From the NCBI GenBank assembly GCA_905478415.1, contig CAJQIG010000001.1, positions 8,818 to 72,817 on the forward strand: a stretch of DNA of 64,000 nucleotides, in the 5' to 3' direction. The stretch comes from an uncultured Patescibacteria group bacterium. GTDB lineage: Bacteria > Patescibacteriota > Microgenomatia > UBA1400 > PJMF01. The position numbers and the translations under genes were made by a program. The notes under the pieces are model-generated. The model made no database searches, had not been told where the DNA came from, and worked only from the letters and a program-made list of their open reading frames with translations. Shown here one piece after another: positions 1 through 64,000 of the stretch; positions within the stretch are counted from its first letter, which is position 1, and each line of letters starts with the position of its first letter.

Positions 1-166
1 ACGTATAGCACAAATGATTTCCGAACTTAAAAAGGGTAATGTTTATATGGGTATGAGTTGGTAGAAAAATCTCAGTCAATTGTGGTTAAATATATAAAAT
101 AAATGTAATTGATTTAATCAATACCCATGTATCAGACGGAAGTAAAATTGTGAGATAATTAGTGAT

Positions 167-484
167 ATGAGAATAAATCAAAATAAAAGTTATTTATATG
201 CGGTTATCTTTGGTATCTCTTTTGGTCTCGCTGATTCACTTTTAATGCTTCCACTTCAATTTGAGAATAAGGTACTTGCTATTTCAAGTGCATTTCTCCA
301 ACGCTTCGCAATTGGCTTTCTTATCCCCTTTGTCTCGTTGCCAGTTTCGGGAATTCTCAAAGGAATTATTATTAGTCTGCTGATTAGTTTTCCTACCGCT
401 CTGATAACAGGTTCATATGGACCCATTTTAATTACAGGAATTATTGGTGGGGCAATAATTGGTAAGTTAAGTACTAAAAAATAA
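167..484 (+). CDS. small hydrophobic membrane protein (about 3 TM segments), unknown function
   Basis: 105 aa, mostly hydrophobic stretches (GISFGLADSLLMLPL..., FAIGFLIPFVSLPVSGIL...). Confidence 0.35.
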   Translation: MRINQNKSYLYAVIFGISFGLADSLLMLPLQFENKVLAISSAFLQRFAIGFLIPFVSLPVSGILKGIIISLLISFPTALITGSYGPILITGIIGGAIIGKLSTKK

Positions 485-485
485 T

Positions 486-821
486 ATGGAAGAGAAACTT
501 TTTGAAGGTAAAAATTCTGAAGTTATAGCGATATATATAGCAATTAAGCACACGGTCAACAAATTGGATGCTGTCAAATTTGAAACAAAAAAAACTTCAA
601 TTCATGTAGTTGCACGGGTTGCGTTCTTGGGTATTCATCCTAAAACAAAATGGCTTGATCTAAACATAGTGACTGTAGAATCTATCACCTCACCAAGAGT
701 TAGCAAAACCGAAAGAGTTTCTGCAAATAGATTTCACAATACTATACGACTAACCGAAGAATCACAGGTTGATAGTGAACTTATCAACTGGATTAAAAAG
801 TCCTATGCTCAACTCCGCTGA
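486..821 (+). CDS. hypothetical protein, possibly DUF5655-like
   Basis: 111 aa; pattern TSIHVVARVAFLGIHPKTKWLDLNIV recalled as resembling the DUF5655 family. From memory only. Confidence 0.3.
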   Translation: MEEKLFEGKNSEVIAIYIAIKHTVNKLDAVKFETKKTSIHVVARVAFLGIHPKTKWLDLNIVTVESITSPRVSKTERVSANRFHNTIRLTEESQVDSELINWIKKSYAQLR

Positions 822-1020
822 CAAAAGCTTGTATTAACGCTGGTTCAATGTTGAACTGAGGGTATGCAAAACTCTCGAGAAAAAAAACGATGTGAGCCCA
901 TTGTCCCTCAGTTGGAACACCTCTTCAAGAGCATTTTACATACATACTCCAGACTAAAAGAGCTTGGATTTACCTATTTTGATGGAACCGTGAGTATAAT
1001 TGAAACGGAAGGAGATTCTC

Positions 1021-1494
1021 ATGACTAGTTTGAGTGGTAAAAATGAGGGGAAATTTATTTCTCATTTATTCGATGAGAAATCGTTCTATTCTTCTTTTCT
1101 TTCTGATTTAGAAGACTGTGAGCATGAAGTAATAATTGAGAGTCCATTTATATCTAAGTCTCGAATGGATGTCCTTCTGCCCTTCTTCAGGCGATTGGTG
1201 AATCGAGATGTGACTGTGTACGTAATAACTAAAGACCCAAGCATTCTTGATGAACCATTAGCTTCGTATTCTCGAGAGATCATTCGAGAGTTTGAGATGT
1301 TGGGTGTGCATGTTTTGGCTACTGCAAATCACCACCACAGAAAGCTGGCTATTTTGGATAGGCAGGTTTTATGGGAAGGAAGTTTAAACATTCTTTCGCA
1401 ATCGAATAGCAGAGAAATTATGAGAAGAATCCAGGGCGAAGAACATGCACAAGAGATGTTTGAGTTCTTAAAACTTGGCAGATTTATAGAATAG
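1021..1494 (+). CDS. PLD-family (single HKD) nuclease, Nuc-like
   Basis: HxK(x4)D motif in HHHRKLAILD followed by the GSxN element (EGSLNILSQSN). ATG at 1021 is preceded by a GGAGG RBS; the track ORF begins at a TTG at 1000. Confidence 0.65.
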   Translation: MTSLSGKNEGKFISHLFDEKSFYSSFLSDLEDCEHEVIIESPFISKSRMDVLLPFFRRLVNRDVTVYVITKDPSILDEPLASYSREIIREFEMLGVHVLATANHHHRKLAILDRQVLWEGSLNILSQSNSREIMRRIQGEEHAQEMFEFLKLGRFIE

Positions 1495-1522
1495 CAAGTA
1501 TGCGTTACAATACAGGCAGATT

Positions 1523-1747
1523 ATGACAAAGAAAAACACTGGTTACCAGATTAACGAAAAAGATATAGAGGCTACCCTAAAATATCTGAAATTGAATGGT
1601 GAGCTTGAAGCTACCCGTGAAGATGCAATTCAATATCTTGAAGAACATCAAGTAATGGCACATGTAGCGGCACACAAGATTGTTGAGGATGAACAACTCG
1701 CTATAGCACCAAAAAAGGAAGTAAAAAAGCTAGAGTCAGGTGACTAA
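1523..1747 (+). CDS. hypothetical acidic 74-aa protein
   Basis: ORF only; no recognisable motif. Confidence 0.25.
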   Translation: MTKKNTGYQINEKDIEATLKYLKLNGELEATREDAIQYLEEHQVMAHVAAHKIVEDEQLAIAPKKEVKKLESGD

Positions 1748-1950
1748 AAATCCAGAATATCAGAAGATCTAACTTTTAAAGCTTTGGCAATATCTTTAAG
1801 CACCTCCAGAGAAGGATTTTCTTCATCACGCTCTATGCGAGCATAATAATTTGAGCTAATCTTTGCTCTCTCAGCCAACTCAACCTGAGTGAGTTGTTTT
1901 TCTTTTCGTAGTTTTTTAAGGTTTTTTCCTATTTTTGTTTTTGGTGGCAT
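1744..1950 (-). CDS. XRE-family helix-turn-helix transcriptional regulator
   Basis: LKKLRKEKQLTQVELAERAKISSNYYARIERDEENPSLEVLKDIAKAL is the classical Cro/C1 HTH pattern. Confidence 0.7.
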   Translation of the reverse strand: MPPKTKIGKNLKKLRKEKQLTQVELAERAKISSNYYARIERDEENPSLEVLKDIAKALKVRSSDILDF

Positions 1951-1958
1951 AGTAGTAT

Positions 1959-3749
1959 TTATTTATTCCAAATGTGAATTTTTTTAACTAGTTCATTTAT
2001 TTTTTTATTCAAGTCAGTACCTTTTTCAAAGGTCTCTTTGTTAATGTGTTTGATTAATTGATTTGCAGCATCAACTTTAATATAGGAAGTTGAAAGATTG
2101 CTTATCTTGGTATATTTACTCATACCTTGAATATTTAAAATAGATTCAAAAGTTTCTGATGGTACGTAGTTTTCAATTTCTCTACCTTGAGTTACCCAGA
2201 CCATTGCATTATCACTGAGGTTATTTATTTCAGAACGAATTCTTTCTTTGGTTGCATTGATTTTGTCTGTTTCTTTTGTTTTGTCGCTATCGATAATTAC
2301 AGCAATATTTCTATTTAGTTTAACAAGATTAATGAAATCACTAACCTCTTCATTTTGATCTGCGGTAACTTGCGCTGATAAATGACTGAGTAGTTTACCG
2401 CCATAAAACATGATGCTGTAGTGAATGCCTTCTTTTAAAGATTCATCTTTTAGATTAATCCAGTGATTAATTAAAATTCTGTCTGACGGACCTTCTACCC
2501 AAATTATTCCGTTTGTTTGTAATATGTCGCTAGCTTTTACCCCAAGATCATCTAATACGGACTGAAGAATCTTTTCATCAGCTTTGTTAATATTTGTTAA
2601 GCCATTATTTGTAAATACTCTGTAAATGCTACTGCTTTCATCTGTAAATGAGTTAATAAGAACACTAGAGTGCGAACTTATCAAATATTGGTGATCGGTT
2701 TTATCTCTCAAAAAATCAATAAGTCTTCTTTGCATTATTGGATCTAAATGTACTTCTGGTTCCTCAAGAGAAATCAATGAGTTATTTGGTGAATATAGAA
2801 TATCAACTACTAGCACAATTAATTCTTCAACACTTGAACCCCATGATTTATATGACATTATTTGACCATCAACATCTTTTTTGGGCTCTATTAGTAGGTG
2901 AGATTTATCATTTGGAATTACGATTTCTACTTCAATATCAAGCAGATCAGAAATAAACTGGTTGAGAATTTTATATTTTTTTCTGTGTTGTTGATATGAA
3001 TTTTTTGGGGAACTCCAGTCAGAAATCATATCAATTACTCTACTTCCATTGAAGTCTAGCTGGTTGATAATGCGACTTGCTGTGTTCCCATCATCCTTGT
3101 CTGATGTTCCGCCAATTTTTCTGACAGCTTTTATCATCCTCATTTGATTATGAAATGCCTTGAGTTGATTTAGCATTACCCAGAGGTAATTAAATTTTCC
3201 AGATCTAGTGCCTGAAAATTTTCCATAATCATCATTAAATTGTGACTCATTGAATGAACCAACGGCTTGTCTGAAAACTTTTTTATGAGTGGAAATTAAT
3301 GGTGTATCATTCCAAATTAACTCATTTAGGTTGAAGTGGAGTTGATTTTCGTTTTCGATACCAACGCTTATAGCGAGAGTTATTAAGTTCCTATCATTAT
3401 TAAAAAGCTCTGCTTGGAAAGTTTTATTTTCTCCAGAAAAGCCTGATAGAAGTTGCTCCTTTTCATCATCAGAAAAGGAGAATGATATTGAGAAATCAAG
3501 GCTTTTATCTGTGTTAAAAAAGTCTTCTACACTAGAGTGTGAGTTATTTATGCTAGGAGTAATTGAACCAGATAATGATGGAATCTTTCTAAGAATATCT
3601 GAAATAAAAGGCACTATTCTAATTATGTTAGATTTTCCAGCATTATTTTCTCCAATGAATAAATTAAATCGTTGAAGATCATTAAGTTCAAGATGTGCAT
3701 TAGAACTTATACTCCTAAAATTTCTAATTTTTATGTTTGTTACTTTCAT
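1959..3749 (-). CDS. OLD-family ATP-dependent endonuclease (N-terminal ABC-type ATPase, C-terminal Toprim); solo, class-1-like
   Basis: Walker A LFIGENNAGKSNI just after the N-terminal IKIRNFRSI; Walker B/D-loop LISLEEPEVHLDP; H-loop SSHS; Toprim IIWVEGPSDRIL, DxD IAVIIDSDKT, EIENY. 596 aa, similar in size to P2 Old. Confidence 0.7.
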   Translation of the reverse strand: MKVTNIKIRNFRSISSNAHLELNDLQRFNLFIGENNAGKSNIIRIVPFISDILRKIPSLSGSITPSINNSHSSVEDFFNTDKSLDFSISFSFSDDEKEQLLSGFSGENKTFQAELFNNDRNLITLAISVGIENENQLHFNLNELIWNDTPLISTHKKVFRQAVGSFNESQFNDDYGKFSGTRSGKFNYLWVMLNQLKAFHNQMRMIKAVRKIGGTSDKDDGNTASRIINQLDFNGSRVIDMISDWSSPKNSYQQHRKKYKILNQFISDLLDIEVEIVIPNDKSHLLIEPKKDVDGQIMSYKSWGSSVEELIVLVVDILYSPNNSLISLEEPEVHLDPIMQRRLIDFLRDKTDHQYLISSHSSVLINSFTDESSSIYRVFTNNGLTNINKADEKILQSVLDDLGVKASDILQTNGIIWVEGPSDRILINHWINLKDESLKEGIHYSIMFYGGKLLSHLSAQVTADQNEEVSDFINLVKLNRNIAVIIDSDKTKETDKINATKERIRSEINNLSDNAMVWVTQGREIENYVPSETFESILNIQGMSKYTKISNLSTSYIKVDAANQLIKHINKETFEKGTDLNKKINELVKKIHIWNK

Positions 3750-3773
3750 TAATTGTATTGTATCAATATAGTG

Positions 3774-4391
3774 TTAGTTTGTACCTTGTAATATAGTTTT
3801 CGGATTCACAGGTATTCCATACACCCTTATTTCAAAGTGCAAATGAGGACCTGTAGACCATCCAGTACTTCCCATTTCTCCGATTGAATCAGTCACTTTT
3901 ACTTCCTGTCCTTCATAAACTGTAATTCGATTGAGATGAGCGTATACAGATGTAATATTGTCTCCATGATCAATAATTACGTGTTTTCCATATCCCCAAA
4001 AAATCTCGCCAGCATAAGTTATAGTCCCATCCATAAAGGGTGATATTTTATCTCCCACTTTGCCCTGTGAGTTGGCAATATCTATTCCTGCATGAAACTT
4101 TTGGTAACCACTAGATTTAGCAAACTCAAGTGTAGTTACACCCTGAACAGGCCAAGTAACTTTTTTTGATACTTCTTTAACAACAGATCCGTCTGCAGGG
4201 TTTTTTATTTGAATAGTCTGTGTTTCGGGTTCAACATCTATCAGTGCGTCTGAGACAATGTTGATACCTGTGTGCATCAGAATAACTACTGCAATTATTG
4301 GCAGAGATATTAAAACCAAAAATGAAAACGCTACAAACTGCAGTTCTCGTCTAAAAGACCAAATGGTGTGAGCGGTAAGTACTGCATGCAT
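3774..4391 (-). CDS. M23 family metallopeptidase (LytM-like), membrane-anchored; probable T4SS cell-wall hydrolase
   Basis: N-terminal TM segment; HAGIDIA ... HLHFEIR zinc-binding motifs of M23 peptidases; sits in the T4SS operon. Confidence 0.75.
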   Translation of the reverse strand: MHAVLTAHTIWSFRRELQFVAFSFLVLISLPIIAVVILMHTGINIVSDALIDVEPETQTIQIKNPADGSVVKEVSKKVTWPVQGVTTLEFAKSSGYQKFHAGIDIANSQGKVGDKISPFMDGTITYAGEIFWGYGKHVIIDHGDNITSVYAHLNRITVYEGQEVKVTDSIGEMGSTGWSTGPHLHFEIRVYGIPVNPKTILQGTN

Positions 4392-6206
4392 CTACAAATA
4401 TAAATCTTTCGGATCAGTGGTTAACATTGGATGTTCTTTTTCTGAGGCTACTATTTTGACTGCAACATGATTTTGATCAGCTATGATCAGTGCCTCACCT
4501 CGATCACAAGTGAGCAAGAATTGTTGTTCGTATTCACTCAAGTTAAATTCCTGCACTACTTTTTTGATTGATGTAGTATCCTGCTTCATTAGAATTCTCA
4601 ACGATGATTGAGATGCAATTGCTCTGCCATATTCTTGATTTAAAAAGTCATTAGCTTGCTGGGAAATAAGTGTGACTCCTAAGTAGTGTTTACGAGCACG
4701 TCTGACTAGTCCTGCCAAAAACCTCGCACTCTCTTCATGTTGTAAAAGCAGCCAAGCTTCATCAATGACGAGAATTCTTTTCTGAGGATTTGATTTCACT
4801 TCTGAGTGCACGAAGTTAGCGGTAACCAGAATCATAATTTGCCTGAGTGACTCATCCAAGTCTTTAATATCAAAAATGACTAAGCGGTTGGAAAGATCCA
4901 CATTCGTTTGTGAATCAAAAACACTGGAAAGTGAGCCAGACACAAACTTATCCAGCCTGTGACACAGCTCTTTTTGTTTCATTTTCTTAAGCACTTTATA
5001 GAAGTCTTTGAGTAGTGGGAATTTCTGATCTGCTTCGTAGTTTCGTTTTCGCATGCTGATACCAAACTGTTTGTAGGTTTCAATCAAAGCTTTATCGACT
5101 ACAGCTCGTTCTTCGTCAGTCAGTGACCTTGCCATTAGAGAAATAATTTCAGTCAGATCTTGAATATGTTCAGCCAATCCATTTTGACCTGTAAATGATT
5201 TGAGTGAAAAATCAAAAGGGTTAATTTTTTCTTTGGAGGTAGCAGATAGCCTGATATAGGTACCTTTAACTGATTTTGCTAGCTGTTTGTATTCCCGCTC
5301 TGGATCGATGACAATGACTTTGGTTTGTTGCATCAGTTGTCTTAAAATCTCGACTTTTGCAGTATAGCTTTTACCTGAACCTGACTGAGCAAAAATAATA
5401 GAGTTAGCATTGTTGAGTGAAAAGCGATCTACTATTACCAGCGAGTTATTCGACTTGTTAATGCCATACAAAATACCAGACTCTTGCACTAGTTCTGATG
5501 AAACAAATGGAAAAGTTAGTGCAGCACTAGAGCTATCTAGGTTTCGTTTTTGATTCAATTGGTTTTCACCACGTGGCAAGATGGATTGCAAACCTTCAAG
5601 TTGTTGGAAGGTGGCAGTTTTGATGTAAAACATTCTAGAAGCCATGATGGTTTCAATTACTTGAGTTGTTTTATTAAGCTCTTCCAAACTGTCAGCACTC
5701 AACGTCATATAGATGGAAATTTGAAACAGTTTTTCTTGTCCTCTTTGAATTTTGTCCTTAAGCTCCATAGCAGATTCAAGCGGATCAGTAATTTCAGATC
5801 CAATTACTTTTCCTGCCTTGAGCATGCTTCGTTTAGTTGACTCAAGCTCGGTGATTTTACGATTTAATTTTGGCAATGCCATCAGAGGATCAACATGCTC
5901 AATATGATAAGAGATATCTAGGTCATGGTTGAAGTTGATCAACATATTCAGCCAACCAACATTAGCAACATATGGGTAGCCAGAGATAAACAGCGTTCGT
6001 ACAAACGTATCACCTATTTGTAGGTAGGTTGATTCTTCCATCAGACCTGAGTAAGAAATTAAATCAACCTGATCTTGTTCTCCAAAACTAAACTGAAGTG
6101 AAAGGCGTTCCCTTCGGTTTTTCTCCTGTTGGGTTTTAAACTTTCGAACCTTTTTTCGTTTCCATTTTTGTAAGTTGTGGTAGTGGGTTTGAACATTGTT
6201 AAACAT
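4392..6206 (-). CDS. virB4: VirB4/TrbE/TraE-family conjugal transfer ATPase, C-terminal ATPase part
   Basis: Walker A IIFAQSGSGKSYTAKV, Walker B VIDEAWLLL; length and order typical of VirB4. The N-terminal domain is encoded by the overlapping upstream ORF. Confidence 0.8.
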   Translation of the reverse strand: MFNNVQTHYHNLQKWKRKKVRKFKTQQEKNRRERLSLQFSFGEQDQVDLISYSGLMEESTYLQIGDTFVRTLFISGYPYVANVGWLNMLINFNHDLDISYHIEHVDPLMALPKLNRKITELESTKRSMLKAGKVIGSEITDPLESAMELKDKIQRGQEKLFQISIYMTLSADSLEELNKTTQVIETIMASRMFYIKTATFQQLEGLQSILPRGENQLNQKRNLDSSSAALTFPFVSSELVQESGILYGINKSNNSLVIVDRFSLNNANSIIFAQSGSGKSYTAKVEILRQLMQQTKVIVIDPEREYKQLAKSVKGTYIRLSATSKEKINPFDFSLKSFTGQNGLAEHIQDLTEIISLMARSLTDEERAVVDKALIETYKQFGISMRKRNYEADQKFPLLKDFYKVLKKMKQKELCHRLDKFVSGSLSSVFDSQTNVDLSNRLVIFDIKDLDESLRQIMILVTANFVHSEVKSNPQKRILVIDEAWLLLQHEESARFLAGLVRRARKHYLGVTLISQQANDFLNQEYGRAIASQSSLRILMKQDTTSIKKVVQEFNLSEYEQQFLLTCDRGEALIIADQNHVAVKIVASEKEHPMLTTDPKDLYL

Positions 6207-6819
6207 AATTGTGCTGTAGTATTGCTTTCATAGTAGTACTGGTTAATTCTTGAGTTTTTATCTGGCCTTTGTTGTAGAAGCTATAAAAGAGATGGAGGAC
6301 TTCTAAACTATCAAGCTTTCTGGCTTTCATCCCAAGTTTTTCTAGAGCTTTAATTACCATATCTTGAGTTAAATTGAGTTGAGCCTGTGCAAGCTCAAAG
6401 GTATTGCCTTTGGTTTCTGGTTTGTAAGGTAGGACGATGTAAAACCTTCGAGATAGAATTTTGTTGCCAGATACAAGCTGGCGAATAAACTGGGTGTAAT
6501 CACTAATTTGTTCTAGATATTGCTTCTCATTTTCTGTTTCCTTGAGTAAGTCGATGGAATCAACGTATTGATCAATATCCACTTCACGAATACGAATCAA
6601 TATTTGTAGTTGGGAAGGTAGTGAGTTTAGAAATGTTTGAAAGCTATCAATCAACACATCCTGTTCGGCTTCACTCTTGAGTTCGAAGTTAACTGAGGAC
6701 GTTTCAATAACTAGTCGATGCTCGTTGTTTGGTAAAACCAAAATCCCGTCACGCACTTCTTTGATGGCAATTTGGTTTCGAGAGCTAACTTTATTAAGAG
6801 ATTTTTTCAAAGGCCACAT
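6199..6819 (-). CDS. VirB4 N-terminal domain encoded as a separate ORF (split or frameshifted virB4)
   Basis: IAIKEVRDGILVLPNNEHRLVIETSSVNFELKSEAEQDVLIDSFQTFLNSLPSQLQILIR matches the conserved N-terminal region of VirB4/PrgJ/TrsE. Overlaps the ATPase ORF by 8 nt (ATGTTTAA). Confidence 0.55.
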   Translation of the reverse strand: MWPLKKSLNKVSSRNQIAIKEVRDGILVLPNNEHRLVIETSSVNFELKSEAEQDVLIDSFQTFLNSLPSQLQILIRIREVDIDQYVDSIDLLKETENEKQYLEQISDYTQFIRQLVSGNKILSRRFYIVLPYKPETKGNTFELAQAQLNLTQDMVIKALEKLGMKARKLDSLEVLHLFYSFYNKGQIKTQELTSTTMKAILQHNYV

Positions 6820-7300
6820 TGAGTCCTCCTTTCTTGCCAGAACGATAGGTTAGATTGAAATCAGTTTTTTCTAGAAGATGGCGTAGTTTCAGTACATCTT
6901 TAATATCAGGTGTAGCAAGGTATTTTTGTACTTCTTTTTCAAGCTGTTCCTGTTTAACAGTTACTGTTTGAACTTCTGGCTTTATTATTTCTCGATTAGT
7001 TGCTGAATTCTTGTTGTAGATGTAATACTTTGGCCTTGCGTTGTATCGAATCAATATGCTAAGCCAACTGGCGATGATTCTGCCTTTGACTCTGACAGCA
7101 AGCGTGATGCTTAAAACAGCAAAGATGCACGTTAGAACAAGCTTATAGATAACAAAAGTCATGGTAGGTGGTAGGAAAGCGTAGATAAATGTTGCAATCA
7201 AGACTGGCATGAGTAGAAGCATGATTTGTGTCAGACTAAAGTTGCCTGCAATCTTATCTTCTACTGTAGTTATTTGAGCTGGTATGACTTGACTTCTCAT
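6794..7300 (-). CDS. VirB3-like small membrane protein
   Basis: 168 aa with hydrophobic segments, immediately upstream of virB4 as in Gram-positive and minimal T4SS. Confidence 0.4.
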   Translation of the reverse strand: MRSQVIPAQITTVEDKIAGNFSLTQIMLLLMPVLIATFIYAFLPPTMTFVIYKLVLTCIFAVLSITLAVRVKGRIIASWLSILIRYNARPKYYIYNKNSATNREIIKPEVQTVTVKQEQLEKEVQKYLATPDIKDVLKLRHLLEKTDFNLTYRSGKKGGLNVAFEKIS

Positions 7301-8598
7301 ATGTTTACTACCTTCTTTGATACTTTGGCCGCTGCATTCTGAGCTTGTGCCCTGCTGGCAGTTGCAGCGTTATCTGTAGTCATCACGTTAATAATTTGGT
7401 TCCCGAGTTTTTTCATTGCTCCCGAGTTAGCGGTGTACATGACCATCTGCATCATGAGATTTGGAGTTTTGAGTAAGGTGATAAAAAGTCCGATTCCCAC
7501 TGCTATTGAAATGATCGAGTTTTCACTATGGTCTGGAAGAGTCAAAAACGAGCTAGCTAATTGAATTATCACCACATGGACAAAAACAATAAAAATACTG
7601 ACAAGATACGTTTTTATGGCAATCAAGGCAAAGTCTGAAAATTTAGGTAGGGCTGAAAGTAAGAAAATAAAAGGTGACAAAACTGCTCCAAGGGAAATAA
7701 AGATCAAACGGCTGATGTACATAAGCAGTAGCACTATTGAGACAATTAAAAACAGCACCATGAAGATCAAAATTATCAGGGGTGTAGTTCCAGAAATGAC
7801 TGCTGTTGGATTAAAAGCAGCTTCAATCCATGCATGGTTCAGTCCTCCTGTTGAATCTAAGATAACTTTCACCAACATATTGCAGGTGATAATGGCGTAG
7901 TCTGCTAGGAAGAGTGAGATGTTAGTGGCTAAGAAAGTTAGCCCAAGTCTTGGGAGAAGTTGTTTGAGCTCCACTTCTTCAAAACCAAACGAACTTGCAC
8001 TCATAACTTGTAAGCCCATCAGAGCCACTACCAAGATAAATAAAGCGTCCACAATACCGACTGAAATAAACCAAAAATTACGAACCACCTCATTGTCTAA
8101 AAGTGTTGGCGTGGTTGTTAAATACCCAAGCACTCCATTGACAATTGGTTCAGTAGAGCTTTCAACAATGTTTTGGATAAAGCCACCTATGGCATCAATT
8201 AAAACTTGAGTGAGTCCTTCGGATGGTTCAACTGTTTCAATGCTGACAATATCAATCGGTGTGCCAGACCCAGAGGTATTTTGAGAATTCAAAGCATGTT
8301 GGAATACAGAAGTAACCACGTTTGCAGCTAAAACCAAAGTTAAACCAATGACAGCATTGCGAATAGTCTTCTTGGCAGATTCAAGAACTTCGGGTTTTCC
8401 AGCTGAGGTGATGTAGAGATACCCTGCTTTAACTAAAAAAAAGACCGCTGATGCGGTCGCGATTAGAGTGATGATTTGTAATGTACTATTTGTGTATTCT
8501 ATGACATCGGGATTGGTTGATTGAGCAAAAACAGGAGAACTAAACAAAAGGAAAGCAAGTGCGGTTGTTCCAATAGTTGTTAGTACTCTTCTCATCAA
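7297..8598 (-). CDS. VirB6/TrbL-like polytopic membrane protein with N-terminal signal peptide and a pilin-like domain
   Basis: Signal peptide ...SPVFAQS. Residues about 40-95 are paralogous to the adjacent 113-aa pilin (GYLYITSAGKPEVLESAKKTIRNAVIGLTLVLAA vs GYITSSGNPEALEKSKKTILYSAVGLTLVLGA). At least 6 further TM segments, glycine-rich. Confidence 0.55.
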   Translation of the reverse strand: MMRRVLTTIGTTALAFLLFSSPVFAQSTNPDVIEYTNSTLQIITLIATASAVFFLVKAGYLYITSAGKPEVLESAKKTIRNAVIGLTLVLAANVVTSVFQHALNSQNTSGSGTPIDIVSIETVEPSEGLTQVLIDAIGGFIQNIVESSTEPIVNGVLGYLTTTPTLLDNEVVRNFWFISVGIVDALFILVVALMGLQVMSASSFGFEEVELKQLLPRLGLTFLATNISLFLADYAIITCNMLVKVILDSTGGLNHAWIEAAFNPTAVISGTTPLIILIFMVLFLIVSIVLLLMYISRLIFISLGAVLSPFIFLLSALPKFSDFALIAIKTYLVSIFIVFVHVVIIQLASSFLTLPDHSENSIISIAVGIGLFITLLKTPNLMMQMVMYTANSGAMKKLGNQIINVMTTDNAATASRAQAQNAAAKVSKKVVNI

Positions 8599-8620
8599 TA
8601 CGTATTCCTTTTCTAATCAA

Positions 8621-8962
8621 TTACATTCCAGATCCAAATGCAGTGGTTGCGACTTGGCTTACCATATTTGAAATAACAAACGCACCAAGTACTAAAGTAA
8701 GTCCGACTGCGGAGTACAGAATAGTTTTTTTGGATTTTTCTAATGCTTCTGGATTTCCTGAGCTCGTAATGTAACCGACACCACCCCAGACGATGAAGCC
8801 TGCTGCTATAAAGCCAGACAAGGTGACCATGATCTGAATCACTTCTTGGATAAAAGATTGAATTTGTCCCACTTCAGCCGACTGAGCAAAGACTGGATTA
8901 GCCACGACTAAGGAAGTAAGAAATATGCTTTGGAGAACTATGAGTTTTTTCATAAACACCAC
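8621..8962 (-). CDS. VirB2/TrbC-like pilin
   Basis: 113 aa, signal peptide ending VFAQS, two hydrophobic helices, conserved SSGNPEALEKSKK motif as in T4SS pilins of Gram-positive/minimal systems. Confidence 0.5.
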   Translation of the reverse strand: MVFMKKLIVLQSIFLTSLVVANPVFAQSAEVGQIQSFIQEVIQIMVTLSGFIAAGFIVWGGVGYITSSGNPEALEKSKKTILYSAVGLTLVLGAFVISNMVSQVATTAFGSGM

Positions 8963-9216
8963 CCTTTCACTAATTAAAGTATGTTGGGCAGGTGTTACAA
9001 AAAAAGCTACCTCACTAGTGGGCAGCTCTTGTTATAACGCTTTACTTTTGGTTGTAAATTGTATCAGATTATATCAGTAGTCTGGTGTATATCAAGAGAG
9101 AAATGTGATTTTGATATCCCGTAACTCTTGAGGTTGTACTATAATGGTGATTGTTAACCGAGATTTTTATATGAATCTTAATAATATATTTAGTCAAGAA
9201 AACAGAAAGCACAATT

Positions 9217-10794
9217 ATGTCTGGAGAACAAAAACGATTACTTGAAAAACAACTTTGGGCTGTAGCCAATGTTCTCCGGGGAAAAATGAATGCAGACGAA
9301 TATAAAAACTATATTCTTGGCTTCATTTTCTACAAATATCTTTCAGAAAAACTTGCTCGCTATATTGACGAAAAACTTCTGGCTAGTGAAAAATTCTCTT
9401 TTGCAGAGGTAGACGACTCAACTGACGAAGGTCAACATATTGTTGAGCATATTAAGAAAGCTACCATTGATCACTTGGGCTTTTTCCTCAAACCTACAGA
9501 GCTTTTTTCTTATATTGTCAGAAAAGGTAATGGCGAGATTAAAGGCCATGATACTTTTATTTTAGAAAACCTCAAAAATGTTCTTAACTCTATTGAGCAA
9601 ACCTCAATGGGCACAGCGAGTGAAGATGATTTTAAGGGACTATTTGATGACGTTGATTTAACATCCACAAAACTTGGTAAGTCAGAGAACAAAAAGAACG
9701 AGGTGATTGTTGAGGTTCTTACTTTGCTCAGTGGTATTGATTTTAAACTAGAAGACACCAAAAGTGATTTGCTCGGTGATGCTTATGAATATCTTATCGG
9801 TGAATTCGCAGCAGGAGCAGGCAAAAAAGGTGGTGAATTTTATACACCAGCTCAAGTTTCAAGACTTCTTGCAAAGATTGTGACCCATGGCAAAAAACGA
9901 GTTAAATCTGTTTATGACCCAACCTGTGGTTCTGGCTCTCTTCTTCTAAGAATTGGTGAGTATGCCGATGTTGTTTCCTACTATGGACAAGAACTTAACC
10001 CAACCACATATAACCTTGCTCGCATGAACATGATATTGCATGGGGTGCACTTTGATCATTTCAGCATTCGAAATGGAGATACCCTCGAAGATGACATGCA
10101 TTTAGACTTACAAGCAGAAGCAGTGGTGGCTAATCCTCCTTTTTCTGCAGACTGGAAAGGCGATAAAGATCCGACTCTAGCTCATGATGAAAGATTTGCT
10201 CAGTATGGAAGACTTGCTCCAAAAGGTAAGGCTGATTACGCATTTGTAACTCACATGCTTCACCATCTTTCAGATAGTGGAACAATGGCAGTGGTGCTAC
10301 CACATGGTGCACTGTTCAGAAGTGGCGCCGAAGGTACAATTCGAAAATATATTATTGAGAAGCAAAACTACCTTGATGCCGTCATAGGTTTGCCAGAAAA
10401 TCTTTTTTATGGAACAGGTATTCCAACTACAGTTTTAGTATTCAAAAAATGCAGACAGGAAGATGATGAAGTTTTGTTTATTGATGCATCCAATGGGTTT
10501 CAGAAGGTAGGTAATCAAAATCAGCTTAATGAGGAGCATCTAGAAAAGATATTTCAAACATATGTAAATAGGAAAGAAGTTGATAAATACTCTCACAGAG
10601 CAAGCTTAGAAGAAATTGTGGAGAATGACTACAATTTAAATATTCCTAGATATGTGGACACTTTTGAGCAAGACGATCCTGTTGACTTGGATTCAGTTTC
10701 AAATGAACTGAAATCTTTGCAGGAAGATGAGGAGAAATTAAAAAAAGATATTACTGACTTTTGCAGAAAATTAGGAATAGAAAAACCTTATTAA
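9217..10794 (+). CDS. hsdM: type I restriction-modification system, N6-adenine DNA methyltransferase subunit
   Basis: N-terminal HsdM domain, NPPF catalytic motif (VVANPPFSADW), AdoMet motif DPTCGSGSLLL. Confidence 0.9.
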   Translation: MSGEQKRLLEKQLWAVANVLRGKMNADEYKNYILGFIFYKYLSEKLARYIDEKLLASEKFSFAEVDDSTDEGQHIVEHIKKATIDHLGFFLKPTELFSYIVRKGNGEIKGHDTFILENLKNVLNSIEQTSMGTASEDDFKGLFDDVDLTSTKLGKSENKKNEVIVEVLTLLSGIDFKLEDTKSDLLGDAYEYLIGEFAAGAGKKGGEFYTPAQVSRLLAKIVTHGKKRVKSVYDPTCGSGSLLLRIGEYADVVSYYGQELNPTTYNLARMNMILHGVHFDHFSIRNGDTLEDDMHLDLQAEAVVANPPFSADWKGDKDPTLAHDERFAQYGRLAPKGKADYAFVTHMLHHLSDSGTMAVVLPHGALFRSGAEGTIRKYIIEKQNYLDAVIGLPENLFYGTGIPTTVLVFKKCRQEDDEVLFIDASNGFQKVGNQNQLNEEHLEKIFQTYVNRKEVDKYSHRASLEEIVENDYNLNIPRYVDTFEQDDPVDLDSVSNELKSLQEDEEKLKKDITDFCRKLGIEKPY

Positions 10795-12039
10795 ATGAAC
10801 AATAATTTCAACATAAAACCCTTATTTCCTCAGCTAAGATTTCCAGAATTCAAAGACCCTTGGCAAAAAAAACAACTTAGCGAAGTTGGAACTGTAGTTT
10901 CAGGTCTGACATACAAACCTTCTGATGTGGTAGATGATGGTATTTTAGTATTAAGGTCTTCAAATATCAGGAAGGCTAAACTTTCTTTCAAAGATAATGT
11001 TTATGTTAATCCCAAAACTGTTTCGTTTAATGCAGTAATGGAAAGCGATATACTAATTTGCGTTCGTAATGGCAGCAAGAGATTAATAGGGAAAAATGCT
11101 TTAGTCGATAAAAATGCTGAAGGATCAGCATTTGGGGCTTTTATGAGCGTATTTAGAAGTGAATCAAATAAATTTATCTTCCAACTTTTTAATTCAGATA
11201 CTTATAAGAAACAAGTTCACAGAAATTTAGGTGCAACCATTAACTCTATTAACGGCAGTGATTTAAAAAAATTCACTTTCGGTTTTCCATCAAAAGATGA
11301 GCAGGAAAAAATTGCTTCATTCCTCGCTTCTGTAGATAATTGGATTGAAAATTTAGAGAAGCAAAAAAACTCGCTTGAGGAATATAAAAAAGGAATTATG
11401 CAAAAAATCTTTTCTCAAGAGATAAGATTTAAGGATAAAAATGGGTGTGAGTACCCTGAATGGAAAAAAATCAAGCTTAGAAAGCTGTCAAAAGTAATTA
11501 CTAAGGGTACAACACCAACTAGTTTAGGTTTTTCATACCTAAAAGAAGGTGTTAATTTCATTAAGGCAGAAAACATTAATCAATACTCAGAAATTTCTAT
11601 TTCAGAAACAATGAAGGTCTCGTCTGAATGTAATCAAGCTTTAAGTAGATCATCTTTGGAAGAAAATGACATTCTATTTTCAATTGCAGGTACTTTGGGT
11701 CGTACGGCGATAGTGAAAAAAAAGGACCTTCCAGCTAACACCAATCAGGCTTTAGCAGTTATTAGATTGAATAGCACTGTAGATGTTTTCTTCATAGAAA
11801 AATTTTTAAATTCTCAAATGATTGAAAAATATATTTTACAAATGCTTTCAGTAGGTGCTCAACCAAATCTATCATTAAAACAAGTTGGAAATATTGAAGT
11901 CAACTTACCATCAATAAAAGAGCAAATGCAAATTGCTTCATTTCTATTTTCAATTGAGAATTTAGTCGAATCAAAAAGCAAGCAAATTACAAAAGCAAAA
12001 GAGTGGAAAAAAGGACTGTTACAACAAATGTTTGTATAG
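10795..12039 (+). CDS. hsdS: type I restriction-modification system, specificity subunit
   Basis: Two target-recognition domains separated by a conserved central helix (LEEYKKGIMQKIF) and a C-terminal repeat (AKEWKKGLLQQMF). ATG directly follows the hsdM stop. Confidence 0.85.
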   Translation: MNNNFNIKPLFPQLRFPEFKDPWQKKQLSEVGTVVSGLTYKPSDVVDDGILVLRSSNIRKAKLSFKDNVYVNPKTVSFNAVMESDILICVRNGSKRLIGKNALVDKNAEGSAFGAFMSVFRSESNKFIFQLFNSDTYKKQVHRNLGATINSINGSDLKKFTFGFPSKDEQEKIASFLASVDNWIENLEKQKNSLEEYKKGIMQKIFSQEIRFKDKNGCEYPEWKKIKLRKLSKVITKGTTPTSLGFSYLKEGVNFIKAENINQYSEISISETMKVSSECNQALSRSSLEENDILFSIAGTLGRTAIVKKKDLPANTNQALAVIRLNSTVDVFFIEKFLNSQMIEKYILQMLSVGAQPNLSLKQVGNIEVNLPSIKEQMQIASFLFSIENLVESKSKQITKAKEWKKGLLQQMFV

Positions 12040-12048
12040 ATAAAAGAT

Positions 12049-14844
12049 ATGGCACAATCAGAACTACAACTAGAAAATGAATTAATAGCACAACTTGGAA
12101 ACTTGGGTTTTGATAGGGTTTCTTTGCCAGATGTTGAATCACTAAATCATAACCTTAAATCACAACTAGAAAAGTTTAATAAAACAACTTTTTCAGATAC
12201 AGAATTCTCTCGCATACTCAATCACCTAGAAAAAGGTGATCGCTTTGTAAAAGCTAAGACTCTGCGTGATAGATTTGTGTTGACTCGAGATGACGAAACA
12301 AAGTTCTGGGTGCGATTTTTCAACATGGATAAGTGGTGTAAAAATGAGTATCAAGTTACCAATCAGGTTACGCAAGCTGGAAGGTATGAAAATCGTTATG
12401 ACGTTACTCTTCTCATAAATGGTCTTCCTTTAGTTCAAATTGAACTCAAGCGCCGTGGCGTTGAAATGAAAGAAGCTTTCAATCAGATTCAACGTTATCA
12501 CAAGCATTCTTTCTCTGGAACCCTATTCGAATATGTCCAGATTTTTATCATTTCCAATGGTGTAAATACAAAATACTTTTCTAATAATCCAAAACAATCA
12601 TTTGAACAAACCTTCTATTGGACAGATGAGGAAAACAAAAAGATCACTCAGCTCAATGAATTTGCAGAAGTATTTTTAGAGAAATGCAAAATCTCAGCCA
12701 TGATAGCTGAATATATTGTGTTACATGAATCACTAAAAATTCCAATGGTACTCCGCCCTTATCAGTACTATGCAGTCAGAGCTATTGAGCAAAAGGTTAA
12801 AGAAACTAACCAGAATGGCTATATTTGGCATACCACTGGTTCTGGAAAAACCTTGACTTCATACAAAGCCAGTCAGATTCTTTCACAGTTACCCGAAATT
12901 AAAAAAGTTATCTTTGTAGTTGATCGCAAAGACCTCGATATCCAAACAACAAAAGAGTTTAATCATTTTTCTGATGGTTCTGTTGATGGCACAGATAATA
13001 CTCGCAACTTAGTAAAACAACTCAAAGATCCTAATAGAAAACTCATCGTTACAACAATTCAAAAGCTAGATATTGCTGTTTCCAGAGAATCGTATCTTAA
13101 ACAATTTGAAGATCTTCAAGATGAAAAAGTAGTCATTATTTTTGATGAATGTCACCGTAGTCAGTTTGGATTAACCCACAATAGAATAAAGAGCCATTTT
13201 AATAAAGCCCAGCTCTTTGGATTTACTGGAACACCTATCTTCGCTGATAACAATGTTGGTGGGGTTACAACAAAAGATGTTTTTGGTGAATGCTTGCACC
13301 GCTACATTATTACCCACGCTATTGATGACAATAATGTGCTTGGCTTTGCAGTTGAGTATGTAGGTAAGTACAAGAAAAAAGACCCTGACACGCTAGATGC
13401 TGATATTTTTGCCGAAACAATGGTTGAAGGAATAGACACTAAAGAAGTTCTTGAAAGTGATGAGCGAATTCAAAAAATAGCTGAGTATATTCTTCATGAT
13501 TGGAGGCGTAAAACAAAGAATGGCAAGTTTAATGCTCTTTTTTGCACTCCAAGCATTGAGGTATTAAAGACATACTACACGCTACTTTCTGCTAAGAAAC
13601 CTAAAGATTTTAAAATCGCTACAATTTTTACCCACCAAGCAAATGAGGATGGTAGTGCAGATATGCTTGATGTTGACGTGTTTGCTGATAAGGATGATTC
13701 GTTAAATCAGCATTCAAGAGACTTCTTAGAAAGCTGTATCAAAAACTACAACAAAGATTTTGGCACTAATTACTCTACTGACCGATTCTATGATTATTAT
13801 CGAGATCTACAGAAAAGAATTAAAAACAAAGAAGTTGATCTAACTATTGTGGTGAACATGTTCTTAACTGGATTTGATAGCCCGAGACTTAACACTTTGT
13901 ACGTTGACAAGAATTTACGTTACCACGGATTAATCCAAGCATATTCTAGAACCAATCGTTTATTAAATTCTGATAAGCCTCATGGAAACATCGTTTCCTT
14001 TAGAAACCTTAAACTGAATACTGACAAAGCTCTGGCTTTGTTTGGTGATGAAAATGCTAAAGAAGTTGTTTTCAAAAAACCATATGAGGTTCAGAAAAAG
14101 GAATTTGAAGAAAAGCTTGCTCACTTACGAGTAAAAGTACCCACTGTTTCTTCAGTTGATGATTTGCGAGGTGAAGAAGATAAGGCTGCTTTTGTTAAAA
14201 GTTTTAGAGATTTGCTTCGTATTAAGTCATCATTAGAAACCTTTGCAGAATTCTCTTTTGATGACTTGGGAATTACAGAACAAGAATTTTATGATTACCA
14301 AAGTAAGTATCTTGATATTCATGAAGAAAGAAAAACTCACGAACCAGAAAAAGAATCTATACTTGATCAAATCGACTTTGAGTTGGAATTAACTGTTCGC
14401 GATGTAGTTGATTTTGATTACATTATTCAGTTGATTGCTGGACTTAAAGACATTAGCTCTGATGTGGTTCGTGAGAAGAAGACTGAAGATATCCTTAGAT
14501 TATTTGATCGCGATGTGAAACTTCGTAAAAAGAAAGAACTCATCCGTAAATTTATTGAAGAGAACCTACCTAAAATTAGAGAAGATGAAAATGTTGAAGA
14601 AGCCTTTGAGAAATTCTGGGCAAGTGAACGCTCATCTGCTCTGCGAGAAGTAGCACAAGCTGAAAATATTCCACTAGAAAAGTTTGAAAACATTATTGGC
14701 GAGTATCTATACACACAAAAACTCCCACATGGACAAGATATTGTTGATCTTCTCCCAGAAGCTCCAAGAATTCTTGAGCGCCAAAGTATTATAGATCGCG
14801 TGAGGAGTGCTATTGAGAATATTGTAGATATGTTTGAGTGGTAG
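12049..14844 (+). CDS. hsdR: type I restriction enzyme, endonuclease/helicase subunit
   Basis: Walker A HTTGSGKTLT, DEAH-box FDECHRS, 931 aa, downstream of hsdMS. Confidence 0.9.
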   Translation: MAQSELQLENELIAQLGNLGFDRVSLPDVESLNHNLKSQLEKFNKTTFSDTEFSRILNHLEKGDRFVKAKTLRDRFVLTRDDETKFWVRFFNMDKWCKNEYQVTNQVTQAGRYENRYDVTLLINGLPLVQIELKRRGVEMKEAFNQIQRYHKHSFSGTLFEYVQIFIISNGVNTKYFSNNPKQSFEQTFYWTDEENKKITQLNEFAEVFLEKCKISAMIAEYIVLHESLKIPMVLRPYQYYAVRAIEQKVKETNQNGYIWHTTGSGKTLTSYKASQILSQLPEIKKVIFVVDRKDLDIQTTKEFNHFSDGSVDGTDNTRNLVKQLKDPNRKLIVTTIQKLDIAVSRESYLKQFEDLQDEKVVIIFDECHRSQFGLTHNRIKSHFNKAQLFGFTGTPIFADNNVGGVTTKDVFGECLHRYIITHAIDDNNVLGFAVEYVGKYKKKDPDTLDADIFAETMVEGIDTKEVLESDERIQKIAEYILHDWRRKTKNGKFNALFCTPSIEVLKTYYTLLSAKKPKDFKIATIFTHQANEDGSADMLDVDVFADKDDSLNQHSRDFLESCIKNYNKDFGTNYSTDRFYDYYRDLQKRIKNKEVDLTIVVNMFLTGFDSPRLNTLYVDKNLRYHGLIQAYSRTNRLLNSDKPHGNIVSFRNLKLNTDKALALFGDENAKEVVFKKPYEVQKKEFEEKLAHLRVKVPTVSSVDDLRGEEDKAAFVKSFRDLLRIKSSLETFAEFSFDDLGITEQEFYDYQSKYLDIHEERKTHEPEKESILDQIDFELELTVRDVVDFDYIIQLIAGLKDISSDVVREKKTEDILRLFDRDVKLRKKKELIRKFIEENLPKIREDENVEEAFEKFWASERSSALREVAQAENIPLEKFENIIGEYLYTQKLPHGQDIVDLLPEAPRILERQSIIDRVRSAIENIVDMFEW

Positions 14845-14857
14845 TAAGGGAAAAAGA

Positions 14858-17116
14858 ATGTATATATCAAGGGTTTACATAAGGAACTATCGCAATTTTG
14901 AAGAGTTTGATTTATTTATTCCTGATGGAAGTCCTTTAACCATTATCGGTGGAAATAATTGTGGAAAAACTAATTTTCTCCAAGCCATCAGGCTTGTTTT
15001 AGATTCTGGCATAGCTCCTTGGGACAAAAGACTTACAGAAGAAGATTTTTGTTGGAGTATAGGTGAAGAACCTTGGAAAAGCGGCGAGCAAATTGTTATC
15101 ACAGTAACTTTTAGCAATGTTACTGATAAAGAGGAAATACAATCACTATTGCACTCAATTGCTCCTGTGTATGACGAGGAGAGTGTTTTGTCTTCTAAAT
15201 CTGCAGATAGTCTGGAAGCTAATATTTCATTTGTGTTTGCACCATCTACCTTGAACAAGGAAGGCGACTATGACCTGATCGAGGACTACATTAGTTTTCT
15301 AGTTGCTGGTCGGTATCATCCTTCTGGATATTATTACCTACCAGACGGTAGTACTAAGGAATATGGTGATACGGTTATTTCTGGCTTATATTCTTGTCCT
15401 AGTAAAGAGGAGTTCTACAAGTATTTTTATTTGTCAGAAGACAATATTAAAAAACTCGAGGATGATTCGTCAGCCACATTTGAAAAGCAACTTGCTAAAC
15501 AGTCGTATCCTAACAAGGTGCGAAAACACATTAATTTACTTGCTCTAGATGCTCTTAGGGATGTCAAAAACGACTTTTACTTCGGTTATCGTTCTTTAGT
15601 GTCACAACTAATCAGAGGCGGCATAAAAAATAGTAAAAAAAACCAGATATCCAAAGAGGTGTCTGCTGCTTTTAAGAACCTTAGAACAAGCGGAGCTATT
15701 CCTGAAGCTAACACCATTCTGGATGATATAGAAACAAGACTACAGAACAAAGACATAAATCTTTTGTCAGATAAAGCAGACTTAATTATTGGTACTCCCA
15801 GAGTCACTCTTGAGAATATCGGTCGCTATTTCAATTTCCTAGTTAATCTTAAGGAAGATTTGAAAAGCGACCAGGACATGGAGACCATTGGTCTTGGTTA
15901 TCAGAACCTTGCGTATATTTCTGCCATTTTTGCCCTTTTTGAACTGAAGAAGGAACTTTCTTTAAATGATACCGATGAGAAAATTCGTATTGTATATAAT
16001 CTGCTACTGATCGAAGAACCAGAAGCACATCTGGATGTTCAAAATCAAAAGTATCTTCATACTCAAATCGAAAACAAGACGCAGAAATTGATGGAAGTGA
16101 AAGCGGCCGATGATGATGAAACTGAGGGTGAAGATGCTCCACAGTTTTTTGCATTTACTCAAGTAATTCAAACTTCTCACTCAACTCACTTAGCTTCCAA
16201 ATCTGACTTAAAAAATCTTGTTGTATTACAAAAAGGTGTCAATCAAGCAAGAGCTATAAACATTGATAGTGTATTACGACTTGATGATGACACATACAGC
16301 CACAATAGGAGAATATTAAAACAGTATCTTGATGCTACAAGGTCTTCATTACTCTTTGCAAGAAAAGTAGTTTTAGTTGAAGGACTCTCTGAAAAATATT
16401 CAGTAGGTACCCTTATTAACACGCATTTAAAGCAACAACGTCCTGAGAGCAATGTTGACATCGATAGCGAAGGAATTGAGGTTGTTGAGGTGGGTGGAAA
16501 GATCTTTGAGCCATTTAATGCCCTTTTTCAGAATGACCAATCTATTGGGCTTAACAACAAATGCTTGAATCTCCGAGATGGAGATTCTCATTTAGAGTCT
16601 CAAGTAGTCGCTGATTATGAGACAAAATACAACGACCTTAATCCTTCCTCTACTACCACACCTCAGCTGGATACTAAAAAAAACATTTACACCTTTGAAA
16701 TCGACTGTTTTTTCTTACCAATACCAGAAGATATAACTAGAAATAATATTGAGTATCTCAAGCTTATTTTGTATAGGTTTATGAAGGATGGAGACTACTT
16801 CAAAACAGATGACACTTTTACAAGGAAACTAGCTGCGATTGATAGCTTTGCCCAAGAGATTGTTAATCATGGAGTAGACAAGGACAAGTTTGAGAAGTTT
16901 TTCACAGATATTCTAGGCCATGAAGTCTCTAAGCCTTCCATATCTTTATATCTGTCCTCTTTGCTGAAAGCTAAATTGCTCGAAGACGTTACTGAAATTG
17001 AAACTTGGGGTGACACTCCGGACACAGAAGTTGGCATTACACCTTTTAGTGACCTGTCTGAGTTCATCATGCCCAAGTACATCAAAGATGGAATCTCATG
17101 GCTAATTACAGACTAA
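14858..17116 (+). CDS. OLD-family ATPase-Toprim nuclease, GajA-like (Gabija / class 2 OLD)
   Basis: Walker A TIIGGNNCGKTN, D-loop LLLIEEPEAHLD, Toprim ARKVVLVEGLSEKY. ATG at 14858 with an AAGGGA RBS 13 nt after the hsdR stop; the track ORF uses a TTG at 14834. The stop overlaps the UvrD-like gene by 19 nt. Confidence 0.7.
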   Translation: MYISRVYIRNYRNFEEFDLFIPDGSPLTIIGGNNCGKTNFLQAIRLVLDSGIAPWDKRLTEEDFCWSIGEEPWKSGEQIVITVTFSNVTDKEEIQSLLHSIAPVYDEESVLSSKSADSLEANISFVFAPSTLNKEGDYDLIEDYISFLVAGRYHPSGYYYLPDGSTKEYGDTVISGLYSCPSKEEFYKYFYLSEDNIKKLEDDSSATFEKQLAKQSYPNKVRKHINLLALDALRDVKNDFYFGYRSLVSQLIRGGIKNSKKNQISKEVSAAFKNLRTSGAIPEANTILDDIETRLQNKDINLLSDKADLIIGTPRVTLENIGRYFNFLVNLKEDLKSDQDMETIGLGYQNLAYISAIFALFELKKELSLNDTDEKIRIVYNLLLIEEPEAHLDVQNQKYLHTQIENKTQKLMEVKAADDDETEGEDAPQFFAFTQVIQTSHSTHLASKSDLKNLVVLQKGVNQARAINIDSVLRLDDDTYSHNRRILKQYLDATRSSLLFARKVVLVEGLSEKYSVGTLINTHLKQQRPESNVDIDSEGIEVVEVGGKIFEPFNALFQNDQSIGLNNKCLNLRDGDSHLESQVVADYETKYNDLNPSSTTTPQLDTKKNIYTFEIDCFFLPIPEDITRNNIEYLKLILYRFMKDGDYFKTDDTFTRKLAAIDSFAQEIVNHGVDKDKFEKFFTDILGHEVSKPSISLYLSSLLKAKLLEDVTEIETWGDTPDTEVGITPFSDLSEFIMPKYIKDGISWLITD

Positions 17117-19041
17117 AACTAGGAACAGATTTTGACCTATCACCGAAACAGATAGAGATAGTAGAGCGCAATAAAGATACTTTAGTTCGTGCACTCCCAG
17201 GTAGTGGTAAAACGACTATCTTAACTCTCAAAATAAAAAACCTATTACTAGATAATCCTCAGCTAAATAAATTATGCTGCATATCTTATACCAATGTAAA
17301 TGTAGAAGACCTGGAATCTAGTTGTTCACTTATTCTAGACAGTGAGCAAATAAAAAAAATTGATTTCTTAACATTCCATAGTTTTTGCTTACAGTACATT
17401 TTGACTCCATTTTCTTATCTTTACAGGAGCAGCAAGGGACTTAGACCGTATAAAAAAATCTTTAACTTCGGCGAGCATGGATCAGATCTCATTGATTACT
17501 TAAGTGACAAAGGTGTTGAAACAGCTGAGATTCAAAAAATTATTGATACTGAAAAGATTTATTACAATTTCAAGTTTATAAATAACTCCTGGAAAATAAC
17601 CAGCAATACCCATAAGGCATCTACCGTCAGTAAATACCTCAACTTTTTAAATTCCGAAAGACTCATAGACTTTAACTTGATCAGCCTTTTATCTCTATTC
17701 ATAGTTCAACAGAACCCTGTTGTTCGGCGCGTTTTAAATAAGTCCATTGATTGGATGTTTATTGATGAGTTCCAAGATGTTTCAGAGATACAATGCAAAA
17801 TAATTGAAGCTCTTAGTAAGAGTCGCATGAAGAATAACTCAGAGACGAAGTGGTTTATGGTTGGAGATCCAAATCAGTCAATTTATGGCTTTGCCGGAGC
17901 AAACCCTAGAAGTATGTACGATATGCGTAACTTCTTTAAAATGTTACACGATGGCGAAGAGTGTGAAATTAAGCTCGATAAAAGCCACCGTTGTTCTGAT
18001 GAGGTTTTTGAATTCGCTAAAAAGAATTACAACTCTGTTTTGCGTAAAGTCAAAAATTCACAACTGGTTCAACAGTTGCCAGGAGAGGATATTGTCGGGT
18101 ATTTAGAGGATATGGAGATTGCAGACGACTTGCAAGGAAACGGTGGTGACGGAAAAGTAATTATTAAAACTACCATTTCAGCCGTGAGTGAGATTGTAAA
18201 CTTAAAGTTTAATGAGTTACTAGATCAGGAAGTCTGTTGTATTGGTATCAATCGTTTTAATTCTATCGATGTTTATAAGCAATATATGCTTCATGACAAC
18301 ACCGATGAAGGAGACGGCTTTAGCCTCTACGCCGAACTTTATAAAGATTACGAAGAGAGATATGGGTTCAAATACTTTTCACTTTTTGTTAGATACTTAA
18401 TCTTAAAACACCATTTTTACAACAACAGACTCAAGTATCAGAAGTCACTTGAGAAATTTATTTACTCTTTGGGCTTGCTTCTCTCGGATAAATTAAATGT
18501 TGAAATGCAGCCACAAGTACTATCAAGTATTACTGTTGATGCCATCGAAATAACTTCACCACTGGCCCCGACAAGCACTGTCTTTGATGAGTTTATTGGC
18601 TTTACTGGTCGATTAGTTACAAGCTTGAATAGTAATTTGGAGTTTACTGATGGAGAGGAAGCTATCTTTAGCACAATCTCAGAAGCTGACAGGATAACCA
18701 ATATCAATGGTGTTACTGAGCCAACGCTCGCTAACTTCATCGCCTACATTACTCGATCAACTCCTGAGAAGCTAACTTTTGAAATAAAGCATATTCATAA
18801 GATTAAGGGCTTGGAATATGAACAGGTTATTGTTCAAAGAATTGAAGATCTTCCTCATAAGTCAAACTACGGAGTACATTTTGCTATCTTTGGAACAAGG
18901 TCGTTTCAGGCAAATGCTGGTCAAATCTATGACTACGTCCAGGAACTCAATAAGCTCTATGTCATGTTAACAAGACCAAGAAAGAATCTTTATATTATAA
19001 AAAATCAATATAAGCAAAGTCATTTTTTGGCTGCTCAATAA
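17098..19041 (+). CDS. UvrD/Rep-family helicase, GajB-like partner of the OLD/GajA-like nuclease
   Basis: Walker A ALPGSGKTTIL, motif II IDEFQDVSEIQ, C-terminal UvrD_C-like region; translationally coupled to the upstream OLD-family gene. Confidence 0.7.
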   Translation: MANYRLKLGTDFDLSPKQIEIVERNKDTLVRALPGSGKTTILTLKIKNLLLDNPQLNKLCCISYTNVNVEDLESSCSLILDSEQIKKIDFLTFHSFCLQYILTPFSYLYRSSKGLRPYKKIFNFGEHGSDLIDYLSDKGVETAEIQKIIDTEKIYYNFKFINNSWKITSNTHKASTVSKYLNFLNSERLIDFNLISLLSLFIVQQNPVVRRVLNKSIDWMFIDEFQDVSEIQCKIIEALSKSRMKNNSETKWFMVGDPNQSIYGFAGANPRSMYDMRNFFKMLHDGEECEIKLDKSHRCSDEVFEFAKKNYNSVLRKVKNSQLVQQLPGEDIVGYLEDMEIADDLQGNGGDGKVIIKTTISAVSEIVNLKFNELLDQEVCCIGINRFNSIDVYKQYMLHDNTDEGDGFSLYAELYKDYEERYGFKYFSLFVRYLILKHHFYNNRLKYQKSLEKFIYSLGLLLSDKLNVEMQPQVLSSITVDAIEITSPLAPTSTVFDEFIGFTGRLVTSLNSNLEFTDGEEAIFSTISEADRITNINGVTEPTLANFIAYITRSTPEKLTFEIKHIHKIKGLEYEQVIVQRIEDLPHKSNYGVHFAIFGTRSFQANAGQIYDYVQELNKLYVMLTRPRKNLYIIKNQYKQSHFLAAQ

Positions 19042-19066
19042 ATATTAAGTAATAAACAATCTATAT

Positions 19067-20578
19067 ATGCAAATTTCTAAATCCGACTACATGCTCTTTC
19101 TTCGCCATCCTGCATGGTTGTGGCTAAAGAAGTATGACAAAAATAAATTACCTCCAGTTGATGACAATACGCAAGCCATGTTTGATGCAGGTCATGACTT
19201 TGAACAATATGCTGAAAGCCTATTTCCCAATGGGGTTCGACTTGGGTTCAATAACTATGATGAGTACTTGAGTTTACCTGCTCGGACTCAGCAAGCTTTA
19301 CAACAAGGCGCAGAAGTTATTTTTCAGGGAAGGTTTGAAGTTGATAGCTTAACTTGTATAACTGACGTATTGTTCAAGCATCCTGATGGCACTTTTGATC
19401 TAATTGAGATCAAAGCCAGCACCAAAGCTAAGCCAGAATATGAATATGATCTTGCTTTTCAACTCTTGGTATTAGAAAAAGCAGGTCTAAAGATCCGCAA
19501 TGTAGCTGTGATGCATGCAAACAAAGAATATGTGCGTGAGGGGGAAATTGATCCTGCTGGTTTGGTTGAAAAAACAGATATTACAGATAAAGTTCGCACC
19601 TTGATGAGCTCTACACTTTTACAAGTAGATATGGCTCTTGAAGTTTTGGCAAATAAAACTATGCCAGATGTTTCACCAAGATATATCAATCAACTTGGTA
19701 TTCCAAACAAATCATCACAATGGCTTGAAGAATGGATGGAGATTTTCAAAAACATCAAAGGTGAATATGACACCTATTCCATTTACAACCTTGCCTATCC
19801 AAGCCCTGAGCAACTTGGGAAACTAGAAGATCTTGGTATTTCTTCAATTCACGATATGACGGAAGACCAAGCTTTAAGAGATAAACAAAGGGTGCAGATT
19901 AGAACCACGAAAACTGGTCAACGAATTATTGATAAAGATAAGATTAAAGCTTTCTTGGATACATTCCAGTATCCACTTTACTTCTTTGATTACGAAACAC
20001 TCTCAACAGTAGTTCCTCAATTTGATGGTTATAGTCCATACAAGGATTATCCATTCCAATACTCATTACATGTAATTGAAAGCTCAGGTGCAGAAGTAAA
20101 ACACTTGGAGTATTTGCACAACCAAGCCAGTGATCCAATGCCAGGATTACTAGCTCAGCTTAAGCAAGATATTGGCGATTCTGGTACTGTGATTGCCTGG
20201 AACATGAGTTATGAAAAAGGTTGTAATGATCGAATGGCTGAGTTGTTTCCAGAATATGCAGATTTCCTGGCAGACCTTAATGATCGTATAGATGATTTGA
20301 TGACCCCTTTTGCCAAGATGTGGTTTTTTGACAAAGATTTCTTTGGCAGTGCCTCGGTCAAGAAAGTTATGCCCGTTTTAGCACCTGAGTTAAGCTACAA
20401 AGAGCTCAATGTTTCTGATGGCTTACTAGCTCGCAGAATGTGGACACAAACCGTTTTGGAAGGAAAAAACAGAGAAAGACGACCAATGATTTTGGATGAT
20501 TTAAGTCGTTACTGTACACTTGATACTTTTGCGATGGTGAGGATATTGGAGGAGTTAAGAAAGATTGTTACTACCTAG
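19067..20578 (+). CDS. RecB/Cas4-like PD-(D/E)xK nuclease fused to a DnaQ-like DEDDy 3'-5' exonuclease (DUF2779-like architecture)
   Basis: PD-(D/E)xK element FDLIEIKAST in the N-terminal half. C-terminal half has Exo I YFFDYETLS, Exo II-like VIAWNMSYE and Exo III YCTLDT (YxxxD). Confidence 0.5.
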   Translation: MQISKSDYMLFLRHPAWLWLKKYDKNKLPPVDDNTQAMFDAGHDFEQYAESLFPNGVRLGFNNYDEYLSLPARTQQALQQGAEVIFQGRFEVDSLTCITDVLFKHPDGTFDLIEIKASTKAKPEYEYDLAFQLLVLEKAGLKIRNVAVMHANKEYVREGEIDPAGLVEKTDITDKVRTLMSSTLLQVDMALEVLANKTMPDVSPRYINQLGIPNKSSQWLEEWMEIFKNIKGEYDTYSIYNLAYPSPEQLGKLEDLGISSIHDMTEDQALRDKQRVQIRTTKTGQRIIDKDKIKAFLDTFQYPLYFFDYETLSTVVPQFDGYSPYKDYPFQYSLHVIESSGAEVKHLEYLHNQASDPMPGLLAQLKQDIGDSGTVIAWNMSYEKGCNDRMAELFPEYADFLADLNDRIDDLMTPFAKMWFFDKDFFGSASVKKVMPVLAPELSYKELNVSDGLLARRMWTQTVLEGKNRERRPMILDDLSRYCTLDTFAMVRILEELRKIVTT

Positions 20579-20608
20579 TAAAAATGAAATGTAAGGTAAA
20601 ATTAAATT

Positions 20609-22858
20609 ATGGCTACATTATTTAAAGAGGTTAACTATAACTTATCAACACTGATTCAACAAATTGACTTAGGAATTATCGGATTACCCGACATTCAACG
20701 TCCTTTTGTATGGAAAGATACTAAAGTTAGAGATTTATTTGACTCTATGTATCGAGGGTATCCGGTTGGGTACTTCTTATTTTGGGCAAATGGTTATCAG
20801 GAAAATACTAAAACAATCGGTGATCAAAATAAACAAAAAGCAGCCCAGCTTCTTATTGTCGATGGACAGCAACGATTAACCTCACTTTTTGCTGTAATGA
20901 AGAGTAAAAGCATTATTCGTGAAAATTATGAAACAGAAAACATCGTTATTTCATTCAAGCCTCTTGAGGAGAAGTTTGAAATACCTGATGCTGCCACAAA
21001 AAGAAGTCCTGAATACATTCAAAATATATCTGAACTTTGGAGTCCAGATATTAACATCTTTTCATTCACTCAGAATTTTATCGAGAAACTACAACAAACT
21101 CGAGAACTATCTGGTCAGGAAATAAATCAAATTCAAGAATCAATCAGCAGACTAAAAAATTTGGAGCATTATCCATTTTCAGTTCTTGAACTATCAGCTG
21201 CTATTGATGAAGAACAAGTTGCTGATGTTTTTGTGAGAATTAATAGTCAAGGTAAAAAACTTAACACAACAGATTTTATCTTGACATTAATGTCTGTTTT
21301 CTGGGAGGAAGGAAGAAAAGATTTAGAAAACTTCTGTGCAAGCGCACGGCAACCAAACACAAGCGAAGCATCTGCATTCAATTACTTGATTACTCCAGAT
21401 CCAGAGCAAATGTTGAGAGTGAGCGTCGGTTTTGGTTTTAGAAGAGCAAGAATGAAGTATGTCTATAGTATCTTGAGGGGTAAAGATTTAGAAACTGAGG
21501 AATTTTCTGAAGAACGAAGAGATCAACAGTTTGAAAAATTAAAAAATGCTCAAGCAAAAGTCTTAAGTCTAACTAACTGGCATGAGTTCCTCAAAGCATT
21601 GCAAAGAGCAGGTTATGTACGCTCTGACTACATTAGTTCACAAGTAAATGTTCTTTATGTATACGCAATGTATTTAATTGGTAAGTATGATTTTGAGGTT
21701 CCACTGTTTGAACTGAGAGAAATAATTGCTAGATGGTTTTATATGACCTCACTTACAGGACGATATACTGGATCACCAGAATCTCAGATGGAGGCGGACT
21801 TGGCAAACTTAAGAGATATTTCTACAGCTGAAGAATTTGTTTCACTTCTGGATAAAATAATTGCAACTCAATTTACGAGTGACTTCTGGCAGATAAATCT
21901 TCCAAATGATTTAGCTACTAGTTCTTCAAGAAGTCCCTCTCTTTTTGCTTACTATGCTGCGCTAAATGTGTTGGATGCAAAGGGTTTGTTTTCTCAACTT
22001 AAGGTTTCAGATTTGCTTCATGCCGGATTGAAGTCAAATAAATCAGCACTAGAGAAGCATCATCTTTTCCCAAAAAATTACTTGGTGAACATAGGTATTG
22101 AAGATCAACGTGTTCGTAATCAAATTGCTAACTTTGCCTTAGTTGAATGGAGTGACAATATTAAGATTTCAGATAGTTCCCCGCAAGAGTATATGGAGAT
22201 CATGAAAGAACGATTCGATCATGATGAACTTCGTGAAATGTATTATTGGCACGCATTACCCGATGACTGGCAAAACATGAATTATGATGAATTTCTGGAG
22301 GTGAGAAGGCAAAAAATAGCAGATGTTATCCAAACTGGATATAACAAACTATCTAGCATAGATCCAGAGGTAGATGCTGAAATTACGTCAATAGATCAAT
22401 TAATTCAAGGTGGTGAGTCAGAAAATATCGAGTTTAAATCCACTATGCGCGTTAATCTCTATACAAATGCAAAAGATCAAAAAATTGAAATGGCTTTTCT
22501 AAAAACAATTGCAGCTTTTCTGAATACTAATGGAGGAGTACTTGTTGTCGGAGTAAATGATGATGGAGAGTCATTAGGCTTGGATCCTGATGGTTTTGAA
22601 AACAGTGATAAATTTTATCTACACGCTGTGAATCTTATTAGAGACAAAATGGGTTCAGAGAATGCTTTGTATATTCATCCTCAGTTTGAAGATTATGTGG
22701 GAAAGCAGATTTTCGTAGTTAAATGCAAACCTGCACTAAAACCTGTATATGTAAAAGACCAAGGTCAAGAAAAATTCTATGCAAGAACAGGAAATAGTAC
22801 TACTGAATTGAATGGTCGAGAGTTAGAGGACTATATTAATCTGAGGTTTAGAAGGTAG
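20609..22858 (+). CDS. GmrSD-type modification-dependent (type IV) restriction protein: DUF262 + DUF1524 with a C-terminal AlbA_2/Schlafen-like domain
   Basis: DUF262 DGQQRLTS motif at about residue 90; C-terminal HNH-like DUF1524 region (HHLFPKNYL...N...EW); terminal about 150 aa (SENIEFKSTMRVNLYT...GGVLVVGVNDDG) resemble the AlbA_2 putative DNA-binding domain. Confidence 0.7.
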   Translation: MATLFKEVNYNLSTLIQQIDLGIIGLPDIQRPFVWKDTKVRDLFDSMYRGYPVGYFLFWANGYQENTKTIGDQNKQKAAQLLIVDGQQRLTSLFAVMKSKSIIRENYETENIVISFKPLEEKFEIPDAATKRSPEYIQNISELWSPDINIFSFTQNFIEKLQQTRELSGQEINQIQESISRLKNLEHYPFSVLELSAAIDEEQVADVFVRINSQGKKLNTTDFILTLMSVFWEEGRKDLENFCASARQPNTSEASAFNYLITPDPEQMLRVSVGFGFRRARMKYVYSILRGKDLETEEFSEERRDQQFEKLKNAQAKVLSLTNWHEFLKALQRAGYVRSDYISSQVNVLYVYAMYLIGKYDFEVPLFELREIIARWFYMTSLTGRYTGSPESQMEADLANLRDISTAEEFVSLLDKIIATQFTSDFWQINLPNDLATSSSRSPSLFAYYAALNVLDAKGLFSQLKVSDLLHAGLKSNKSALEKHHLFPKNYLVNIGIEDQRVRNQIANFALVEWSDNIKISDSSPQEYMEIMKERFDHDELREMYYWHALPDDWQNMNYDEFLEVRRQKIADVIQTGYNKLSSIDPEVDAEITSIDQLIQGGESENIEFKSTMRVNLYTNAKDQKIEMAFLKTIAAFLNTNGGVLVVGVNDDGESLGLDPDGFENSDKFYLHAVNLIRDKMGSENALYIHPQFEDYVGKQIFVVKCKPALKPVYVKDQGQEKFYARTGNSTTELNGRELEDYINLRFRR

Positions 22859-22861
22859 TGT

Positions 22862-23233
22862 ATGAAAATTGATGAAGCTGTAATTGCGTTTAAACTAAAT
22901 AAAACCTACAAACCCACAATGACTCCGATGCAACTCTATGATGCAACAAGGCATTCATGGAAGGTGGGAGAAAGAAGAAACTCAGCAGAGTATGCTTTTG
23001 CTGTATTTCAGGGAGAAGTTAAGGAAGTATACAAAATTGCTATTTGGCTTCCTCAAAACTCAACATTAAATACGAAAGATAAGGAAAACATTGAGGATAA
23101 AACTATAAATACTGATAGATGGGAATTTGTTGGTACAATTGCACCTGAGAAAATCAGATATAAATATATTGGAAAAGATATATCTGATTTTTTCAAAAGT
23201 AAACAAAATCCAGTTGCTTATATCAACTGCTAA
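22862..23233 (+). CDS. hypothetical 123-aa protein tightly linked (3-nt gap) to the GmrSD-like gene
   Basis: ORF only; no recognisable motif. Confidence 0.35.
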   Translation: MKIDEAVIAFKLNKTYKPTMTPMQLYDATRHSWKVGERRNSAEYAFAVFQGEVKEVYKIAIWLPQNSTLNTKDKENIEDKTINTDRWEFVGTIAPEKIRYKYIGKDISDFFKSKQNPVAYINC

Positions 23234-23685
23234 AACACTTTAAATTCAATAGCAATGCCAGCATTCTCACAAACTTTTGCTATAAAACTATCTCGATCTG
23301 CTCTTCTCGATTGTTTATGGGTGAAATCATTAAGCTCGATTAACTGAACTGTCTCAAGTGTATTTTTATCAACGAGTACAAAATCAATAGATTTTTTGTT
23401 GATTTTATTCCAATGCGTATAGAAGTTTTTTTGATCCGTTGTTTTTACGAGTTTATCCAGCTTAACCTGTGGGAAGATGTAATAATTTTGTGCATACTGC
23501 TGTTCTAGCTGACGAAAGTATTTTTGTTCGGAGGGAGTCATGATTGAATGAGTTTTTTCATACGGTAAGTACGAGTCCTTATTAGCTTTTAAAGCACGTT
23601 TTAAAAGTCTGAAAAGAACAGCTATAGTAAAAAGCGCTAGTAAATATGGAAACAGTGAAATAAGTGGTTGAAACAAATCTGACAT
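23230..23685 (-). CDS. DUF2726-like (NERD/PD-(D/E)xK-like) domain protein with N-terminal membrane anchor
   Basis: N-terminal TM (LISLFPYLLALFTIAVLF), then SIDFVLVD ... LIELND ... R.DRD pattern recalled as typical of DUF2726. Confidence 0.45.
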   Translation of the reverse strand: MSDLFQPLISLFPYLLALFTIAVLFRLLKRALKANKDSYLPYEKTHSIMTPSEQKYFRQLEQQYAQNYYIFPQVKLDKLVKTTDQKNFYTHWNKINKKSIDFVLVDKNTLETVQLIELNDFTHKQSRRADRDSFIAKVCENAGIAIEFKVF

Positions 23686-23847
23686 AGATTCAGTATAGCA
23701 ATCTCTTGAGTTTTAGTGTGGAGCAATGAGTTTAATACTTATTTGCTCTAAGAGATTAATGGGTTGTCGTATCTCCCATCACACTATTGATATAAAGAAA
23801 CAAAAGAACAATATGTTAGTAGTAAATCTGATAGAATGTGAGTACTT

Positions 23848-24345
23848 ATGAAAATTACTAAATTACCAATGTCAAGGTGGCTCGATTATAAAAACCTCTA
23901 TATGGAGTCCATTGCTAATTCACCACAAGCATTTTTGTGGACTAAAGAAGAAATAGGTTCGAAAGAAGATTCCGAGTGGCAAGGTAGAATAAAAAATATG
24001 TTTTTTGCAATTACTGGTGATGAAAAACTTGTCGGTATGGCTGGGTTTTATTGTGAGGAAAAGAAAAAACTGGCACATATAGCAAACATCGTACGTGTAT
24101 ATGTGAGCCCAGAATGTAGAGGAAAAGGAATTGGGAAACAATTACTATTGACTGTTATTGAAGATATAAAATCTAAGCCAGAGATAAAGAAACTTCAATT
24201 AGGAGTCATTGCTACTCAAAATGCTGCTTATAACTTATACAAATCAGTTGGTTTTAAAAAAATAGGTGAACAAAAAATGGCTATAAGTGTTGACGATGAA
24301 TTCTATGATAAATATTTATTGGAAATGATATTAAATGAAGACTAG
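23848..24345 (+). CDS. GNAT-family N-acetyltransferase
   Basis: Acetyl-CoA binding motif VYVSPECRGKGIGKQLL. Confidence 0.7.
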   Translation: MKITKLPMSRWLDYKNLYMESIANSPQAFLWTKEEIGSKEDSEWQGRIKNMFFAITGDEKLVGMAGFYCEEKKKLAHIANIVRVYVSPECRGKGIGKQLLLTVIEDIKSKPEIKKLQLGVIATQNAAYNLYKSVGFKKIGEQKMAISVDDEFYDKYLLEMILNED

Positions 24346-24462
24346 TACTTCATTGATACAATAATGACTTCTCAGTAGAAAAACTCTTATACTGAAAAGT
24401 TACTGCCTAATTGCTTTGAGAGTTTCTCAGAGCAATTCGAATTATTATTAAAAGATTAAAAA

Positions 24463-24507
24463 GAGATGCTACATGACTCAATCAATCGTTTGATCAAATA
24501 AAGTCAT
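24463..24507. terminator. bidirectional hairpin terminator between convergent GNAT and sugar-operon genes
   Basis: Perfect 11-bp inverted repeat gctacatgact ... agtcatgtagc around a palindromic tttgatcaaa core; on the minus strand followed by ctcttttt. Confidence 0.5.
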
Positions 24508-24541
24508 GTAGCGGTTTGTTAGTCTGTCTCTTTGGATTTAA

Positions 24542-25483
24542 CTATTCGTCATGCTGGTGCGAATACCATTTGACGAGTTTATTTAATCCTTGTTCTAAAG
24601 ATATTGTCGGTTTCCAATTTAGCATATTCATGCTTTTTGTACTGCATACACTGTAACGAAAATCTTGGCCGAGTCTATCTGGTATATACTCGACTGCTGT
24701 TTCTAGCTTTTTGCTCATGATTTTGGCAACAATACTCACCACTTCGAGGTTCGTATGTTCAGCTTCCATCCCTAAAGCAAAAGATTCGCCATGAAATGAC
24801 GAATGTAAAATTTTCATTACACCTTGAACGGCATCACTAACATGTAGCCATGTTCTGATTTGATTTCCATCACCATGAAGACCCATGCGTTCGTTCGCCA
24901 TGAATCGTACAATGGTTTTAGGGATCAGACGCTCTGGGTACATCCAAGGGCCGTAAAGATTTGTAAAGTGAACGATGTTGTAATTTAGGTTGAAGGTATT
25001 TCCAAATGATCGTACCAAGTGGTCGCCTGCTGCTTTAGTTGCAGCATATGGATTTCTTGGCAGGTATGGAGAATCTTCTGTGAATGATCCTTCAAGGATA
25101 TCACCCCAAACTTCATCGGTTGATGCATGTATTAATCTGCAACGAAAACCATCTTGTTTGATAGCCTCAAGTAAGCTTAACACACCCAGAACGTTTGTAT
25201 CAACGAATGGGCGTGCATTGCTAATTGAGTTATCAACAAAGGCTTGTGCCGCAAGGTTAATAACAACATCAGATTGACGAACTAGCCCGCGCATCAAATT
25301 GGTATCACAGATATCACCTTTGATAAAGGATGATTTGTTACCCAATTTTTCGATCACAGGTAAATTTGCCGTGTAACAAAGGTTGTCAACAATGATGATT
25401 TTTGTTACAGCTTCGTCTTTTTCAAGTAGCTCAAGCAGGTTTGATCCCACAAAGCCAAGTCCACCAGTCAATAGAATTCTCAT
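24542..25483 (-). CDS. NAD-dependent epimerase/dehydratase (extended SDR; dTDP-glucose 4,6-dehydratase-like)
   Basis: Rossmann GGLGFVGSNL, catalytic YAATK (YxxxK), 313 aa. Confidence 0.75.
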   Translation of the reverse strand: MRILLTGGLGFVGSNLLELLEKDEAVTKIIIVDNLCYTANLPVIEKLGNKSSFIKGDICDTNLMRGLVRQSDVVINLAAQAFVDNSISNARPFVDTNVLGVLSLLEAIKQDGFRCRLIHASTDEVWGDILEGSFTEDSPYLPRNPYAATKAAGDHLVRSFGNTFNLNYNIVHFTNLYGPWMYPERLIPKTIVRFMANERMGLHGDGNQIRTWLHVSDAVQGVMKILHSSFHGESFALGMEAEHTNLEVVSIVAKIMSKKLETAVEYIPDRLGQDFRYSVCSTKSMNMLNWKPTISLEQGLNKLVKWYSHQHDE

Positions 25484-25494
25484 TCCTGCACCTT

Positions 25495-26760
25495 TTAGAT
25501 TTGGGCTAAAGCTTCATATTCTTCTTCTGAAAGAATAGAGACTTTACTGGTTACGGTATCGAACATAAAGCCAAAACCATTTTCCTTACGGAGACGGTAT
25601 TGACCTTTGTTGGCCGTAAAGATTGGTTTGAAAGTTTCCAGTGTTTGTCCATAATCAAACAAAGGAAGATGGCCAATTACAATTTCATCTAGTTCCTCAT
25701 ATTCTCGCTCTGAAATAGCAACTGCCACATCTTGATTTGATGCTCCAACTTCTGCAATATCTTGCTGAATCAGCTCGATATTATCACCAATATGGAATTT
25801 TCTGGTTACTTCTTCTTCTGTTGTGAAACGGTGTTGCAACCAGTTGGTGACTTTAGGGCCATATCCGTCAAAGATTTGAGTCAATGGAGTTTCATTAATG
25901 TTGCCCAATGTTTCATCAAATCGCCACGTGCGACCCCAAGTGCAGATATTTGTGCGCACATTTCCATCAGGACGCACAATGGTTAACCACCCTTTGAAGC
26001 GCTCAACAAATTTATGCATGTTCAACGTTCGACTGGTCATTTCATTAACCAACGTATCATTGAAAACAAGCAAAAATTGTGAGGGATCTATGTGTGCATT
26101 CATACTATCTGCTTCCATTTTGATTTTGGTAAATTGATCCTGTGTCAATCCATCAAAACCATTCATGGCATGGCCGGTAAAGCACACTGGGGTTAGGTGA
26201 TGTTGACGTACGCCAATTTTCATTAACAGCTCTGTTAATTCTTGCCACCCAATATGGGAATTTTGGTCAAGAACGCTGATCACTGTAATGTTATCAACAA
26301 CATCTTTCAGTCGTTGTAGGTTTGTAATTGTGCGTTGGTACATACCCTTACCACGGTTACGGTCATGAGAATCTTCTAGACCATCTAAACTGACAATAAT
26401 GCGTTTGAGATTTTTAGTTCTCTCCAGAATTGCCAGAGTTCGATCAGTTACGGTTGTGGCATTGGTAATAATTTGCAGACTGGTAAAATCAAGGTCTTGC
26501 GAAGCATCTGCGAGTGCTTCTAAGCCTTGCCACATAAGTGGTTCCCCACCTGTTACATTAATATCAAAGCAACGCATTGCTTCTGCCGTTGCCAAGATTT
26601 CTGGAACTTTGTCTGCTGAAACTGCTGGGCCTTTATAGAAGGGGCCAGCAGAGGCATGACAGTACCAACAAGATAAATTGCATTTTCTTGTTGTATCCAG
26701 ATTAATATGAATGGGGGTTGAGGGTTGATCTAACGTAAATATTCTGCCATTTGTGTTCAT
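25495..26760 (-). CDS. radical SAM domain protein
   Basis: CxxxCxxC cluster CNLSCWYC near the N-terminus, GGEP motif; a C-terminal about 200 aa extension with few Cys, so not a typical SPASM domain. Confidence 0.7.
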   Translation of the reverse strand: MNTNGRIFTLDQPSTPIHINLDTTRKCNLSCWYCHASAGPFYKGPAVSADKVPEILATAEAMRCFDINVTGGEPLMWQGLEALADASQDLDFTSLQIITNATTVTDRTLAILERTKNLKRIIVSLDGLEDSHDRNRGKGMYQRTITNLQRLKDVVDNITVISVLDQNSHIGWQELTELLMKIGVRQHHLTPVCFTGHAMNGFDGLTQDQFTKIKMEADSMNAHIDPSQFLLVFNDTLVNEMTSRTLNMHKFVERFKGWLTIVRPDGNVRTNICTWGRTWRFDETLGNINETPLTQIFDGYGPKVTNWLQHRFTTEEEVTRKFHIGDNIELIQQDIAEVGASNQDVAVAISEREYEELDEIVIGHLPLFDYGQTLETFKPIFTANKGQYRLRKENGFGFMFDTVTSKVSILSEEEYEALAQI

Positions 26761-26795
26761 TTTTTATTTCACCTTTTGTTTGAACTTTGAAAAGA

Positions 26796-27746
26796 TCAGG
26801 ATAGTTCTTCTGTCCAGAAAGTAATCATGCTTTGGACAAGGTCAGAAAGATGCAAAGCAGGTTCCCAACCAAGCATACGGAGTTTTGAGTTGTCGCCACC
26901 AGATACAGCATCAGGGCCATATCGAGTAATTGACGGATCAACAACAATGTTTGGAGCAACTCCAGTTTGTTTTGCAAGTTCATCAATAAATGCTTCCAGT
27001 GTTAGGTCTTCGCCATAACAAACGTTATACGCTTCACCTGTAACACCATTTTGCAGTATAGCGAAACTTGCATCGGCCCAGTTAACAGCTTGTTGTACAT
27101 CTCGTGCGTAATGCAAACTGGGAATTTGGATATCAATAGCATTCACACCATCCAATTTTGCCTGTACCATTGTTTTTGCAATGGTTGGATGAATACCACT
27201 TACTCGGCCGGGACCATTATGGTTATAAACAACGGCCTCTACAATATCTAAGCCAAATTGTTTCTGATAAGCATGTCCCAAAATACGGTCGTACATTTTA
27301 GATGCTGAATACGCATCTTTAGAACGCACTGGGGCATTTTCATCTTTTTTATTGGCAGGTCCACCATAGAGTGCGGCTGAAGTGGTGATTAAAACTCGTG
27401 CATCACTTGCATACAGACGCACAGCCTCTAAAATGGACAGTGTACATAATCCATTGTTGCGCAAAGTCAATGCGGGTGTTTTGTGTTCACCCTGATAAAC
27501 TTTCGCGGCAAGATGGATAACAAACTTGGGCTGGAATTCTTGTAAGATTGTATCAATTTCGCTATCGAGTGCTGTGAGGTCACAAACACGTCCAGTGAAA
27601 CCTGAATATGTTTCTTCCAAAGCAAGCAACTTTTCAGCATTACGGCCAATGCCTACAACTTGATAGCCTTCGGCAATTGCTTTTTCAATATGATACTTTC
27701 CACTAAAACCAGTTACACCCGTGATTAAAACAGTTGTTTGTGTCAT
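26796..27746 (-). CDS. NAD-dependent epimerase/dehydratase (extended SDR)
   Basis: Rossmann GVTGFSGKY, catalytic YSASK, 316 aa. Confidence 0.75.
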   Translation of the reverse strand: MTQTTVLITGVTGFSGKYHIEKAIAEGYQVVGIGRNAEKLLALEETYSGFTGRVCDLTALDSEIDTILQEFQPKFVIHLAAKVYQGEHKTPALTLRNNGLCTLSILEAVRLYASDARVLITTSAALYGGPANKKDENAPVRSKDAYSASKMYDRILGHAYQKQFGLDIVEAVVYNHNGPGRVSGIHPTIAKTMVQAKLDGVNAIDIQIPSLHYARDVQQAVNWADASFAILQNGVTGEAYNVCYGEDLTLEAFIDELAKQTGVAPNIVVDPSITRYGPDAVSGGDNSKLRMLGWEPALHLSDLVQSMITFWTEELS

Positions 27747-27924
27747 TTTCTATTTCACCTTTTGTTTGAGTTTGTTTGAAATTATCTTTATCTTCAATTT
27801 TTAACGAACAATATCTGTGTGAACAGACTAACAGCCGATAATTATAACACAAAAGGACTAATTTTACTCAAGTAAAATAAAAAATATGTGATAATTTTGA
27901 GAAAATATGAAAAATTATTATGAC

Positions 27925-28410
27925 TTATTTATTGTTTTTGATTAGATCAACAACATTCCAACATGATTTATGAATATCATTGATGTCTAGTTTATCCAAG
28001 TCAAAAAAGTTGATTTCAACTGATTCAGTATCTATGATTTTCAGATTTCCACCAACTTTTTTTACAAGGTAAAAAACTAAAATTCCATGAGCATCTTCAG
28101 CACCTGTAGTAAAAAAACTATCCTCAACTGATAGCAATTTATCCAGTTCAACATCTAAGCCTGTTTCTTCTTTGAATTCTCTAATAAGAGCTACAGGAAT
28201 TGTTTCATCAATTTCAACACCGCCACCAGGTAAGTCAAATTTATCTATTGAAGGATGGCGCTTAAATAAAATCTTGTTATCTTCTATTAAAACCCCATAG
28301 GCACTTGCTCTAAACTTAAAGTTTGCTAAGTTTCTTTCATGTTTATTTCCTGCAAAATCGTATGCAGTGATAGTTTTGTTTTTTGGTGTGTTAAATAGTG
28401 TATCTTCCAT
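27925..28410 (-). CDS. NUDIX hydrolase
   Basis: Nudix box GGGVEIDETIPVALIREFKEETGL. Confidence 0.75.
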   Translation of the reverse strand: MEDTLFNTPKNKTITAYDFAGNKHERNLANFKFRASAYGVLIEDNKILFKRHPSIDKFDLPGGGVEIDETIPVALIREFKEETGLDVELDKLLSVEDSFFTTGAEDAHGILVFYLVKKVGGNLKIIDTESVEINFFDLDKLDINDIHKSCWNVVDLIKNNK

Positions 28411-28481
28411 ATCAATTCCTAGCTGAACATTACATTATAAGATTCTACACTTCACTGGGTTTTTAATAAAGAATAGAAATT

Positions 28482-28600
28482 AGGGGTCTTACCCCTCATT
28501 TTGCAAGGGCTATAGCAAGTCTCGACTGAAAGTCGGGACCCTTGCAAAACTCACCCCGCTTTTAAAGCTCCATGTAATGGAAGCAGGCTAACCTGCTTCC
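28482..28600 (+). promoter_or_regulatory. hairpin-rich leader upstream of the ArdC-like gene (candidate ssDNA promoter, oriT-associated structure or small RNA)
   Basis: Four stable stem-loops: aggggt/acccct; 11-bp stem ttttgcaaggg/cccttgcaaaa enclosing a 9-bp stem gtctcgact-gaa-agtcgggac; ccat-gta-atgg; 9-bp stem ggaagcagg-ctaa-cctgcttcc. Confidence 0.4.
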
Positions 28601-28626
28601 AATTACAAAATTTTAAAGGGGGAAAA

Positions 28627-29412
28627 ATGAAACTATCACCAAAAGCACAGGCAAGCATTAACAAGGTAATAGAGAAATTTCAAACTGGAGACTTATCAGC
28701 TGTGACAAGAATAGCTCGTATTCAAGTTGCTAGTGATGCTCCAGTTAATAAGTGGAGCTTATCAAATAAAGTGCTAGCATTTTTACAATCTGATGAGCTA
28801 GATTGCCGGGGTTATAAACAGTGGCAGAAAGAAGGTAGAACGGTCAAAAAAGGCAGTAAGGCAGTTTATATACTCAGACCTAAGCTCGCTAAGATCGAGC
28901 AGGAAAACGAAGGGGAAACAAAAAATATTTGTGTTGGTTTTGCTCCTATTCCAGTATTTGCAGCTTCATGTACTGAGGGTGACGAAGTGTTACCAACCTA
29001 CGAGCCAGTAGAATATCCGCCATTACTAGACGTGGCTAAAAAATTTGGTATAGCTGTTGAGTATGCACCTATTAGCCCAGACAAACTTGGTGATTGTCAA
29101 ACTGATGGTAGCAAAATCAGACTTGGTACACACGATGCAGGAGTATTTTTTCATGAATTAGCCCATGCGATACACGCGCGAATAGATGGAGAGCTAAAGC
29201 AAGGACAAAACAAGACACAAGAAACAGTAGCCGAGTTTACATCTGCAGTATTGATGGACTTGTACGGCATGGGAGATTCTAGCGGGAAAGCTTGGAGCTA
29301 TATTAGCCACTATTCAGATGATCCACTCATTGCCATAACTAAGGCGATGGGAACAGTTGAAAAAGTGCTGGCGGTATTACTCGCTGATGAGGTGCCAAGT
29401 GTTGGCAGTTAA
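28627..29412 (+). CDS. ArdC-like antirestriction/ssDNA-binding protein with C-terminal HExxH zincin-like metallopeptidase motif
   Basis: N-terminal ArdC_N-like pattern (KW...N...YKQWQKEGRTVKKGSKAVYI vs the canonical F.QW...G..V+KGEK); C-terminal FHELAHAIH (HExxH). Confidence 0.55.
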   Translation: MKLSPKAQASINKVIEKFQTGDLSAVTRIARIQVASDAPVNKWSLSNKVLAFLQSDELDCRGYKQWQKEGRTVKKGSKAVYILRPKLAKIEQENEGETKNICVGFAPIPVFAASCTEGDEVLPTYEPVEYPPLLDVAKKFGIAVEYAPISPDKLGDCQTDGSKIRLGTHDAGVFFHELAHAIHARIDGELKQGQNKTQETVAEFTSAVLMDLYGMGDSSGKAWSYISHYSDDPLIAITKAMGTVEKVLAVLLADEVPSVGS

Positions 29413-30144
29413 GCCAGCTTCTTGTATCTCTGACTTCAGACTTAGGAAAAATTGTAAGTCTGAAGTCTCCTCCTCCAAAACTTGAGCAATATGTTTGGTG
29501 AGGAAGTTGTAGATATTTTGATTTGGAGAGATAAATAAAAGTGATGGATTTTCATGTAACGTCCTATTTTGCCAGGTTCCTTCGTCAAAGTACTCAATGT
29601 ATTGAGAGATTTTCTTTCGTAGCATAAAGCGTGGGGTACCTTCGTCGATGATTTCTAAAAAATAACGCTTTGTTAAGTCTTTGTCTTTCAGGGAAATATA
29701 CGCATCAGGTCGGTTATATGGCAGGTAGTAGTGTACTGCTAAATCGGTTTTGGTATAAAAATGAAGATCGTGTTTGTTTTTAAGGGATTGCTCTTTGAGC
29801 AATAAATAAACATCGGCTAGAAAGAGACTGTGATTGATTAGTTTTTGAGAAGCATTTTTATCTCGGTAGGCTCTACGCAATATCTTTTCGTTTGTATTTT
29901 CTTGCTTAAGAAGAATCTTTCTTGATTTAGTAGCTAGGTAGTATATCGCTGGTCTGGTATTCTCTTTGAGTCTAGTTGAGTAGATTCTACCGAGGATATT
30001 TTTTTCTGTGTGGTCTTTAAGCCATGAGTTTATTCGTTTGGGATCTTTGTGATTAAGTAATGTTTGAATTTGATGTCGATTAAGGAAACGGAAGCGATAT
30101 ATGAGAGTGAGGATTTCGAGTTGTTTAGGAGTTATGGTATCCAT
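29377..30144 (-). CDS. replication-relaxation family protein (winged-helix relaxation protein of conjugative elements)
   Basis: N-terminus ITPKQLEILTLIYRFRFLNRHQIQTLL matches the LTPRQLDILRLLYRFRFLT..HL signature of the replication-relaxation family. Confidence 0.55.
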   Translation of the reverse strand: MDTITPKQLEILTLIYRFRFLNRHQIQTLLNHKDPKRINSWLKDHTEKNILGRIYSTRLKENTRPAIYYLATKSRKILLKQENTNEKILRRAYRDKNASQKLINHSLFLADVYLLLKEQSLKNKHDLHFYTKTDLAVHYYLPYNRPDAYISLKDKDLTKRYFLEIIDEGTPRFMLRKKISQYIEYFDEGTWQNRTLHENPSLLFISPNQNIYNFLTKHIAQVLEEETSDLQFFLSLKSEIQEAGLTANTWHLISE

Positions 30145-30348
30145 AGTGTTGTTTACTATGGGCAGGCTATTTTCTGTGTTGTGAGGTATTGTATCATTCC
30201 CTCCCCTTATTATATAAGGGAATAGAGGTAAAGATTATTTTAGTGTTTATCTGGGAAAGTGCGTGAATTTTGTCCTAGCTGGCTGGGGCAGTTTTTTTAA
30301 GATAAATATTGATTATTTCAGGCTATAATAATGCTATAGGAAAAATTC

Positions 30349-30987
30349 ATGTCAAAGAAAAAAACCGATATTCAAAAGTTTAGTGACAAAGCAATTCAAT
30401 TTGTTGCTGACGTAATTATTTTTGGTGCAACTATTTACTATAAAGTTCTACGTTTCTTTACACACAAAGATTATTTTAATAGAAAGCATCTAGAAGTTAT
30501 TTTTGAAGGTCTAACTATTAAAGTTAAATGGTTTAATCATGATGAATATGTATCACATAAGCTTGATAAGCTTTCGGTAGTCAAACAAGAATCCGAATCA
30601 ACTGATGAATTTATTGAGTATTTGCTTAAAGAGTGCAAAAGTTGCAACTATGTCATCTTTAATGGAAAAGATGAAAAGAAGTTTGTTCAGTTTTGGCTTG
30701 GGGATGGCAGACTGATGTCTGATTATCCAATTCTGAAAAAGAATGGTTTAAAACGATACAGATATCAAATGCTAGGTGTGTTAAATGAGTTAGATATACA
30801 TGCTGTGAAACCTGGAGAGAAAAAGCCAAAAAGAGTTCCATATTATCTACATAAGCAGGCAACTGATTTTGAAACGTACGAAATATATTTTCAGGATTAT
30901 CCCAAAGAGGCTGTAAAGTTTGTCAAAATGATGCTTGAAGAAGTTTATAAAGAAAAATTTGATGATTTGAATTATACTTTGGGATAA
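30349..30987 (+). CDS. hypothetical protein
   Basis: ORF only. Confidence 0.3.
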   Translation: MSKKKTDIQKFSDKAIQFVADVIIFGATIYYKVLRFFTHKDYFNRKHLEVIFEGLTIKVKWFNHDEYVSHKLDKLSVVKQESESTDEFIEYLLKECKSCNYVIFNGKDEKKFVQFWLGDGRLMSDYPILKKNGLKRYRYQMLGVLNELDIHAVKPGEKKPKRVPYYLHKQATDFETYEIYFQDYPKEAVKFVKMMLEEVYKEKFDDLNYTLG

Positions 30988-30991
30988 CGAT

Positions 30992-31657
30992 ATGAATATA
31001 ACAATAAAAGAAGGCGTTGATGGCGCTAGAAATGCTAAGGGTATTGCAGTAATAATTGACGTTTTGAGAGCAGCAACTGTTGCATCATATTTGCTTGATA
31101 AAGGTGTGACTTCAATTCATCCTGTTGCAACCCCAGAAGAGGCTTTTGACTTTAAGATGAAGGATGAAGAAGTGTTGCTTGTTGGTGAAAATAAGGGAAT
31201 TAAGATTGATGGTTTTGATATCGGTAATTCTCCATCAGTTATAAAAACACTTAATAATTTGGATGGAAAAAAGGTTGTTCATAGAAGTTCAACTGGCACA
31301 CAAGGCTTAGTTAATTCTACAAATGCAAATCAAATAATATTTGGGTCATTCGTTTCTGCTCAAGCAATTTTGGATTTTTTAAAAGCCAGCCAATCTGAAG
31401 ATATTACATTCGTCCCAATGTATGCTTTAGAAGATCAACTTTTTGCTGAGTACATGGTAAGTAAATTAAAAGGTGAGACACATTCTTCTCTCGAGGAAGT
31501 GAAAGCAAAGCTTGAACAGCATGAATGGATATTGAATAGCTTTCTTAATCCTCAAAATGATAATTTTCCCGAGGATGACTTTCACTTGGCACTAGAGGTT
31601 GATACATTCAATTTCTTTCCAATAATCAAAGATGGAAAAATTGTTAAAAGCAACTAA
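30992..31657 (+). CDS. 2-phosphosulfolactate phosphatase (ComB) family protein
   Basis: VIIDVLRAATVAS and VGENKG.KIDGFDIGNSP motifs of the ComB family. Confidence 0.55.
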   Translation: MNITIKEGVDGARNAKGIAVIIDVLRAATVASYLLDKGVTSIHPVATPEEAFDFKMKDEEVLLVGENKGIKIDGFDIGNSPSVIKTLNNLDGKKVVHRSSTGTQGLVNSTNANQIIFGSFVSAQAILDFLKASQSEDITFVPMYALEDQLFAEYMVSKLKGETHSSLEEVKAKLEQHEWILNSFLNPQNDNFPEDDFHLALEVDTFNFFPIIKDGKIVKSN

Positions 31658-34287
31658 GGCAAAGTCGAAAAAGCCTGTGTTTTAGATTTGGGTTTACTTA
31701 CCTTCTTATATCTACGAAAAACTTGTGTTGTTGCTGACGGCTCGTATTTCATGGCAAAGTGCTTTCTAGAATTCTCAATCACCTCATTCACTCTTCCTTT
31801 GTTTTCCCTAATTTCAACAGGCATAGTAATCCCAGAAAAAGGCTCTTCAGGGTTTAAAGCACCTAGTCTCATAAAGAATCTGTATGACGGTAATCCAGCA
31901 ATATCACCTTGTTCAACATACGGTCTGAATTGAGGCAAAATAAGTGTTTCATCCTCAGGATTAGCTGTTCTAAAGCAAATAACGGTTCCAGTATTTGCCA
32001 GGGTTACGTTGACCAGTGATTTGTCTTCAAGCTGTGAAGTAGTCTGATGGGCTAAGATTGCCCCAAGCTTGTATTTACGAGCCTCTGAGAGTATCTGAGC
32101 AAAAGCAGGGGTGGCAAAGTTTTGAAATTCATCAACATACAAATAGAAGTCTTTTCTATCTTTCTCAGCCATTCGTGCACGCCTCAATGAAGCCAATTGG
32201 AGCTTTGCCATAACCACCACGCCAAACACTTTTGAGTTATCTTCTCCAAGTTTTCCTTTGGATAAATTACAAAGTAAGATCTTGCCTGCATTCATGATTT
32301 CTTCAAAATTAATAGTAGATTTTTCTTGCTCTAGGATTCGTTTGGCAGTTGGTGAAAACAAAAAGCGTCCAATTTTGTTAGTAATTGGCGATATCATTTT
32401 TACTTTCTGATAATCACCAGCTTTGGCAAACTCATACTTCCAAAAGTCTTTGAGGTTTTCATCTGTTAGTTGTTTAACTACTGATTTTCTAAACTTGGTG
32501 TTTATCAGTAACTTATAGACTGTAAATAGTGTTGCTCCTGGAACAGTAAAAGCTGTGTGAATAGTGTTTCTGAGTATATACTCCATTCTTGGCCCAGAAT
32601 ATTTTTCAGTATAGATTTTGTGAAATAGAGAAATAATACTTTCGGCAATGTACTCTTTTTCTCTAGTGGCATCTTCTTCACTCAAACCATCAGAAAGTTC
32701 AAGCAAGTTAATGCCCATTGGGTATTCAATATCATCAGGGTTAAAGTACACCACATCTTCTAATCGTTCTTCTGGAATTACATGTAAGATTTGTTCAATC
32801 AAATCTCCATGAGGATCAACGACTGCCAATCCTTTGCCATTTTGAATATCGGAGTTGATCATGCTCAAAAGCATGGTGGATTTACCCGTACCAGTAGCTC
32901 CCAGGATATACATATGTCTTCTACGCTCGTTTTCAGTTAAACCAATCAAAGTTCTAGAGTTACCATAGGTATTTTGTGCAAAGACCACATCAAGTTTATT
33001 GCCTTTTTTGAGAGACAGCGGTGCAGGTAATTCTTTACTAAACTGTTTCTGCATATCTTCAGTTTTTGTCGTCTTGGTGAATGGGAAGTGATATAAATCT
33101 CCAAGTTCAGATGAAGATAAAATAGTGCTGTTAAAAGGGAGTGATAGCCTATGCCTGAACAAAAAGCTCTTGAAAGCATTAAGCTGTTTAATTGGAAGTT
33201 TAAGGCTTTGAGTAAGATGTTGATATTGAGTACCACTCATTGATTTCAGTGTTGAAACAAAACCTTTTGATTTTTTATTAGCCAAATATTCATTAGATGA
33301 TTGAGACAACACTCTAATTGAGGTTTTATATAGCGGTTGATCAATTTTCTTCTTTACCAGTTTTTCAATTTCACTCTGGTAAGCATTGCTTGCTTTCTTG
33401 CCTTTTAGAATTCTAGGCAGTGGCAGCAGTGGCCCATCTCTACCATCTGTGGCTAGGAACACCAGTAAGCCAAGTGGTAGAAGCAAGATTTGTAGTGCGT
33501 AAGAAATAGTTAGATACAACCAAGCACCTGAGTGTGCATGGGCAATTTCAGCAGTTAAGTCTTGTTTGCTTTTGATGAGTTTTTGCAGTCGTTTAACTTC
33601 TGGCAATTTAGATTTAGAAACAGGACTAATAACAACTTGATATGCAAGTAGCTCACTATCCTTAAGTTTGGTCATTGCTCCAGTTAAGTACGCAATTGGA
33701 TCGTTTTTATCTAGGCTTTCATGAGCTTTGAGGGGAAAGGCAAAGTGTTTGGCAAGTTTTAATTGAGTAGTAAAACTATTTCTTTCCTGTAGATATTCAC
33801 TGGTTTTGTTGATCTGAATACCTGGGAGATATGATAGTAAGCTGTTTTTAATCAGACCTGATAGTGATTGAGGTGCTCGAATTACATAGCGAATACCATC
33901 AGCTTTAGTGGAAACAATTTCTAAACTAACGCTTTTTGTAACTCTAAATATTCTCTCAACAAAAGACTTTTGATTGGTAATGCTGTGAAAGAGATTAAAG
34001 AGTTGTTCTGTTGAGTATGGGTTAAGTTCAGTTTTCTTGAGTGGCTTAATTTCTAAATACACATGTTTTGCAGTTTGTTGTTTAAACAGCAAAATCAGTC
34101 TGATGACCTGAAAAACCAGAAAGAGTGAAACAAATAAGAGGAAAAAAGCTAAAAGGGAAAAATAAAGAACAGACCAGTTGATTGATGGAATTATTGTGGC
34201 AGGAAAATATGAGAGTATTTGGTTTAAATCAATAGCCATGCCCTTCTTTTCTCTGGGCAGACAATGTTGTGTTGGAGTATACCCCAA
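31654..34287 (-). CDS. virD4: type IV coupling protein (VirD4/TraD/TraG family) with N-terminal TM segments
   Basis: Walker A YILGATGTGKSTML, Walker B YLYVDEFQNF, N-terminal hydrophobic helices, 877 aa. Confidence 0.8.
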   Translation of the reverse strand: MGYTPTQHCLPREKKGMAIDLNQILSYFPATIIPSINWSVLYFSLLAFFLLFVSLFLVFQVIRLILLFKQQTAKHVYLEIKPLKKTELNPYSTEQLFNLFHSITNQKSFVERIFRVTKSVSLEIVSTKADGIRYVIRAPQSLSGLIKNSLLSYLPGIQINKTSEYLQERNSFTTQLKLAKHFAFPLKAHESLDKNDPIAYLTGAMTKLKDSELLAYQVVISPVSKSKLPEVKRLQKLIKSKQDLTAEIAHAHSGAWLYLTISYALQILLLPLGLLVFLATDGRDGPLLPLPRILKGKKASNAYQSEIEKLVKKKIDQPLYKTSIRVLSQSSNEYLANKKSKGFVSTLKSMSGTQYQHLTQSLKLPIKQLNAFKSFLFRHRLSLPFNSTILSSSELGDLYHFPFTKTTKTEDMQKQFSKELPAPLSLKKGNKLDVVFAQNTYGNSRTLIGLTENERRRHMYILGATGTGKSTMLLSMINSDIQNGKGLAVVDPHGDLIEQILHVIPEERLEDVVYFNPDDIEYPMGINLLELSDGLSEEDATREKEYIAESIISLFHKIYTEKYSGPRMEYILRNTIHTAFTVPGATLFTVYKLLINTKFRKSVVKQLTDENLKDFWKYEFAKAGDYQKVKMISPITNKIGRFLFSPTAKRILEQEKSTINFEEIMNAGKILLCNLSKGKLGEDNSKVFGVVVMAKLQLASLRRARMAEKDRKDFYLYVDEFQNFATPAFAQILSEARKYKLGAILAHQTTSQLEDKSLVNVTLANTGTVICFRTANPEDETLILPQFRPYVEQGDIAGLPSYRFFMRLGALNPEEPFSGITMPVEIRENKGRVNEVIENSRKHFAMKYEPSATTQVFRRYKKVSKPKSKTQAFSTLP

Positions 34288-34517
34288 CCTCTGGTTTTTG
34301 GCAATAAATTACTGTTGACATGGTGCTTAAAAATAGATAAACTATCACTATATTGATAATTTGTAAAGCATGGTATGACAGATAAAAAACAAGGTGACGA
34401 TCAAAAAAAGCAGGAAGACATCTTTACAAAAAGACTGGCGGCAATCTTGGTTAAACAGATTCAATCAGATATTCAAAAAGGTAAAACACCTCGATCTGAG
34501 CAGGTGAAAGGTCAGAC

Positions 34518-36245
34518 ATGACCAAAACACTTGCAAGTCAAAATGCTGTTGCTGCAATTAGAATTTCTTCAGTAAAACAAGGCTTACAAGGTGACTCTCC
34601 TGAGGATCAAAAACAACAAATAGAGCGTTTTGCTCTGGCTCGTGGGATTACCATCAAAAAATTCTTCATTTTTATGGAATCAGCTTCCAAAGAACAGCAA
34701 CCTGTTCAAGAAGCAATTGATTACTGTGCTAATTCAAACAACGACATTCAACTATTCATTATCAAATCTATTGATCGGTTTACTCGTGGAGGTTCATATC
34801 TCTACGACCATCTCAAACGCCAGCTAGTATCCAATAATGTACGGTTAATTGATATTTATGGCATCATTAGCAGCCAAGAAGTAAATACACTTGAGCATTT
34901 AGATGTTGAATATGACTGGAGTGTCTATAGTCCTACTAAGAAAGCGGAGATTTTAGAGGCTGAGAGGGCTAAAGATGAGATGCGAGACATTATGACTCGT
35001 ATGATTGGGGCAGAAATTCGCTATGTTCGCATGGGTTATCGAGTTCGCAGGGCTCCATATGGATATAAGAATAAAAAAGTTGATACTGAGCATGGGAAGC
35101 GTGTCATTTTGGTTCCATATGAGGAAGAGGCTCAGTGGATCAGAAAAATGTATGATCTTAGGCTCACTACTGCGTTGAATGATACTGAAATAGTTGAAAA
35201 ACTTAATGAGCTTGGATTTAAAACACGAACATTTAATCGAAGAGATCCTAACAACAAAACAAAAATCATTGGTAAGCGAGGCGGTAATCCACTTAATCTT
35301 AAGCAGTTATGGAGATTTATTAGAAATCCAATTTACGCTGGCATTAATGTTGAGAAATGGACACAAAGCAAACCGATTAAGGGTCAGTTTGAAGGCTTAA
35401 TCAGTGTTGCAGAGTTCAACAAAGCTAATAGGGGCAAAGTTGTAATTGTTGAGAAAAACGGTCAAATATCCATTGAAAAAGAAAAGCCTCCAACTCACTT
35501 AGCAAATAAGCAGGTACTTAATCCAAAGTTTCCTTTTAAAAAACATGTTCACTGTCCAAAATGCAATAAACCTTTATATGGTAGTGCTTCAAAAGGCAAG
35601 CTCGGTAAGTATTACCCTGCCTATCATTGTCATGCACGAGGCCACTATTTTAGAGTACCTAGTAAAGAGTTTATGGAAACTATTGAGACATTTGTGAAAG
35701 ATATTGAAGTTTCTCCAGAGTATATTGATAACCTAAAAAAGGAAGTTGTAAGACTTTGGAATAAGCAGCAGGAAACTATAGTTGAGGATAACACCCGAGT
35801 TGATAAGAAGATCGAGGATTTACGCTCTCAGGCACGCTCAATTGCTGAAAAGATTCGCTATCTTAATTCGGAAGTATCAATTAGATATATGGAAAAAGAT
35901 TTAATTGATATTGAGAATGAGATTCAAAAATTAGAAGATGCAAAAGAAAATCCTGTGGCAAAAGAAGACGTAAATATGGAAGTAGTTATGGAATACATTG
36001 GTTTTTATTTGGAACACCTAGAAGAATTATTGCTATATAGGGCTAAACCACTAAAAAGAGCTGAGTACTTTAGCCTACTTTTTGAGCAACCTCCAACCTA
36101 TGATGAATTGGCTTTTGGAACACCAAAATTAGTCCCATATGTCAAGAAAAAAGGGGGTAATAATACCCCCTCCTTCCCAATTGGTGACCCCACAGAGAAT
36201 CGAACTCTGCTCTACAGGATGAAAACCTGTTATCCTAACCGATAG
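34518..36245 (+). CDS. large serine recombinase (integrase of the island); its 3' end reads into tRNA-Glu
   Basis: N-terminal resolvase catalytic domain (AAIRISSVKQ active-site Ser region), recombinase domain, zinc-ribbon CPKCN...YHCH, coiled-coil C-terminal region. The last about 64 nt overlap the antisense of tRNA-Glu. Confidence 0.75.
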   Translation: MTKTLASQNAVAAIRISSVKQGLQGDSPEDQKQQIERFALARGITIKKFFIFMESASKEQQPVQEAIDYCANSNNDIQLFIIKSIDRFTRGGSYLYDHLKRQLVSNNVRLIDIYGIISSQEVNTLEHLDVEYDWSVYSPTKKAEILEAERAKDEMRDIMTRMIGAEIRYVRMGYRVRRAPYGYKNKKVDTEHGKRVILVPYEEEAQWIRKMYDLRLTTALNDTEIVEKLNELGFKTRTFNRRDPNNKTKIIGKRGGNPLNLKQLWRFIRNPIYAGINVEKWTQSKPIKGQFEGLISVAEFNKANRGKVVIVEKNGQISIEKEKPPTHLANKQVLNPKFPFKKHVHCPKCNKPLYGSASKGKLGKYYPAYHCHARGHYFRVPSKEFMETIETFVKDIEVSPEYIDNLKKEVVRLWNKQQETIVEDNTRVDKKIEDLRSQARSIAEKIRYLNSEVSIRYMEKDLIDIENEIQKLEDAKENPVAKEDVNMEVVMEYIGFYLEHLEELLLYRAKPLKRAEYFSLLFEQPPTYDELAFGTPKLVPYVKKKGGNNTPSFPIGDPTENRTLLYRMKTCYPNR

Positions 36246-36256
36246 ACGATGGGGCC
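36182..36256 (-). tRNA. tRNA-Glu (anticodon TTC), CCA encoded
   Basis: Reverse complement reads GGCCCCATCGTCTATCGGTTAGGATAACAGGTTTTCATCCTGTAGAGCAGAGTTCGATTCTCTGTGGGGTCACCA, a cloverleaf with 7-bp acceptor stem, TTC anticodon and TTCGATT T-loop. Confidence 0.8.
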
Positions 36257-36275
36257 ACGTTGGTAGCAGCGCTAC

Positions 36276-36725
36276 TTAAGTAAGCCAAGTGATGTTTTTA
36301 AAATGCTCGATGTTTGTACCGACGATGCTTATGATATCAAAGCGATAGTCGCACGGATAGCGGTGCTTTTTGAGAAAGGCACGAGCAACCTTGTGCATGC
36401 TTTTGATTTTTTGTGGAGAAACTGCAAGCGTAGGACTGCCAAAGAAGGCAGTTTTTCTGCGTTTTACTTCGAAAAAGACAACTTCATGATACTGAGTATC
36501 AAGAGCAATAATATCTACTTCACTGGTTTTAAGGCGCAAGTTTTTGTCTAGAATAGTATAGCTATTTTTGACAAGAAACACACAGGCCAACTCTTCTCCT
36601 TCGGTTCCGAAGGCGGTACTTTTGCAGTTATGCTGCTTTGGTGTGAGTTGCCTTTTCTTTAATACGGGTAGCTGCTTTACCGATTCTTTCACGAAGGTAG
36701 TATAACTTACTTCGTCTGACAGCAC
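36276..36725 (-). CDS. yraN: YraN/UPF0102 family endonuclease; true start probably internal, since the track ORF overlaps rplS by about 100 nt
   Basis: GEELACVFL...[10 protein letters not shown]...SEVDIIALD...[10 protein letters not shown]...GSP...RFDIISI pattern of UPF0102. Confidence 0.5.
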
Positions 36726-36975
36726 CCTGACGTTTTACTTCAATCTTTTTGATAGCAGGAAGGTTAGCTGGGTAGATTTTTTCTACACCAATGCCATTTG
36801 CTCCCATCTTACGAATGGTGAATGATTTTCCATTTCCTCTGTTTTTGATTGCAATGACAATGCCTTCAAAAATTTGAATTCTTTTCTTATCGCCTTCTGC
36901 GATTTCTTGGTGTACTCGAAGAGTATCGCCAGTTGCGATTTTAGTATCGTTTTTATAGGTAAAGTATTGTGCCAT
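36628..36975 (-). CDS. rplS: 50S ribosomal protein L19
   Basis: Conserved L19 sequence ([44 protein letters not shown]). Confidence 0.9.
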
Positions 36976-37086
36976 ATAGAGTATTCCAAATAGTAATAAT
37001 TCTTGTAACTTTCCAAGGGTCTTATTTTACTGTACCAGGGAGTTTTTTGCAATCTCAAGTTTAGAGTATTTAGCTTAGATCGGGAT

Positions 37087-38169
37087 TTAGACCGAAAGCC
37101 CAACTTTTTGGGCATACAATGTACACTGATTGCTCATAATTTCCGTATTAGAAGTATAGTGTTGGAGGTACTCTAAGTAAGTGCTGTGGAATAGTGACCC
37201 CTCATCAGTAGAAATTGAAAATTTTTTTAATCGAGTGGTGACCAAATTTAAAAAAATTGCCCAAAGTTGCTTTGGCACATCCGGTTGTAATTCATTATCT
37301 TGATTGTGAGTCAGGTGGTACATCGAGAAAAATACTTTAGCAAGTTTTGTTGCTAGCTTTTTGCTCCGTGCTTCTTCTGTCATCTTGGGGTTATTTAGAA
37401 TATAATTTAAGTCAAGCAAGTCATGAATTTTATCAGCCAGTTTAATGACTCTGGTTTCAGGTTGTTTTTCAGCCCTCCAGTTTAACCAATAAATAAAGAG
37501 GCTCTGTTTATACTTCTCTTTCTCTGCTTCAGGAACAATCTTTAATAACTCAGTGTCATCAACCACGGGGGCCATAAGATCAAGAGCGGCATCTCCGGGG
37601 TTATATTTTGGTAAAACGGTATTTAATTGAGTTCTAGCTGCTGAGAGGTTATCTTCAAGAGGGAGTTCCCAATTTGGGGTAATATAGCCCTCATTGGGGT
37701 CAATACTATGCTTTTCCCATAATCGCAGGAGATCTTCTTCAATAAAGTCATGAATGAGTGCTTTTACTCTAACTTCAACGCTTGTGGTAGAGTTCATCAG
37801 GAGGATAATTAAATCTACAAACATTGGATGGGCTGTATATAAACTTCCATCTTTTCGTGAGACTTGGTAGCTTCCTAAAAAGTTTAGAACAGCTGCTATT
37901 TGTACTGATTTTTCAGTATAGGGATGAATGGGTTGCCCGTCTTCTCCAGTAAAAGTTGTATTTGCTGCTTTATCTAATAGTGCTGTTTCAATTACAAAAG
38001 TAGGTAGTTTTTGATTGAGCAACTGAATCAGTTCTTCTTTAAGTGTAAGTGTCCAAACGTTACAAGCTTTGGTAATCTGGTTGAAATTATCTAATAGCCA
38101 TTTTGCTCGTTCTTGAGCATGTTCGTTGCTGATAGGCAAATCAAGTAAATGGGATACTTCTCTGGACAT
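37087..38169 (-). CDS. hypothetical protein (possible HD-domain-like HDF motif)
   Basis: ORF only; ALIHDFIEED weakly suggests an HD fold. Confidence 0.25.
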   Translation of the reverse strand: MSREVSHLLDLPISNEHAQERAKWLLDNFNQITKACNVWTLTLKEELIQLLNQKLPTFVIETALLDKAANTTFTGEDGQPIHPYTEKSVQIAAVLNFLGSYQVSRKDGSLYTAHPMFVDLIILLMNSTTSVEVRVKALIHDFIEEDLLRLWEKHSIDPNEGYITPNWELPLEDNLSAARTQLNTVLPKYNPGDAALDLMAPVVDDTELLKIVPEAEKEKYKQSLFIYWLNWRAEKQPETRVIKLADKIHDLLDLNYILNNPKMTEEARSKKLATKLAKVFFSMYHLTHNQDNELQPDVPKQLWAIFLNLVTTRLKKFSISTDEGSLFHSTYLEYLQHYTSNTEIMSNQCTLYAQKVGLSV

Positions 38170-38221
38170 AGAGTAAGTATAAAGTATTTACAGCCTTCTT
38201 GTCATCTTCACGTAGATACAA

Positions 38222-39907
38222 TTATTTTTTCTTATCTAAGACAGCATGTAGATACTCTACAAAAATAGGATGTGGCTTGAGTGGCTGTGATTTATATTCA
38301 GGGTGTGCTTGTGTGGCAATAAAGAACGGATGAGTTTTTTTTGGTAGCTCAATCATTTCAACAAAAAAGTCATCAGGTGATGTCCCAGAAATAACAAATC
38401 CAGCTTTTTCAAGTTGCTCGCGGTAGGCGTTATTAAATTCAAATCGATGCCGGTGTCGCTCAGAAATAAGATTTTTAGATTCATCTTTAAATGCATGGTG
38501 TTTTTTGTAAATGCTATGAGCCAAAGTGCCAGGTTTCAATATACAATCATAGGCTCCCAGGCGCATGCTTGCACCTTCACCTTTAATAGTTTGATATTTA
38601 TCACTAAACGGAATATCGTGCACAATGGGATGCGGTGTATTAAGATCAACTTCTATGGTGTGGGCTTTTTCGAGACCAACAACATGGCGGGCAAACTCAA
38701 TACTGGCTAACTGCATGCCATAACAGAGGCCGAGGTAAGGAATTTTTTCTTCACGGGCATATTTAATGGCAGCAATTTTGCCTTCGACACCTCTTCCTCC
38801 CCAACCGATGGGGACAATAATACCATCAGCTCGGTGCAAGTCAGTGAGCGCTTGTTTTTTCTTTTTTTCTAGATCTTCAGCTTTGATAAAGACAATTTCA
38901 AGCTCAGTATCTTCATGCACAGAGGCGAAGTTTAACGATTCTAGGAGTGACACATAGGAATCTTTGAGTTCAAAGCTACCAGTTGAGAGGTATTTAGCAA
39001 TGATAACCACAGTAGCAGTATGTTTTTTTGGACTAGTAAGTTTCGTTACAAATGCATTCCACTCTGATAGATCAGCCTTTTTTTCTGGAAGATTGAGTTT
39101 TTTGAGTACTTTTGTGTCAAAACCCTGTTCGGCTAATACCGGTGGGACTTCATAAATACTACCTAAATCAGGATTAGAAATAATATCTTCTTTACTCATA
39201 TTTGAGTAGAAAGCAACCTTTTCTTTACGTTTTTCATCAATCATAAATTCACCACGACCAACTATGAAATCTGGCTGAATGCCCATTGATTGCAGTGCTC
39301 GGACAGAAAGTTGGGTTGGTTTTGATTTTAATTCATTGATGTGTGATGGACTGGGAAAGTAGGTAACATGAGCATGGACCGTATCTTCTGGATTTTCCAG
39401 GTTCATAATTCGGTAGGCTTCGTAGTAAATTTCGTTTTGGTACTCTCCTGCAGTGCCGCCGAGTTCGACTAAACAAATATCAAAACCCTCACCTGCTAGT
39501 TTAATTCGAGTGATTGCTTCTTGTGGAATATAGAGCCAAGCATCAACGGTTGCACCACCATACGCTAAATTTTTAGTTTTTTCGATAACTGTCGAATAAA
39601 TTTGCCCAAGGGTAGTGAAATTCTTTTTACCAACTTCTTGATCAAGAAATCGTTCGTATGAGCCAAGGTCTAAGTCTGCCTCAAGTCCATCTTCACATAA
39701 GAAAACATCCCCATGTTCAATAGGGTTGATATTACCAGAATCAAGGTTGAGATAATTTTCACACTTAATGTTGGTGACACTATAGCCACGATTCTTGAGG
39801 AGGAGACCGAGAGAAGCAGCAGTAATGCCTTTTCCCAGACCTGACAAAACGCCTCCAGAGACGAATACATACTTTGTTTTTGGGGGGTGGTTTCCATGTG
39901 TGCTCAT
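38222..39907 (-). CDS. pyrG: CTP synthase
   Basis: KYVFVSGGVLSGLGKGITAAS N-terminal synthetase motif and C-terminal GATase LGLCYGMQ; start taken at MSTHGN (the track ORF is 22 codons longer). Confidence 0.9.
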   Translation of the reverse strand: MSTHGNHPPKTKYVFVSGGVLSGLGKGITAASLGLLLKNRGYSVTNIKCENYLNLDSGNINPIEHGDVFLCEDGLEADLDLGSYERFLDQEVGKKNFTTLGQIYSTVIEKTKNLAYGGATVDAWLYIPQEAITRIKLAGEGFDICLVELGGTAGEYQNEIYYEAYRIMNLENPEDTVHAHVTYFPSPSHINELKSKPTQLSVRALQSMGIQPDFIVGRGEFMIDEKRKEKVAFYSNMSKEDIISNPDLGSIYEVPPVLAEQGFDTKVLKKLNLPEKKADLSEWNAFVTKLTSPKKHTATVVIIAKYLSTGSFELKDSYVSLLESLNFASVHEDTELEIVFIKAEDLEKKKKQALTDLHRADGIIVPIGWGGRGVEGKIAAIKYAREEKIPYLGLCYGMQLASIEFARHVVGLEKAHTIEVDLNTPHPIVHDIPFSDKYQTIKGEGASMRLGAYDCILKPGTLAHSIYKKHHAFKDESKNLISERHRHRFEFNNAYREQLEKAGFVISGTSPDDFFVEMIELPKKTHPFFIATQAHPEYKSQPLKPHPIFVEYLHAVLDKKK

Positions 39908-40097
39908 GGAAGTATATTGTAGCTGTTTGAAAGTATTTGTCAAAGGTGAAAACGAATATAATAAAAAATACAAGGATATTTTGATACTAAATATGGTAGT
40001 TTGAAAGTAATGGATGTACTAAATTTACCGAGTTTCAAAAGATAAATAGGTATAGTATGAATGAATTCTTCTTCTTTGTTATACTACCCAGGTCTGT

Positions 40098-41093
40098 ATG
40101 AAACGCATTGAACAAGCACCACAAATATTCAACCGCAGAGAATTCTTAAAAGGGTTAGGTCTAACTGCATCCTATCTGGCTACAGAAGCCCTTCTATTTC
40201 CTGTTTTTGTTGAAAAAGCACAGCATACCTTACATAAACATATTCCCATTTTGGTTACAGGATTAGCTCCATACTGGGACGAGACCGTGATTGTCCATAT
40301 GAGTGACATGCACCTAGCTGGTCGGGGTATTGATTTCTTTGATCCTGATTCTGCCTTAGAACTTTCAGCTTCCATTACTCAGAGTTTAAAGCAAATGGGA
40401 GCCGACCCAGATAAGACATTTATTTTTGATAGCGGTGATGTGGTCAGTAAAGGGGCGGGAGATGGACGGGAGTCTTCTATGATGGCGACAGCAGAAATGG
40501 CAGGGTACCTTCAACGTATACCCGCGGCTGGTAAATTTGTAACTGGAGGAAACCATGATTTAGCTCATTCGCAAGCTGACCAGCTTTGGAATATATTCAG
40601 TGACGCAGGATATCAGGTTTGTGGACTGCCCTCCCAAGGGGGTTCAAGTATTGGTAGTGGCACACTTCCCTTTCAAGTTATTGCTACACCTGATTTTACA
40701 GGGCATGCTTCCTGGTATAGATCTGCCGAAGGAAAACAGTTTTTACAACAAGTCCAGGCTCAAAAAACAAAACCAAGTATTTGGTTAACACATAATGCAT
40801 CCTTGTTCGATAGGGGAATACTAAATCCAGAACTGTTGCTTGAAGACACGCTGTCATTGTCAGGGCATACTCATGGAGGTCAAGTGGGTGCAAATACTCC
40901 TCTGCAACTTTTAGCTGGAAGAGTAGCACTAAGGCGTGTACATTACGATTCAGAGTACATTCATGGTCTTTATCCGGTTGGAAATTCAGGTCTAGTGCAT
41001 GTGAGTGCTGGTTTAGGACATGCGCATAGTCATGGAGTGAGGACAGCACAGCCAGAGGTAGTATTTTTTACACTTCACTCAAATTTCAGTTGA
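40098..41093 (+). CDS. calcineurin-like metallophosphoesterase with twin-arginine (Tat) signal
   Basis: RREFLKGLGLTAS Tat motif; GNHD and GHTHGG phosphoesterase motifs. Confidence 0.7.
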   Translation: MKRIEQAPQIFNRREFLKGLGLTASYLATEALLFPVFVEKAQHTLHKHIPILVTGLAPYWDETVIVHMSDMHLAGRGIDFFDPDSALELSASITQSLKQMGADPDKTFIFDSGDVVSKGAGDGRESSMMATAEMAGYLQRIPAAGKFVTGGNHDLAHSQADQLWNIFSDAGYQVCGLPSQGGSSIGSGTLPFQVIATPDFTGHASWYRSAEGKQFLQQVQAQKTKPSIWLTHNASLFDRGILNPELLLEDTLSLSGHTHGGQVGANTPLQLLAGRVALRRVHYDSEYIHGLYPVGNSGLVHVSAGLGHAHSHGVRTAQPEVVFFTLHSNFS

Positions 41094-44000
41094 GAAGTTT
41101 GGCAATTTCAATTTCAATATTCTTTGACCATTTAACCCCGTATGGTAAAAGTAGCTTTTGGGGAGTAGTCCCATTTGGGATTAAAATTAAAACACTTTCA
41201 TTGCCAGGGTACTGCTTAAGTAATGTTCCAAGCGTTTTTAGTGTTTCAGGAGAAGTTTTACGGGGAATAAAAATTTCTTTGTGGATTCCACTAGCCTCAT
41301 GAGTTAAGTCACTCATTTTTGGAGCAGATACTTTTTCAGCGAGAAGTTGTAACTCCTCGTCTCGATAATCAACTTTGGCTTTTATTAAAACCACTGTATC
41401 GGAAATAATTTTTTCTCTGTATTCTTCGTATGTTTTTGGAAAAAAGACTACATCTATAGAACCGGTAGCATCTTCAAGCTTTCCAAAAGCCATATCTTTT
41501 CCTGATTTTCTGGTTTGGACGATTCGTACATTTGAAAGTACGCCGCCGAACATAAAGGTGTTATTAGCATGCAGTGAGGCATCAAGATCATCAATTTCTT
41601 TAGAAACTCGACCTGAAATTGCTCTGAGTTGGGTGGCTAGTGGATGGTCAGTAAGGAAGAGCCCGAGCAATTCTTTTTCGAAAGAGAGGAGCTCTTGTTG
41701 CGGGTATTCTGCAATCTGAGGGAAGCTATCTTGTAGTTGGTTAGCTGAAGTTTCAATACCTCCAAACAAACTATCTTGTCCTTCAATATTAGAAACAAGT
41801 TTTGCAGCTGATTTTCGAATATTCTCTAAATTTTCAAGCATGCTGGAACGAGTTCCAAAGTCGTCCATAGCGCCGACTTTGATAAGAGATTCCAGAGTGG
41901 TCTTATTTACTTTTCTACCATCTGATTCGTGGATAAACTGTGTCAGAGAAGTAAACTCACCAATCTCTTTTTGCATTTCAAGAATATTTTCTATGGCCGC
42001 GGATCCAACGTTTTTAATAGCGTTAAAACCAAATCGAATTGCCCAGCCATTTTTAGACTTTTCATCTTTTTCTAGGGTAAAGTCATCTTTAGATTTGTTA
42101 ATATGAGGAGGGAGTACTCGAATTCCCATCTTCTTACAGTTCTCAATAGAAACTGCAATTTTAATATCGCGGTTCATTGAGGTAGAAGCTGATTCAATAC
42201 TCATTAGGGCAGTGATGTATTCTTCTGGATAGTTAGCCTTTAAATAGGCTGTTTGGTAGGCAACCATGGCATAGCTGGCAGCATGAGCTTTGTTAAAACC
42301 ATAATTTGCAAAGGCTTCAATAAAGCCCCAGACTTTTTGTGCAGTGGCACGTTCATACCCTTTTTTAACTGATTCCTCAATAAATATCTTTTTATTTTTA
42401 TCAAGGAGTTTTTTCTTTTTCTTACCAATAGCACGACGTAAAACATCAGCACCACCCAGCGTGTAGCCAGCCATGACATGGGCAATCGACATAATCTGCT
42501 CCTGGTAGACCATGATGCCATAGGTTTCTTTGAGGATTGGGATAAGAGATTCGTGAGGGTACTCAATACTATCTGGATTATGTTTACCTTCGATAAACTT
42601 TGGAATCAGGTCCATTGGGCCAGGGCGATATAGAGCTACCATAGCAGTAATATCTGAAAACTGGTTGGGTCGAAGCGTTCGAGCCACACGCCGCATACCG
42701 GCTGATTCTAGTTGGAATACACCCATGGTGTCTCCAGCCGTGAGGAGATCAAATGTTGGTTGGTCATCCAAAGGAATTTTTGAAATATCGATATCGATTT
42801 TCTTTTGTTTTTTTATCAGTCCAATTGCCATTTGGATAATTGAGAGATTGCGGAGTCCTAAAAAATCAAATTTTAAGAGCCCGATAGCATTATCATCAAC
42901 ATTACAGTCGAGTGCATACATATCAAACTGAGTAATAGTTTTTCCCGAGCGTGAATCTTTTTGGATAGCAACGTAGTCTGGCAAAGGTTTATCTGTAATA
43001 ATCACCGCGGCAGCATGGACTGAACTGTGGCGAATATTACCTTCAACTTTTTTGGCTAAATCGATAAGTTTTCTAAACTTAGGTTGCTGGTAATACGCAG
43101 CGAGCTCAGGAACTGTTTGCACAGCTTGTTCGAGTGAAACTTTTTTACCTGGTTCGTTAGGAATGAGTTTGGCAATCTTATCTGGATCTTCATAAGCCAT
43201 TCCGAGTACACGGCCAATATCTCTAATAGCTACACGGGCTTCCATTTTTCCGAAAGTAATCACATGAGCAACGTGATCGTGACCATACTTGTTGGCAACA
43301 TAATGAATAACTTCATCACGTCGTGTATCAGCAAAATCAAGATCAATATCGGGAGGAGTTGGACGTTCTGGATTTAAGAATCTCTCGAATGCTAAATCGT
43401 GGGCAATTGGGTCAATATCAGTGATGCCAATACAGTATGAAACTAGTGATCCAGCAGCTGAACCACGACCAGGACCAACCCCAATTCCCTGCTCTTTTGC
43501 CCAGTTAACAAAATCTTGGGTAATCAAGAAGTATGCGGCATACCCTTTAGTATTGATAATGTCGAGTTCATAGTCCATGCGTTTCGCAAGCTCTGGAGTG
43601 ATTTCTTTAAATTTTGTAGCTCCTCGCTCATATGACATTTTTTTGAGGAAGGTCTCGTACGTTTCACCTTTTGGAATTTCATATTTTGGAAAAATAAGAT
43701 TACCTGTCGAAATTTCAATATCACATTGATTTGCAATTTTAACGGTATTCTCAATAGCATCAGGAAACTCTTTGAAAAGCTCGACCATTTCATCAGTCGA
43801 GCGCATATAGAAATCTGGGCTGTTTAGCATACTCATCCGTTTTGTATCCTCGATCAGCTTGCGTGTTTGAACACAAATGAGTGCATCTTGGGCAACGGCA
43901 TCTGTTTCTTCAATGTAGTGGACGTCATTGGTAGCCACGAGTGGAATATCAAGTTCTCGGGCAAGTTTTACTTGTATGGGTGTGAGCTTATTTAGTTCAT

Positions 44001-44550
44001 CAATGTGTGGATGAGCTTGGATTTCAATGTAGAATCGATCTTTAAAAATAGTTTTATATTTGAGTAGTTTTTCTTTTGCTTCATCAATTTTTCCCTGCAA
44101 AATTAGCTTATTTACAATACTACCCATACAACCACTGGTCGCAATAATGTTTTTATTATACTTTTCTAGCAGTTCATCATCGACACGAGGTTTATATGAG
44201 AAACCTTCAAAGTTGGCAGCGCTCACTAATCGATTAATATTTTGATACCCTTCATAGTTCATGGCTAGTAAGGTCATGTGAGCTTGGTCTTGTCCCATTT
44301 TAGTTTGTTTATCAAATCGAGAGTTTCTTGCAACATATATTTCACACCCAATAATTGGCTTAATGCCGGCTGCTTTGCAAGCATTATAAAAATGAAGCGA
44401 CCCATACATTGCTCCATGATCCGTAAGACCAATGGCTGTTTGTCCGAGTGACTGAACTTTTTCAACGAGAGGTGGAATTTTACAGAGTCCATCTAAAAGA
44501 GAATACTGCGAATGTACGTGAAGGTGGACGAAGTCTGATTTTTTGGCCAT
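41086..44550 (-). CDS. dnaE: DNA polymerase III alpha subunit
   Basis: PHP domain FVHLHVHSQYSLLDG; 1154 aa with polymerase core motifs. Confidence 0.9.
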   Translation of the reverse strand: MAKKSDFVHLHVHSQYSLLDGLCKIPPLVEKVQSLGQTAIGLTDHGAMYGSLHFYNACKAAGIKPIIGCEIYVARNSRFDKQTKMGQDQAHMTLLAMNYEGYQNINRLVSAANFEGFSYKPRVDDELLEKYNKNIIATSGCMGSIVNKLILQGKIDEAKEKLLKYKTIFKDRFYIEIQAHPHIDELNKLTPIQVKLARELDIPLVATNDVHYIEETDAVAQDALICVQTRKLIEDTKRMSMLNSPDFYMRSTDEMVELFKEFPDAIENTVKIANQCDIEISTGNLIFPKYEIPKGETYETFLKKMSYERGATKFKEITPELAKRMDYELDIINTKGYAAYFLITQDFVNWAKEQGIGVGPGRGSAAGSLVSYCIGITDIDPIAHDLAFERFLNPERPTPPDIDLDFADTRRDEVIHYVANKYGHDHVAHVITFGKMEARVAIRDIGRVLGMAYEDPDKIAKLIPNEPGKKVSLEQAVQTVPELAAYYQQPKFRKLIDLAKKVEGNIRHSSVHAAAVIITDKPLPDYVAIQKDSRSGKTITQFDMYALDCNVDDNAIGLLKFDFLGLRNLSIIQMAIGLIKKQKKIDIDISKIPLDDQPTFDLLTAGDTMGVFQLESAGMRRVARTLRPNQFSDITAMVALYRPGPMDLIPKFIEGKHNPDSIEYPHESLIPILKETYGIMVYQEQIMSIAHVMAGYTLGGADVLRRAIGKKKKKLLDKNKKIFIEESVKKGYERATAQKVWGFIEAFANYGFNKAHAASYAMVAYQTAYLKANYPEEYITALMSIESASTSMNRDIKIAVSIENCKKMGIRVLPPHINKSKDDFTLEKDEKSKNGWAIRFGFNAIKNVGSAAIENILEMQKEIGEFTSLTQFIHESDGRKVNKTTLESLIKVGAMDDFGTRSSMLENLENIRKSAAKLVSNIEGQDSLFGGIETSANQLQDSFPQIAEYPQQELLSFEKELLGLFLTDHPLATQLRAISGRVSKEIDDLDASLHANNTFMFGGVLSNVRIVQTRKSGKDMAFGKLEDATGSIDVVFFPKTYEEYREKIISDTVVLIKAKVDYRDEELQLLAEKVSAPKMSDLTHEASGIHKEIFIPRKTSPETLKTLGTLLKQYPGNESVLILIPNGTTPQKLLLPYGVKWSKNIEIEIAKLLN

Positions 44551-44616
44551 GAGTTTTTTACTTTTGGAAGGTAGTTACTGTACCTTTTATACCATGAATA
44601 TTGGGAGTTAGAAAGT

Positions 44617-45372
44617 TTACTCTCCCTTTGTTACTGCGTCTTTATATGTAGCAATGCGATCTTCTGTTAACCACCCAAGTCCACCTTCAGGTCTAGGTGT
44701 ACTCCATGCCTCTGTGATACTTAGTTTTTCTGAGGATGTGACCATATGGAGTAGTAGTGCACTGGTTAGAGGTACGAAGAAATCATCCTTTTCTTTTAAG
44801 ATGGCATGTTCTTTGAGAGCATATAAAAAATATTGAGACAAAAAGTGTGAAACTATGAAGTGGGTTGCCACCTCTGGTTTTATATCTTTTTTAAATTGAG
44901 TGTGTCCCCAAATAACACTGTCTGAAGCAGGATCTCCATCCATGGGGGTTCCGCCACGTTCAAACATTTTATGCCCATTACTCATTAATGTTGCTAGTTG
45001 TTGTAAAGCTTGATCTAAGTTCAAAGTGTCTGCACTAAAAGCTTGGTGTGCTAGATCACTCAAAATCTCATCTGAGCTCTCTATCGCATGTAGAAATTCT
45101 TCCATTGAGATATGTGAAGCACTGTTTTTCTTGATATTTCTTTCTTGTCTGAGCCTATCTGCTGCAGTTATGATTTGGACATGACTTTCTTCTAAGTTAT
45201 CGATATGTGATAACAACATAAGATATTCTTCTAGAATATCAATAAATAGACTAGGGTTTTCATTCAGCCATGTGAGAGCTTCAGTAATTTCTGGAACAAT
45301 ACTCAAAGCTTCACTAAGCTTTTCAGTATAGATAGCAATAGTGGCAGGTGTCAGACGTGTCTCAATTTTCAT
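44617..45372 (-). CDS. hypothetical protein
   Basis: ORF only. Confidence 0.3.
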   Translation of the reverse strand: MKIETRLTPATIAIYTEKLSEALSIVPEITEALTWLNENPSLFIDILEEYLMLLSHIDNLEESHVQIITAADRLRQERNIKKNSASHISMEEFLHAIESSDEILSDLAHQAFSADTLNLDQALQQLATLMSNGHKMFERGGTPMDGDPASDSVIWGHTQFKKDIKPEVATHFIVSHFLSQYFLYALKEHAILKEKDDFFVPLTSALLLHMVTSSEKLSITEAWSTPRPEGGLGWLTEDRIATYKDAVTKGE

Positions 45373-45377
45373 ATGTA

Positions 45378-46706
45378 CTACTTAGAAAGTTCAGCAACTA
45401 GTGTTTCTCTGAGAAGTTGAGCATCAATTTTTTTACCGATAGCTCTCATTACTTGGCCAATGAAGAAACCAATAACTTTTTTATCTCCAGCCTTAAATTT
45501 TTGAACAGCATCTTGGTTTTCCTTCATAGTAGCTTGAATCGCTAGTACAAGCTTTTTTGTATCAACATTGTCAGTAGTAGAAATATCTGCAATTTTTTTG
45601 ATGATGGCTGAAGGTTTTTCGCCAACTTCGAATGAAATCTTTTTATTTACGATAGCTTTGGCACTATCATTTGGAGTGTCTGCTTGTTTGAAGATACTCT
45701 CAATCCACTCTGCTGCTGTTCGGTTTTCAGATAACATTTTTGCGTATCGCTCTTCAATCTTATACTCTTTTATCCAGCGAGAAGTTTTTGCTTCTGGAAG
45801 TTCTGGAATATCACTGCGAAGAGTTTCAATTTGATCTTGAGTAAACCTGATTGGTGGAAGATCGGGATCTGGAAAGTATCGATAGTCTTCGGCATCTTCT
45901 TTTGTGCGTTGTGAAAATGTTTCACCCTTATTTGGATTCCAACCACGAGTTTCCTGAATAGGAGTAGTTCCCTTTTCTAGAAGTGCTTCATGTCGTTCCA
46001 TTTCAAACGTTATTGCCTGTTCGACAAACTTAAATGAGTTAATATTTTTAACCTCAACTTTATAGTCAGGTAGTTTGGTTGATCCTGCAGGAGCAATTGA
46101 AATATTTGCTTCTAGGCGCATGCCACCCTGATCCATGTCGCAGTCAGAAATATCTAGATAGCGCATGATCTGACGCAACTTGCGTCCATATTCTTTAGCC
46201 TGTGTTGGAGACTTGATGTCTGGTTCGGTAACAATTTCGATGAGTGGGACACTACTTCGATTGTAGTCTACTAAGCTGACTTTCTTGCCATCTACTGTTT
46301 TATGTTGAAGTTTGCCGGTGTCTTCTTCTAGGTGAATTCGGGTAATCCGAATTGGTCCTTCTGATGTCTCTACAACTCCTTCATAGCAAAAAGGAATGTC
46401 GTACTGACTAATCTGATAGGCTTTTGGAAGATCGGGGTAGAAGTAGTTTTTTCGATCAAACTTTGAAAACAAATTGATCTTACACCCTAAGGCCAGTCCA
46501 AGTTTAATGGTCCACTCAATCGCAGTTTTATTTGCAACTGGCAGGCCTCCAGGCATACCTAAACAAGTAGGACACGTGTAGATGTTTGGTTTTGGAGCTC
46601 CGAAGGGATCATTTTTACAACCACAAAACATTTTTGATTTTGTTTTCAGTTCGGCATGAACTTCCATGCCGCAGACGAGTGAATATTTTTCTGAAGATGT
46701 GTTCAT
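45378..46706 (-). CDS. gatB: Asp-tRNA(Asn)/Glu-tRNA(Gln) amidotransferase subunit B
   Basis: YSLVCGMEVHAELKT...CGC N-terminus typical of GatB; start taken at MNTSSEK to give an ATGA-type overlap with gatA. Confidence 0.9.
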   Translation of the reverse strand: MNTSSEKYSLVCGMEVHAELKTKSKMFCGCKNDPFGAPKPNIYTCPTCLGMPGGLPVANKTAIEWTIKLGLALGCKINLFSKFDRKNYFYPDLPKAYQISQYDIPFCYEGVVETSEGPIRITRIHLEEDTGKLQHKTVDGKKVSLVDYNRSSVPLIEIVTEPDIKSPTQAKEYGRKLRQIMRYLDISDCDMDQGGMRLEANISIAPAGSTKLPDYKVEVKNINSFKFVEQAITFEMERHEALLEKGTTPIQETRGWNPNKGETFSQRTKEDAEDYRYFPDPDLPPIRFTQDQIETLRSDIPELPEAKTSRWIKEYKIEERYAKMLSENRTAAEWIESIFKQADTPNDSAKAIVNKKISFEVGEKPSAIIKKIADISTTDNVDTKKLVLAIQATMKENQDAVQKFKAGDKKVIGFFIGQVMRAIGKKIDAQLLRETLVAELSK

Positions 46707-46708
46707 AG

Positions 46709-48085
46709 TTACTTTCTGTTTCTCCAAGTGTTCCACGGAGTGGCTTTTTCGAAAGCATCGGCTACTTTAATAACTGTTTCTTCTTGCCACATAGGTGCAA
46801 CAATGTTTAATCCTAGAAAAAGGTTAGTCTTTTTATCCTGGTAACAAGGCACACTGATGCCTGGAAGGCCACTGATAGAGCTTGGTTCTAGGAGCATATC
46901 TTCGAGCTCACCGAACATGGCAGCACCTTCAGTGGCGCCAATTTTTTTAGCAAATCCTGGTGAAGTTAGCGATACAAGCACATCATACTTCTCAAAGAGT
47001 TTTTCGAAGTCTTCAATGTAGAGGGTTCTGACTTTTTGAGCGGTGTTGTAGTATTGGTCCGCATAGCCTTTGCTCAGCGTATATGTGCCAAGCATGATCC
47101 GACGTTTGGCTTCAGGACCAAAGAATGATCTATCCTTTCCATATCTGATTCCATCGTATCGACCAAGATTACTACTAACTTCTCCTCGTTGGACAACAGT
47201 ATAGACACTGACTGAGTATGAGGGATCAAGAGCAGTAACTTTTTCGACAGTAGCTCCTAATGTTTCAAAAACTTTCAGTTCTTTTTCGAGTAAAGCATTC
47301 GATGTTTCTATTCCAGGAATATCATGATAAATATAACCAATTTTCATGCCTTTAATTGAGGTTCCAATAGCTTTTGTGAAGTCAGGCACAGTTTTCTCAC
47401 TAGTAGTACTATCGTACTTGTCTTTCCCAGCAATATGAGTGAGGAGTAAGGCTGCGTCCTCGACCGTTTTTGTCATTGGACCAGGACTATCTGTCGAAGA
47501 CGCCATGGATACAACGCCGTATCGGCTACACCGGCCATAGGTTGGTTTGAGTCCAACAATGCCACACCAAGCAGCAGGCTGACGGATGGATCCAGCAGTT
47601 TCTGTGCCGAGTGCGGCGAGAGCCATATCGGCGGCAACAGCAGCGGCGCTCCCACCACTAGAACCCCCTGGCAAGTGATCAATATTACGAGGATTGAGTG
47701 TGCGTCCGTATTGTGATGTTTCAGTCGAAGATCCATGTGCCCAGGCATCAAGATTTGTTTTTCCCAGTATAGTACCGCCAGCTTTTTTTAGGTTCTCAAT
47801 AATGGTGGCGTCATACGGAGGAATAAAAGTATCTAGGACGGTTGAGGACGCAGTTGTCCGTAGCCCTTTAGTGCAGTAGTTATCTTTGACTGCGATAGGA
47901 AGGCCTTTGAGAGGTCTATTCTCCATTTTTGAATCTGTTTGTCGCTCAGCAACCGTTAAGTAAATGTTGAGCTTGTCATTTTTTTCGGCAATACTTTTGT
48001 GAATATCTGCTGCTATTTTTTCGACTGTAGTTTCTTTTTTTTCAAGTAACTCAAGGGCTTCGGTAAGGGTTTTTGTATTGAGCAT
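46709..48085 (-). CDS. gatA: Asp-tRNA(Asn)/Glu-tRNA(Gln) amidotransferase subunit A
   Basis: Amidase signature GGSSGGSAAAVAA. Confidence 0.9.
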   Translation of the reverse strand: MLNTKTLTEALELLEKKETTVEKIAADIHKSIAEKNDKLNIYLTVAERQTDSKMENRPLKGLPIAVKDNYCTKGLRTTASSTVLDTFIPPYDATIIENLKKAGGTILGKTNLDAWAHGSSTETSQYGRTLNPRNIDHLPGGSSGGSAAAVAADMALAALGTETAGSIRQPAAWCGIVGLKPTYGRCSRYGVVSMASSTDSPGPMTKTVEDAALLLTHIAGKDKYDSTTSEKTVPDFTKAIGTSIKGMKIGYIYHDIPGIETSNALLEKELKVFETLGATVEKVTALDPSYSVSVYTVVQRGEVSSNLGRYDGIRYGKDRSFFGPEAKRRIMLGTYTLSKGYADQYYNTAQKVRTLYIEDFEKLFEKYDVLVSLTSPGFAKKIGATEGAAMFGELEDMLLEPSSISGLPGISVPCYQDKKTNLFLGLNIVAPMWQEETVIKVADAFEKATPWNTWRNRK

Positions 48086-48086
48086 C

Positions 48087-48404
48087 TCAGTCCTGATCTA
48101 TGATTCTTGGTACGACGATATAACCTTCATGAGTTTGTGGAGCATTCGCAAGTGCTTCAGTTTGTGAAAGCATGTGATCAGTGTCGACAACATCTTCACG
48201 CAGTACATTTTCAAGGCCCGTGACTTGGTGTGTCAGGGCAGTTTTTGAAGTATCGACTGATTGTAAATTGGCAATGACTTCAAGTGTTTCAGAAAAAGCT
48301 TCAGTTAGTTCTGCAGCTTCAGTTTCAGAAATAGGAATATTTGCTAAATCAGCAACGTGTTTAACTTGTGTAGTTGTGATACTCATAAGGTGCCTTTCTG
48401 ACAA
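48087..48404 (-). CDS. gatC: Asp-tRNA(Asn)/Glu-tRNA(Gln) amidotransferase subunit C
   Basis: About 100-aa GatC-like protein immediately upstream of gatA in a gatCAB arrangement. Confidence 0.8.
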   Translation of the reverse strand: MSERHLMSITTTQVKHVADLANIPISETEAAELTEAFSETLEVIANLQSVDTSKTALTHQVTGLENVLREDVVDTDHMLSQTEALANAPQTHEGYIVVPRIIDQD

Positions 48405-48545
48405 AAAAACGAGTCCGGGGGACTCGTTACAGCTACAAGCAACCGCCCCAGGATTGGGTTTAGTTTTGTTGCTCGTCTTGTTGAAGGTGTAGTTTCATGT
48501 ACATGAGATATAATACCACAGAGATTCCCCATTGTGAATTTGAGA

Positions 48546-49445
48546 TCAAGTCATGCTTTTGAGTGCTGCAATTCTCTCTTCGACAGGAGGATGTGTTTGA
48601 AAGAACTTAGCAAAAGAAACTTTGGTATTTTTAAGTGGATTCGTTATGTAGAGATGAGCGGTGGCTTTATTTGCTGCTTCGAGTGGTTCTCGGTCCTGAG
48701 ATAGTTTTTGGAGAGCGTTGGCGAGGCCTTGAGGATTTTTTGTCATGGCAACTCCAGAAGCATCAGCTAAAAACTCACGTCTTCTCGAAATAGCTAACTG
48801 AATAAGCTGGGCGATAAGTGGTGACAGGATAGCCATGACTAGACCAACAACAAGTAAGATAATTTGTAGCTGCCCTCCTCCACTATCGTTATTTCTATTC
48901 TTTCGACCATACAAGGTTGAACGTAGCATGACGTCAGAAAGTAAGGCCAGTAGTCCAACCAAGACACTGACGATAGACATCAGTCGAATATCATAATTTT
49001 TTATGTGAGAAAGTTCGTGGGCAATGACTCCCTCGAGTTCGGGTCGCTCTAGTCGAGAAAGTATGCCGGTAGTACAACAAATAACAGCATGGGCTGGATC
49101 GCGACCAGTTGCAAAGGCATTCATGGCTGTATCTTCGATCACATAGAGTTTTGGTTTTGGAAGTTGTTGGCTCTGGGCAAGGTTTTCTGCCACGGTGTAA
49201 AAATCAAAGAACTCTTCTCTGTTAGCCTCACGTGCTCCAGAAATAGTGAGTACAAGTTTATCTGACCACCAGTAAGAAGAAAACGACATGACACCTGAAA
49301 AAATAAGTATGAGTCCAACAAAGTCGAGTCCGTACCCAAAACCTTCGGCCATAATCCAACTAGCTGCGCCCACAAAAAGGGTAAAGAATAGAATGACGAA
49401 GAATGATCGGCGCTTATTTTGAGCTACCAACTGGTAGTGTGTCAT
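48546..49445 (-). CDS. htpX: M48 family zinc metalloprotease HtpX
   Basis: HELSHIKNYD (HExxH), N-terminal TM helices, 299 aa. Confidence 0.85.
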   Translation of the reverse strand: MTHYQLVAQNKRRSFFVILFFTLFVGAASWIMAEGFGYGLDFVGLILIFSGVMSFSSYWWSDKLVLTISGAREANREEFFDFYTVAENLAQSQQLPKPKLYVIEDTAMNAFATGRDPAHAVICCTTGILSRLERPELEGVIAHELSHIKNYDIRLMSIVSVLVGLLALLSDVMLRSTLYGRKNRNNDSGGGQLQIILLVVGLVMAILSPLIAQLIQLAISRRREFLADASGVAMTKNPQGLANALQKLSQDREPLEAANKATAHLYITNPLKNTKVSFAKFFQTHPPVEERIAALKSMT

Positions 49446-49467
49446 ATGTTTTAGAAGTGACTTTTTA

Positions 49468-50055
49468 TTACAGCTCTACTTTAGGATCTTGGGTTTCACT
49501 GGTAGAAACACTGACGTGTTCTCCGCTCATAGGTGTAGTAATGCCTTTTTCTTCTTTAAATCCAAAGATCATTGCTACTAAGTTTGATGGGAAGACGACT
49601 AGTTTTTGGTTGAAGTTTTGACTCAGGTCAATCACAGTTCGACGGGCATACATCAACTTGTCTGCAGTGTCGGTAAGTTCACTCATGAATTTACTAATTG
49701 TTTGGTCAGATTTAAGTTCGGGATTGTCCTCGACAGCTACCTGAATTTTAGGAACTACTTGGCTGATCTGTGCAATTGCAGAATCAATATCTTTAGCATC
49801 ACCAGATTTTTGAGCGGCTTCAACAGATTTGCGAGCATCAGTCAACATTTTGAAAATAGTTTTCTCTTGTTTGAGATGTCCTTTAACGGCTGCCTGTAGG
49901 TTTGGGATTAAGGAAGCCTGACGTTTAAGTTGGTTCCCAATTTCTTGAATGCTTGCAGTGATTTGAGTTTTAAGAACCTGTAGACCGTTATACACAGAAA
50001 TAACGTACACAGCGATAACAGCTCCAGCGGCAAGTGCAATTCCAATATAGTTCAT
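49468..50055 (-). CDS. lemA: LemA family protein
   Basis: N-terminal TM plus the LemA helical domain; canonical lemA-htpX pairing. Confidence 0.75.
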   Translation of the reverse strand: MNYIGIALAAGAVIAVYVISVYNGLQVLKTQITASIQEIGNQLKRQASLIPNLQAAVKGHLKQEKTIFKMLTDARKSVEAAQKSGDAKDIDSAIAQISQVVPKIQVAVEDNPELKSDQTISKFMSELTDTADKLMYARRTVIDLSQNFNQKLVVFPSNLVAMIFGFKEEKGITTPMSGEHVSVSTSETQDPKVEL

Positions 50056-50206
50056 AGTAGCTCCTTATTTTTTTCAGTACTCCTTCTATTGTACACTATT
50101 GTGGAAAGTCAGGTGCGACTAGCAGTTGGCAATCGAGCACATTTCAAGTATAATTTGGATTCTGTGTTGAGACAAAGTTGTTTTTAACACACTTAACATA
50201 TTTTAT

Positions 50207-50283
50207 GGCCCCGTGGTGTAGTGGTTAACATGTCTCCCTGTCACGGAGAAGATCACCGGTTCGATCCCGGTCGGGGTCGCAAG
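50207..50283 (+). tRNA. tRNA-Asp (anticodon GTC)
   Basis: GGCCCCGTGGTGTAGTGGTTAACATGTCTCCCTGTCACGGAGAAGATCACCGGTTCGATCCCGGTCGGGGTCGCA cloverleaf, GTC anticodon. Confidence 0.85.
50263..50280 (+). repeat. 18-nt direct repeat, copy 1 (tRNA-Asp 3' end)
   Basis: gatcccggtcggggtcgc recurs exactly at 51109..51126. Confidence 0.7.
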
Positions 50284-50294
50284 AAATAAGAAAT

Positions 50295-50318
50295 GAACCC
50301 AACAGGGTTCTTTTTTTT
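50295..50318 (+). terminator. rho-independent terminator after tRNA-Asp
   Basis: gaaccc-aaca-gggttc hairpin followed by T8. Confidence 0.55.
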
Positions 50319-50476
50319 GTTGGATATTTTGATAATTAAGTCCTATAGTTATTGACTTTGTGATAATTTTGTTATATACTTATTGAGATTTTAGAAACCT
50401 TTTATTATTGTATTGCACACAAAAAGTATTTGAAATCATTTATATTGTTCGTTAATACAAGTTTGCACGGAGGTGC

Positions 50477-50743
50477 ATGATGGCTAACTATGTTCCAGAA
50501 AGAACGTGGGACGCAGCTAATGGAGACCTCGATAACGCAGAGGTTCACCTGAGGCTGTGGTTGAAAGAAGTTGGATATCATGGGAAAGTGGTTTTAGGCA
50601 TGAATCGAGCTGATCGTTTAGATTACTTTGATTTTGACCTAGATAGGCCTTCAGGAGTTTTTTTAGTTATGAAAGATTCCGTAGGTACCATCCACGACAA
50701 TTACAACTGGCTTAAAAAATTTAAGCAACAAAACCCTGAGTAA
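50477..50743 (+). CDS. hypothetical 88-aa protein inside the repeat-bounded mini-insertion
   Basis: ORF only. Confidence 0.3.
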   Translation: MMANYVPERTWDAANGDLDNAEVHLRLWLKEVGYHGKVVLGMNRADRLDYFDFDLDRPSGVFLVMKDSVGTIHDNYNWLKKFKQQNPE

Positions 50744-51108
50744 TCAACTCCATCGGACAAAAATATGAGCCACCTGCGGGTGGCTCATTCCATATTTAAA
50801 ACTAGTTTGTTCCATAAACAACTAGGAAATAAAATAGTTGTTAGTAGATAGATATCCTACATTCTCAGGTGTAAACCAATTCTCCATCACCTCCACAATC
50901 CTCTCAAGTGAGTTATGCATTAGTTCCACCCAATTTGGCTCTAGTTCGCCAAAGCAAAGAAATGAATTCGAAAGGATTCTTTTTTTTGCTTGATGATTTC
51001 AAAACTGAGTTGTGTCTCACGTTCCGCCAGCAAGAAGTGAGCACCTGCGAACTGCCTGCTTAGTGCATGTGAGCTTCCTAAAGTGGAAATAAATAGGAGC
51101 GAATCGTA

Positions 51109-51126
51109 GATCCCGGTCGGGGTCGC
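51109..51126 (+). repeat. 18-nt direct repeat, copy 2 (att-like duplicate of tRNA-Asp 3' end)
   Basis: gatcccggtcggggtcgc identical to 50263..50280; the flanking ttcttttttttg motif also recurs at 50308..50320 and 50979..50992. Confidence 0.7.
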
Positions 51127-51151
51127 CAAACAAATGTTTTATATTTATATA

Positions 51152-51676
51152 TCAGCTATTATTATCAACAGTTTCACTTAAAACATTCACCAATTTAGTG
51201 TTATTCCATTGGCTAGTATTGTAGATGATCCCAGGCTTCTTATTAAGAACATGGTTAAAATAATATTTTACTGGTTCAAAAACGTTTTCAAGGTTTTTAG
51301 CTTTATCAATTTCAATCCAATGAGCTTTGCCTTCTTCAACACCAGTATTTAGTTTTGGAGATTCAGTTAGTTCTACTAGAAAAGCAAATGCCACGTACAT
51401 TTCTCCTCGGTCGAGATGGTGATGCATTGCTACAACTTTAAGTTGAATATTTTCTGGTGTAATTGTTACGCCAGTTTCTTCCTTAGTTTCTCGAATTGCA
51501 GCAGCAAGTGGATCTTCTCCTTCGTCAACATGTCCTCCTGGAAGAGACCAAAATCCTGGAAACTTTTTCTTTGTTTCACTTCTTTTGAACATCAACACTT
51601 TGTCTTGATGAAGAATGTAAACTTCAGCCACAAAAATGGGTTGAGCTATTTCATGGAGGCGTTTTGGAGTTTTCAT
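51152..51676 (-). CDS. NUDIX hydrolase
   Basis: Nudix box GGHVDEGEDPLAAAIRETKEETGV. Confidence 0.75.
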   Translation of the reverse strand: MKTPKRLHEIAQPIFVAEVYILHQDKVLMFKRSETKKKFPGFWSLPGGHVDEGEDPLAAAIRETKEETGVTITPENIQLKVVAMHHHLDRGEMYVAFAFLVELTESPKLNTGVEEGKAHWIEIDKAKNLENVFEPVKYYFNHVLNKKPGIIYNTSQWNNTKLVNVLSETVDNNS

Positions 51677-51924
51677 AGTATTTTACTTTAGCATATTGCT
51701 GTGTATGTGCCAACAGTAACCAGTGAAAATACGAAACTAATAGGCAGCGAAAAACGTAAGATACATCTGTATTATAGTCCTATAGCTTTTATTATGATTC
51801 ATTGGTATAATGTATATAAATTTGATACAGAAATACAGTTCATTTACTTGATAAATATTTTTGTATTGAGTTGCTTATTCTTGCTTTTTAATTTTTATAT
51901 ATGTAAATATTTACTTAAGTGTAA

Positions 51925-52233
51925 ATGTTTATAAGGAGCTGTGATATGAGTAGTTTGCGCCCACAAGCATTGCAGATTAACAATATATTAACTTCAGATC
52001 AACTAATATCACTTATTTCTGATGACATCCCCCTGATTATACTTTTACAGCCCTCAGGGGTTACACATATTTTTTCGAAAGTAGAATGTGACTTTGGAGA
52101 ACTCGTAGAGGCCGTTAGTATTCGGAAAATTGGAAGTGTTGAAGTTTTTGAGTATCGCTTCAAAATTCTTCTAGCATCACCGAATCGTATTTTTCCAATC
52201 ATTCGGCTTGCAGGGTATCAGATTGTAACTTAA
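51925..52233 (+). CDS. hypothetical protein
   Basis: ORF only; preceded by a very AT-rich 250-bp spacer. Confidence 0.25.
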   Translation: MFIRSCDMSSLRPQALQINNILTSDQLISLISDDIPLIILLQPSGVTHIFSKVECDFGELVEAVSIRKIGSVEVFEYRFKILLASPNRIFPIIRLAGYQIVT

Positions 52234-52250
52234 AAAATGAGAGCGAGAAA

Positions 52251-52284
52251 AGAGGCACCCGTTAAACGGTGCCTCTCTTTTTTT
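52251..52284. terminator. bidirectional rho-independent terminator
   Basis: agaggcacccgtt-aa-acggtgcctct hairpin followed by T8; lies between convergent genes. Confidence 0.6.
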
Positions 52285-52356
52285 ATTTCAATCTTGAGTT
52301 TTATAAGCTTGTGGTGTGCAACTAATTAGATCTCTAGTAGGGTTTTTATTTAATTC

Positions 52357-52791
52357 TTAAAAATCTAGTACTCCTGTTGACTCCTTATTTTTAAGATAAT
52401 TAATTCCAGCCAGATGTCCTGGTAAAATATTTTGAGGTAAAGCATCTACATTAAACCATTCCCAACCTTCACATTTATCAGGTTCCATCAATTGTAGTGT
52501 GTTGGTCCAATCGGTGCATACAAATAGAAAGTGAACAAAGTCTTGGTCTTCATTCTCTTGCCACTCTTTGATAACGACTAGAGAGCGAGTGTTTTTGGCT
52601 TTCAAGTTAGTTTCTTCTAGTAGCTCTCTGTTAACAGCATTTAAAAGTTTTTCTCCTTTTTTTATTCTTCCGCCAGGTAGTCCATAGTGACCAGCTTTGA
52701 AAGCGTTTTTTCGTTTACCAAGTAAAATTTGGTTGTTAGTGTTTAGAATAATGATGGCTGTTCCAATTGGCTGGTGTTTGATTCTTTGCAT
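52357..52791 (-). CDS. NUDIX hydrolase
   Basis: Nudix box PGGRIKKGEKLLNAVNRELLEETNL. Confidence 0.75.
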   Translation of the reverse strand: MQRIKHQPIGTAIIILNTNNQILLGKRKNAFKAGHYGLPGGRIKKGEKLLNAVNRELLEETNLKAKNTRSLVVIKEWQENEDQDFVHFLFVCTDWTNTLQLMEPDKCEGWEWFNVDALPQNILPGHLAGINYLKNKESTGVLDF

Positions 52792-52879
52792 ACCACTATA
52801 GTATCACTAGATTGTGTAGGCACTGTTTTAGTATAAAAAAAAGCCAGAACGTGATGTTCTGGCTTTTGCTATTTTAAAT

Positions 52880-53401
52880 TTATTCTCTGTTTGTTGCCAA
52901 AAGTGGCATTGACAGGTTTGCTGTCAAGTGCCCCAAAATTGCTGGGAATAGGCTGCTATTCCACGCAACAACAAACCAAACAATTCCCAAGAAGAATCTG
53001 TTAATTATAACATCTTCTCCTGGGTGAAGGACTAAAAAGGCAAGCGCTTGTAATAAGCAAACAATTACCAGGATTGTGATAACTTCACTACCTAATGCTC
53101 CCGAATAGAATATCCACAATTTAGCTATGAGTACAGCCAACTGACGGAATACTCCCTCTTCAAGAATACTCAATGGTAGTGACAAACTGAGGCCGGTTTC
53201 TGGAATGACCTGATCACTCAACAATGCCAGTCCGGCGTTAATGATGAGTGATAGAGCGATCGAAACCATGCTCCAAATAACTAGGTTATTTGGGTTAAAA
53301 TAAAAACTAACAAAAAATTGTCCCGGATAGAAATAATAAGTGATAATTGCCACTACTATGTTTATGACAACCCATTTTAAAATAATCGAAATGTTTCTCA
53401 T
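52880..53401 (-). CDS. CPBP (CAAX protease / Abi) family intramembrane metalloprotease
   Basis: EEGVFRQ motif 1 and HLTAN-type motif late, multi-TM. Confidence 0.6.
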   Translation of the reverse strand: MRNISIILKWVVINIVVAIITYYFYPGQFFVSFYFNPNNLVIWSMVSIALSLIINAGLALLSDQVIPETGLSLSLPLSILEEGVFRQLAVLIAKLWIFYSGALGSEVITILVIVCLLQALAFLVLHPGEDVIINRFFLGIVWFVVAWNSSLFPAILGHLTANLSMPLLATNRE

Positions 53402-53658
53402 CTACTCCCTCCAAGTATTAGGAATGATTTTTTTTGAATAAATAGAATTAAATAGCAAATGTGCTTTTTACACACATAAATATATTATAGGACGTTTTAT
53501 TACCTTTGTCAAGTAACTAGCCAAGAAACCAGAAGTGTAATTGCAACTTTATAATCTGTATAATTCAGTACTAAACATAAAATATCATCTTCTCCAGATT
53601 CACTTTTTACAATTTTTCTTTATACTACTTCTATCTGCTGGAGTTGCAGTTGCCATTA

Positions 53659-53731
53659 GCCGAGATAGCTCAGTTGGTAGAGCGGCGGTATCGTAAACCG
53701 TAGGTCAGGGGTTCGAATCCCCTTCTCGGCT
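53659..53731 (+). tRNA. tRNA-Thr (anticodon CGT)
   Basis: GCCGAGATAGCTCAGTTGGTAGAGCGGCGGTATCGTAAACCGTAGGTCAGGGGTTCGAATCCCCTTCTCGGCT cloverleaf. Confidence 0.85.
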
Positions 53732-53742
53732 CAGCTTCCCCT

Positions 53743-54495
53743 TTGACAAGTCAAATGATTTGCTATAATGATCTCATGGTACGAACAAAAGCTGTTTCTT
53801 CAAGAAAAGTTAGAAAAGAAAAAAAGAAAGCCTTGCGGCAGTCACTGGCCCTGCTTGGAGTTTCGGCTCTGATCTTATTATCATTTATTTTTGTTATTAT
53901 TCCTGGATTTATTACAGGTTTTAATTCGTTTTTGGATACTTCAAATCCATTTCAACCAAGCGATGTAATACCACCTCAAGTTCCAATCTTGTCAGCACCA
54001 GTTGACGCTACCTTTAGTGCTCAAATTTCTGTAGTGGGTTTTGGTGAACCAGAGAGTACACTCATATTTGTCCTGAATGGTGAGCCCGAGCCTGAATTGA
54101 CAATTGGTGATGATGGTTCTTTCGAACGAGAACTACAGCTGATAGAAGGTGAAAATACTATTGCTGCCTATTCTATCGATGAATCTGGGAACGAATCTGA
54201 AATCAGTAAATCTTTCACTACGGTCTTTGATTCTGAACCTCCCCTGCTCGACGTTTCGGGTATTGAAGATGGTCTTACTGTCGAAACCAAGAAAAATCAA
54301 AATTTTACCGTAAGTGGTAAGACTGATCCTGGAGCAAAAGTGTATATCAATGGAAGAGTATCTTTTCCAACCAGCGAAGGAGATTTCTCACAGAAGTTTC
54401 TTTTAAATGAAGGTGAAAATACTCTGACTATCGAAGCCATTGATAAAGCTGGTAATAAAACCAGTGCTGAGAAGAAAATTACCTATATTCCCTAA
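53743..54495 (+). CDS. membrane-anchored extracellular protein with Ig-like (Big-type) beta-sandwich repeats
   Basis: N-terminal TM anchor, then repeated patterns TVSGKTDPGAKVYINGRV...GENTLTIEAIDKAGN typical of bacterial Ig-like domains. Confidence 0.4.
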   Translation: MTSQMICYNDLMVRTKAVSSRKVRKEKKKALRQSLALLGVSALILLSFIFVIIPGFITGFNSFLDTSNPFQPSDVIPPQVPILSAPVDATFSAQISVVGFGEPESTLIFVLNGEPEPELTIGDDGSFERELQLIEGENTIAAYSIDESGNESEISKSFTTVFDSEPPLLDVSGIEDGLTVETKKNQNFTVSGKTDPGAKVYINGRVSFPTSEGDFSQKFLLNEGENTLTIEAIDKAGNKTSAEKKITYIP

Positions 54496-55690
54496 CTACT
54501 GCTGCAAAGCCGAGGAGGCTGGTCAGTAGCACAAATGGTTGAAAAGCTGTGTTGTTAAAGCAACTTAAGAGTAGCAGTATCCCTATAAAGTAAACGAGTG
54601 TTTTCTCACCTTGGAGTACTAGTACCTGCATTCCTTTTAGAAGTGCATAGATCCAGGCAGCAAGCCCTAAAATACCACTGCTTTCTAAAATGAAAAATAG
54701 CAGTGAGTTATTTACTTTTGCTTGGTTGGGGACTTCCAGAATCCCACTAGTAGAAGTAGTGTTTTGCACTGTCGAATAGAACAAACCTTTTCCAATGATC
54801 CACTCTTTACGGGTGCGTGGGAGATGTTCTTTGACTGATGCAATCCGGGCAGTGATAGTTGCTGTTCTGAGAAGGTTAGTGCCCTCTCCTCCGGTTGAAC
54901 GTGCCATAAATACTACAGTGATAATACCAATGGTAACTAAGCCGCTACCAAGTTTATTTTTAAGTATGGATTGACGAATCTTTTTTGAATGAGCAGTGAG
55001 AGCTAGTGCTGTCAAAGCATATCCTAAGTAGGTAGCCCGAGAAAATGTTAAAAGAATTCCAAGAGAAAAAAGTACAATACATCCTGTTTTTACGAGTGAA
55101 TGTTTGGCCAAGAATGTGGAGTGCCAGGTAACAAAGGCAGAAATGAGTAACAGAGCCCCTAAAAACGCGGGGTCAAGTTGTGTGCCGATCATTCGGTAGT
55201 AGTGGTCATCAAAACCGAGAATAAAAAGGAAGCGAGTATCTGGAATGAGAATAAGTTGTAGAAATCCAAGTACTACGCTGATAAGTCCCAAACTAATAAG
55301 GGCTTGTTCAAAGTCTTTTTTCGTCAGTGAAGTTGTAGTTGCAAGTAGATACACGAAAATACCATAAAAGAGTGTTCTGAGGAGGTATAACAAGGGAAGT
55401 AACGCTGGTTGTTGCAGTTGGGCAAGTAAAAAAGCAGAGCTAAGAATAAGTAGTACAGGAATAAAAAAGTTAAAAGCAAGTATTTTTTTACTGAGATCGG
55501 TAACAGCAGACATTACTTTTTCACGATTTGTTAGGAGTAACGAGATACACCAAAGTGTTATAAAAATATCATGAGGATACAGGCGAATGTCTGGTAATAG
55601 GGTTACTCTTCCGAGTTGTCCCAGTGCCAAGAGGCCTACAAGTATCCAGAGTCCTTTTTTTTGTATTGTTTTATGTAGTAGTTTGTTCAT
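54479..55690 (-). CDS. O-antigen ligase / Wzy-like polytopic membrane protein
   Basis: At least 10 TM helices with a loop region resembling the Wzy_C family; sits in a polysaccharide cluster. Confidence 0.5.
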   Translation of the reverse strand: MNKLLHKTIQKKGLWILVGLLALGQLGRVTLLPDIRLYPHDIFITLWCISLLLTNREKVMSAVTDLSKKILAFNFFIPVLLILSSAFLLAQLQQPALLPLLYLLRTLFYGIFVYLLATTTSLTKKDFEQALISLGLISVVLGFLQLILIPDTRFLFILGFDDHYYRMIGTQLDPAFLGALLLISAFVTWHSTFLAKHSLVKTGCIVLFSLGILLTFSRATYLGYALTALALTAHSKKIRQSILKNKLGSGLVTIGIITVVFMARSTGGEGTNLLRTATITARIASVKEHLPRTRKEWIIGKGLFYSTVQNTTSTSGILEVPNQAKVNNSLLFFILESSGILGLAAWIYALLKGMQVLVLQGEKTLVYFIGILLLLSCFNNTAFQPFVLLTSLLGFAAVVREYR

Positions 55691-56417
55691 AGGTGTATAT
55701 GCGGACTAAGAGTGAATGAAGACTCATCATGCAAGAGTAGACTAAACCTCGGTATCCATCTAAAAAACCAAAGAGAAAGAAAAAGGTATACAAAAACTTT
55801 ATCGGTGGATACAAAATAAGTTCAACTAAAATGCTTGTTGTAAATGGAGTGCGGGTGCGAGCAATTTCTTTTGCATAGATAGTGATATCTCTCATAAACT
55901 GAGTAATCGAAGTGTGAGAGAAATGGTGCACCTTTAAGGAACTGTCTGAAGTCTGACCATCGATGATAGCAACTTCATGAATAGCATGTTCAAAATGAGC
56001 AAAGTCCCGCTTCATTAAGCGGATAATTTTTTGATTTCCAGCTTCTCCGTGATGTAATTGCCTTCCAAGAAAGATGTCGCTTCGAGTGATTGTGTATCCA
56101 GCACTGTTATTTTCAAGTAATGAACGGACTTTTTTAGGATCAAATGGCTGGAGTACTTCGTCGCTATCAAGGAAGAAAACCCAATCTTGTGATGCTGTTT
56201 TAAGTGCCTTATTTCGGATAGCAGCAAAGTTTGTAATTTGGCCAGCTGCTATTTTCTTTACCGTAAAAGAATACTGGGTATGTAGTTGGTCCCAATTATT
56301 TTGACTAGTATTGTCATACACAAGAACTTCGGCACAGTCTTGCACTGATTGAAGAGCTTGTAGGAAGGTGGAGTCAGCTCTATGGGTGAGTATGATTGCG
56401 GTAAGAGGGAGTTTCAT
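55671..56417 (-). CDS. family 2 glycosyltransferase
   Basis: GT2 pattern VLVYDNTSQN ... FFLDSDE (DxD). Confidence 0.65.
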   Translation of the reverse strand: MKLPLTAIILTHRADSTFLQALQSVQDCAEVLVYDNTSQNNWDQLHTQYSFTVKKIAAGQITNFAAIRNKALKTASQDWVFFLDSDEVLQPFDPKKVRSLLENNSAGYTITRSDIFLGRQLHHGEAGNQKIIRLMKRDFAHFEHAIHEVAIIDGQTSDSSLKVHHFSHTSITQFMRDITIYAKEIARTRTPFTTSILVELILYPPIKFLYTFFFLFGFLDGYRGLVYSCMMSLHSLLVRIYTYEQTTT

Positions 56418-57673
56418 GATGATGTAAAGAGGTTACGTACTCCCCAAATCAATAACGGTAGTGAAATAACTCGAGAGATAATCAAGGCTAGTGCTGCGCC
56501 CATCAGTCCATCATCCTGACTCATCTTTACAATCAGGGGAACAAGAACCAGCAGTGTCACCAATAAGTACGAATTTACGTATTTAAATTTTTTGGTCGCC
56601 ATAAGAAGTGATGAAAAATTGACTGAAACTGCCTGGAGGAAACCAGCTAGTGCCAAAAAAGGCACATAGGGGGCAACTTGTAACCACTCGGGACCGAGTA
56701 CAACTCTGACAATACTGGTGGGAAAGAAGAATAATGGCAGTGAGAGCGCAGCTGCAATTCCCAGTGTGACTGCAGAGGAACGCAAAAATGCTCTGAGGAG
56801 TCGTTGCTTATCTTCCGCAATTTTAGTATAGATTGGCAGCGTGCCATGCTGAGCTGATTTGGCTACTTCATAGTTAAGCTTGTGTCCAATGCTGTAGCCA
56901 TTGTGGTAGAGACCGAGGTTGCGGGTTCCAATGGTCTTTCCCAGGATGAAGTTATCGATGTTTTCGTGTGTATATGAGAGCAACGCAGAGATACTTAACC
57001 ACCGAGCGTTTGCATAGATAGTTTGAGCTCGGCTGTGAATGTATTTAAATGTTGGTTTTGCTGCAAAGAAAAGGAAGGAGATCAAAACTTCGAAAAGAGC
57101 AGTTCCAATCATGGCAAGTACCAGTGCCATAAATGATTGGAGCCAGAGTCCTAAAAGAATGGCGAGAAGTACATCAGCAATGCTGAGTGAGAGCCTGTAG
57201 ACACTGTCTTTGAAGAAGAGTAACTCTTTATGAAGAGAGACGATACTTGGGTTGATAAAGCCTTTGATAAGTGGCACTAAGGCTGCAATGGCAATGTAGG
57301 TGGGTAAGAGTGGTTCATTGTAGAATGATCCCATAAATAGTCCTAAGATAATCATTAATATGGCAATGATAAAACCTCTAATAATGGCAATAACCCATGC
57401 AGTGTCTAGAAAATAACGGACTGACTTTTTTGATTGTAGAATAGTAAAGTTAATACCGGTTTCGGTAAATGCTTCGACGAGCCCAAGAGCGATGGTGATC
57501 AGAGAAAACATGCCAAAGTCGTTTGGAGAAAGAAGACGAGCTAAGACAAATATTTTAATCACTGAGAGCCCATTTTGAATGAGCTTCAAGAGTGTTTGCC
57601 AACTGAATCCCGAAATAGCGTTTTTTGTATACCCCATGCTCTCATTATAGCCATTCTTTTCAAAAAAAGACAC
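56414..57673 (-). CDS. polysaccharide biosynthesis / oligosaccharide flippase (Wzx/MOP superfamily)
   Basis: About 12 TM helices, 419 aa, conserved N-terminal region of the MOP flippase family. Confidence 0.6.
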   Translation of the reverse strand: MSFFEKNGYNESMGYTKNAISGFSWQTLLKLIQNGLSVIKIFVLARLLSPNDFGMFSLITIALGLVEAFTETGINFTILQSKKSVRYFLDTAWVIAIIRGFIIAILMIILGLFMGSFYNEPLLPTYIAIAALVPLIKGFINPSIVSLHKELLFFKDSVYRLSLSIADVLLAILLGLWLQSFMALVLAMIGTALFEVLISFLFFAAKPTFKYIHSRAQTIYANARWLSISALLSYTHENIDNFILGKTIGTRNLGLYHNGYSIGHKLNYEVAKSAQHGTLPIYTKIAEDKQRLLRAFLRSSAVTLGIAAALSLPLFFFPTSIVRVVLGPEWLQVAPYVPFLALAGFLQAVSVNFSSLLMATKKFKYVNSYLLVTLLVLVPLIVKMSQDDGLMGAALALIISRVISLPLLIWGVRNLFTSS

Positions 57674-57733
57674 TCTCGAGTAAGTTTGTTTTGACCTTGC
57701 AATATAAATGTATTTTGAGGATAATTTGAAGAT

Positions 57734-58306
57734 ATGAACCCACTTAAAGCACTTTCTAGTTTTTTTCTTGACATGGTTGAAACTGTTGTCATTGGATTAT
57801 CAATATTTTTAGTTGTGTACCTCTTTTTTATGCAACCTCATCAGGTAAATGGCCAGTCGATGGTGCCAAACTTTCAGAGTGGTGAGTATGTGTTAACGGA
57901 TAAAGTCAGTTACCGCATGGGTGATCCAGTCCCAGGAGATGTGGTTGTTTTTCATGCTCCAGAAGCTGCTCACTGTCCAGAAGGAACAGGCTGTGATTTT
58001 ATTAAGCGGGTTATTGCTCTTCCTGGCGATACTATTGAGCTAGTAGACAGTAGTTATATTGTTAATGGCACTGCTTTACCAGAACCTTATATTCCTGCTG
58101 ATTTTGAGACACAACCGGGAATGTTTATAAAAGAACGGACTATTACCTTAGGACCTGATGAATACTTTGTTTCGGGTGATAACCGTCCCTACTCTTCTGA
58201 CTCAAGGGCATGGGGACCAATTAGTAAGAGTGACATTGTTGGAAAAGCCTTTTTCCGCTATTGGCCAATAGACAAGTTGGGCGTGCTTGAAAAAATCACC
58301 TACTAA
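57734..58306 (+). CDS. lepB: signal peptidase I
   Basis: S26 boxes GQSMVPNF (Ser), KRVIALPGD (Lys), GDNRPYSSDSRAWG. Confidence 0.85.
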   Translation: MNPLKALSSFFLDMVETVVIGLSIFLVVYLFFMQPHQVNGQSMVPNFQSGEYVLTDKVSYRMGDPVPGDVVVFHAPEAAHCPEGTGCDFIKRVIALPGDTIELVDSSYIVNGTALPEPYIPADFETQPGMFIKERTITLGPDEYFVSGDNRPYSSDSRAWGPISKSDIVGKAFFRYWPIDKLGVLEKITY

Positions 58307-58312
58307 AGATGC

Positions 58313-59152
58313 TTAGCTAGTTGGTTTTTTTCCAGTAGTAATCTCAATTAATTTTGCAATATCTTTATCTGTTTTGTTAGGCTCGCCTTTAAGCGTGATA
58401 ATTATTCTTGTTTGTTTACTGGTTCTTTGAAGTTTGACCACAGACTTTGATGTTAAGAGTTTCTTGAGATCACGTTCCCAATTCTTTACTTCTTTCAGGG
58501 CGACAATAGATGGCTTCCGAACTTGTTTTTGATACTTGCGTTGTCCTAGGTCTTCTTTGGCAATTCGTGCCATTTGCTCTGCCTGTCTGACGGAGGCGTT
58601 TGTTTTGAGGATTTGTTTATAGACTTGTACCATCCTGTGTGGGTCACTTATGCCAGATATAGCACGGGCATGTCCTTCATCAATCAGTCCACCCAAAAGT
58701 CCATCTTTGATGGCATCAGGGAGCTTGAGGAGTCGGAGTGAGTTGCGGACATAAGGTTCTGATTTACTGACGCGTTTTGCTACTTCTGCTGAAGTATAGC
58801 CAAATGTTCGTTTGAGTTGTTGGAACGCTTGCGCCCGTTCAATTGAACCTAAATCCACACGTTGGACGTTCTCAATAATGGCCATCTCTAACATTTCTCG
58901 ACGAGTTACCTTTTTGACAATAACGGGAACAGTTTTAAGACCGACTTGTTGTGATGCTCTCCACCGGCGCTCACCTGCAATAATTTGGTAGCCAGCAGGT
59001 GTTTGGGTAACCACGAGTGGTTCGAGGACTCCAAACTGTTCTATAGAGCTGGAAAGTTCACTTAAATCTTCTGGTTTTATCAAGTCGCGAGGTTGAAATG
59101 GATTTGCTTGAAGTAGAGAGATATCGAGTTCGGTAATTTTTGTTTCTTGCAT
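58313..59152 (-). CDS. parB: ParB/Spo0J-family partition protein
   Basis: ParB box GERRWRA and HTH region; start taken at MQETKITELD (the track ORF is 14 codons longer). Confidence 0.8.
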   Translation of the reverse strand: MQETKITELDISLLQANPFQPRDLIKPEDLSELSSSIEQFGVLEPLVVTQTPAGYQIIAGERRWRASQQVGLKTVPVIVKKVTRREMLEMAIIENVQRVDLGSIERAQAFQQLKRTFGYTSAEVAKRVSKSEPYVRNSLRLLKLPDAIKDGLLGGLIDEGHARAISGISDPHRMVQVYKQILKTNASVRQAEQMARIAKEDLGQRKYQKQVRKPSIVALKEVKNWERDLKKLLTSKSVVKLQRTSKQTRIIITLKGEPNKTDKDIAKLIEITTGKKPTS

Positions 59153-59245
59153 TGACTCAAAGTATATCAATGTATGTTGCTTTTTTCTACACAAAAAAAG
59201 CTAACAGGATGAGTGTTAGCTTTTCAATTTTTAAGTAAATCTTTA

Positions 59246-59503
59246 TTATGCAGTGAAAACATTTACAACAGTTTTTCCAAACCGTTTACTAAAAGTAACT
59301 GCTCCTTCAATCATAGAGAAAATTGTGTGATCTTTACCCATACCAACGCCCTTACCGGCTTTGTATTTGGCTCCACGTTGACGTAAAATGATGTTTCCTG
59401 GGATGACTCTTTCACCACCAAATTTTTTAACACCAAGACGTTTTCCATGGCGTCTACCTTGTTTCTGTTGTGCTACTTTTCCACCTGCTTTAACGTGTGA
59501 CAT
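59246..59503 (-). CDS. rpmA: 50S ribosomal protein L27
   Basis: [11 protein letters not shown]...RQRG.K...G...G.DHT L27 signature. Confidence 0.9.
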
Positions 59504-59515
59504 ATAGGCCTTTTG

Positions 59516-60685
59516 TTATGCTTTGTTTTCTGTATTGTATGTAAATGTATAAATATTTCTTCTGACGATCGCTTGTTCACGGAAGTACTCGATAGGTTCA
59601 GAGCTAGTAGTGTACCCCAAGCTGGCTAAACTGTCAATTAACTTTTCAAGTGTGTAGATGCGAGTTTTCCCTTTTTTATCTTGCACTACTATACTAGGAA
59701 TGACTATAACAACAGTTGCCCCATCTTTCAAAATCTTACTCCAGTGCCGAAAGGCACCTCTATAGAGTTTTTCAAGTCCCTTTAAAATAAACGGAACTTT
59801 GGCTGGATTTGGTTTTGGTTTTCCCAAGAAAGGTTCAGTTATAAGTAAATCAATTTTTTGTGAAGGGTTGACCTTGGTAACATCACCGCCTTTGATTTCT
59901 GGTGTTAGAGTAGTTTCAAACTGTTCTGCATACCAAGCAACATTTTCTTTCGTTCCACGAACAGCTTCTAGGTCTAGGTCTGATCCAATGAGATTGTTTT
60001 TTCCAAGAGCAATAGCTTCGAGTAAAATAGTTCCTGAACCGCAGAACGGATCATAGATGGCAGGCTGAGGTTCATCTGTGTGAGCCAGAGCAAGATTAAC
60101 CATCATCCGAGCAACTTTTGGAGGAAGCATACCTTTTTTTCGATCAGCATATGGTTTGTTTCGATCAACATTTGTCCAAGCATCAATGTTTTGAACAGCT
60201 ATGGTTTTTCCTAGTATGGTTCCCTTATTTGACCCAATCAAGACTATTTCTTGGATATGAGGTTTGTGAAGGAGTAAAGCTGCCGGTAGTCCAGTTCGTG
60301 GACCATCTTTGAATTGAGCTGAGTAACCAAGGCTTTGAAGATGTTTTTTAAGACTTCGGGCATTGAAAACTGGTAAGTGATCACGGCCCATCTCTGAAAA
60401 ACCAAAAGAAATTTTATTTTTAGTTTTTTCTCGGGTCAGAATTTTACTGGAACTTAAAAGTATGTCTTCATCATCGGGTTTTGTTTCAAAATGTTCGATG
60501 TGACGAATAATTTTGATTGTTCCGCCAAGTGTATCAAGTAGGTCTGTAGCTTCTGTATCTGATGCAAGATCAATTTGTGCTACTGCATCATTTAGCATCT
60601 CTATACGAACTAGAGGTAAGACTGCTTTGAGTTCAGCTATTGAAAATAGGGGTGTATTGCCGAGAAGGCAGTAGTATGTGTTCAT
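59516..60685 (-). CDS. putative N6-adenine/N2-guanine RNA methyltransferase (UPF0020/RlmL-like) with N-terminal THUMP-like region
   Basis: AdoMet motif DPFCGSGTILLEAIA and LLITEPF (DPPY-like) motif; sits between rpmA and rplU. Confidence 0.5.
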   Translation of the reverse strand: MNTYYCLLGNTPLFSIAELKAVLPLVRIEMLNDAVAQIDLASDTEATDLLDTLGGTIKIIRHIEHFETKPDDEDILLSSSKILTREKTKNKISFGFSEMGRDHLPVFNARSLKKHLQSLGYSAQFKDGPRTGLPAALLLHKPHIQEIVLIGSNKGTILGKTIAVQNIDAWTNVDRNKPYADRKKGMLPPKVARMMVNLALAHTDEPQPAIYDPFCGSGTILLEAIALGKNNLIGSDLDLEAVRGTKENVAWYAEQFETTLTPEIKGGDVTKVNPSQKIDLLITEPFLGKPKPNPAKVPFILKGLEKLYRGAFRHWSKILKDGATVVIVIPSIVVQDKKGKTRIYTLEKLIDSLASLGYTTSSEPIEYFREQAIVRRNIYTFTYNTENKA

Positions 60686-60751
60686 AGTTTGATGACAACC
60701 GGTTACGGACAGTTTCTTGTGTTATACGTCTTCAAACCAACTTTTTAAAAG

Positions 60752-61066
60752 TTAGGCTTTAATTTTAAGGACTTTTACAATTGTTTGTAATTGTTTGTGT
60801 CCCATGACTCTTCGATACTTTGATTTTGATTTATATTTAGCCACACGAATCTTAGGAGCTCGATTATGCTCGAGAACTGTCAAAGTGACTTCTGCTCCTG
60901 CAACGAGAGGTTCACCAATTTTGACGTCTTTTTCGGTTGCGCTGAGAAGTACGTCAGAGACTTTGAAGTCTTTGCCTTCTTCTGTTTCCAGACGAGCGAC
61001 AGTGATTTTATCACCTTCACTCACTTTGTATTGTTTGCCAGATATTTGAATAACTGCGTATGACAT
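60752..61066 (-). CDS. rplU: 50S ribosomal protein L21
   Basis: MSYAVIQISGKQYKVSEGD N-terminus typical of L21. Confidence 0.9.
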   Translation of the reverse strand: MSYAVIQISGKQYKVSEGDKITVARLETEEGKDFKVSDVLLSATEKDVKIGEPLVAGAEVTLTVLEHNRAPKIRVAKYKSKSKYRRVMGHKQLQTIVKVLKIKA

Positions 61067-61127
61067 ATACTTGTACTTTCTTCTTTTTTTGTGTCTAGTC
61101 CTTAGAACATAGAATTATACCATATAT

Positions 61128-62195
61128 TTATGAGAGGTGGAGTGTCAATTCTTTTTTTTGTTCAATCAGGGCAGCTTGGATGATACCAAAGGTTCCACAA
61201 AGAGTCAAAATTGAACTTCCCCCATATGAAAGCAGTGGGAGCGTAATCCCAGTAATAGGCAATAACCCCATGTTCATGCCTATATTCACAAATGTTTGGA
61301 GGGTGAGCACTGTTATAGTACTAAAAATAAACGCATTTTTAGCCTGGTCTCTTGAATTGAGTGCGATCCTGATCAAAAAAAGTACTAAGAGTAAGTAGAG
61401 GGTGAGAATCAAGACTGAGCCAATAAAACCAAACTCTTCGGCAATGGAAGCAAAGATGAAGTCAGTTTGCCTTTCTGGTAAAAATCTCAAGTGAGATTGA
61501 CTTCCTTCTCCGAGTCCTCTGCCGAGGAACTGGCCAGAGCCAACAGCAATCATGGCTTGATTGGCATTATAGCTAGCTCCTTGAGTATCTGCGGTTGGTT
61601 GGACAAAGCTAGTGAGTCTCTGTTTTTGGTATGGTTTAAGGATAAATGACCAGGAAAAAATGATTCCAATCAGTCCTAACGCTGCTAGAGAAAAAATATG
61701 ACGAGGGTTTGTTGGGATAAAAAGAAAAATGACGGAGACGCTTATAAGATAGACAACTGTGGTTCCTAGATCTGGTTCTATCAAAATTAAAAATGCTGGC
61801 AGCAAGATGCTTGCCACCAGCTTGAGAAAGTTCTGGAGTTGCATAGTCTTTATGTTCTGGGCAATGGTGCTGATATAGAGTCCCACTAGGGGTACAGCTA
61901 ATTGTGATGCCTGAAGCGCAAAGAGACCGCCAACAGTGATCCATCGAGCAGTATTCCTTGTTTGGAGTGAAATCAAAAGTGTCAAAGTCAATAAGAACAC
62001 AGTTACTCCATATCCGACAAAGCTCAAAGACTGAATTTGTTTCCATGAAAGCCGTGAAACACTTAAAAAAATGCCACCACCGACTACAAAAAAAAGTAAT
62101 TGGCGGGCAGCTAATTCTGGGGCAATACTACTTAGTGTCAGAATACTCAATAATCCAAATAGTGTTAGTAGTGCAGGTAAAAACCAGTATCTCAT
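61128..62195 (-). CDS. FtsW/RodA/SpoVE family peptidoglycan glycosyltransferase
   Basis: 10 TM helices, SEDS-family motifs (DLGT..., FLPERQTDFIFA). Confidence 0.8.
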   Translation of the reverse strand: MRYWFLPALLTLFGLLSILTLSSIAPELAARQLLFFVVGGGIFLSVSRLSWKQIQSLSFVGYGVTVFLLTLTLLISLQTRNTARWITVGGLFALQASQLAVPLVGLYISTIAQNIKTMQLQNFLKLVASILLPAFLILIEPDLGTTVVYLISVSVIFLFIPTNPRHIFSLAALGLIGIIFSWSFILKPYQKQRLTSFVQPTADTQGASYNANQAMIAVGSGQFLGRGLGEGSQSHLRFLPERQTDFIFASIAEEFGFIGSVLILTLYLLLVLFLIRIALNSRDQAKNAFIFSTITVLTLQTFVNIGMNMGLLPITGITLPLLSYGGSSILTLCGTFGIIQAALIEQKKELTLHLS

Positions 62196-62282
62196 TGTTC
62201 CAGTTGTACCACCTTTATAGAGAAAGAATCAATTGAAAGTTGAAAAGTGAGGCCAACATTATTTTGTTGGCCTCACCCTATA

Positions 62283-64000
62283 TTATTCGACGAGTGCTAG
62301 TGTCTCACCTTTTTTCAACGTTGAGTTTGTTTTTTTCTCGATTTCTGCTCGCCACGATTCTGGCCACTCTGGAGCTTGGACTGTGACAGCGGTATCAACT
62401 TTCAGCCCAGCTTTTTTTCTGAGTCGTTGAATAGTTCTCATTACTTCTCTTGCTTCACCTTCAGCTTCAAGTTCTGGTGTTAAGTCAGTAGCAAGGGAAA
62501 CCTTTAAACTTTCAGTGCTTTGATTCCAAGTAACTGCTTTTACATTGATTTCATCCATCAAAACTTGGAGGACATCATCTTTTGGTTGCTTGAGTTGAAC
62601 AAAAGTAGTGACATTGGCCAGTGGTTGGCGAACTTTTATACCAGCATCTCTCCGGGCTGCGTGTGCTTCAGCTACAACTTTGCGAATTGCAGACATGCTT
62701 TCTTCAAGTTCAGTATCGAGTAGATCGGTATTTGGTTGTGGCCAATCTGTGTGATGAATACTTTTTTTGTCCGATACCAGCTGATGGAAAAGCCAGTCAC
62801 TAAAGAATGGAGTAAAGGGGGCAAAGAGCTGGGCCATTCGCACTAACACAGTCCCGAACACTTTGACCGAGTCAGGATTTGTTCGTAACTGGTCACGACT
62901 TCTGCGTAGATACCAAGTGGAAACTTCGTCAACAAAGTTCATGAGGACTCGACTGGCTTTAACCACATTATAGCTATCCATGTACTCTGTAACCAATTGA
63001 GTTACCTTAGTAAGTCTGCTCATAATCCAGCGATCCATGACGGTGTTTGCAGTAGGCTCGACAGTGAGATCAAGTGAATCGTTCGGAGCATAGAGTTGGT
63101 AAAAAGCCACCATGTTGTACCAAATGACAAAGACCTTTTTTCGAATATCAGACACCTCTCGTTCATTGAAGTTGAGATTTTCTGACTTCATGACAGTTGA
63201 ACTCATCAAGTACAGGCGTAGACTATCTACACCATACTCATTAATGAGGGTCATTGGATCAGGGTAATTTTTCTTTGACTTGCTCATCTTGGTTCCATCT
63301 TCAGCCAAAATAGTGCCAGTAGTAAGTGTATTTTCGACAGCATTTTGTCCAAAAATACCAACTGACATTACATGCATAGTGTAAAACCATGCTCGAGTTT
63401 GAGCAATGTACTCACTTACAAATTGAGCGGGGTACGTTGATTCAAACTGTTCTTTATTTTCAAATGGATAGTGTTTCGAAGCGAATGGCATTGAGCCAGA
63501 TTCTACCCAACAGTCGAATACCTCTGGAATTCGTGTTCCTTTGACCGTTTTTTTGTCGTCAACCCAGACTTCTAGATCATCAATAAACTCTCGGTGCAGA
63601 TTTTCTACTTTTGTGGCTCTTGTGGTATCAACAGCCCACTTCTGCAGTTCAGCAACAGATCCAATGATCCGTTGTTGCCCGTCTTCTGATCGCCAGACAG
63701 GCATTGGAGTTCCCCAGTAGCGAGAACGTGAAATATTCCAGTCTGGTGCAGTTGCAAGTCCTTTTCCAAATCGGCCTTCTTTTAAATGTTCAGGAAACCA
63801 GTTCATCTTTTGATTTTGAGCGATCAAGTCAGATTTCAATTTCTGAACATCGATAAACCAAGCAGGAACTGCGTTGTAATAGAGCGGGGTTGTACAGCGG
63901 TAGCAGAATGGGTATGAGTGAGTTATCTTCTCGGCTCGATACATCAGTCCTCGTGTTTCTAAGTCCTCATTAATTATTTTTTCGGCAGATTTATAAAATT
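62283..64000 (-). CDS. ileS: isoleucyl-tRNA synthetase, C-terminal part (gene continues beyond the window end)
   Basis: KMSKS motif (KMSKSKKN); DWNISRSRYWGTPMPVW matches the IleRS editing/catalytic junction; the reading frame is still open at 64000. Confidence 0.8.
   Translation of the reverse strand, partial: FYKSAEKIINEDLETRGLMYRAEKITHSYPFCYRCTTPLYYNAVPAWFIDVQKLKSDLIAQNQKMNWFPEHLKEGRFGKGLATAPDWNISRSRYWGTPMPVWRSEDGQQRIIGSVAELQKWAVDTTRATKVENLHREFIDDLEVWVDDKKTVKGTRIPEVFDCWVESGSMPFASKHYPFENKEQFESTYPAQFVSEYIAQTRAWFYTMHVMSVGIFGQNAVENTLTTGTILAEDGTKMSKSKKNYPDPMTLINEYGVDSLRLYLMSSTVMKSENLNFNEREVSDIRKKVFVIWYNMVAFYQLYAPNDSLDLTVEPTANTVMDRWIMSRLTKVTQLVTEYMDSYNVVKASRVLMNFVDEVSTWYLRRSRDQLRTNPDSVKVFGTVLVRMAQLFAPFTPFFSDWLFHQLVSDKKSIHHTDWPQPNTDLLDTELEESMSAIRKVVAEAHAARRDAGIKVRQPLANVTTFVQLKQPKDDVLQVLMDEINVKAVTWNQSTESLKVSLATDLTPELEAEGEAREVMRTIQRLRKKAGLKVDTAVTVQAPEWPESWRAEIEKKTNSTLKKGETLALVE

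Follow-up and report, generated by a model that had tools for sequence, protein, structure and literature searches.

A stand-alone OLD-family ATPase-Toprim gene as a probable exchangeable defence cassette behind a Patescibacteria type IV secretion operon

Class 1 OLD proteins such as P2 Old, Thermus scotoductus OLD (6P74) and Vibrio cholerae OLD (Vc OLD) are encoded by single genes that lack a helicase, retron or AriB partner, and their biology has been described (PMC10568477, PMC12392090, PMC12445682). At the hotspot that houses the P2 old gene, related elements have other defence systems (PMC10568477, PMC9122126). Mobile-element hotspots, known from P2/P4 (PMC9122126) and from genomic islands (PMC10121019, PMC12629846), have conserved flanks around a sharply delimited variable interval, which may be empty or hold any of many defence systems along with unannotated genes. 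The type IV secretion systems (T4SS) of Patescibacteria, which are MPF-FATA-like and for which TrsD has been described, were surveyed with a relaxase screen by MOBscan only, and the survey concluded that they are chromosomal, mostly relaxase-less and repurposed; defence genes beside virB4 are not mentioned there (PMC12102498). A general remark places T4SS genes inside the defence islands of groundwater microbes (PMC12259885).

The window analysed here is a stretch of 64,000 nucleotides from an uncultured Patescibacteria bacterium, and its features are collected in Table 1. A sequence-only reading had placed an OLD-like gene, hereafter OLD1, on the same strand behind pilin, VirB6, VirB3, VirB4 and M23 genes and next to an XRE gene, and this arrangement was confirmed. 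Within 6794..8962 the Pfam models T4SS_pilin (8e-10 and 1e-10) and TrbC (6e-08) were matched. The promoter-like site ahead of the pilin gene (TTGATA-16-TATAAT, 11/12 matches plus TG) is a putative promoter by consensus match only.

Table 1. Features of the window discussed in the text.
Feature	Position	Strand	Remarks
PLD-family gene, single HKD	1021-1494	+	PLDc_2 3e-09; conserved outer anchor
Small ORF, 74 aa	1523..1747	+	downstream of PLD gene; convergent with HTH gene, 4-nt overlap
XRE/HTH_3 regulator	1744-1950	-	HTH_3 5e-16; conserved right slot anchor
OLD1	1959..3749	-	596 aa; ABC-ATPase + Toprim, OLD family; probable cargo cassette of variable slot
Left slot junction	3750..3773	-	24 nt between M23 and OLD1
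M23 peptidase	3774-4391	-	Peptidase_M23 1e-30; presumed T4SS cell-wall hydrolase; left slot anchor
VirB4 ATPase	4392-6206	-	CD1110-family VirB4 2e-111, model positions 144-733
VirB4 N-terminal piece, TrsD-like	6199-6819	-	CD1110-family VirB4 1e-13, model positions 11-178
PrgI/VirB3	6794-7300	-	PrgI 4e-06
Membrane protein with pilin domain, tentatively VirB6-like	7297-8598	-	CD3337/EF1877 match weak
Pilin, VirB2-like	8621-8962	-	
Strongest promoter-like site of region	9068..9095	-	upstream of pilin gene
Second swapped defence block	9147..19075	+	type I RM + Gabija; upstream of T4SS operon
Type I RM hsdM/S/R	9217-14844	+	Pfam, PADLOC
GajA (second OLD)	14834/14858-17116	+	PADLOC 2e-64; OLD-like_TOPRIM 4e-10
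GajB	17098-19041	+	PADLOC 2e-50; overlaps GajA
DUF2779/Cas4-like protein	19067-20578	+	defence-type
GmrSD_N + Schlafen/AlbA_2 protein	20609-22858	+	defence-type
ArdC-N-like	28627-29412	+	
Replic_Relax	29377-30144	-	
T4CP-like	31654-34287	-	
Large serine recombinase	34518-36245	+	3' end overlaps tRNA-Glu
tRNA-Glu	36182-36256	-	

The OLD1 protein consists of an N-terminal ABC ATPase followed by a C-terminal Toprim plus helical region. Pfam AAA_15 (4e-22) and the PADLOC models for AriA (8e-25) and Old matched it, and the GajA PADLOC models aligned through residues ~325-591. The residues G33-x4-G38K39S40, E329E330 and H360 are invariant in 35 homologues, and so are the Toprim residues E419, D423, D487xD489, E524, E526 and K558; absence of the Toprim acidic residues had been named in advance as a possible refutation, and they proved to be present. 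Since the Pfam Toprim model stayed below its cut-off (E 0.006) and a profile of the C-terminal domain alone retrieved no solved OLD structure, the Toprim call rests on the conserved motifs, the GajA alignments and the predicted folds. The AF2 model (pLDDT 84.5) gave as top folds, at full length, GajA 8U7I, the retron Eco8 OLD 9LPA and Thermus OLD 6P74, with E values of about 1e-14; the C-terminal domain best matched the OLD C-terminal regions 6NK8 and 6NJV, the former (Burkholderia) at a TM score of 0.50-0.55 and prob 1.0. A phmmer search with OLD1 found no solved relative and tblastn found no P2-like phage match, and the family as a whole is a large one of ~580-aa proteins annotated 'ATP-dependent nuclease' with 30-35% identity to OLD1. 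From these sequence and model data OLD1 is a stand-alone OLD ATPase-Toprim protein, of Class 1 type as judged by gene context.

The surroundings of OLD1 were compared with 74 related VirB4-anchored loci; since these came from a single VirB4-seeded scan with one genome per species, the slot frequencies given below are rough. The six T4SS genes have a fixed order and spacing across the 74 loci, with median gaps of -26 to +25 nt (n=55-73). Two ORFs make up VirB4, their 8-nt overlap being kept in 67 loci, and the M23 gene follows VirB4 in 73. The distance from M23 to the HTH gene ranges from 25 to 7983 nt in the 37 loci with both anchors. The HTH gene is present behind the slot in 40 related loci, and the PLD gene lies 188-426 nt past it in 33 of 37. 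The earlier reading had described the PLD gene as a divergent, single-HKD nuclease: one intact HxK(x)4D(x)6GSxN motif (HHRKLAILD...WEGSLN) is indeed present, but gene and operon are convergent, their 3' ends facing each other. Its product is MkoC/DrmC-like in PADLOC and shows no visible N-terminal hydrophobic signal. The neighbouring 74-aa ORF matched nothing in Pfam, PADLOC or NCBIfam and has homologues in 15 related loci.

Between these anchors we counted 92 ORFs in 69 sequence clusters, 76 of them co-oriented with the operon. The cargo includes a CBASS cyclase with 2TM/Cap15 effectors, ThsA/ThsB (Thoeris), NERD, KAP, IetA/S, Avs2, QatABC, Lamassu-like PDC-M68B, PDC-S39, DndD/PbeC-like with DndH-like proteins, PDC-S06, Avs4 and AbiEii, as well as a type I RM system in L049 and Gabija in L062. 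Non-defence genes (ZnuA/ABC-3 transporter, YibE_F, TatD) and many genes without annotation also occur, and the slot is empty in L040, L046, L072 and L074. OLD1 itself occupies the slot in the window; of the 47 related loci in which the downstream anchors are retained, only L007 has it there too (69% identity), and the relatives nearest by VirB4 identity, L013 and L015 (98%) and L066 and L073 (95%), lack it. Homology to L015 stops at window position 3775 and restarts at 1961, while for L073 the corresponding positions are 3757 and 1951, and L066 likewise reaches up to 3757. The GC content of OLD1 is 31.2%, against 38.4% for the T4SS operon. Several homologues with 49-53% identity lie among housekeeping genes (tRNA synthetase, ribosomal, chaperonin), and no T4SS neighbours were found around homologues of 40-53% identity, nor any T4SS context around 27 metagenomic relatives. 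Since the homology breaks fall at the borders of OLD1 and its nearest homologues have no T4SS neighbours, OLD1 is probably an exchangeable, solo defence cassette, without a role as a T4SS component, in a bounded hypervariable slot between M23 and the XRE/PLD pair.

The sequence-only reading had instead seen OLD1 as wired into the transfer operon, which it took to hint at entry-exclusion or anti-plasmid/anti-phage roles linked to conjugation. A nuclease acting on DNA in the channel would be one form of such coupling and would account for the location of the gene. The co-orientation of OLD1 24 nt past M23, the lack of any predicted terminator in that gap, the T4CP, Replic_Relax and ArdC-like genes of the window and the nicking of plasmid DNA in vitro by Vc OLD (PMC12392090) would suit such coupling. 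We consider it very unlikely, as the presence of OLD1 in the slot is confined to the window lineage and L007, unrelated defence systems or nothing take its place elsewhere, its relatives live apart from T4SS genes, and both its GC content and the homology breakpoints point to an inserted cassette. It is hardly probable at all that OLD1 is a housekeeping ATPase for DNA maintenance or the cell cycle, RecF/SMC-like or like archaeal Cran1, adjoining the T4SS by chance. The housekeeping neighbourhoods of the 49-53% relatives, the weak matches of SMC_N and RecF models to its N-terminus and the example of the OLD-family Cran1, which shows that a non-defence role is possible (PMC12796447), point that way; the patchy distribution, with absence from the closest relatives, the defence systems otherwise found in the slot, the complete Toprim catalytic set and the low GC relative to the flanks argue against it.

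At the left junction an extended -10-like motif (TG at 3765-3764, TACAAT at 3762-3757) precedes the OLD1 ATG by 7 nt, with no Shine-Dalgarno-like sequence visible in the junction. The motif TATATTGATA(C/T)AAT also directly follows the M23 stop in L007, L066 and L073, and -10-like boxes occur 4-12 nt ahead of the first cargo gene in 12/35 loci and ahead of 1/181 internal operon genes. We infer a promoter role for the motif before OLD1, and its position suggests a leaderless-type start. At the right border the HTH gene starts 8 nt past the OLD1 stop (12 nt in L007), and neither locus has the TATAAT box that precedes this gene in most others. These features, together with the resemblance of the XRE product to capH, C-protein and antitoxin-type XRE models (PADLOC, NCBIfam), could indicate a dedicated two-gene module in which a regulator or antitoxin controls a toxic nuclease, so that OLD1 would not be truly solo. 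Such a module is unlikely: the HTH gene is an anchor that accompanies every kind of cargo and empty slots alike, and no HTH gene adjoins the remaining homologues of OLD1.

For OLD1 as a slot cassette the following course may be proposed. The gene would be transcribed with, or just behind, the T4SS operon, with read-through into the HTH gene likely. The protein would dimerise through its ATPase domain and, upon a phage-derived cue, its two-metal Toprim site would cut nucleic acid, either invading or replicating DNA, as does the V. cholerae nickase, or tRNA, as does P2 Old, and phage replication would be blocked. Cassettes would be swapped through homologous recombination between conserved flanking sequences, since the 24-nt and 8-nt junctions are too short for recombination sites and the flanks are mosaic. 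By their identities to the window the flank alleles are a mosaic, as L013 shows 98% in VirB4, 94% in M23 and 57% in HTH and PLD, and L015 shows 98%, 96%, 97% and 94% in VirB4, M23, HTH and PLD.

The second OLD gene, previously noted beside a UvrD helicase, is by its profile matches the GajA of an ordinary Gabija pair (14834-19041). A Class 1-like and a Class 2-like OLD were thus rightly recognised, the former by gene context. OLD1 and GajA share almost no sequence beyond P-loop and signature-motif similarity and are therefore not recent paralogues, which corrects the earlier description of a second OLD paralog. L073 is collinear with window 22859-19076 and 9146-3757, with about 3 kb of other DNA between, and keeps the DUF2779/Cas4-like and GmrSD_N/Schlafen pair at 83% and 91%. 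Two OLD-family genes together are what two defence hotspots lead one to expect, and there is no special pairing.

The earlier reading had placed both OLD genes on one conjugative element. The T4CP-like, Replic_Relax, ArdC-N-like and serine recombinase genes of the window form an ICE-like backbone, but neither a tRNA-derived repeat nor any other boundary was found, and the element is at most a candidate. That the first 36 kb or so (about 1-36 kb) are an integrative conjugative element with the slot as cargo region, compatible with a cassette role for OLD1, is possible and we hold it only tentatively. It agrees with a serine recombinase by tRNA-Glu in company with ArdC-N-like and T4SS genes, with T4CP and then Replic_Relax immediately ahead of the pilin gene in at least 12 relatives, with a serine recombinase that in L007, L016 and L045 adjoins the PLD gene, and with a mean GC of 36.2% against 39.6% in the rest of the window. 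Besides the missing boundary, the failure to identify an empty site, the presence of the cluster on contigs of chromosome size from dozens of species and the published survey (PMC12102498) speak against it.

Compared with Class 1 OLD proteins, OLD1 shares the single-gene organisation, an N-terminal ABC ATPase with an inserted domain, a C-terminal Toprim with the E...D...DxD...E set and conserved lysine, a predicted fold matching that of 6P74 and, as for P2 old, a hotspot location; it differs in its very low sequence similarity and its Patescibacterium host. With GajA it has the ATPase-Toprim architecture in common, and GajA HMM alignments cover it from end to end, whereas it has no UvrD-like partner and is 164 aa shorter than the GajA of the window. 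The slot resembles mobile-element hotspots in its flanks, interval and contents, but here, in Patescibacteria, it is anchored by the final gene of a T4SS operon on one side and by an XRE/PLD pair on the other; an integrase and att site are absent at the slot, and the cargo is mostly co-oriented with the operon, behind -10-like boxes a few nt from the start codon. The operon itself corresponds to the Patescibacteria T4SS already described (PMC12102498) in having a TrsD-like N-terminal protein separate from VirB4, PrgI/VirB3 and VirB2-like pilins, a peptidase gene that comes after virB4 and a chromosomal context, and differs from that description in a Replic_Relax protein and T4CP syntenic with the operon in several genomes.

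The solo one of the window's two OLD-family genes (OLD1) lies on the same strand as, and 3' of, the pilin-VirB6-VirB3-VirB4-M23 genes and is followed by an XRE-family regulator gene, as proposed in the sequence-only reading and confirmed here by ORF arrangement and domain matches. Eight tightly packed ORFs fill the minus-strand interval 8962-1744. The VirB6 assignment can be kept as tentative only, as the protein carries a T4SS_pilin domain at its N-terminus (residues 36-99) and its C-terminal part was covered only by a weak match to CD3337/EF1877 membrane proteins. The two VirB4 ORFs overlap by 8 nt and, since both split and overlap are kept in 67 related loci, the division is natural and not due to a frameshift. 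The PLD-family gene contains the expected single HKD motif, HxK(x)4D(x)6GSxN, in intact form (HHRKLAILDRQVLWEGSLN); together with the 74-aa ORF it is encoded on the plus strand and is thus convergent with the operon, not divergent as first described. Nuc is a periplasmic plasmid nuclease with a secretion signal; inspection by eye of the 157-aa PLD sequence revealed neither a hydrophobic N-terminal segment nor a signal peptide of the Nuc-like type.

Features of the window and of the slots (intervals between the M23 and XRE/HTH_3 genes) in related VirB4-anchored loci (L numbers)
Feature	Position	Strand	Match or remark
PLD-family protein, 157 aa	1021-1494	+	PLDc_2 3e-09
74-aa ORF	1523-1747	+	
XRE/HTH_3 protein, 68 aa	1744-1950	-	
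OLD1, OLD-like, 596 aa	1959-3749	-	
M23 peptidase	3774-4391	-	
VirB4 ATPase, 604 aa	4392-6206	-	CD1110 family, 2e-111
TrsD-like VirB4 N-terminal piece, 206 aa	6199-6819	-	
PrgI/VirB3	6794-7300	-	
433-aa membrane protein with pilin domain	7297-8598	-	tentatively VirB6-like
VirB2-like pilin	8621-8962	-	
Type I RM system	from 9217	+	
GajA	14834-17116	+	PADLOC 2e-64; OLD-like_TOPRIM 4e-10
GajB	17098-19041	+	PADLOC 2e-50
DUF2779/Cas4-like protein (503 aa), then GmrSD_N + Schlafen/AlbA_2 fusion (749 aa)	19067-22858	+	
DUF2726 gene	23230-23685	-	
ArdC-N-like, Replic_Relax, T4CP-like and large serine recombinase genes	28627-36256		
L007 retroelement and serine recombinase	2651-4462 and 12977-14548		
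L013 slot, five small ORFs	12560-15841		no Pfam/PADLOC match
L014 slot, single ORF, 735 aa	4923-7127		no Pfam/PADLOC match
L015 slot, single ORF, 281 aa	2334-3176		no Pfam/PADLOC match
L070 slot, single ORF, 818 aa	3277-5730		no Pfam/PADLOC match
L073 slot, single ORF, 312 aa	12461-13396		no Pfam/PADLOC match
L082 slot, single ORF, 791 aa	9634-12006		no Pfam/PADLOC match
L037 slot gene, 616-aa ABC ATPase	12417-14267		C-terminal Toprim-like EGVSD...VIDDD motif

The N-terminal half of OLD1 is an ABC ATPase with Walker A, Walker B and H-loop. Pfam AAA_15 matched residues 1-365 (4e-22), PADLOC models of AriA, GajA and Old matched the ATPase half, and residues G33, G38, K39, S40 (Walker A), E329, E330 and H360 were invariant in 35 homologues. 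The C-terminal half presents the acidic metal ligands of a Toprim domain (E, D, DxD, E), with E419, G420, S422, D423, D487, D489, E524, E526, N527 and K558 likewise invariant in 35 homologues. Several GajA HMMs extended over residues ~325-591, and the Pfam OLD-like_TOPRIM model returned an E value of 0.006, below the cut-off. A sequence profile built from the last 205 residues gave chance-level matches only in the PDB, and a phmmer search of OLD1 against PDB sequences gave no match; the Toprim assignment is thus based on the motifs, the GajA HMM alignments and the predicted folds. AlphaFold modelling of the whole protein (pLDDT 84.5) yielded a structure nearest to GajA, retron Eco8 OLD and Thermus OLD, while the C-terminal domain modelled separately was nearest to the C-terminal regions of Burkholderia and Xanthomonas OLD (6NK8/6NJV), AriB and GajA. 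As HMM alignments, invariant residues and fold matches all point to a Toprim domain, the alternative raised at the outset, an ATPase lacking this domain or its acidic residues, did not hold.

OLD1 belongs to a large family of ~580-aa proteins annotated as "ATP-dependent nuclease", with 30-35% identity. The PARIS protein AriA was the best single PADLOC match (8e-25) but covers only the ATPase part (1-365), and the fused AriAB model (2e-15) ranked below several GajA models. OLD1 is also far from P2 Old in sequence, and closeness to P2 Old was rejected because a tblastn search against phages returned no P2-like match. Similarity between OLD1 and the window's own GajA is limited to the P-loop and signature level; when the OLD1 family profile was compared with this GajA by hhalign, the alignment covered the N-terminal ~100 residues only and is uninformative for the Toprim domain. 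In the predicted model of OLD1, Toprim strands are separated by two helices (residues ~451-478); an extra helical insert in the Toprim domain is a mark of Class 2 OLD proteins. By gene context OLD1 is a Class 1 (solo) OLD as defined in PMC10568477, its neighbours being the M23 peptidase and XRE HTH genes, with no UvrD/PcrA-like helicase, retron RT/ncRNA or separate AriB gene nearby.

The position occupied by OLD1 was then compared among related genomes. A VirB4-seeded scan with one genome per species returned 74 loci from dozens of Patescibacteria species, with VirB4 identities of 72-98%. The order pilin, VirB6-like, PrgI, VirB4N, VirB4C, M23 is kept in nearly all of them, and the spacing within this set of six is constant (median gaps of -26 to +25 nt, n=55-73). 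Most loci have the same XRE gene after the slot and the same convergent PLD gene 188-426 nt beyond it. Between these anchors the M23-to-HTH distance ranges from 25, 27, 35 and 37 nt, which represent empty sites, up to 7983 nt, and reaches 9133 nt in a locus with the HTH anchor only. The 38 anchored loci contain 92 slot ORFs of at least 80 aa, falling into 69 sequence clusters, with 76 of the 92 on the strand of the operon. The contents include CBASS cyclases with 2TM/Cap15 effectors, Thoeris ThsA/ThsB, NERD, KAP NTPases, IetA/IetS, Avs2, QatABC, a Lamassu-like protein, PDC-S39, DndD/PbeC-like with DndH-like proteins, PDC-S06, Avs4, AbiEii, type I RM and Gabija, among others, besides a few non-defence genes (Zn transporter, YibE_F, TatD) and many genes without any Pfam or PADLOC match. 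Conserved flanks, variable content, empty sites and known defence systems among the contents mark the slot as a probable defence hotspot.

Among the loci compared, the only slots filled by OLD1 are those of the window lineage and of L007 (69% protein identity). The nearest relatives by VirB4 (L013 and L015, 98%; L066 and L073, 95%) carry other slot genes, and for the slot genes in these closest relatives no match at all to Pfam or PADLOC was obtained. The unmatched slot genes of L013, L014, L015, L070, L073 and L082 are candidate undescribed defence genes. The L037 slot gene was considered as a second OLD1 and rejected; it has only its first 43 residues in common with OLD1 and hence represents a second, unrelated cargo of ATPase-Toprim type. 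In L007, the place upstream of the pilin gene that the RM system takes in the window is taken by a diversity-generating retroelement (RVT_1 + bAvd). The gene immediately behind the PLD gene of L007 encodes a 523-aa serine recombinase, and in L016 and L045, too, the PLD gene is followed by a serine recombinase.

The borders of the cassette are sharp. Nucleotide homology with L015 (89%) ends at window position 3775, the M23 stop codon, and resumes at 92% at position 1961, the OLD1 stop codon, while homology with L073 breaks off at 3757 and is restored from 1951 onward; the window and L007 stay collinear throughout OLD1. At 31.2%, the GC content of OLD1 lies below the 38.4% of the T4SS genes. The flanks form a mosaic, L013 showing 98% identity to the window in VirB4 and 94% in M23 but only 57% in HTH and PLD, and L015 showing 97% in HTH and 94% in PLD, which points to recombination within the slot or close to it. 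With lengths of just 24 and 8 nt in the window, the junctions leave no room for direct repeats or att-like sites, and these were rejected. We infer that cassettes are probably exchanged by homologous recombination in the conserved flanks.

A second variable region was detected on the opposite side of the operon. L073 matches window positions 22859-19076 and then 9146-3757, with ~3 kb of other DNA in between; judged from this break in collinearity, the block 9147-19075 (hsdMSR and GajAB), bordered by the pilin promoter region on one side and the DUF2779 gene on the other, is a second, precisely swapped insert. The pair of DUF2779/Cas4-like and GmrSD_N-Schlafen genes is kept in L073 (83% and 91%). 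Compared with L013, HsdR is 98% and HsdM 86% identical versus only 30% for HsdS, which indicates swapping of the specificity subunit. Within the block, GajA is followed by the UvrD-like helicase GajB with a 19-nt overlap, and the PADLOC scores of both identify a Gabija system, in agreement with the earlier description of a second, larger OLD paired with a UvrD helicase.

Relatives of OLD1 were also sought outside the slot. Exact copies of the protein were found on 22 contigs that derive from several samples, the longest being a 584-kb scaffold, with identical arrangement in all; the ENA assemblies SOLA22 and KRUG19 contain the same locus in identical form. Named relatives belong to Candidatus Shapirobacteria, Pacebacteria and other Microgenomates-group Patescibacteria. 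Homologues with 49-53% identity lie among housekeeping genes, as does one at 40%; one relative adjoins a Shedu-type gene, and plasmid and other CPR homologues are likewise solo. A metagenome scan with the OLD1 sequence alone gave no match, while the CPR-clade alignment retrieved 27 relatives, none of which has T4SS neighbours. The contexts of these relatives, together with the other slot contents of related loci, make an entry-exclusion or otherwise T4SS-specific role unlikely. The initial proposal therefore stands as regards the OLD family and the location after the T4SS genes, and is not supported as regards a T4SS-linked role.

Expression signals were evaluated as consensus matches only. 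The strongest promoter-like site is at 9095-9068, upstream of the pilin gene (11/12 matches plus TG), and no terminator-like site was predicted between M23, OLD1 and HTH in the window. A motif, TATATTGATA(C/T)AAT, right behind the M23 stop is common to the window, L007, L066 and L073, and its -10-like hexamer (within 3757-3765 of the window) ends 7 nt before the OLD1 ATG. A TA(T/C)AAT box 4-12 nt before the start was found for 18/40 HTH genes and 12/35 first cargo genes, versus only 1/181 internal operon genes, a distribution that suggests leaderless-type promoters at the slot. The -10-like boxes at slot and HTH starts (L013-L086) often read TGnTATAAT. Neither in the window nor in L007 does the HTH gene have a box of its own, and in both it abuts OLD1; the two genes are thus probably co-transcribed.

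We also examined the mobility genes. VirB4 is accompanied in the window by a T4CP-like protein of 877 aa (TrwB_AAD_bind 7e-10, TraG-D_C 2e-05), and the sole relaxase-type match obtained for the window is a Replic_Relax protein (PF13814, 1.5e-14). The 3' end of the large serine recombinase gene overlaps a tRNA-Glu. By their domain matches, the genes at 28627-36256 are predicted to be an ICE-like backbone. No tRNA-Glu-derived direct repeat marking an element end was found, nor any boundary repeat or empty site. In at least 12 relatives the T4CP and Replic_Relax genes precede the pilin gene by 0.6-6.7 kb, compared with 20.4 kb in the window. Patescibacteria T4SS have been described as MPF-FATA-like and chromosomal, with a separate TrsD and usually no MOBscan-detectable relaxase (PMC12102498). 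Since Replic_Relax falls outside the MOB classes screened in that survey, it is a candidate for the "missing" relaxase, and its synteny, with the T4CP, with T4SS operons bears on whether the Patescibacteria T4SS still moves DNA.

The comparisons establish the architecture of OLD1, its conserved catalytic residues, its behaviour as a cassette and its neighbouring company. By analogy with characterised Class 1 OLD proteins, OLD1 may be a two-metal Toprim nuclease under ATPase control that would halt phage replication, either by nicking DNA, as Vc OLD does (PMC12392090), or by cutting tRNA, as P2 Old does (PMC12445682). It would seem improbable, taken as a whole, that the placement of the slot is functional and not incidental. 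In that case the T4SS would be a channel that links the epibiont with other cells and lets DNA or cell contents pass; cassettes co-expressed with it, via the conserved promoter-like junction and the XRE regulator, would police the traffic, and the same conduit together with recombination in the conserved flanks would keep the slot refilled. The many unannotated slot genes, such as those of L013, L014, L015, L070, L073 and L082, would then be new defence systems.

OLD1 adds a further member to the little-studied solo OLD nucleases; the locus, more than OLD1, is the useful result, as a sharply delimited cassette position anchored by conserved T4SS genes provides a simple genomic handle to catalogue and discover immune genes in an almost uncultivated phylum. 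It also teaches that a gene is not part of the operon machinery just because it lies near a secretion operon. The literature searched contained no description of a sharply bounded slot 3' of a Patescibacteria T4SS operon with an upstream variable block, and a text search of PMC12102498 found no mention of defence, restriction or nuclease. A groundwater defensome study (PMC12259885) mentioned, in general terms, T4SS genes inside defence islands and reported that defence genes are dense in CPR genomes, although these are tiny. Already known as kinds are solo OLD genes, Gabija and defence hotspots, and P2 old is itself located in a hotspot (PMC9122126).

Follow-up and report, generated by a model that had tools for sequence, protein, structure and literature searches.

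The window analysed here, a stretch of 64,000 nt, carries the following genes and features on its reverse (-) strand.

9068..9095, - strand: candidate operon promoter, TTGATA-16-TATAAT, TG-extended; best sigma-70-like match (11/12)
8621..8962, - strand: free VirB2-like T4SS pilin; ORF of 113 aa from GTG
7297..8598, - strand: pilin-VirB6 fusion gene; ORF of 433 aa from TTG
8524..8595, - strand: fusion residues 1-24, signal-peptide-like by inspection, ending PVFA↓QS
8290..8511, - strand: fusion residues 29-102, VirB2-like helical hairpin, paralogous to the free pilin (BLASTP, Pfam, AF2)
8435..8458, - strand: intrinsic-terminator-like hairpin, GACCGC-AUCA-GCGGUC + U8, inside the fusion ORF (codons A46-L54)
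8218..8289, - strand: fusion residues 103-126, Ser/Pro/Thr-rich linker, predicted to be disordered (AF2 pLDDT, alignment)
7297..8217, - strand: fusion residues 127-432 and stop codon, TrbL/VirB6-like polytopic domain (family matches, AF2)
6794..7300, - strand: PrgI/VirB3-like membrane protein, 168 aa (Pfam PrgI, 27.6 bits; cut-off 27)
6199..6819, - strand: TrsD-like protein, 206 aa (NCBIfam CD1110 VirB4 over residues 11-178, E 1.3e-13; TrsD, 1.6e-7)
4392..6206, - strand: VirB4-family ATPase, 604 aa (Pfam P-loop_TraG, 3.8e-22; AAA_10)
3774..4391, - strand: M23 peptidase, 205 aa, last gene of the conserved operon (Pfam Peptidase_M23, 1.3e-30)

The first-pass annotation had pointed to two proteins of 113 and 433 aa with SPVFAQS-type signal peptides, and both ORFs are present on the reverse strand, as the free pilin and the fusion gene. 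The probable start of the free pilin is the ATG at 8953, behind AAAGGGTGG, giving a protein of 110 aa, while the fusion gene probably starts from the ATG at 8595, giving 432 aa, the same length as its homologues. The fusion gene begins 22 nt after the pilin stop, and the start of the PrgI/VirB3-like gene overlaps the fusion stop by 4 nt. In both proteins a basic n-region and a hydrophobic stretch lead to ...PVFA↓QS, an arrangement that is signal-peptide-like by inspection, and A24 in this segment of the fusion is invariant among 49 homologues. The N-terminus of the free pilin (MKK...PVFA↓QS) is accompanied by two hydrophobic helices and a charged loop, TSSGNPEALEKSKKT.

The six genes form a conserved operon in the order pilin, pilin-VirB6, PrgI/VirB3, TrsD, VirB4 and M23 peptidase. 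The PrgI/VirB3-like gene is kept downstream of the fusion gene across loci, and its product is similar to the N-terminal part of the VirB3-VirB4 fusion family of mycoplasmas. The TrsD-like protein, conserved in at least 70 loci, is equivalent to the N-terminal domain of VirB4 placed on a separate gene, VirB4 being in effect split; the VirB4-family ATPase itself matches the NCBIfam CD1110-family VirB4 above cut-off (2.2e-111). The M23 peptidase, found as the sixth operon gene in 62 of 81 loci and replaced in position by a CHAP hydrolase in one sister locus, is probably the cell-wall hydrolase of the system, i.e., a VirB1 analogue. The six-gene operon contains no VirB5-like gene, Pfam scans of large ORFs detected no relaxase nearby, and the same window holds housekeeping genes (dnaE, CTP synthase, a class I aminoacyl-tRNA synthetase and tRNAs). 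VirB4 with adjacent TrsD, a PrgI-type VirB3, a VirB2-like pilin and a chromosomal location, by which Patescibacterial MPF-FATA-like T4SSs are recognised, are all found here, and the locus is a chromosomal, monoderm-type (MPF-FATA-like) T4SS of an ultra-small (CPR) Patescibacterium.

The N-terminal residues of the fusion protein, about 100 in number, are a T4SS_pilin domain homologous to the neighboring free pilin. BLASTP aligned residues 18-112 of the pilin with residues 17-110 of the fusion at 37/95 identities (39%), with 59% positives and one gap, and with composition adjustment the alignment has an E-value of 7e-17. The Smith-Waterman score of the pair is 159, compared with 31.2 +/- 5.8 for shuffled sequences (n = 2000; z = 22), and z is still 19.6 when the signal peptides are removed. 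Both copies match Pfam PF18895 T4SS_pilin above its gathering score of 26.6: the free pilin at 41.8 bits (1.2e-10) and the fusion, over residues 36-99 and profile positions 9-71 of 71, at 39.1 bits (8.2e-10). The free pilin also exceeds the cut-off for PF04956 TrbC/VirB2 (33.2 bits versus 27.9; 6e-8) and matches the NCBIfam Mbov_0395 pilin-like family at 2.7e-10. Two hydropathy segments occur at corresponding places in both (pilin, 37-60 and 76-103; fusion, 37-62 and 80-100).

The concern that this similarity might be limited to generic hydrophobic helices was addressed by alignment and shuffling, and a conserved polar motif was found. The two copies share the polar loop ...GY(L)YITS(S/A)G(N/K)PE(A/V)LE(K/S)(S/A)KKTI..., their interhelix loops both carry E, K and K, and the rest of the 433-aa protein, although just as hydrophobic, reaches a Smith-Waterman score of only 46 against the pilin; the resemblance therefore extends beyond generic hydrophobic helices. 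Across the family, no part of the fused pilin domain is better conserved than this loop. Residues G58, Y59, Y61, S64, G66, P68, K75, G84 and L85 of the fused hairpin are invariant in the close family and mostly kept down to about 25% identity. Thus, the earlier proposals of a homologous segment in the pilin and the VirB6-like N-terminus, and of a pilin duplicated and fused there, both held.

An initial AF2 run with 49 close homologues gave a model too poor for use (pLDDT 58.9); the monomer model considered here was built from a 109-sequence alignment and is of moderate confidence (pLDDT 75.2). The fused hairpin is predicted as helices 29-63 and 68-102 joined by the loop TSAGKPEVLESAKKT, at a pLDDT of about 85, and is followed by a stretch, residues 102-126, in which pLDDT falls below 50. 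Between anchor residues 100 and 127 this stretch measures 23-32 aa, and exactly 26 aa in 67 of 88 fusion proteins, with a column conservation of only 0.2-0.3 across the 88; a length fixed at 26 residues with a freely varying sequence is as expected of a tether.

According to the AF2 model and hydropathy, seven long helices make up the remaining 306 residues, and five or six of these helices are hydrophobic. The first-pass annotation had called this part VirB6-like. The sequence has diverged so far that the window protein by itself falls below every Pfam TrbL cut-off (for TrbL_4, E 0.19 and 11.5 bits against 27), and the label rests for this reason on family-level and contextual evidence. A phmmer search with the C-terminal part alone recovered 487 representatives; among 75 full-length ones, 25 match TrbL_4 (best 1.2e-12), with representative P0229 above the cut-off at 31.4 bits, and 16 match TrbL/VirB6 PF04610 (best 1e-7). 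In addition, close and sister homologues at 38-76% identity carry precomputed PF19590 TrbL_3 or PF19597 (TrbL_4) annotations. In structural comparisons, the sole high-probability Foldseek matches in the PDB were R388 TrwI/VirB6 chains, at E-values that are not significant, and a profile of 49 homologues searched against all PDB chains recovered no solved VirB6, only noise (sarcospan, PsbH). Taken with the position of the gene next to PrgI/VirB3, TrsD and VirB4, these family-level matches place the C-terminal 306 residues or so in the TrbL/VirB6 superfamily, so that the VirB6-like designation stands for the family and falls short for the window protein alone. Unfused relatives of the VirB6 part start with a signal peptide, which in some is followed by a Pro/Thr-rich spacer. 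The N-terminal extensions of about 100 aa in the most distant relatives, which are high-GC, actinobacterium-like proteins, were considered as degenerate pilin domains and rejected, since they consist of a signal peptide and such spacers.

A survey of VirB6 homologues for N-terminal pilin domains showed the fusion to be widespread, with relatives in 188 species genomes and at least 862 clusters at 90% identity; its occurrence in hundreds of Patescibacterial lineages excludes a peculiarity of this genome. Of the 80 loci fetched, 76 have a free pilin gene immediately upstream of the fusion, as do the sister loci L081 and L082. All 120 sister-clade proteins listed carry PF18895, many jointly with TrbL_3 or TrbL_4, and 43 of 75 representatives still match the Pfam pilin model. 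The free and fused copies form two reciprocally monophyletic clades, and the duplication is therefore ancient; recent duplication or gene conversion between the copies was rejected because the clades are clean and free-to-fused identity is the same within a genome (31.7%) as between genomes (31.3%). When HMMs of the free and the fused copy were compared on the N-domains of 158 distant fusion proteins, the fused-copy model gave the better score for 156; this agrees with a fusion that arose once, long ago, and was maintained by selection. Conservation is 67.5% for the free pilin versus 49% for the fused copy, as expected if the free pilin is the polymerising subunit.

With respect to expression signals, the candidate promoter precedes the start of the pilin gene by about 105 nt and is the strongest in the region 3500-9300, while promoter-like sites overall were not enriched relative to shuffled sequences. 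The terminator-like hairpin within the pilin-domain codons of the fusion gene has a dG of -11 kcal/mol (z = -2.9) and occurs at identical codons in 39 of 75 related loci. Synonymous codon identity is elevated there, and covariation was weak in a formal test. The hairpin, found in about half of the loci, is possibly an attenuator and might determine how much free pilin is made relative to the machine.

Compared with VirB2/TrbC pilins (PF04956, PF18895; R388 TrwL, Ti VirB2, F TraA), both window copies show the signal-peptide-like start, two helices and charged loop, and the genes stand at the head of a T4SS operon; the second copy differs in that, instead of standing alone at about 100 aa, it is covalently joined to the 306-residue VirB6-like domain. 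VirB6/TrbL proteins (R388 TrwI, PDB 7o3v/8rt9; PF04610, PF19590, PF19597) are likewise polytopic, seven long helices having been described in R388 VirB6 too (PMC9259494), and have VirB3 and VirB4 adjacent, whereas canonical VirB6 (about 260-300 aa) opens with a signal peptide or spacer and has no N-terminal pilin hairpin. Extended VirB6 proteins (the RvhB6/VirB6 paralogues of Rickettsiales; MPF-FA VirB6 of 700-900 aa) also carry an extra module on their VirB6 core (PMC12857230), but that module is a large hydrophilic central or C-terminal domain, which the window fusion lacks: its C-terminal tail is short, and its addition is N-terminal, hydrophobic, about 100 aa long and homologous to another subunit of its own machine. 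In pCF10 and other Gram-positive conjugative systems, which are monoderm T4SSs as well, the small two-helix, VirB2-like PrgF has been modelled on pentameric, VirB6-like PrgH (bioRxiv 10.64898/2025.12.18.695078); there the partners are separate proteins, whereas the window has one pilin fused to VirB6 and a second one free. A precedent for adjacent, interacting T4SS subunits in one polypeptide is given by the VirB3-VirB4 fusions of Campylobacter and the mycoplasma ICE Mbov_0397 family (PMC12102498), which concern other subunits; in the window VirB3, TrsD and VirB4 are separate.

The closest relatives in gene content are the Patescibacterial T4SSs surveyed by Quinonero-Coronel et al. in 2025 (PMC12102498) and the essential system of Southlakia epibionticum ML1, which are also chromosomal and have the same set of VirB2-like protein, VirB6, PrgI/VirB3, TrsD, VirB4 and hydrolase with no relaxase nearby. 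The survey described free pilins and pilin arrays and found VirB6 to be scarce in Microgenomatia. We found no mention of a VirB2-VirB6 fusion in the papers searched, this survey included, and an old and widely conserved fusion of this kind has apparently not been described before. The VirB2 criteria used there (PF18895, i-E below 0.001, >50% profile coverage; PMC12102498) would probably score the fusion protein as VirB2, and among the two-gene "pilin arrays" on record some probably consist of a pilin and a platform. In the accessible part of its Table S3, which gives no protein lengths, the accessions of fusion homologues do not appear (PMC12102498).

We tentatively favor, at somewhat under even confidence, a VirB6/TrbL-type platform to which a pilin paralogue was joined in ancient times and whose tethered ring serves the pilin as a lasting adaptor or seed. 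Once exported by Sec and freed of the signal peptide, the hairpin would insert with both ends outside and the KK-containing loop inside, and the 26-residue linker would then connect it to the N-terminus of the VirB6 domain on the extracytoplasmic side. Since VirB6 proteins form pentamers, each complex would hold five tethered hairpins, equal to one layer of a five-start conjugative pilus; in the literature the VirB6 pentamer is the pilus base, which has C5 symmetry (PMC9259494). The hairpins would sit beside the N-proximal VirB6 helix, the counterpart of helix alpha1, which co-evolves with VirB2 in Gram-negative systems (PMC9259494). There the free pilin, which is abundant and encoded upstream, could dock onto the tethered ring and use it as a template for polymerising on the platform, with energy supplied by VirB4 together with TrsD and PrgI/VirB3; such a template would serve a system without a VirB5 cap. 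A role at the pilus base, as suggested earlier, is plausible, while the suggested specialisation as an adhesin is rejected, since the added module is a hydrophobic hairpin with a 26-residue linker and no extracellular binding domain. The seed model has a difficulty of its own: if the pilus grows by insertion at the base, a ring on a 26-residue tether stays there and new subunits must pass it. Moreover, pilus formation by Patescibacterial T4SSs is unproven (PMC12857230). More specifically, the hairpins might constitute a zeroth pilus layer that stays fixed and, as a C5 seed, takes the place of the VirB5 cap or nucleator that monoderm Patescibacterial systems lack; we regard this version as doubtful.

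Several other readings of the same architecture can be weighed against the tethered seed. The tethered hairpin may never join a filament and instead stay in the membrane beside the VirB6 helices, only enlarging or replacing the pilin-binding site and passing free pilins to the machine. In R388 it is the membrane-embedded alpha1 helix of VirB6 to which the VirB2 recruitment site maps (PMC9259494). Attachment of the fused domain just N-terminal to the equivalent part, the proximity favored by so short a tether and the lower conservation of the fused copy, which suits a non-polymerising role, all speak for such a module. Against it, the most conserved part of the fused domain is the very loop that would line the pilus lumen, which the free pilin has in common and for which a passive docking site has no obvious need. 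The results agree with this module and with the seed or adaptor alike; we consider the module rather unlikely. Alternatively, the pilin copy could simply provide a signal peptide and two membrane spans, its pilin ancestry being without present function. The VirB6 N-terminus needs export signals in any case, given that unfused relatives begin with a signal peptide, alone or with a Pro/Thr-rich spacer, but in those relatives a plain signal peptide is evidently enough, and a mere anchor would be expected to lose its pilin-specific features. The near-invariance of Y61, S64, G66, P68 and K75 to about 25% identity and the 43/75 representatives that reach the Pfam pilin model make this explanation improbable.

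Less probable again is a precursor that is cut within the linker into an additional, minor pilin and a VirB6 of the conventional kind. In the AF2 model this linker is exposed and disordered, and T4SS pilins undergo proteolytic maturation (VirB2/TraA processing). Arrays of several free pilin genes also occur in other Patescibacteria (PMC12102498). On the other hand, the poorly conserved linker columns hold no conserved cleavage motif although their length is fixed, the operon encodes no dedicated protease apart from the M23 cell-wall peptidase, and a separate gene would do equally well, although hundreds of lineages have retained the fusion. A sequencing or assembly error, or a frameshift joining a second pilin gene to virB6, is refuted to the point of being negligible by the recurrence of an uninterrupted ORF of about 430 aa in 79 independent loci of different assemblies and at least 860 protein clusters.

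The fusion physically links two parts thought to cooperate in pilus building. The recruitment of VirB2 to VirB6 and its polymerisation there are the least-resolved step of T4SS pilus biogenesis, and the current recruitment model comes from co-evolution analysis, docking and mutagenesis (PMC9259494); a long-conserved fusion of the two partners is independent evolutionary evidence for direct contact near the N-terminal part of VirB6 and offers a 1:1 construct for structural work. If the zeroth-layer version were true, the fusion would be a natural "Rosetta stone" fixing a VirB2-VirB6 contact that has been proposed, but never seen, in Gram-negative machines, and it would explain the apparent absence of VirB6 in Microgenomatia. 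In the databases the fusion protein is labelled "pilin" or "hypothetical", and its recognition as VirB6 corrects the former label on a 430-aa protein. For the Patescibacteria, in which the T4SS is essential in the one system tested, this recognition also supplies a VirB6 to Microgenomatia-type lineages, where it had seemed to be missing.

Two neighbouring ORFs on the minus strand, parted by 22 nt, encode the free pilin and the long protein in which a pilin domain precedes a VirB6-like part:

8621-8962, minus strand: free pilin ORF, 113 aa
7297-8598, minus strand: fusion ORF, 433 aa

The likelier starts are the ATG at 8953 for the pilin (110 aa), preceded by AAAGGGTGG, and the ATG at 8595 for the fusion (432 aa, matching nearly all homologues in length). 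Pairwise alignment bore out the homology claimed in the first-pass annotation: residues 18-112 of the pilin align with positions 17-110 of the long protein, 39% identical and with a single gap (BLASTP, E 7e-17), and the Smith-Waterman score of 159, against 31 ± 6 for 2000 shuffles, gives a z of 22, or 19.6 once the signal peptides are removed, while the rest of the long protein, equally hydrophobic, scores only 46. Since the polar loop GY.YITS.G.PE.LE.[SA]KKTI lies within the segment they have in common, the similarity is not one of generic hydrophobic helices only. Both proteins match the Pfam family T4SS_pilin above cut-off, the free pilin also matches TrbC/VirB2, and both putative signal peptides, recognized by inspection, run from a basic N-terminus through a hydrophobic segment ending PVFA|QS.

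Structure prediction for the fusion (AF2, 109 homologues, pLDDT 75, pTM 0.66) resolved the long protein as follows:

residues 29-63 and 68-102: the two helices of the fused helical hairpin, confident in the model
residues 102-126: disordered stretch
residues 130-428: seven long helices, five or six of them hydrophobic

We assign the C-terminal 306 residues to a diverged VirB6/TrbL domain, for which the evidence at the family level is stronger than that from the window protein alone. The latter matches Pfam TrbL_4 below threshold (E 0.19), and a sequence search of the PDB with the family profile as the query returned no match. When residues 113-433 alone were compared with 1.84 billion representatives, 487 relatives were found; among the 75 full-length ones, 25 match TrbL_4 (best 1.2e-12) and 16 match TrbL/VirB6 PF04610 (best 1e-7), and this survey of VirB6 homologues placed T4SS_pilin on 43. 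Precomputed TrbL_3 or TrbL_4 assignments also stand beside T4SS_pilin on close and sister homologues. In a Foldseek search of the PDB, in which no E-value was significant, the R388 TrwI/VirB6 chains were the sole high-probability matches (0.84-0.97, TM up to 0.45), the others being GPCR-type noise (probability <0.5). The gene lies directly upstream of those for a PrgI/VirB3-like protein, a TrsD-like protein, the VirB4 ATPase and an M23 peptidase, and this setting, the family-level TrbL matches and the N-terminal T4SS_pilin support in substance the pilin-VirB6 fusion that had been proposed.

Far from being confined to this genome, the fusion is genuine, ancient and widespread among Patescibacteria, and an assembly artefact as the source of the long ORF is refuted by 79 independent loci. 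The full-length protein has homologues in at least 862 clusters at 90% identity, of which the best 120 are all ~430 aa with T4SS_pilin, except three truncated proteins (316-373 aa) without it; in a further set, retrieved with a profile built from remoter fusion proteins, all 120 matches listed carry T4SS_pilin and many also TrbL_3 or TrbL_4. In two distant fusion proteins, P0157 (498 aa) and P0169 (506 aa), the pilin domain does not begin until about residue 100-110; a wrongly called start, a second hairpin or some other module may account for the ~100 extra residues ahead. When one genome per GTDB species was scanned, 188 genomes held relatives, with record titles naming Pace-, Shapiro-, Davies-, Levy-, Gottesman- and Woykebacteria, WWE3 and Saccharibacteria, and Nomurabacteria are also among the protein sources. 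Several bin labels are obviously wrong: many operon-bearing species-representative MAGs, titled Pseudomonadales, Gammaproteobacteria, Micrarchaeota archaeon, Methanobacterium, Methylococcaceae or Anaerolineae (loci L001, L002, L011, L033, L065, L069, L073 and others), are mislabelled or contaminated bins.

A free pilin gene (~110 aa) immediately precedes the fusion gene in 76 of the 80 kept loci, the four exceptions being loci where either the contig or the called ORF stops short at the pilin position. The order pilin, fusion, PrgI, TrsD, VirB4, M23 is found in 62 of 81 loci, contig ends interrupting most others, and recurs in two sister-clade loci (38-48% identity), one of which has a CHAP hydrolase gene and then one for a coupling protein. 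Free pilins (76 members) and fused domains (79 members) form two clean clades, the former better conserved (67.5% versus 49%); free-to-fused identity is the same within genomes (31.7%) as between them (31.3%), and neither result gives a sign of later gene conversion between the copies. The fused-copy HMM also outscores the free-copy HMM on 156 of 158 N-domains from more distant fusion proteins, and these comparisons show that duplication and fusion took place a single time, or at the least very early, and that both copies have since been kept. The VirB6 part has its remotest relatives in actinobacterial-looking proteins, where a signal peptide plus a Pro/Thr-rich spacer takes the place of the hairpin, and a few low-GC relatives have a signal peptide alone, which marks the hairpin as added specifically in this Patescibacterial clade.

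Several features of the neighbourhood deserve mention. VirB4 is in effect split into a 206-aa TrsD-like ORF (6199-6819, minus strand), resembling the N-terminal ~180 residues of CD1110-family VirB4, and a 604-aa ORF (4392-6206, minus strand) resembling the remainder, with an 8-nt overlap; a frameshift was rejected, as the same split occurs in at least 60 related loci. The PrgI/VirB3-like protein (6794-7300, minus strand; 168 aa) has a hydrophilic C-terminal half extending ~70 residues past the PrgI domain, and its N-terminal region is similar to the opening ~115 residues of the mycoplasma VirB3-VirB4 fusion family (NCBIfam Mbov_0397). The operon is embedded in a defence island (1000-3749 and 9217-22858) with a PLD-like protein, an AAA_15 ATPase, a DUF2779 protein, a GmrSD_N plus Schlafen/AlbA_2 protein, a complete type I R-M system (hsdM, hsdS, hsdR) and a Gabija-like pair (an OLD-type AAA_15+TOPRIM protein and a UvrD helicase). 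In sister locus L081, a CBASS-like pair at 9756-11262, made up of a Cap15-type effector and a protein with a CD-NTase C-terminal domain, directly follows the T4SS operon and is another defence system beside this operon type. About 23 kb from the operon, an 877-aa ORF (31654-34287, minus strand) matches TrwB_AAD_bind and a HerA-type P-loop and may encode a T4SS coupling protein; adjoining it, a serine recombinase gene (34518-36245, plus strand) ends within a tRNA-Glu (36182-36256, minus strand), which hints at an integrated element.

The fusion of VirB2 to VirB6 is apparently undescribed: full-text searches of openly accessible literature returned no description, and the architecture is absent from a 2025 nomenclature review (PMC12857230), the Gram-positive pilus preprint and a Ced-system paper. 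A 2025 survey of 3,035 Patescibacterial genomes (PMC12102498) mentions only VirB3-VirB4 fusions, and reports for Microgenomatia abundant 'VirB2 arrays' of two or more genes and a scarcity of VirB6, 'suggesting extreme sequence divergence'. Because the window protein matches PF18895 at E 8e-10 over 89% of the profile, the criteria of that survey would score it as VirB2 and probably not as VirB6. Public records annotate the 430-aa fusion proteins as 'pilin' or 'hypothetical protein', NCBI names for P0034 and P0358 calling the whole ~430-aa fusion simply 'pilin' with the VirB6 part unannotated; the combination of T4SS_pilin and TrbL is already in databases as precomputed Pfam matches but has apparently not been interpreted.

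The linker between hairpin and VirB6 part spans 23-32 residues among 88 fusion proteins, down to ~25% identity, and exactly 26 in 67 of them, while its sequence, rich in Ser, Pro and Thr, is almost free; near-fixed length with free sequence is the mark of a length-constrained tether. The most conserved hairpin positions (G58, Y59, Y61, S64, G66, P68, K75, G84 and L85) lie in and around the loop common to the free pilin. With the signal peptide cleaved and the KK loop inside, both hairpin ends would face outward, consistent with the signal peptides of the unfused relatives and with the N-terminus of Agrobacterium VirB6, which Jakubowski et al. in 2004 reportedly placed outside the cytoplasm.

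In the R388 structure (PMC9259494), the pilus base is a VirB6 pentamer whose N-proximal membrane helix, the recruitment site, co-evolves with VirB2, and five VirB2 subunits, arranged with C5 symmetry atop VirB6 and under the VirB5 cap, make up the ring that begins the pilus; in Gram-positive systems, the VirB6-like PrgH is likewise pentameric, with VirB2-like PrgF modelled on it (Gram-positive pilus preprint). By analogy, a pentamer of the fusion would hold exactly five tethered hairpins beside the pilin-binding part of VirB6, and we tentatively favour, at somewhat less than even chances, a permanent adaptor or seed ring that docks free pilin and templates its assembly in a system without VirB5. 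The hairpin could instead be a purely membrane-resident recruitment site, which we consider rather unlikely, or a mere export or anchor module, an improbable role given that the pilin-specific loop is retained. A polyprotein cleaved in the linker is less probable still, no conserved cleavage motif being present there, and the adhesin role raised in the first-pass annotation found no support.

The fusion gene also contains a candidate regulatory element:

8435-8458, minus strand: terminator-like hairpin GACCGC-AUCA-GCGGUC followed by U8, at codons 46-54 of the fused pilin domain

This hairpin has a dG of -11 kcal/mol (z -2.9). Of 75 related loci, 39 carry it at matching codons even though the proteins are only 55-70% identical, and synonymous codon identity rises at exactly these codons; its variants include a G.U intermediate and one pair altered on both sides, and formal covariation is weak. 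Because only 22 nt part the two genes, this candidate, absent from half of the loci, might act as a partial terminator or attenuator that keeps free-pilin mRNA above machinery mRNA. Such an effect would suit an arrangement in which a free pilin, abundant, and a platform, stoichiometric, divide the work between them, and the fusion itself is mechanistically suggestive for pilus biogenesis.

Follow-up and report, generated by a model that had tools for sequence, protein, structure and literature searches.

The question raised by the eight-gene block at 9217-23233 of the window, i.e. of the whole 64,000-nucleotide stretch of contig CAJQIG010000001.1 (uncultured Patescibacteria group bacterium) analysed here, is whether defence genes that stand so close together act as one system or are merely neighbours. 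All eight genes are co-directional on the plus strand, and the gaps between them measure, in order, 0, 9, 13, -19, 25, 30 and 3 nt. A preliminary description of the locus had counted nine genes; eight are found, as its own seven gaps also imply, while its coordinates, strand and spacings are all borne out by our check of the open reading frames. We consider it probable that the block is an anti-phage defence island in the cargo of a Patescibacteria-like integrative conjugative element, put together as a mosaic from modules that were exchanged independently of one another, and not one co-evolved system. The model distinguishes four modules: a type IC restriction-modification (R-M) system, a two-gene Gabija system, a DUF2779 double nuclease, and a GmrSD-AlbA_2 enzyme with a stand-alone CMoRE-type reader. 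Two moderately novel leads apart, the block largely represents known biology.

Table 1. Features of the block and its flanks (positions in the window) and the matches on which they are based.
Feature	Position	Strand	Evidence
Conjugation (T4SS) genes, conserved left flank: M23 peptidase, VirB4/TraG-like ATPase, PrgI, two pilin genes	3774..8962	-	Pfam
hsdM, type I DNA methyltransferase	9217..10794	+	Pfam N6_Mtase 3.8e-112, HsdM_N 3.5e-23; PADLOC MTase_I 1.4e-171
hsdS, specificity subunit, two target-recognition domains (TRDs)	10795..12039	+	Pfam Methylase_S (two stretches); PADLOC Specificity_I 3.9e-96
hsdR, type I restriction/translocase subunit, EcoR124-like, type IC	12049..14844	+	Pfam HSDR_N, SWI2_SNF2, T1R_D3-like, EcoR124_C 1.8e-57; PADLOC REase_I 1.7e-304
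gajA, class-2 OLD nuclease (ABC ATPase + TOPRIM), 752 aa	14858..17116	+	Pfam AAA_15 9.7e-27, OLD-like_TOPRIM 4.3e-10; PADLOC GajA 2e-64
gajB, UvrD-like SF1 helicase, 19-nt overlap with gajA	17098..19041	+	Pfam UvrD-helicase 5.3e-35; PADLOC GajB 1.8e-50
DUF2779 protein: N-terminal Cas4/RecB-like PD-ExK nuclease + C-terminal DEDDy 3'-5' exonuclease	19067..20578	+	PF11074 1.5e-37, full profile length
GmrSD-family (DUF262) type IV restriction enzyme with C-terminal AlbA_2 DNA-binding domain	20609..22858	+	Pfam GmrSD_N 3.9e-32, SLFN_AlbA_2 8e-18; PADLOC HEC-05 4.2e-34; BrxU 7p9k 2.4e-8
Reader: stand-alone homologue of the CMoRE/PD-T4-3 C-terminal 5hmC/5ghmC-sensing domain, 123 aa	22862..23233	+	PADLOC PD-T4-3 positions 133-252/256, 1e-15; PDB 9u7u profile 2.7e-17; Foldseek 9u75 TM 0.79, E 3e-9
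DUF2726 protein, N-terminal TM helix; convergent, 4-nt overlap with reader gene	23230..23685	-	Pfam DUF2726 1.8e-25
Rest of element: ArdC-like, Replic_Relax, coupling protein, serine recombinase, tRNA-Glu	28627..36256		Pfam

The block belongs to the cargo of a conjugative element that is probably integrated at tRNA-Glu in the tiny genome of a Patescibacteria-like bacterium. The window contains a T4SS ATPase, pilin, a coupling protein, a relaxase-like protein and a recombinase beside a tRNA; this tRNA-Glu (36182-36256), beyond which CTP synthase and other chromosomal genes follow, is the likely integration site. On the left, the element ends at the start of the window or beyond it. Up to the point where the cargo begins, the left flank shares 79-88% nucleotide identity with three related loci (L017, L019, L047), and the G+C content of the block (0.33-0.37) is below that on both sides (0.38-0.41). 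A megablast search of the block against a plasmid database matched only hsdR fragments of 34-43 nt, so it has no known plasmid relative. At the right-hand border, the DUF2726 gene, for whose protein PADLOC gives no match, is possibly part of the island, although its membership is uncertain; it falls within a segment that differs from L017, and DUF2726 genes also adjoin CMoRE-like genes in L100 and L101. As regards transcription, no terminator-like sites occur on the plus strand in the intergenic gaps of the block. Because consensus scans for promoters and terminators scored at or below shuffle expectation and are thus uninformative on this point, the data speak neither for nor against transcription as one unit.

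The domain assignments of the preliminary description were confirmed throughout by Pfam and PADLOC, including the type I HsdM/S/R trio, the RecB/Cas4-like and DEDDy architecture of the fusion nuclease, and the GmrSD_N and AlbA_2 domains. The R-M system is of the EcoR124I type (IC), from which it does not differ in any notable way: an HsdM N6-adenine methyltransferase, an HsdS with two TRDs, and an HsdR with nuclease, SF2 motor and C-terminal assembly domain (EcoR124_C) are all present. Relative to the syntenic locus L017 its TRDs are swapped, with identities of 85% for hsdM and 98% for hsdR, but only 29% for hsdS, a gene that also contains an internal 58-nt repeat (11284/11905). The OLD and UvrD genes described as Gabija-like are called Gabija by PADLOC, and 14858-19041 stays in that family in the HMM searches. 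Like GajA/GajB of the Bacillus cereus VD045 type, the pair consists of an ABC-type ATPase-TOPRIM gene of the OLD family followed immediately by an overlapping UvrD-like helicase gene. The mechanical ORF of gajA begins with TTG at 14834; the ATG at 14858 is the start in the public gene call. From this start, GajA is longer than most PADLOC GajA profiles (530-710 positions). In contrast to the reference system, the pair travels as a 4.2-kb cassette between hsdR and DUF2779, and its activity is putative.

Defence hotspots of mobile elements, such as hotspot 5 of the SXT ICE and those of P2 and P4, combine conserved flank genes with rapidly exchanged defence cargo. The same constancy of flanks around fast-swapped cargo is seen here, but in a Patescibacteria host and with a nuclease gene as the right flank, which is found again in several backbones unrelated to one another. 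In relatives, the slot directly 5' of DUF2779 is occupied by at least nine kinds of defence cassette: type I, type III, MmeI-like, two Gabija types, SIR2-HerA, Ppl, PDC-S06 or GmrSD (PADLOC: GajA 1.7e-202, GajB 1.1e-132, SIR2, HerA 1.2e-182, Ppl 5.4e-103, PDC-S06 3.1e-59). Counted on ORFs that we called ourselves and on a restricted set of seeds, loci whose DUF2779 is at least 56% identical have recognisable defence among the three upstream genes in at least 18 of 25 cases, a lower bound that rises to 22 with additional assignments, and 65 of the 75 upstream genes are co-directional with DUF2779, with a median gap of 13 nt. Subclades of DUF2779 share a common backbone and differ in cargo; the homologs of L022 and L024, for instance, are 96% identical, yet the former locus carries SNF2-MmeI-DUF4365 and the latter type I together with SIR2-HerA. 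DUF2779 thus flags a position at which defence genes have been inserted again and again, and in sequence it follows the backbone of the element, not the cassette; because the content of the slot on its 5' side turns over, the gene forms the conserved right-hand border of a hotspot for defence cassettes. A search of 8900-24500 for att-like or cassette-boundary repeats returned only the internal repeat of hsdS and pairs at chance level, and no conserved motif upstream of gajA is shared by the block, L201 and L202.

The DUF2779 protein possesses the PD-(D/E)xK catalytic triad in its N-terminal half and the DEDD(y) acidic residues in its C-terminal half. A CRISPR-associated Cas4 was considered and rejected: there are just three cysteines in the protein (C97, C386, C483), none of them in a CxxC pattern, and hence lacks the four-cysteine Fe-S cluster, and there is no linkage to cas1/cas2, with no cas genes in the 80 loci of the seed and Pfam neighbour scans. 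A sequence search against the PDB yielded nothing at E-values up to 1. The fusion had been named a candidate for novelty; its Cas4-like plus DEDDy architecture has, however, been described in silico for DUF2779 and its Mycoplasma homolog MMSYN1_0389 (PMC13621843, PMC3985635), and what stands of the claim is that it has no assigned defence role. On viral contigs DUF2779 is rare, and the 12 loci found there resemble the same defence contexts and not phage genomes.

We tentatively propose that DUF2779 could be an end-processing exonuclease acting on the DNA ends made by neighbouring DNA-cutting systems; the alternative is a mere marker of the hotspot. Doubtful, but to be taken seriously, is the explanation that the protein belongs outside defence altogether, as a housekeeping or element-maintenance nuclease (repair, recombination, conjugative DNA processing) beside which cassettes gather at a permissive hotspot. 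The backbone-tracking sequence and the lack of a PADLOC model agree with it. Moreover, MMSYN1_0389, which has the same two-nuclease architecture and conserved catalytic residues, is quasi-essential in the minimal cell (PMC13621843), and more distant DUF2779 homologs (50-53% identity) adjoin dnaG, rpoD, FKBP or bipA; on these two grounds a housekeeping role fits better than defence. The Mycoplasma gene is chromosomal, whereas in the clade of the block the genes are multi-copy, borne by mobile elements and placed 3' of defence cassettes. Against a role outside defence, the same flank position is seen in at least three backbones (pilin/T4SS, Trypsin_2-type and serine-recombinase/Prim-Pol), and three contigs of 0.1-1.1 Mb carry two copies each: CAZUHV01 (L017, L026), JACKFW01 (L023, L036) and JBBDPM01 (L089, L095). 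Many upstream genes overlap the start of DUF2779 by 1-4 nt, and solo-Cas4 genes beside R-M systems in small-genome organisms have previously been read as defence-linked (PMC5704561). A more far-reaching proposal, which we regard as rather unlikely, makes DUF2779 an active, shared part of Patescibacteria immunity, either as a common 'finisher' exonuclease for many DNA-cutting systems in genomes lacking RecBCD/AddAB or as a promoter of cassette capture at its own 5' side, with the separate stand-alone reader as a trans-acting specificity subunit that would retarget GmrSD-type nucleases to hypermodified DNA.

Two comparisons support the mosaic model. Homology between the block and L017 extends over the pilin-hsdM region, hsdR and DUF2779, and breaks exactly at the GajAB and the GmrSD-reader-DUF2726 segments. 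On the unrelated contig of L202, on the other hand, GajAB is 96-100% identical in nucleotides (99% in amino acids for gajB), beginning at the start codon of gajA with no homology to the left of this ATG, whereas DUF2779 is only 58-77% identical. Because of this discrepancy, a co-inherited three-gene system of GajA, GajB and DUF2779 is rejected. GajAB, DUF2779 and the GmrSD module therefore each have a history of their own, contrary to the earlier view of the block as a single unit, read as co-inherited. That view could also mean one functionally integrated operon in which R-M, Gabija, double nuclease and GmrSD are interdependent, for example with Gabija and DUF2779 as a back-up triggered by blocked restriction, like PrrC with EcoprrI. 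Such an operon would account for the co-directional genes with gaps of 0-30 nt and one overlap, and for the AAA_13/PDC-S06 ATPase (the Pfam family of PrrC/RloC-type proteins) that L017 has at the position of Gabija. It would also account for the order of R-M, Gabija and DUF2779, which had been called unusual for placing Gabija directly behind hsdR but is not so in this lineage: it is found again, with R-M systems of different type, in L021 (type III), L025, L187 and L188. We nevertheless judge it improbable: nearly identical Gabija pairs occur in two elements with divergent DUF2779 and unrelated upstream genes, L017 keeps its hsdR-DUF2779 backbone without Gabija, DUF2779 is found behind at least nine unrelated systems, and both Gabija and GmrSD-AlbA_2 are self-sufficient elsewhere (PADLOC models; stand-alone GmrSD-AlbA_2 loci).

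The mosaic model also covers the last module of the block. Its larger protein resembles the modification-dependent type IV enzymes GmrSD and BrxU in its DUF262 N-terminal domain, with the DGQQR motif at residues 85-89 (VDGQQRLTS at 84-92), and in its HEC-05 and BrxU matches. It differs from them by the added AlbA_2 domain and by a putative C-terminal nuclease domain too divergent for Pfam: GmrSD_C (DUF1524, His-Me finger nuclease) is matched below threshold at residues 477-534 (E 0.25), a bona fide GmrSD_C region gives a weak BLAST match (E 0.019), and an HHLFPK...N...N motif is visible in the sequence. The GmrSD-AlbA_2 architecture itself is very common, with more than 7997 homologs of about 750 aa. 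Since the enzyme stands alone in other phyla, its pairing with the reader is optional.

The 123-aa ORF had been left unassigned, and corresponds to the modification-sensing domain of CMoRE/PD-T4-3, which it matches in both sequence and fold; like those of DUF2779, its homologs co-occur with defence genes elsewhere. Sensing of 5hmC/5ghmC by the CMoRE domain has been shown experimentally in a study that reported no homologs (PMC12923530). Our search found 2701 representative clusters of the domain, which is elsewhere fused to GIY-YIG, kinase, HEPN, HNH or PD-(D/E)xK effectors. The protein of the block differs from CMoRE in being encoded by a separate small gene behind a GmrSD-type nuclease and in missing the Y127-equivalent segment; because the same polypeptide yields no GIY-YIG match, it is a relative of one domain and not a CMoRE enzyme. 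Conceivably, though short of probably, the reader binds hypermodified cytosine in incoming DNA and so helps GmrSD-AlbA_2 or another nuclease to find it. Its absence from some GmrSD-AlbA_2 loci and its start beyond Y127, both detailed below, speak against this role. A read-through fusion of the two proteins was rejected: in the block they share a frame (TAG and one codon between), which we treat as coincidence because the frames differ in L012. It is most improbable that the ORF is a functionless, decaying remnant of a full-length CMoRE-like gene after loss of the GIY-YIG nuclease domain: its nearest relatives of other length are GIY-YIG + CTD proteins of 247-250 aa (59-64% identity), its Met1 falls just past the site equivalent to Y127, which contacts 5hmC through its main chain and is the one such contact named for CMoRE, and it is missing in two of the six loci with the closest GmrSD-AlbA_2 (L177, L181), but four independent copies at four loci are intact at exactly 123 aa under purifying selection (pN 0.12-0.23 against a pS of about 0.74, synonymous sites being saturated), the gene has a GAAGG ribosome-binding site and starts 3 nt past the GmrSD stop, 26 of 145 family representatives are stand-alone proteins of at most 140 aa, and the AF2 model is compact and confident (pLDDT 86.9).

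As predicted from their sequences, the modules would complement one another: type IC R-M would cut unmethylated DNA and thus cover unmodified DNA, GmrSD and the reader would cover hypermodified DNA, and Gabija would catch phages that escape both. The wide and modular distribution of the CMoRE sensing domain, fused to nucleases, kinases or HEPN or standing alone, enlarges the set of proteins from which 5hmC/ghmC readers for biotechnology could be drawn. For bacteria with ultra-small genomes, the block offers a concrete and testable case of how immunity is organized, with cassettes swapped whole in a slot of a conjugative element, as exemplified by the near-identical Gabija pair that two elements of otherwise different make-up share. 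As the best marker of this slot, DUF2779 provides a handle on new defence genes in Patescibacteria as well as a hypothesis for the function of a widespread, uncharacterised double nuclease.

The block of eight plus-strand genes lies within a conjugative element. Upstream of it, the minus strand encodes a VirB4/TraG-like ATPase, PrgI, two pilins and an M23 peptidase; downstream follow an ArdC-like gene, Replic_Relax, a coupling protein and a serine recombinase abutting tRNA-Glu, and beyond the element lie chromosomal genes, e.g. that for CTP synthase. The recombinase ORF and the tRNA gene overlap by about 64 nt, probably at the point where the element integrated. Across the T4SS genes from the block, a PLD-domain protein and an AAA_15 ATPase appear defence-like by their profile matches. 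The segment that separates the island from the ArdC-like gene could be additional variable cargo, perhaps concerned with sugar-nucleotide chemistry. It is absent from the syntenic relative L017, where a different epimerase and NUDIX are encoded at another place.

Features of the element and their profile matches
Feature	Coordinates	Strand	Matches and remarks
PLD-domain protein	1000-1494	+	PLDc_2 3.4e-9; PADLOC MkoC C-terminus 2.9e-11
AAA_15 ATPase, 596 aa	1959-3749	-	AriA 7.9e-25; GajA models
Block	9217-23233	+	
HsdM		+	N6_Mtase 3.8e-112 (Pfam)
HsdS		+	two TRDs (Pfam/PADLOC)
HsdR		+	HSDR_N, SF2 motor, EcoR124_C; type IC (Pfam/PADLOC)
GajA		+	AAA_15, OLD TOPRIM; PADLOC 2e-64
GajB		+	UvrD-like; PADLOC 1.8e-50
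DUF2779 protein	19067-20578	+	weak Cas4 match (Pfam/PADLOC)
GmrSD-AlbA_2 protein	20609-22858	+	GmrSD_N, AlbA_2; PADLOC HEC-05 4.2e-34; N-terminal match to BrxU 7p9k
123-aa reader	22862-23233	+	
DUF2726 protein	23230-23685	-	N-terminal TM helix
Variable segment	24542-28410		two NAD-dependent epimerase/dehydratase genes, radical SAM, NUDIX
Serine recombinase	34518-36245	+	
tRNA-Glu	36182-36256	-	

Pfam and PADLOC confirm the domain calls of the preliminary description for the block genes, and its intergenic spacings (0, 9, 13, -19, 25, 30 and 3 nt) are borne out; the ORF count, however, is eight rather than nine. The most likely start of the OLD-like gene is ATG 14858, which is also the start in the public gene call (source scaffold ENA ERZ23498645, 584 kb). 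The G+C content of the block (0.33-0.37) is slightly lower than that of either flank. Because the consensus scan found no plus-strand terminator in the intergenic gaps, and promoter and terminator scans of the block stayed at or below shuffle expectation, one transcript across the block is possible.

Our preferred reading of the block is a mosaic defence island, with the site 5' of DUF2779 serving as a hotspot for defence cassettes. The Gabija genes are a recently exchanged 4.2-kb cassette with its right junction in the gajB/DUF2779 intergenic region, because an IMG/VR contig (L187/L202) carries gajA-gajB at 96-100% nucleotide identity to window positions 14858-19057, whereas from 19058, inside DUF2779, the two sequences are suddenly only 58-77% identical, and no homology to this contig is found left of the gajA start codon. 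Gabija is thus inherited together with neither hsdR nor DUF2779. L017 likewise keeps hsdM, hsdR and DUF2779 at 86-92% nucleotide identity, but neither the Gabija segment nor the GmrSD-reader-DUF2726 segment is present there.

Eighty DUF2779-relative loci from species-representative genomes, almost all of them Patescibacteria MAGs, were compared. The closest relatives share the pilin backbone and DUF2779 and differ in the genes that lie between: type I and Gabija in the window, type I and a PDC-S06/AAA_13 ATPase in L017, SNF2 and an MmeI-like methyltransferase in L019, Ppl in L047. A second DUF2779 subclade (80-98% mutual identity, with a Trypsin_2 gene downstream) contains type III R-M and a different Gabija in L021 (GajA 1.7e-202, GajB 1.1e-132), SNF2-MmeI-DUF4365 in L022, type I and SIR2-HerA in L024, and SNF2-MmeI and Gabija in L025; the DUF2779 proteins of L022 and L024 are 96% identical, yet their cargo differs. 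Further loci carry MmeI-DEAD-T5orf172, GmrSD or helicase-nucleases. Among 25 relatives that are at least 56% identical and have no less than 3 kb of sequence upstream, at least 18 have a recognisable defence gene among the three upstream genes, and 22 once four more loci are annotated with Pfam; for the more distant tier, the count is 11 of 39, and some of these loci adjoin dnaG/rpoD, FKBP or bipA. Upstream neighbours of DUF2779 are mostly co-directional (65/75); the median gap is 13 nt, and overlaps of 1-4 nt are frequent. Several small genomes have two copies of DUF2779 per contig.

Three side observations concern these loci. A Trypsin_2-like peptidase gene (~363 aa) lies directly 3' of DUF2779 at nine loci (L021, L022, L024, L025, L028, L030, L036, L044, L073), and the next gene along usually encodes an unannotated ~361-aa protein; the pair may be an uncharacterised two-gene module. 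At ten loci, including L032, L035, L045, L046, L055, L078 and L080, a ParB_N and N6_N4 methyltransferase gene (~442 aa) lies a few genes ahead of DUF2779 in the opposite orientation and may be an element-borne orphan methylase. Several MAGs (L017, L019, L023 and others) are titled Pseudomonadales or Gammaproteobacteria; these labels look unreliable, as the isolate names contain 'PATE', the contigs measure 0.5-1 Mb and the genes match Patescibacteria.

The architecture of the DUF2779 protein was rightly described as a RecB/DEDDy fusion, but it is not new: in 2014 DUF2779, together with a DUF83 (Cas4-like) domain, was assigned within the RNase H-like superfamily to the clade of 3'-5' exonucleases (PMC3985635), and the Mycoplasma homologue MMSYN1_0389, Cas4-like plus DEDDy, was described in 2026 as quasi-essential (PMC13621843). 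D100/E114/K116 and D308/E310/E383/Y482/D486 are invariant across 44 homologues; the four-cysteine cluster is absent from the window protein, and PADLOC v2 contains no DUF2779 model. Unlike this architecture, a defence role is not on record. We tentatively favour an exonuclease that processes DNA ends left by the adjacent DNA-cutting systems. It is also conceivable, if somewhat doubtful, that DUF2779 is a backbone or housekeeping nuclease merely marking a permissive site. An independent defence nuclease is improbable. The association was already foreshadowed, being anticipated in outline.

The 123-aa ORF had been listed as an unknown, but its product matches the C-terminal half of PD-T4-3 (PADLOC 1e-15). 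A profile of its homologues matches PDB 9u7u (2.7e-17) and 9u75 (1.4e-15) at chain residues 126-258, and the AlphaFold model (pLDDT 86.9) superposes on both at TM 0.79 (E 3e-9); the next structural matches are YTH-like and only faint. Both entries are CMoRE, a GIY-YIG type IV enzyme, and by profile and predicted fold the 123-aa protein is the CMoRE sensing domain by itself. In CMoRE, the C-terminal domain binds 5hm-dCTP, as seen by crystallography, and gives specificity for 5hmC/5ghmC DNA (PMC12923530). The window copy starts just past the position of CMoRE Y127, the sole named 5hmC contact. The gene is very unlikely to be a relic: the 123-codon ORF is intact in four independent loci (window, L012, L047, L097), with pN low (0.12-0.23) against a pS of about 0.74, at which synonymous sites are saturated.

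The CMoRE paper reports no homologues of the C-terminal domain (PMC12923530). Our exhaustive profile search, with hits accepted up to E 1e-3, yielded 2701 representative clusters. Among the best 145 of these, GIY-YIG occurs in 46, protein kinase domains in 5, HEPN in 4, HNH in 3, and PD-(D/E)xK domains as HSDR_N in 3 and NucS_C in 2 (proteins may overlap), while 26 are stand-alone and no longer than 140 aa. Some have two or three tandem copies, including GIY-YIG proteins such as P0139 and P0141; in other proteins the domain is fused to Ser/Thr kinases, HEPN_Swt1 or LRR. This pattern of architectures is that of a modular sensor domain.

The reader gene lies directly 3' of GmrSD-AlbA_2 in the window, L012 and L097, and two small genes intervene in L047. 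Six loci have a GmrSD-AlbA_2 that is at least 82% identical, the closest set, and two of them (L177, L181) lack the reader; the reader-containing gene of L015 and that of L080 instead adjoin a NucS-like nuclease-DUF5655 protein. We infer, with some hesitation, that the reader may be an optional trans-acting accessory of the adjoining nuclease. GmrSD-AlbA_2 (~750 aa) belongs to a very large, uniform family, solitary in other phyla. Its GmrSD C-terminal nuclease domain gives a sub-threshold match only (E 0.25, residues 477-534), and a His-Me-like motif is visible there. The GmrSD-AlbA_2 and reader ORFs are in frame with each other, separated by TAG and one codon (22856-22864); a read-through fusion seems unlikely, as the frames differ in L012. 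In L015, moreover, the hsdS and hsdR genes of a type I system flank a reverse-transcriptase gene (RVT_1, 508 aa; 2632-4158), after which come the NucS-like-DUF5655 protein and a reader homologue of 136 aa. The DUF2726 gene, for whose product PADLOC has no model, is convergent with the reader gene (4-nt overlap); DUF2726 genes adjoin CMoRE-like genes in L100 and L101, the latter in the order DUF2779-DUF2726-CMoRE-like.

Most of what the block encodes is familiar biology; the host lineage is the unusual part. Two leads stand out as moderately novel: a DUF2779-anchored cassette slot, and a stand-alone, widely distributed CMoRE-type reader domain.
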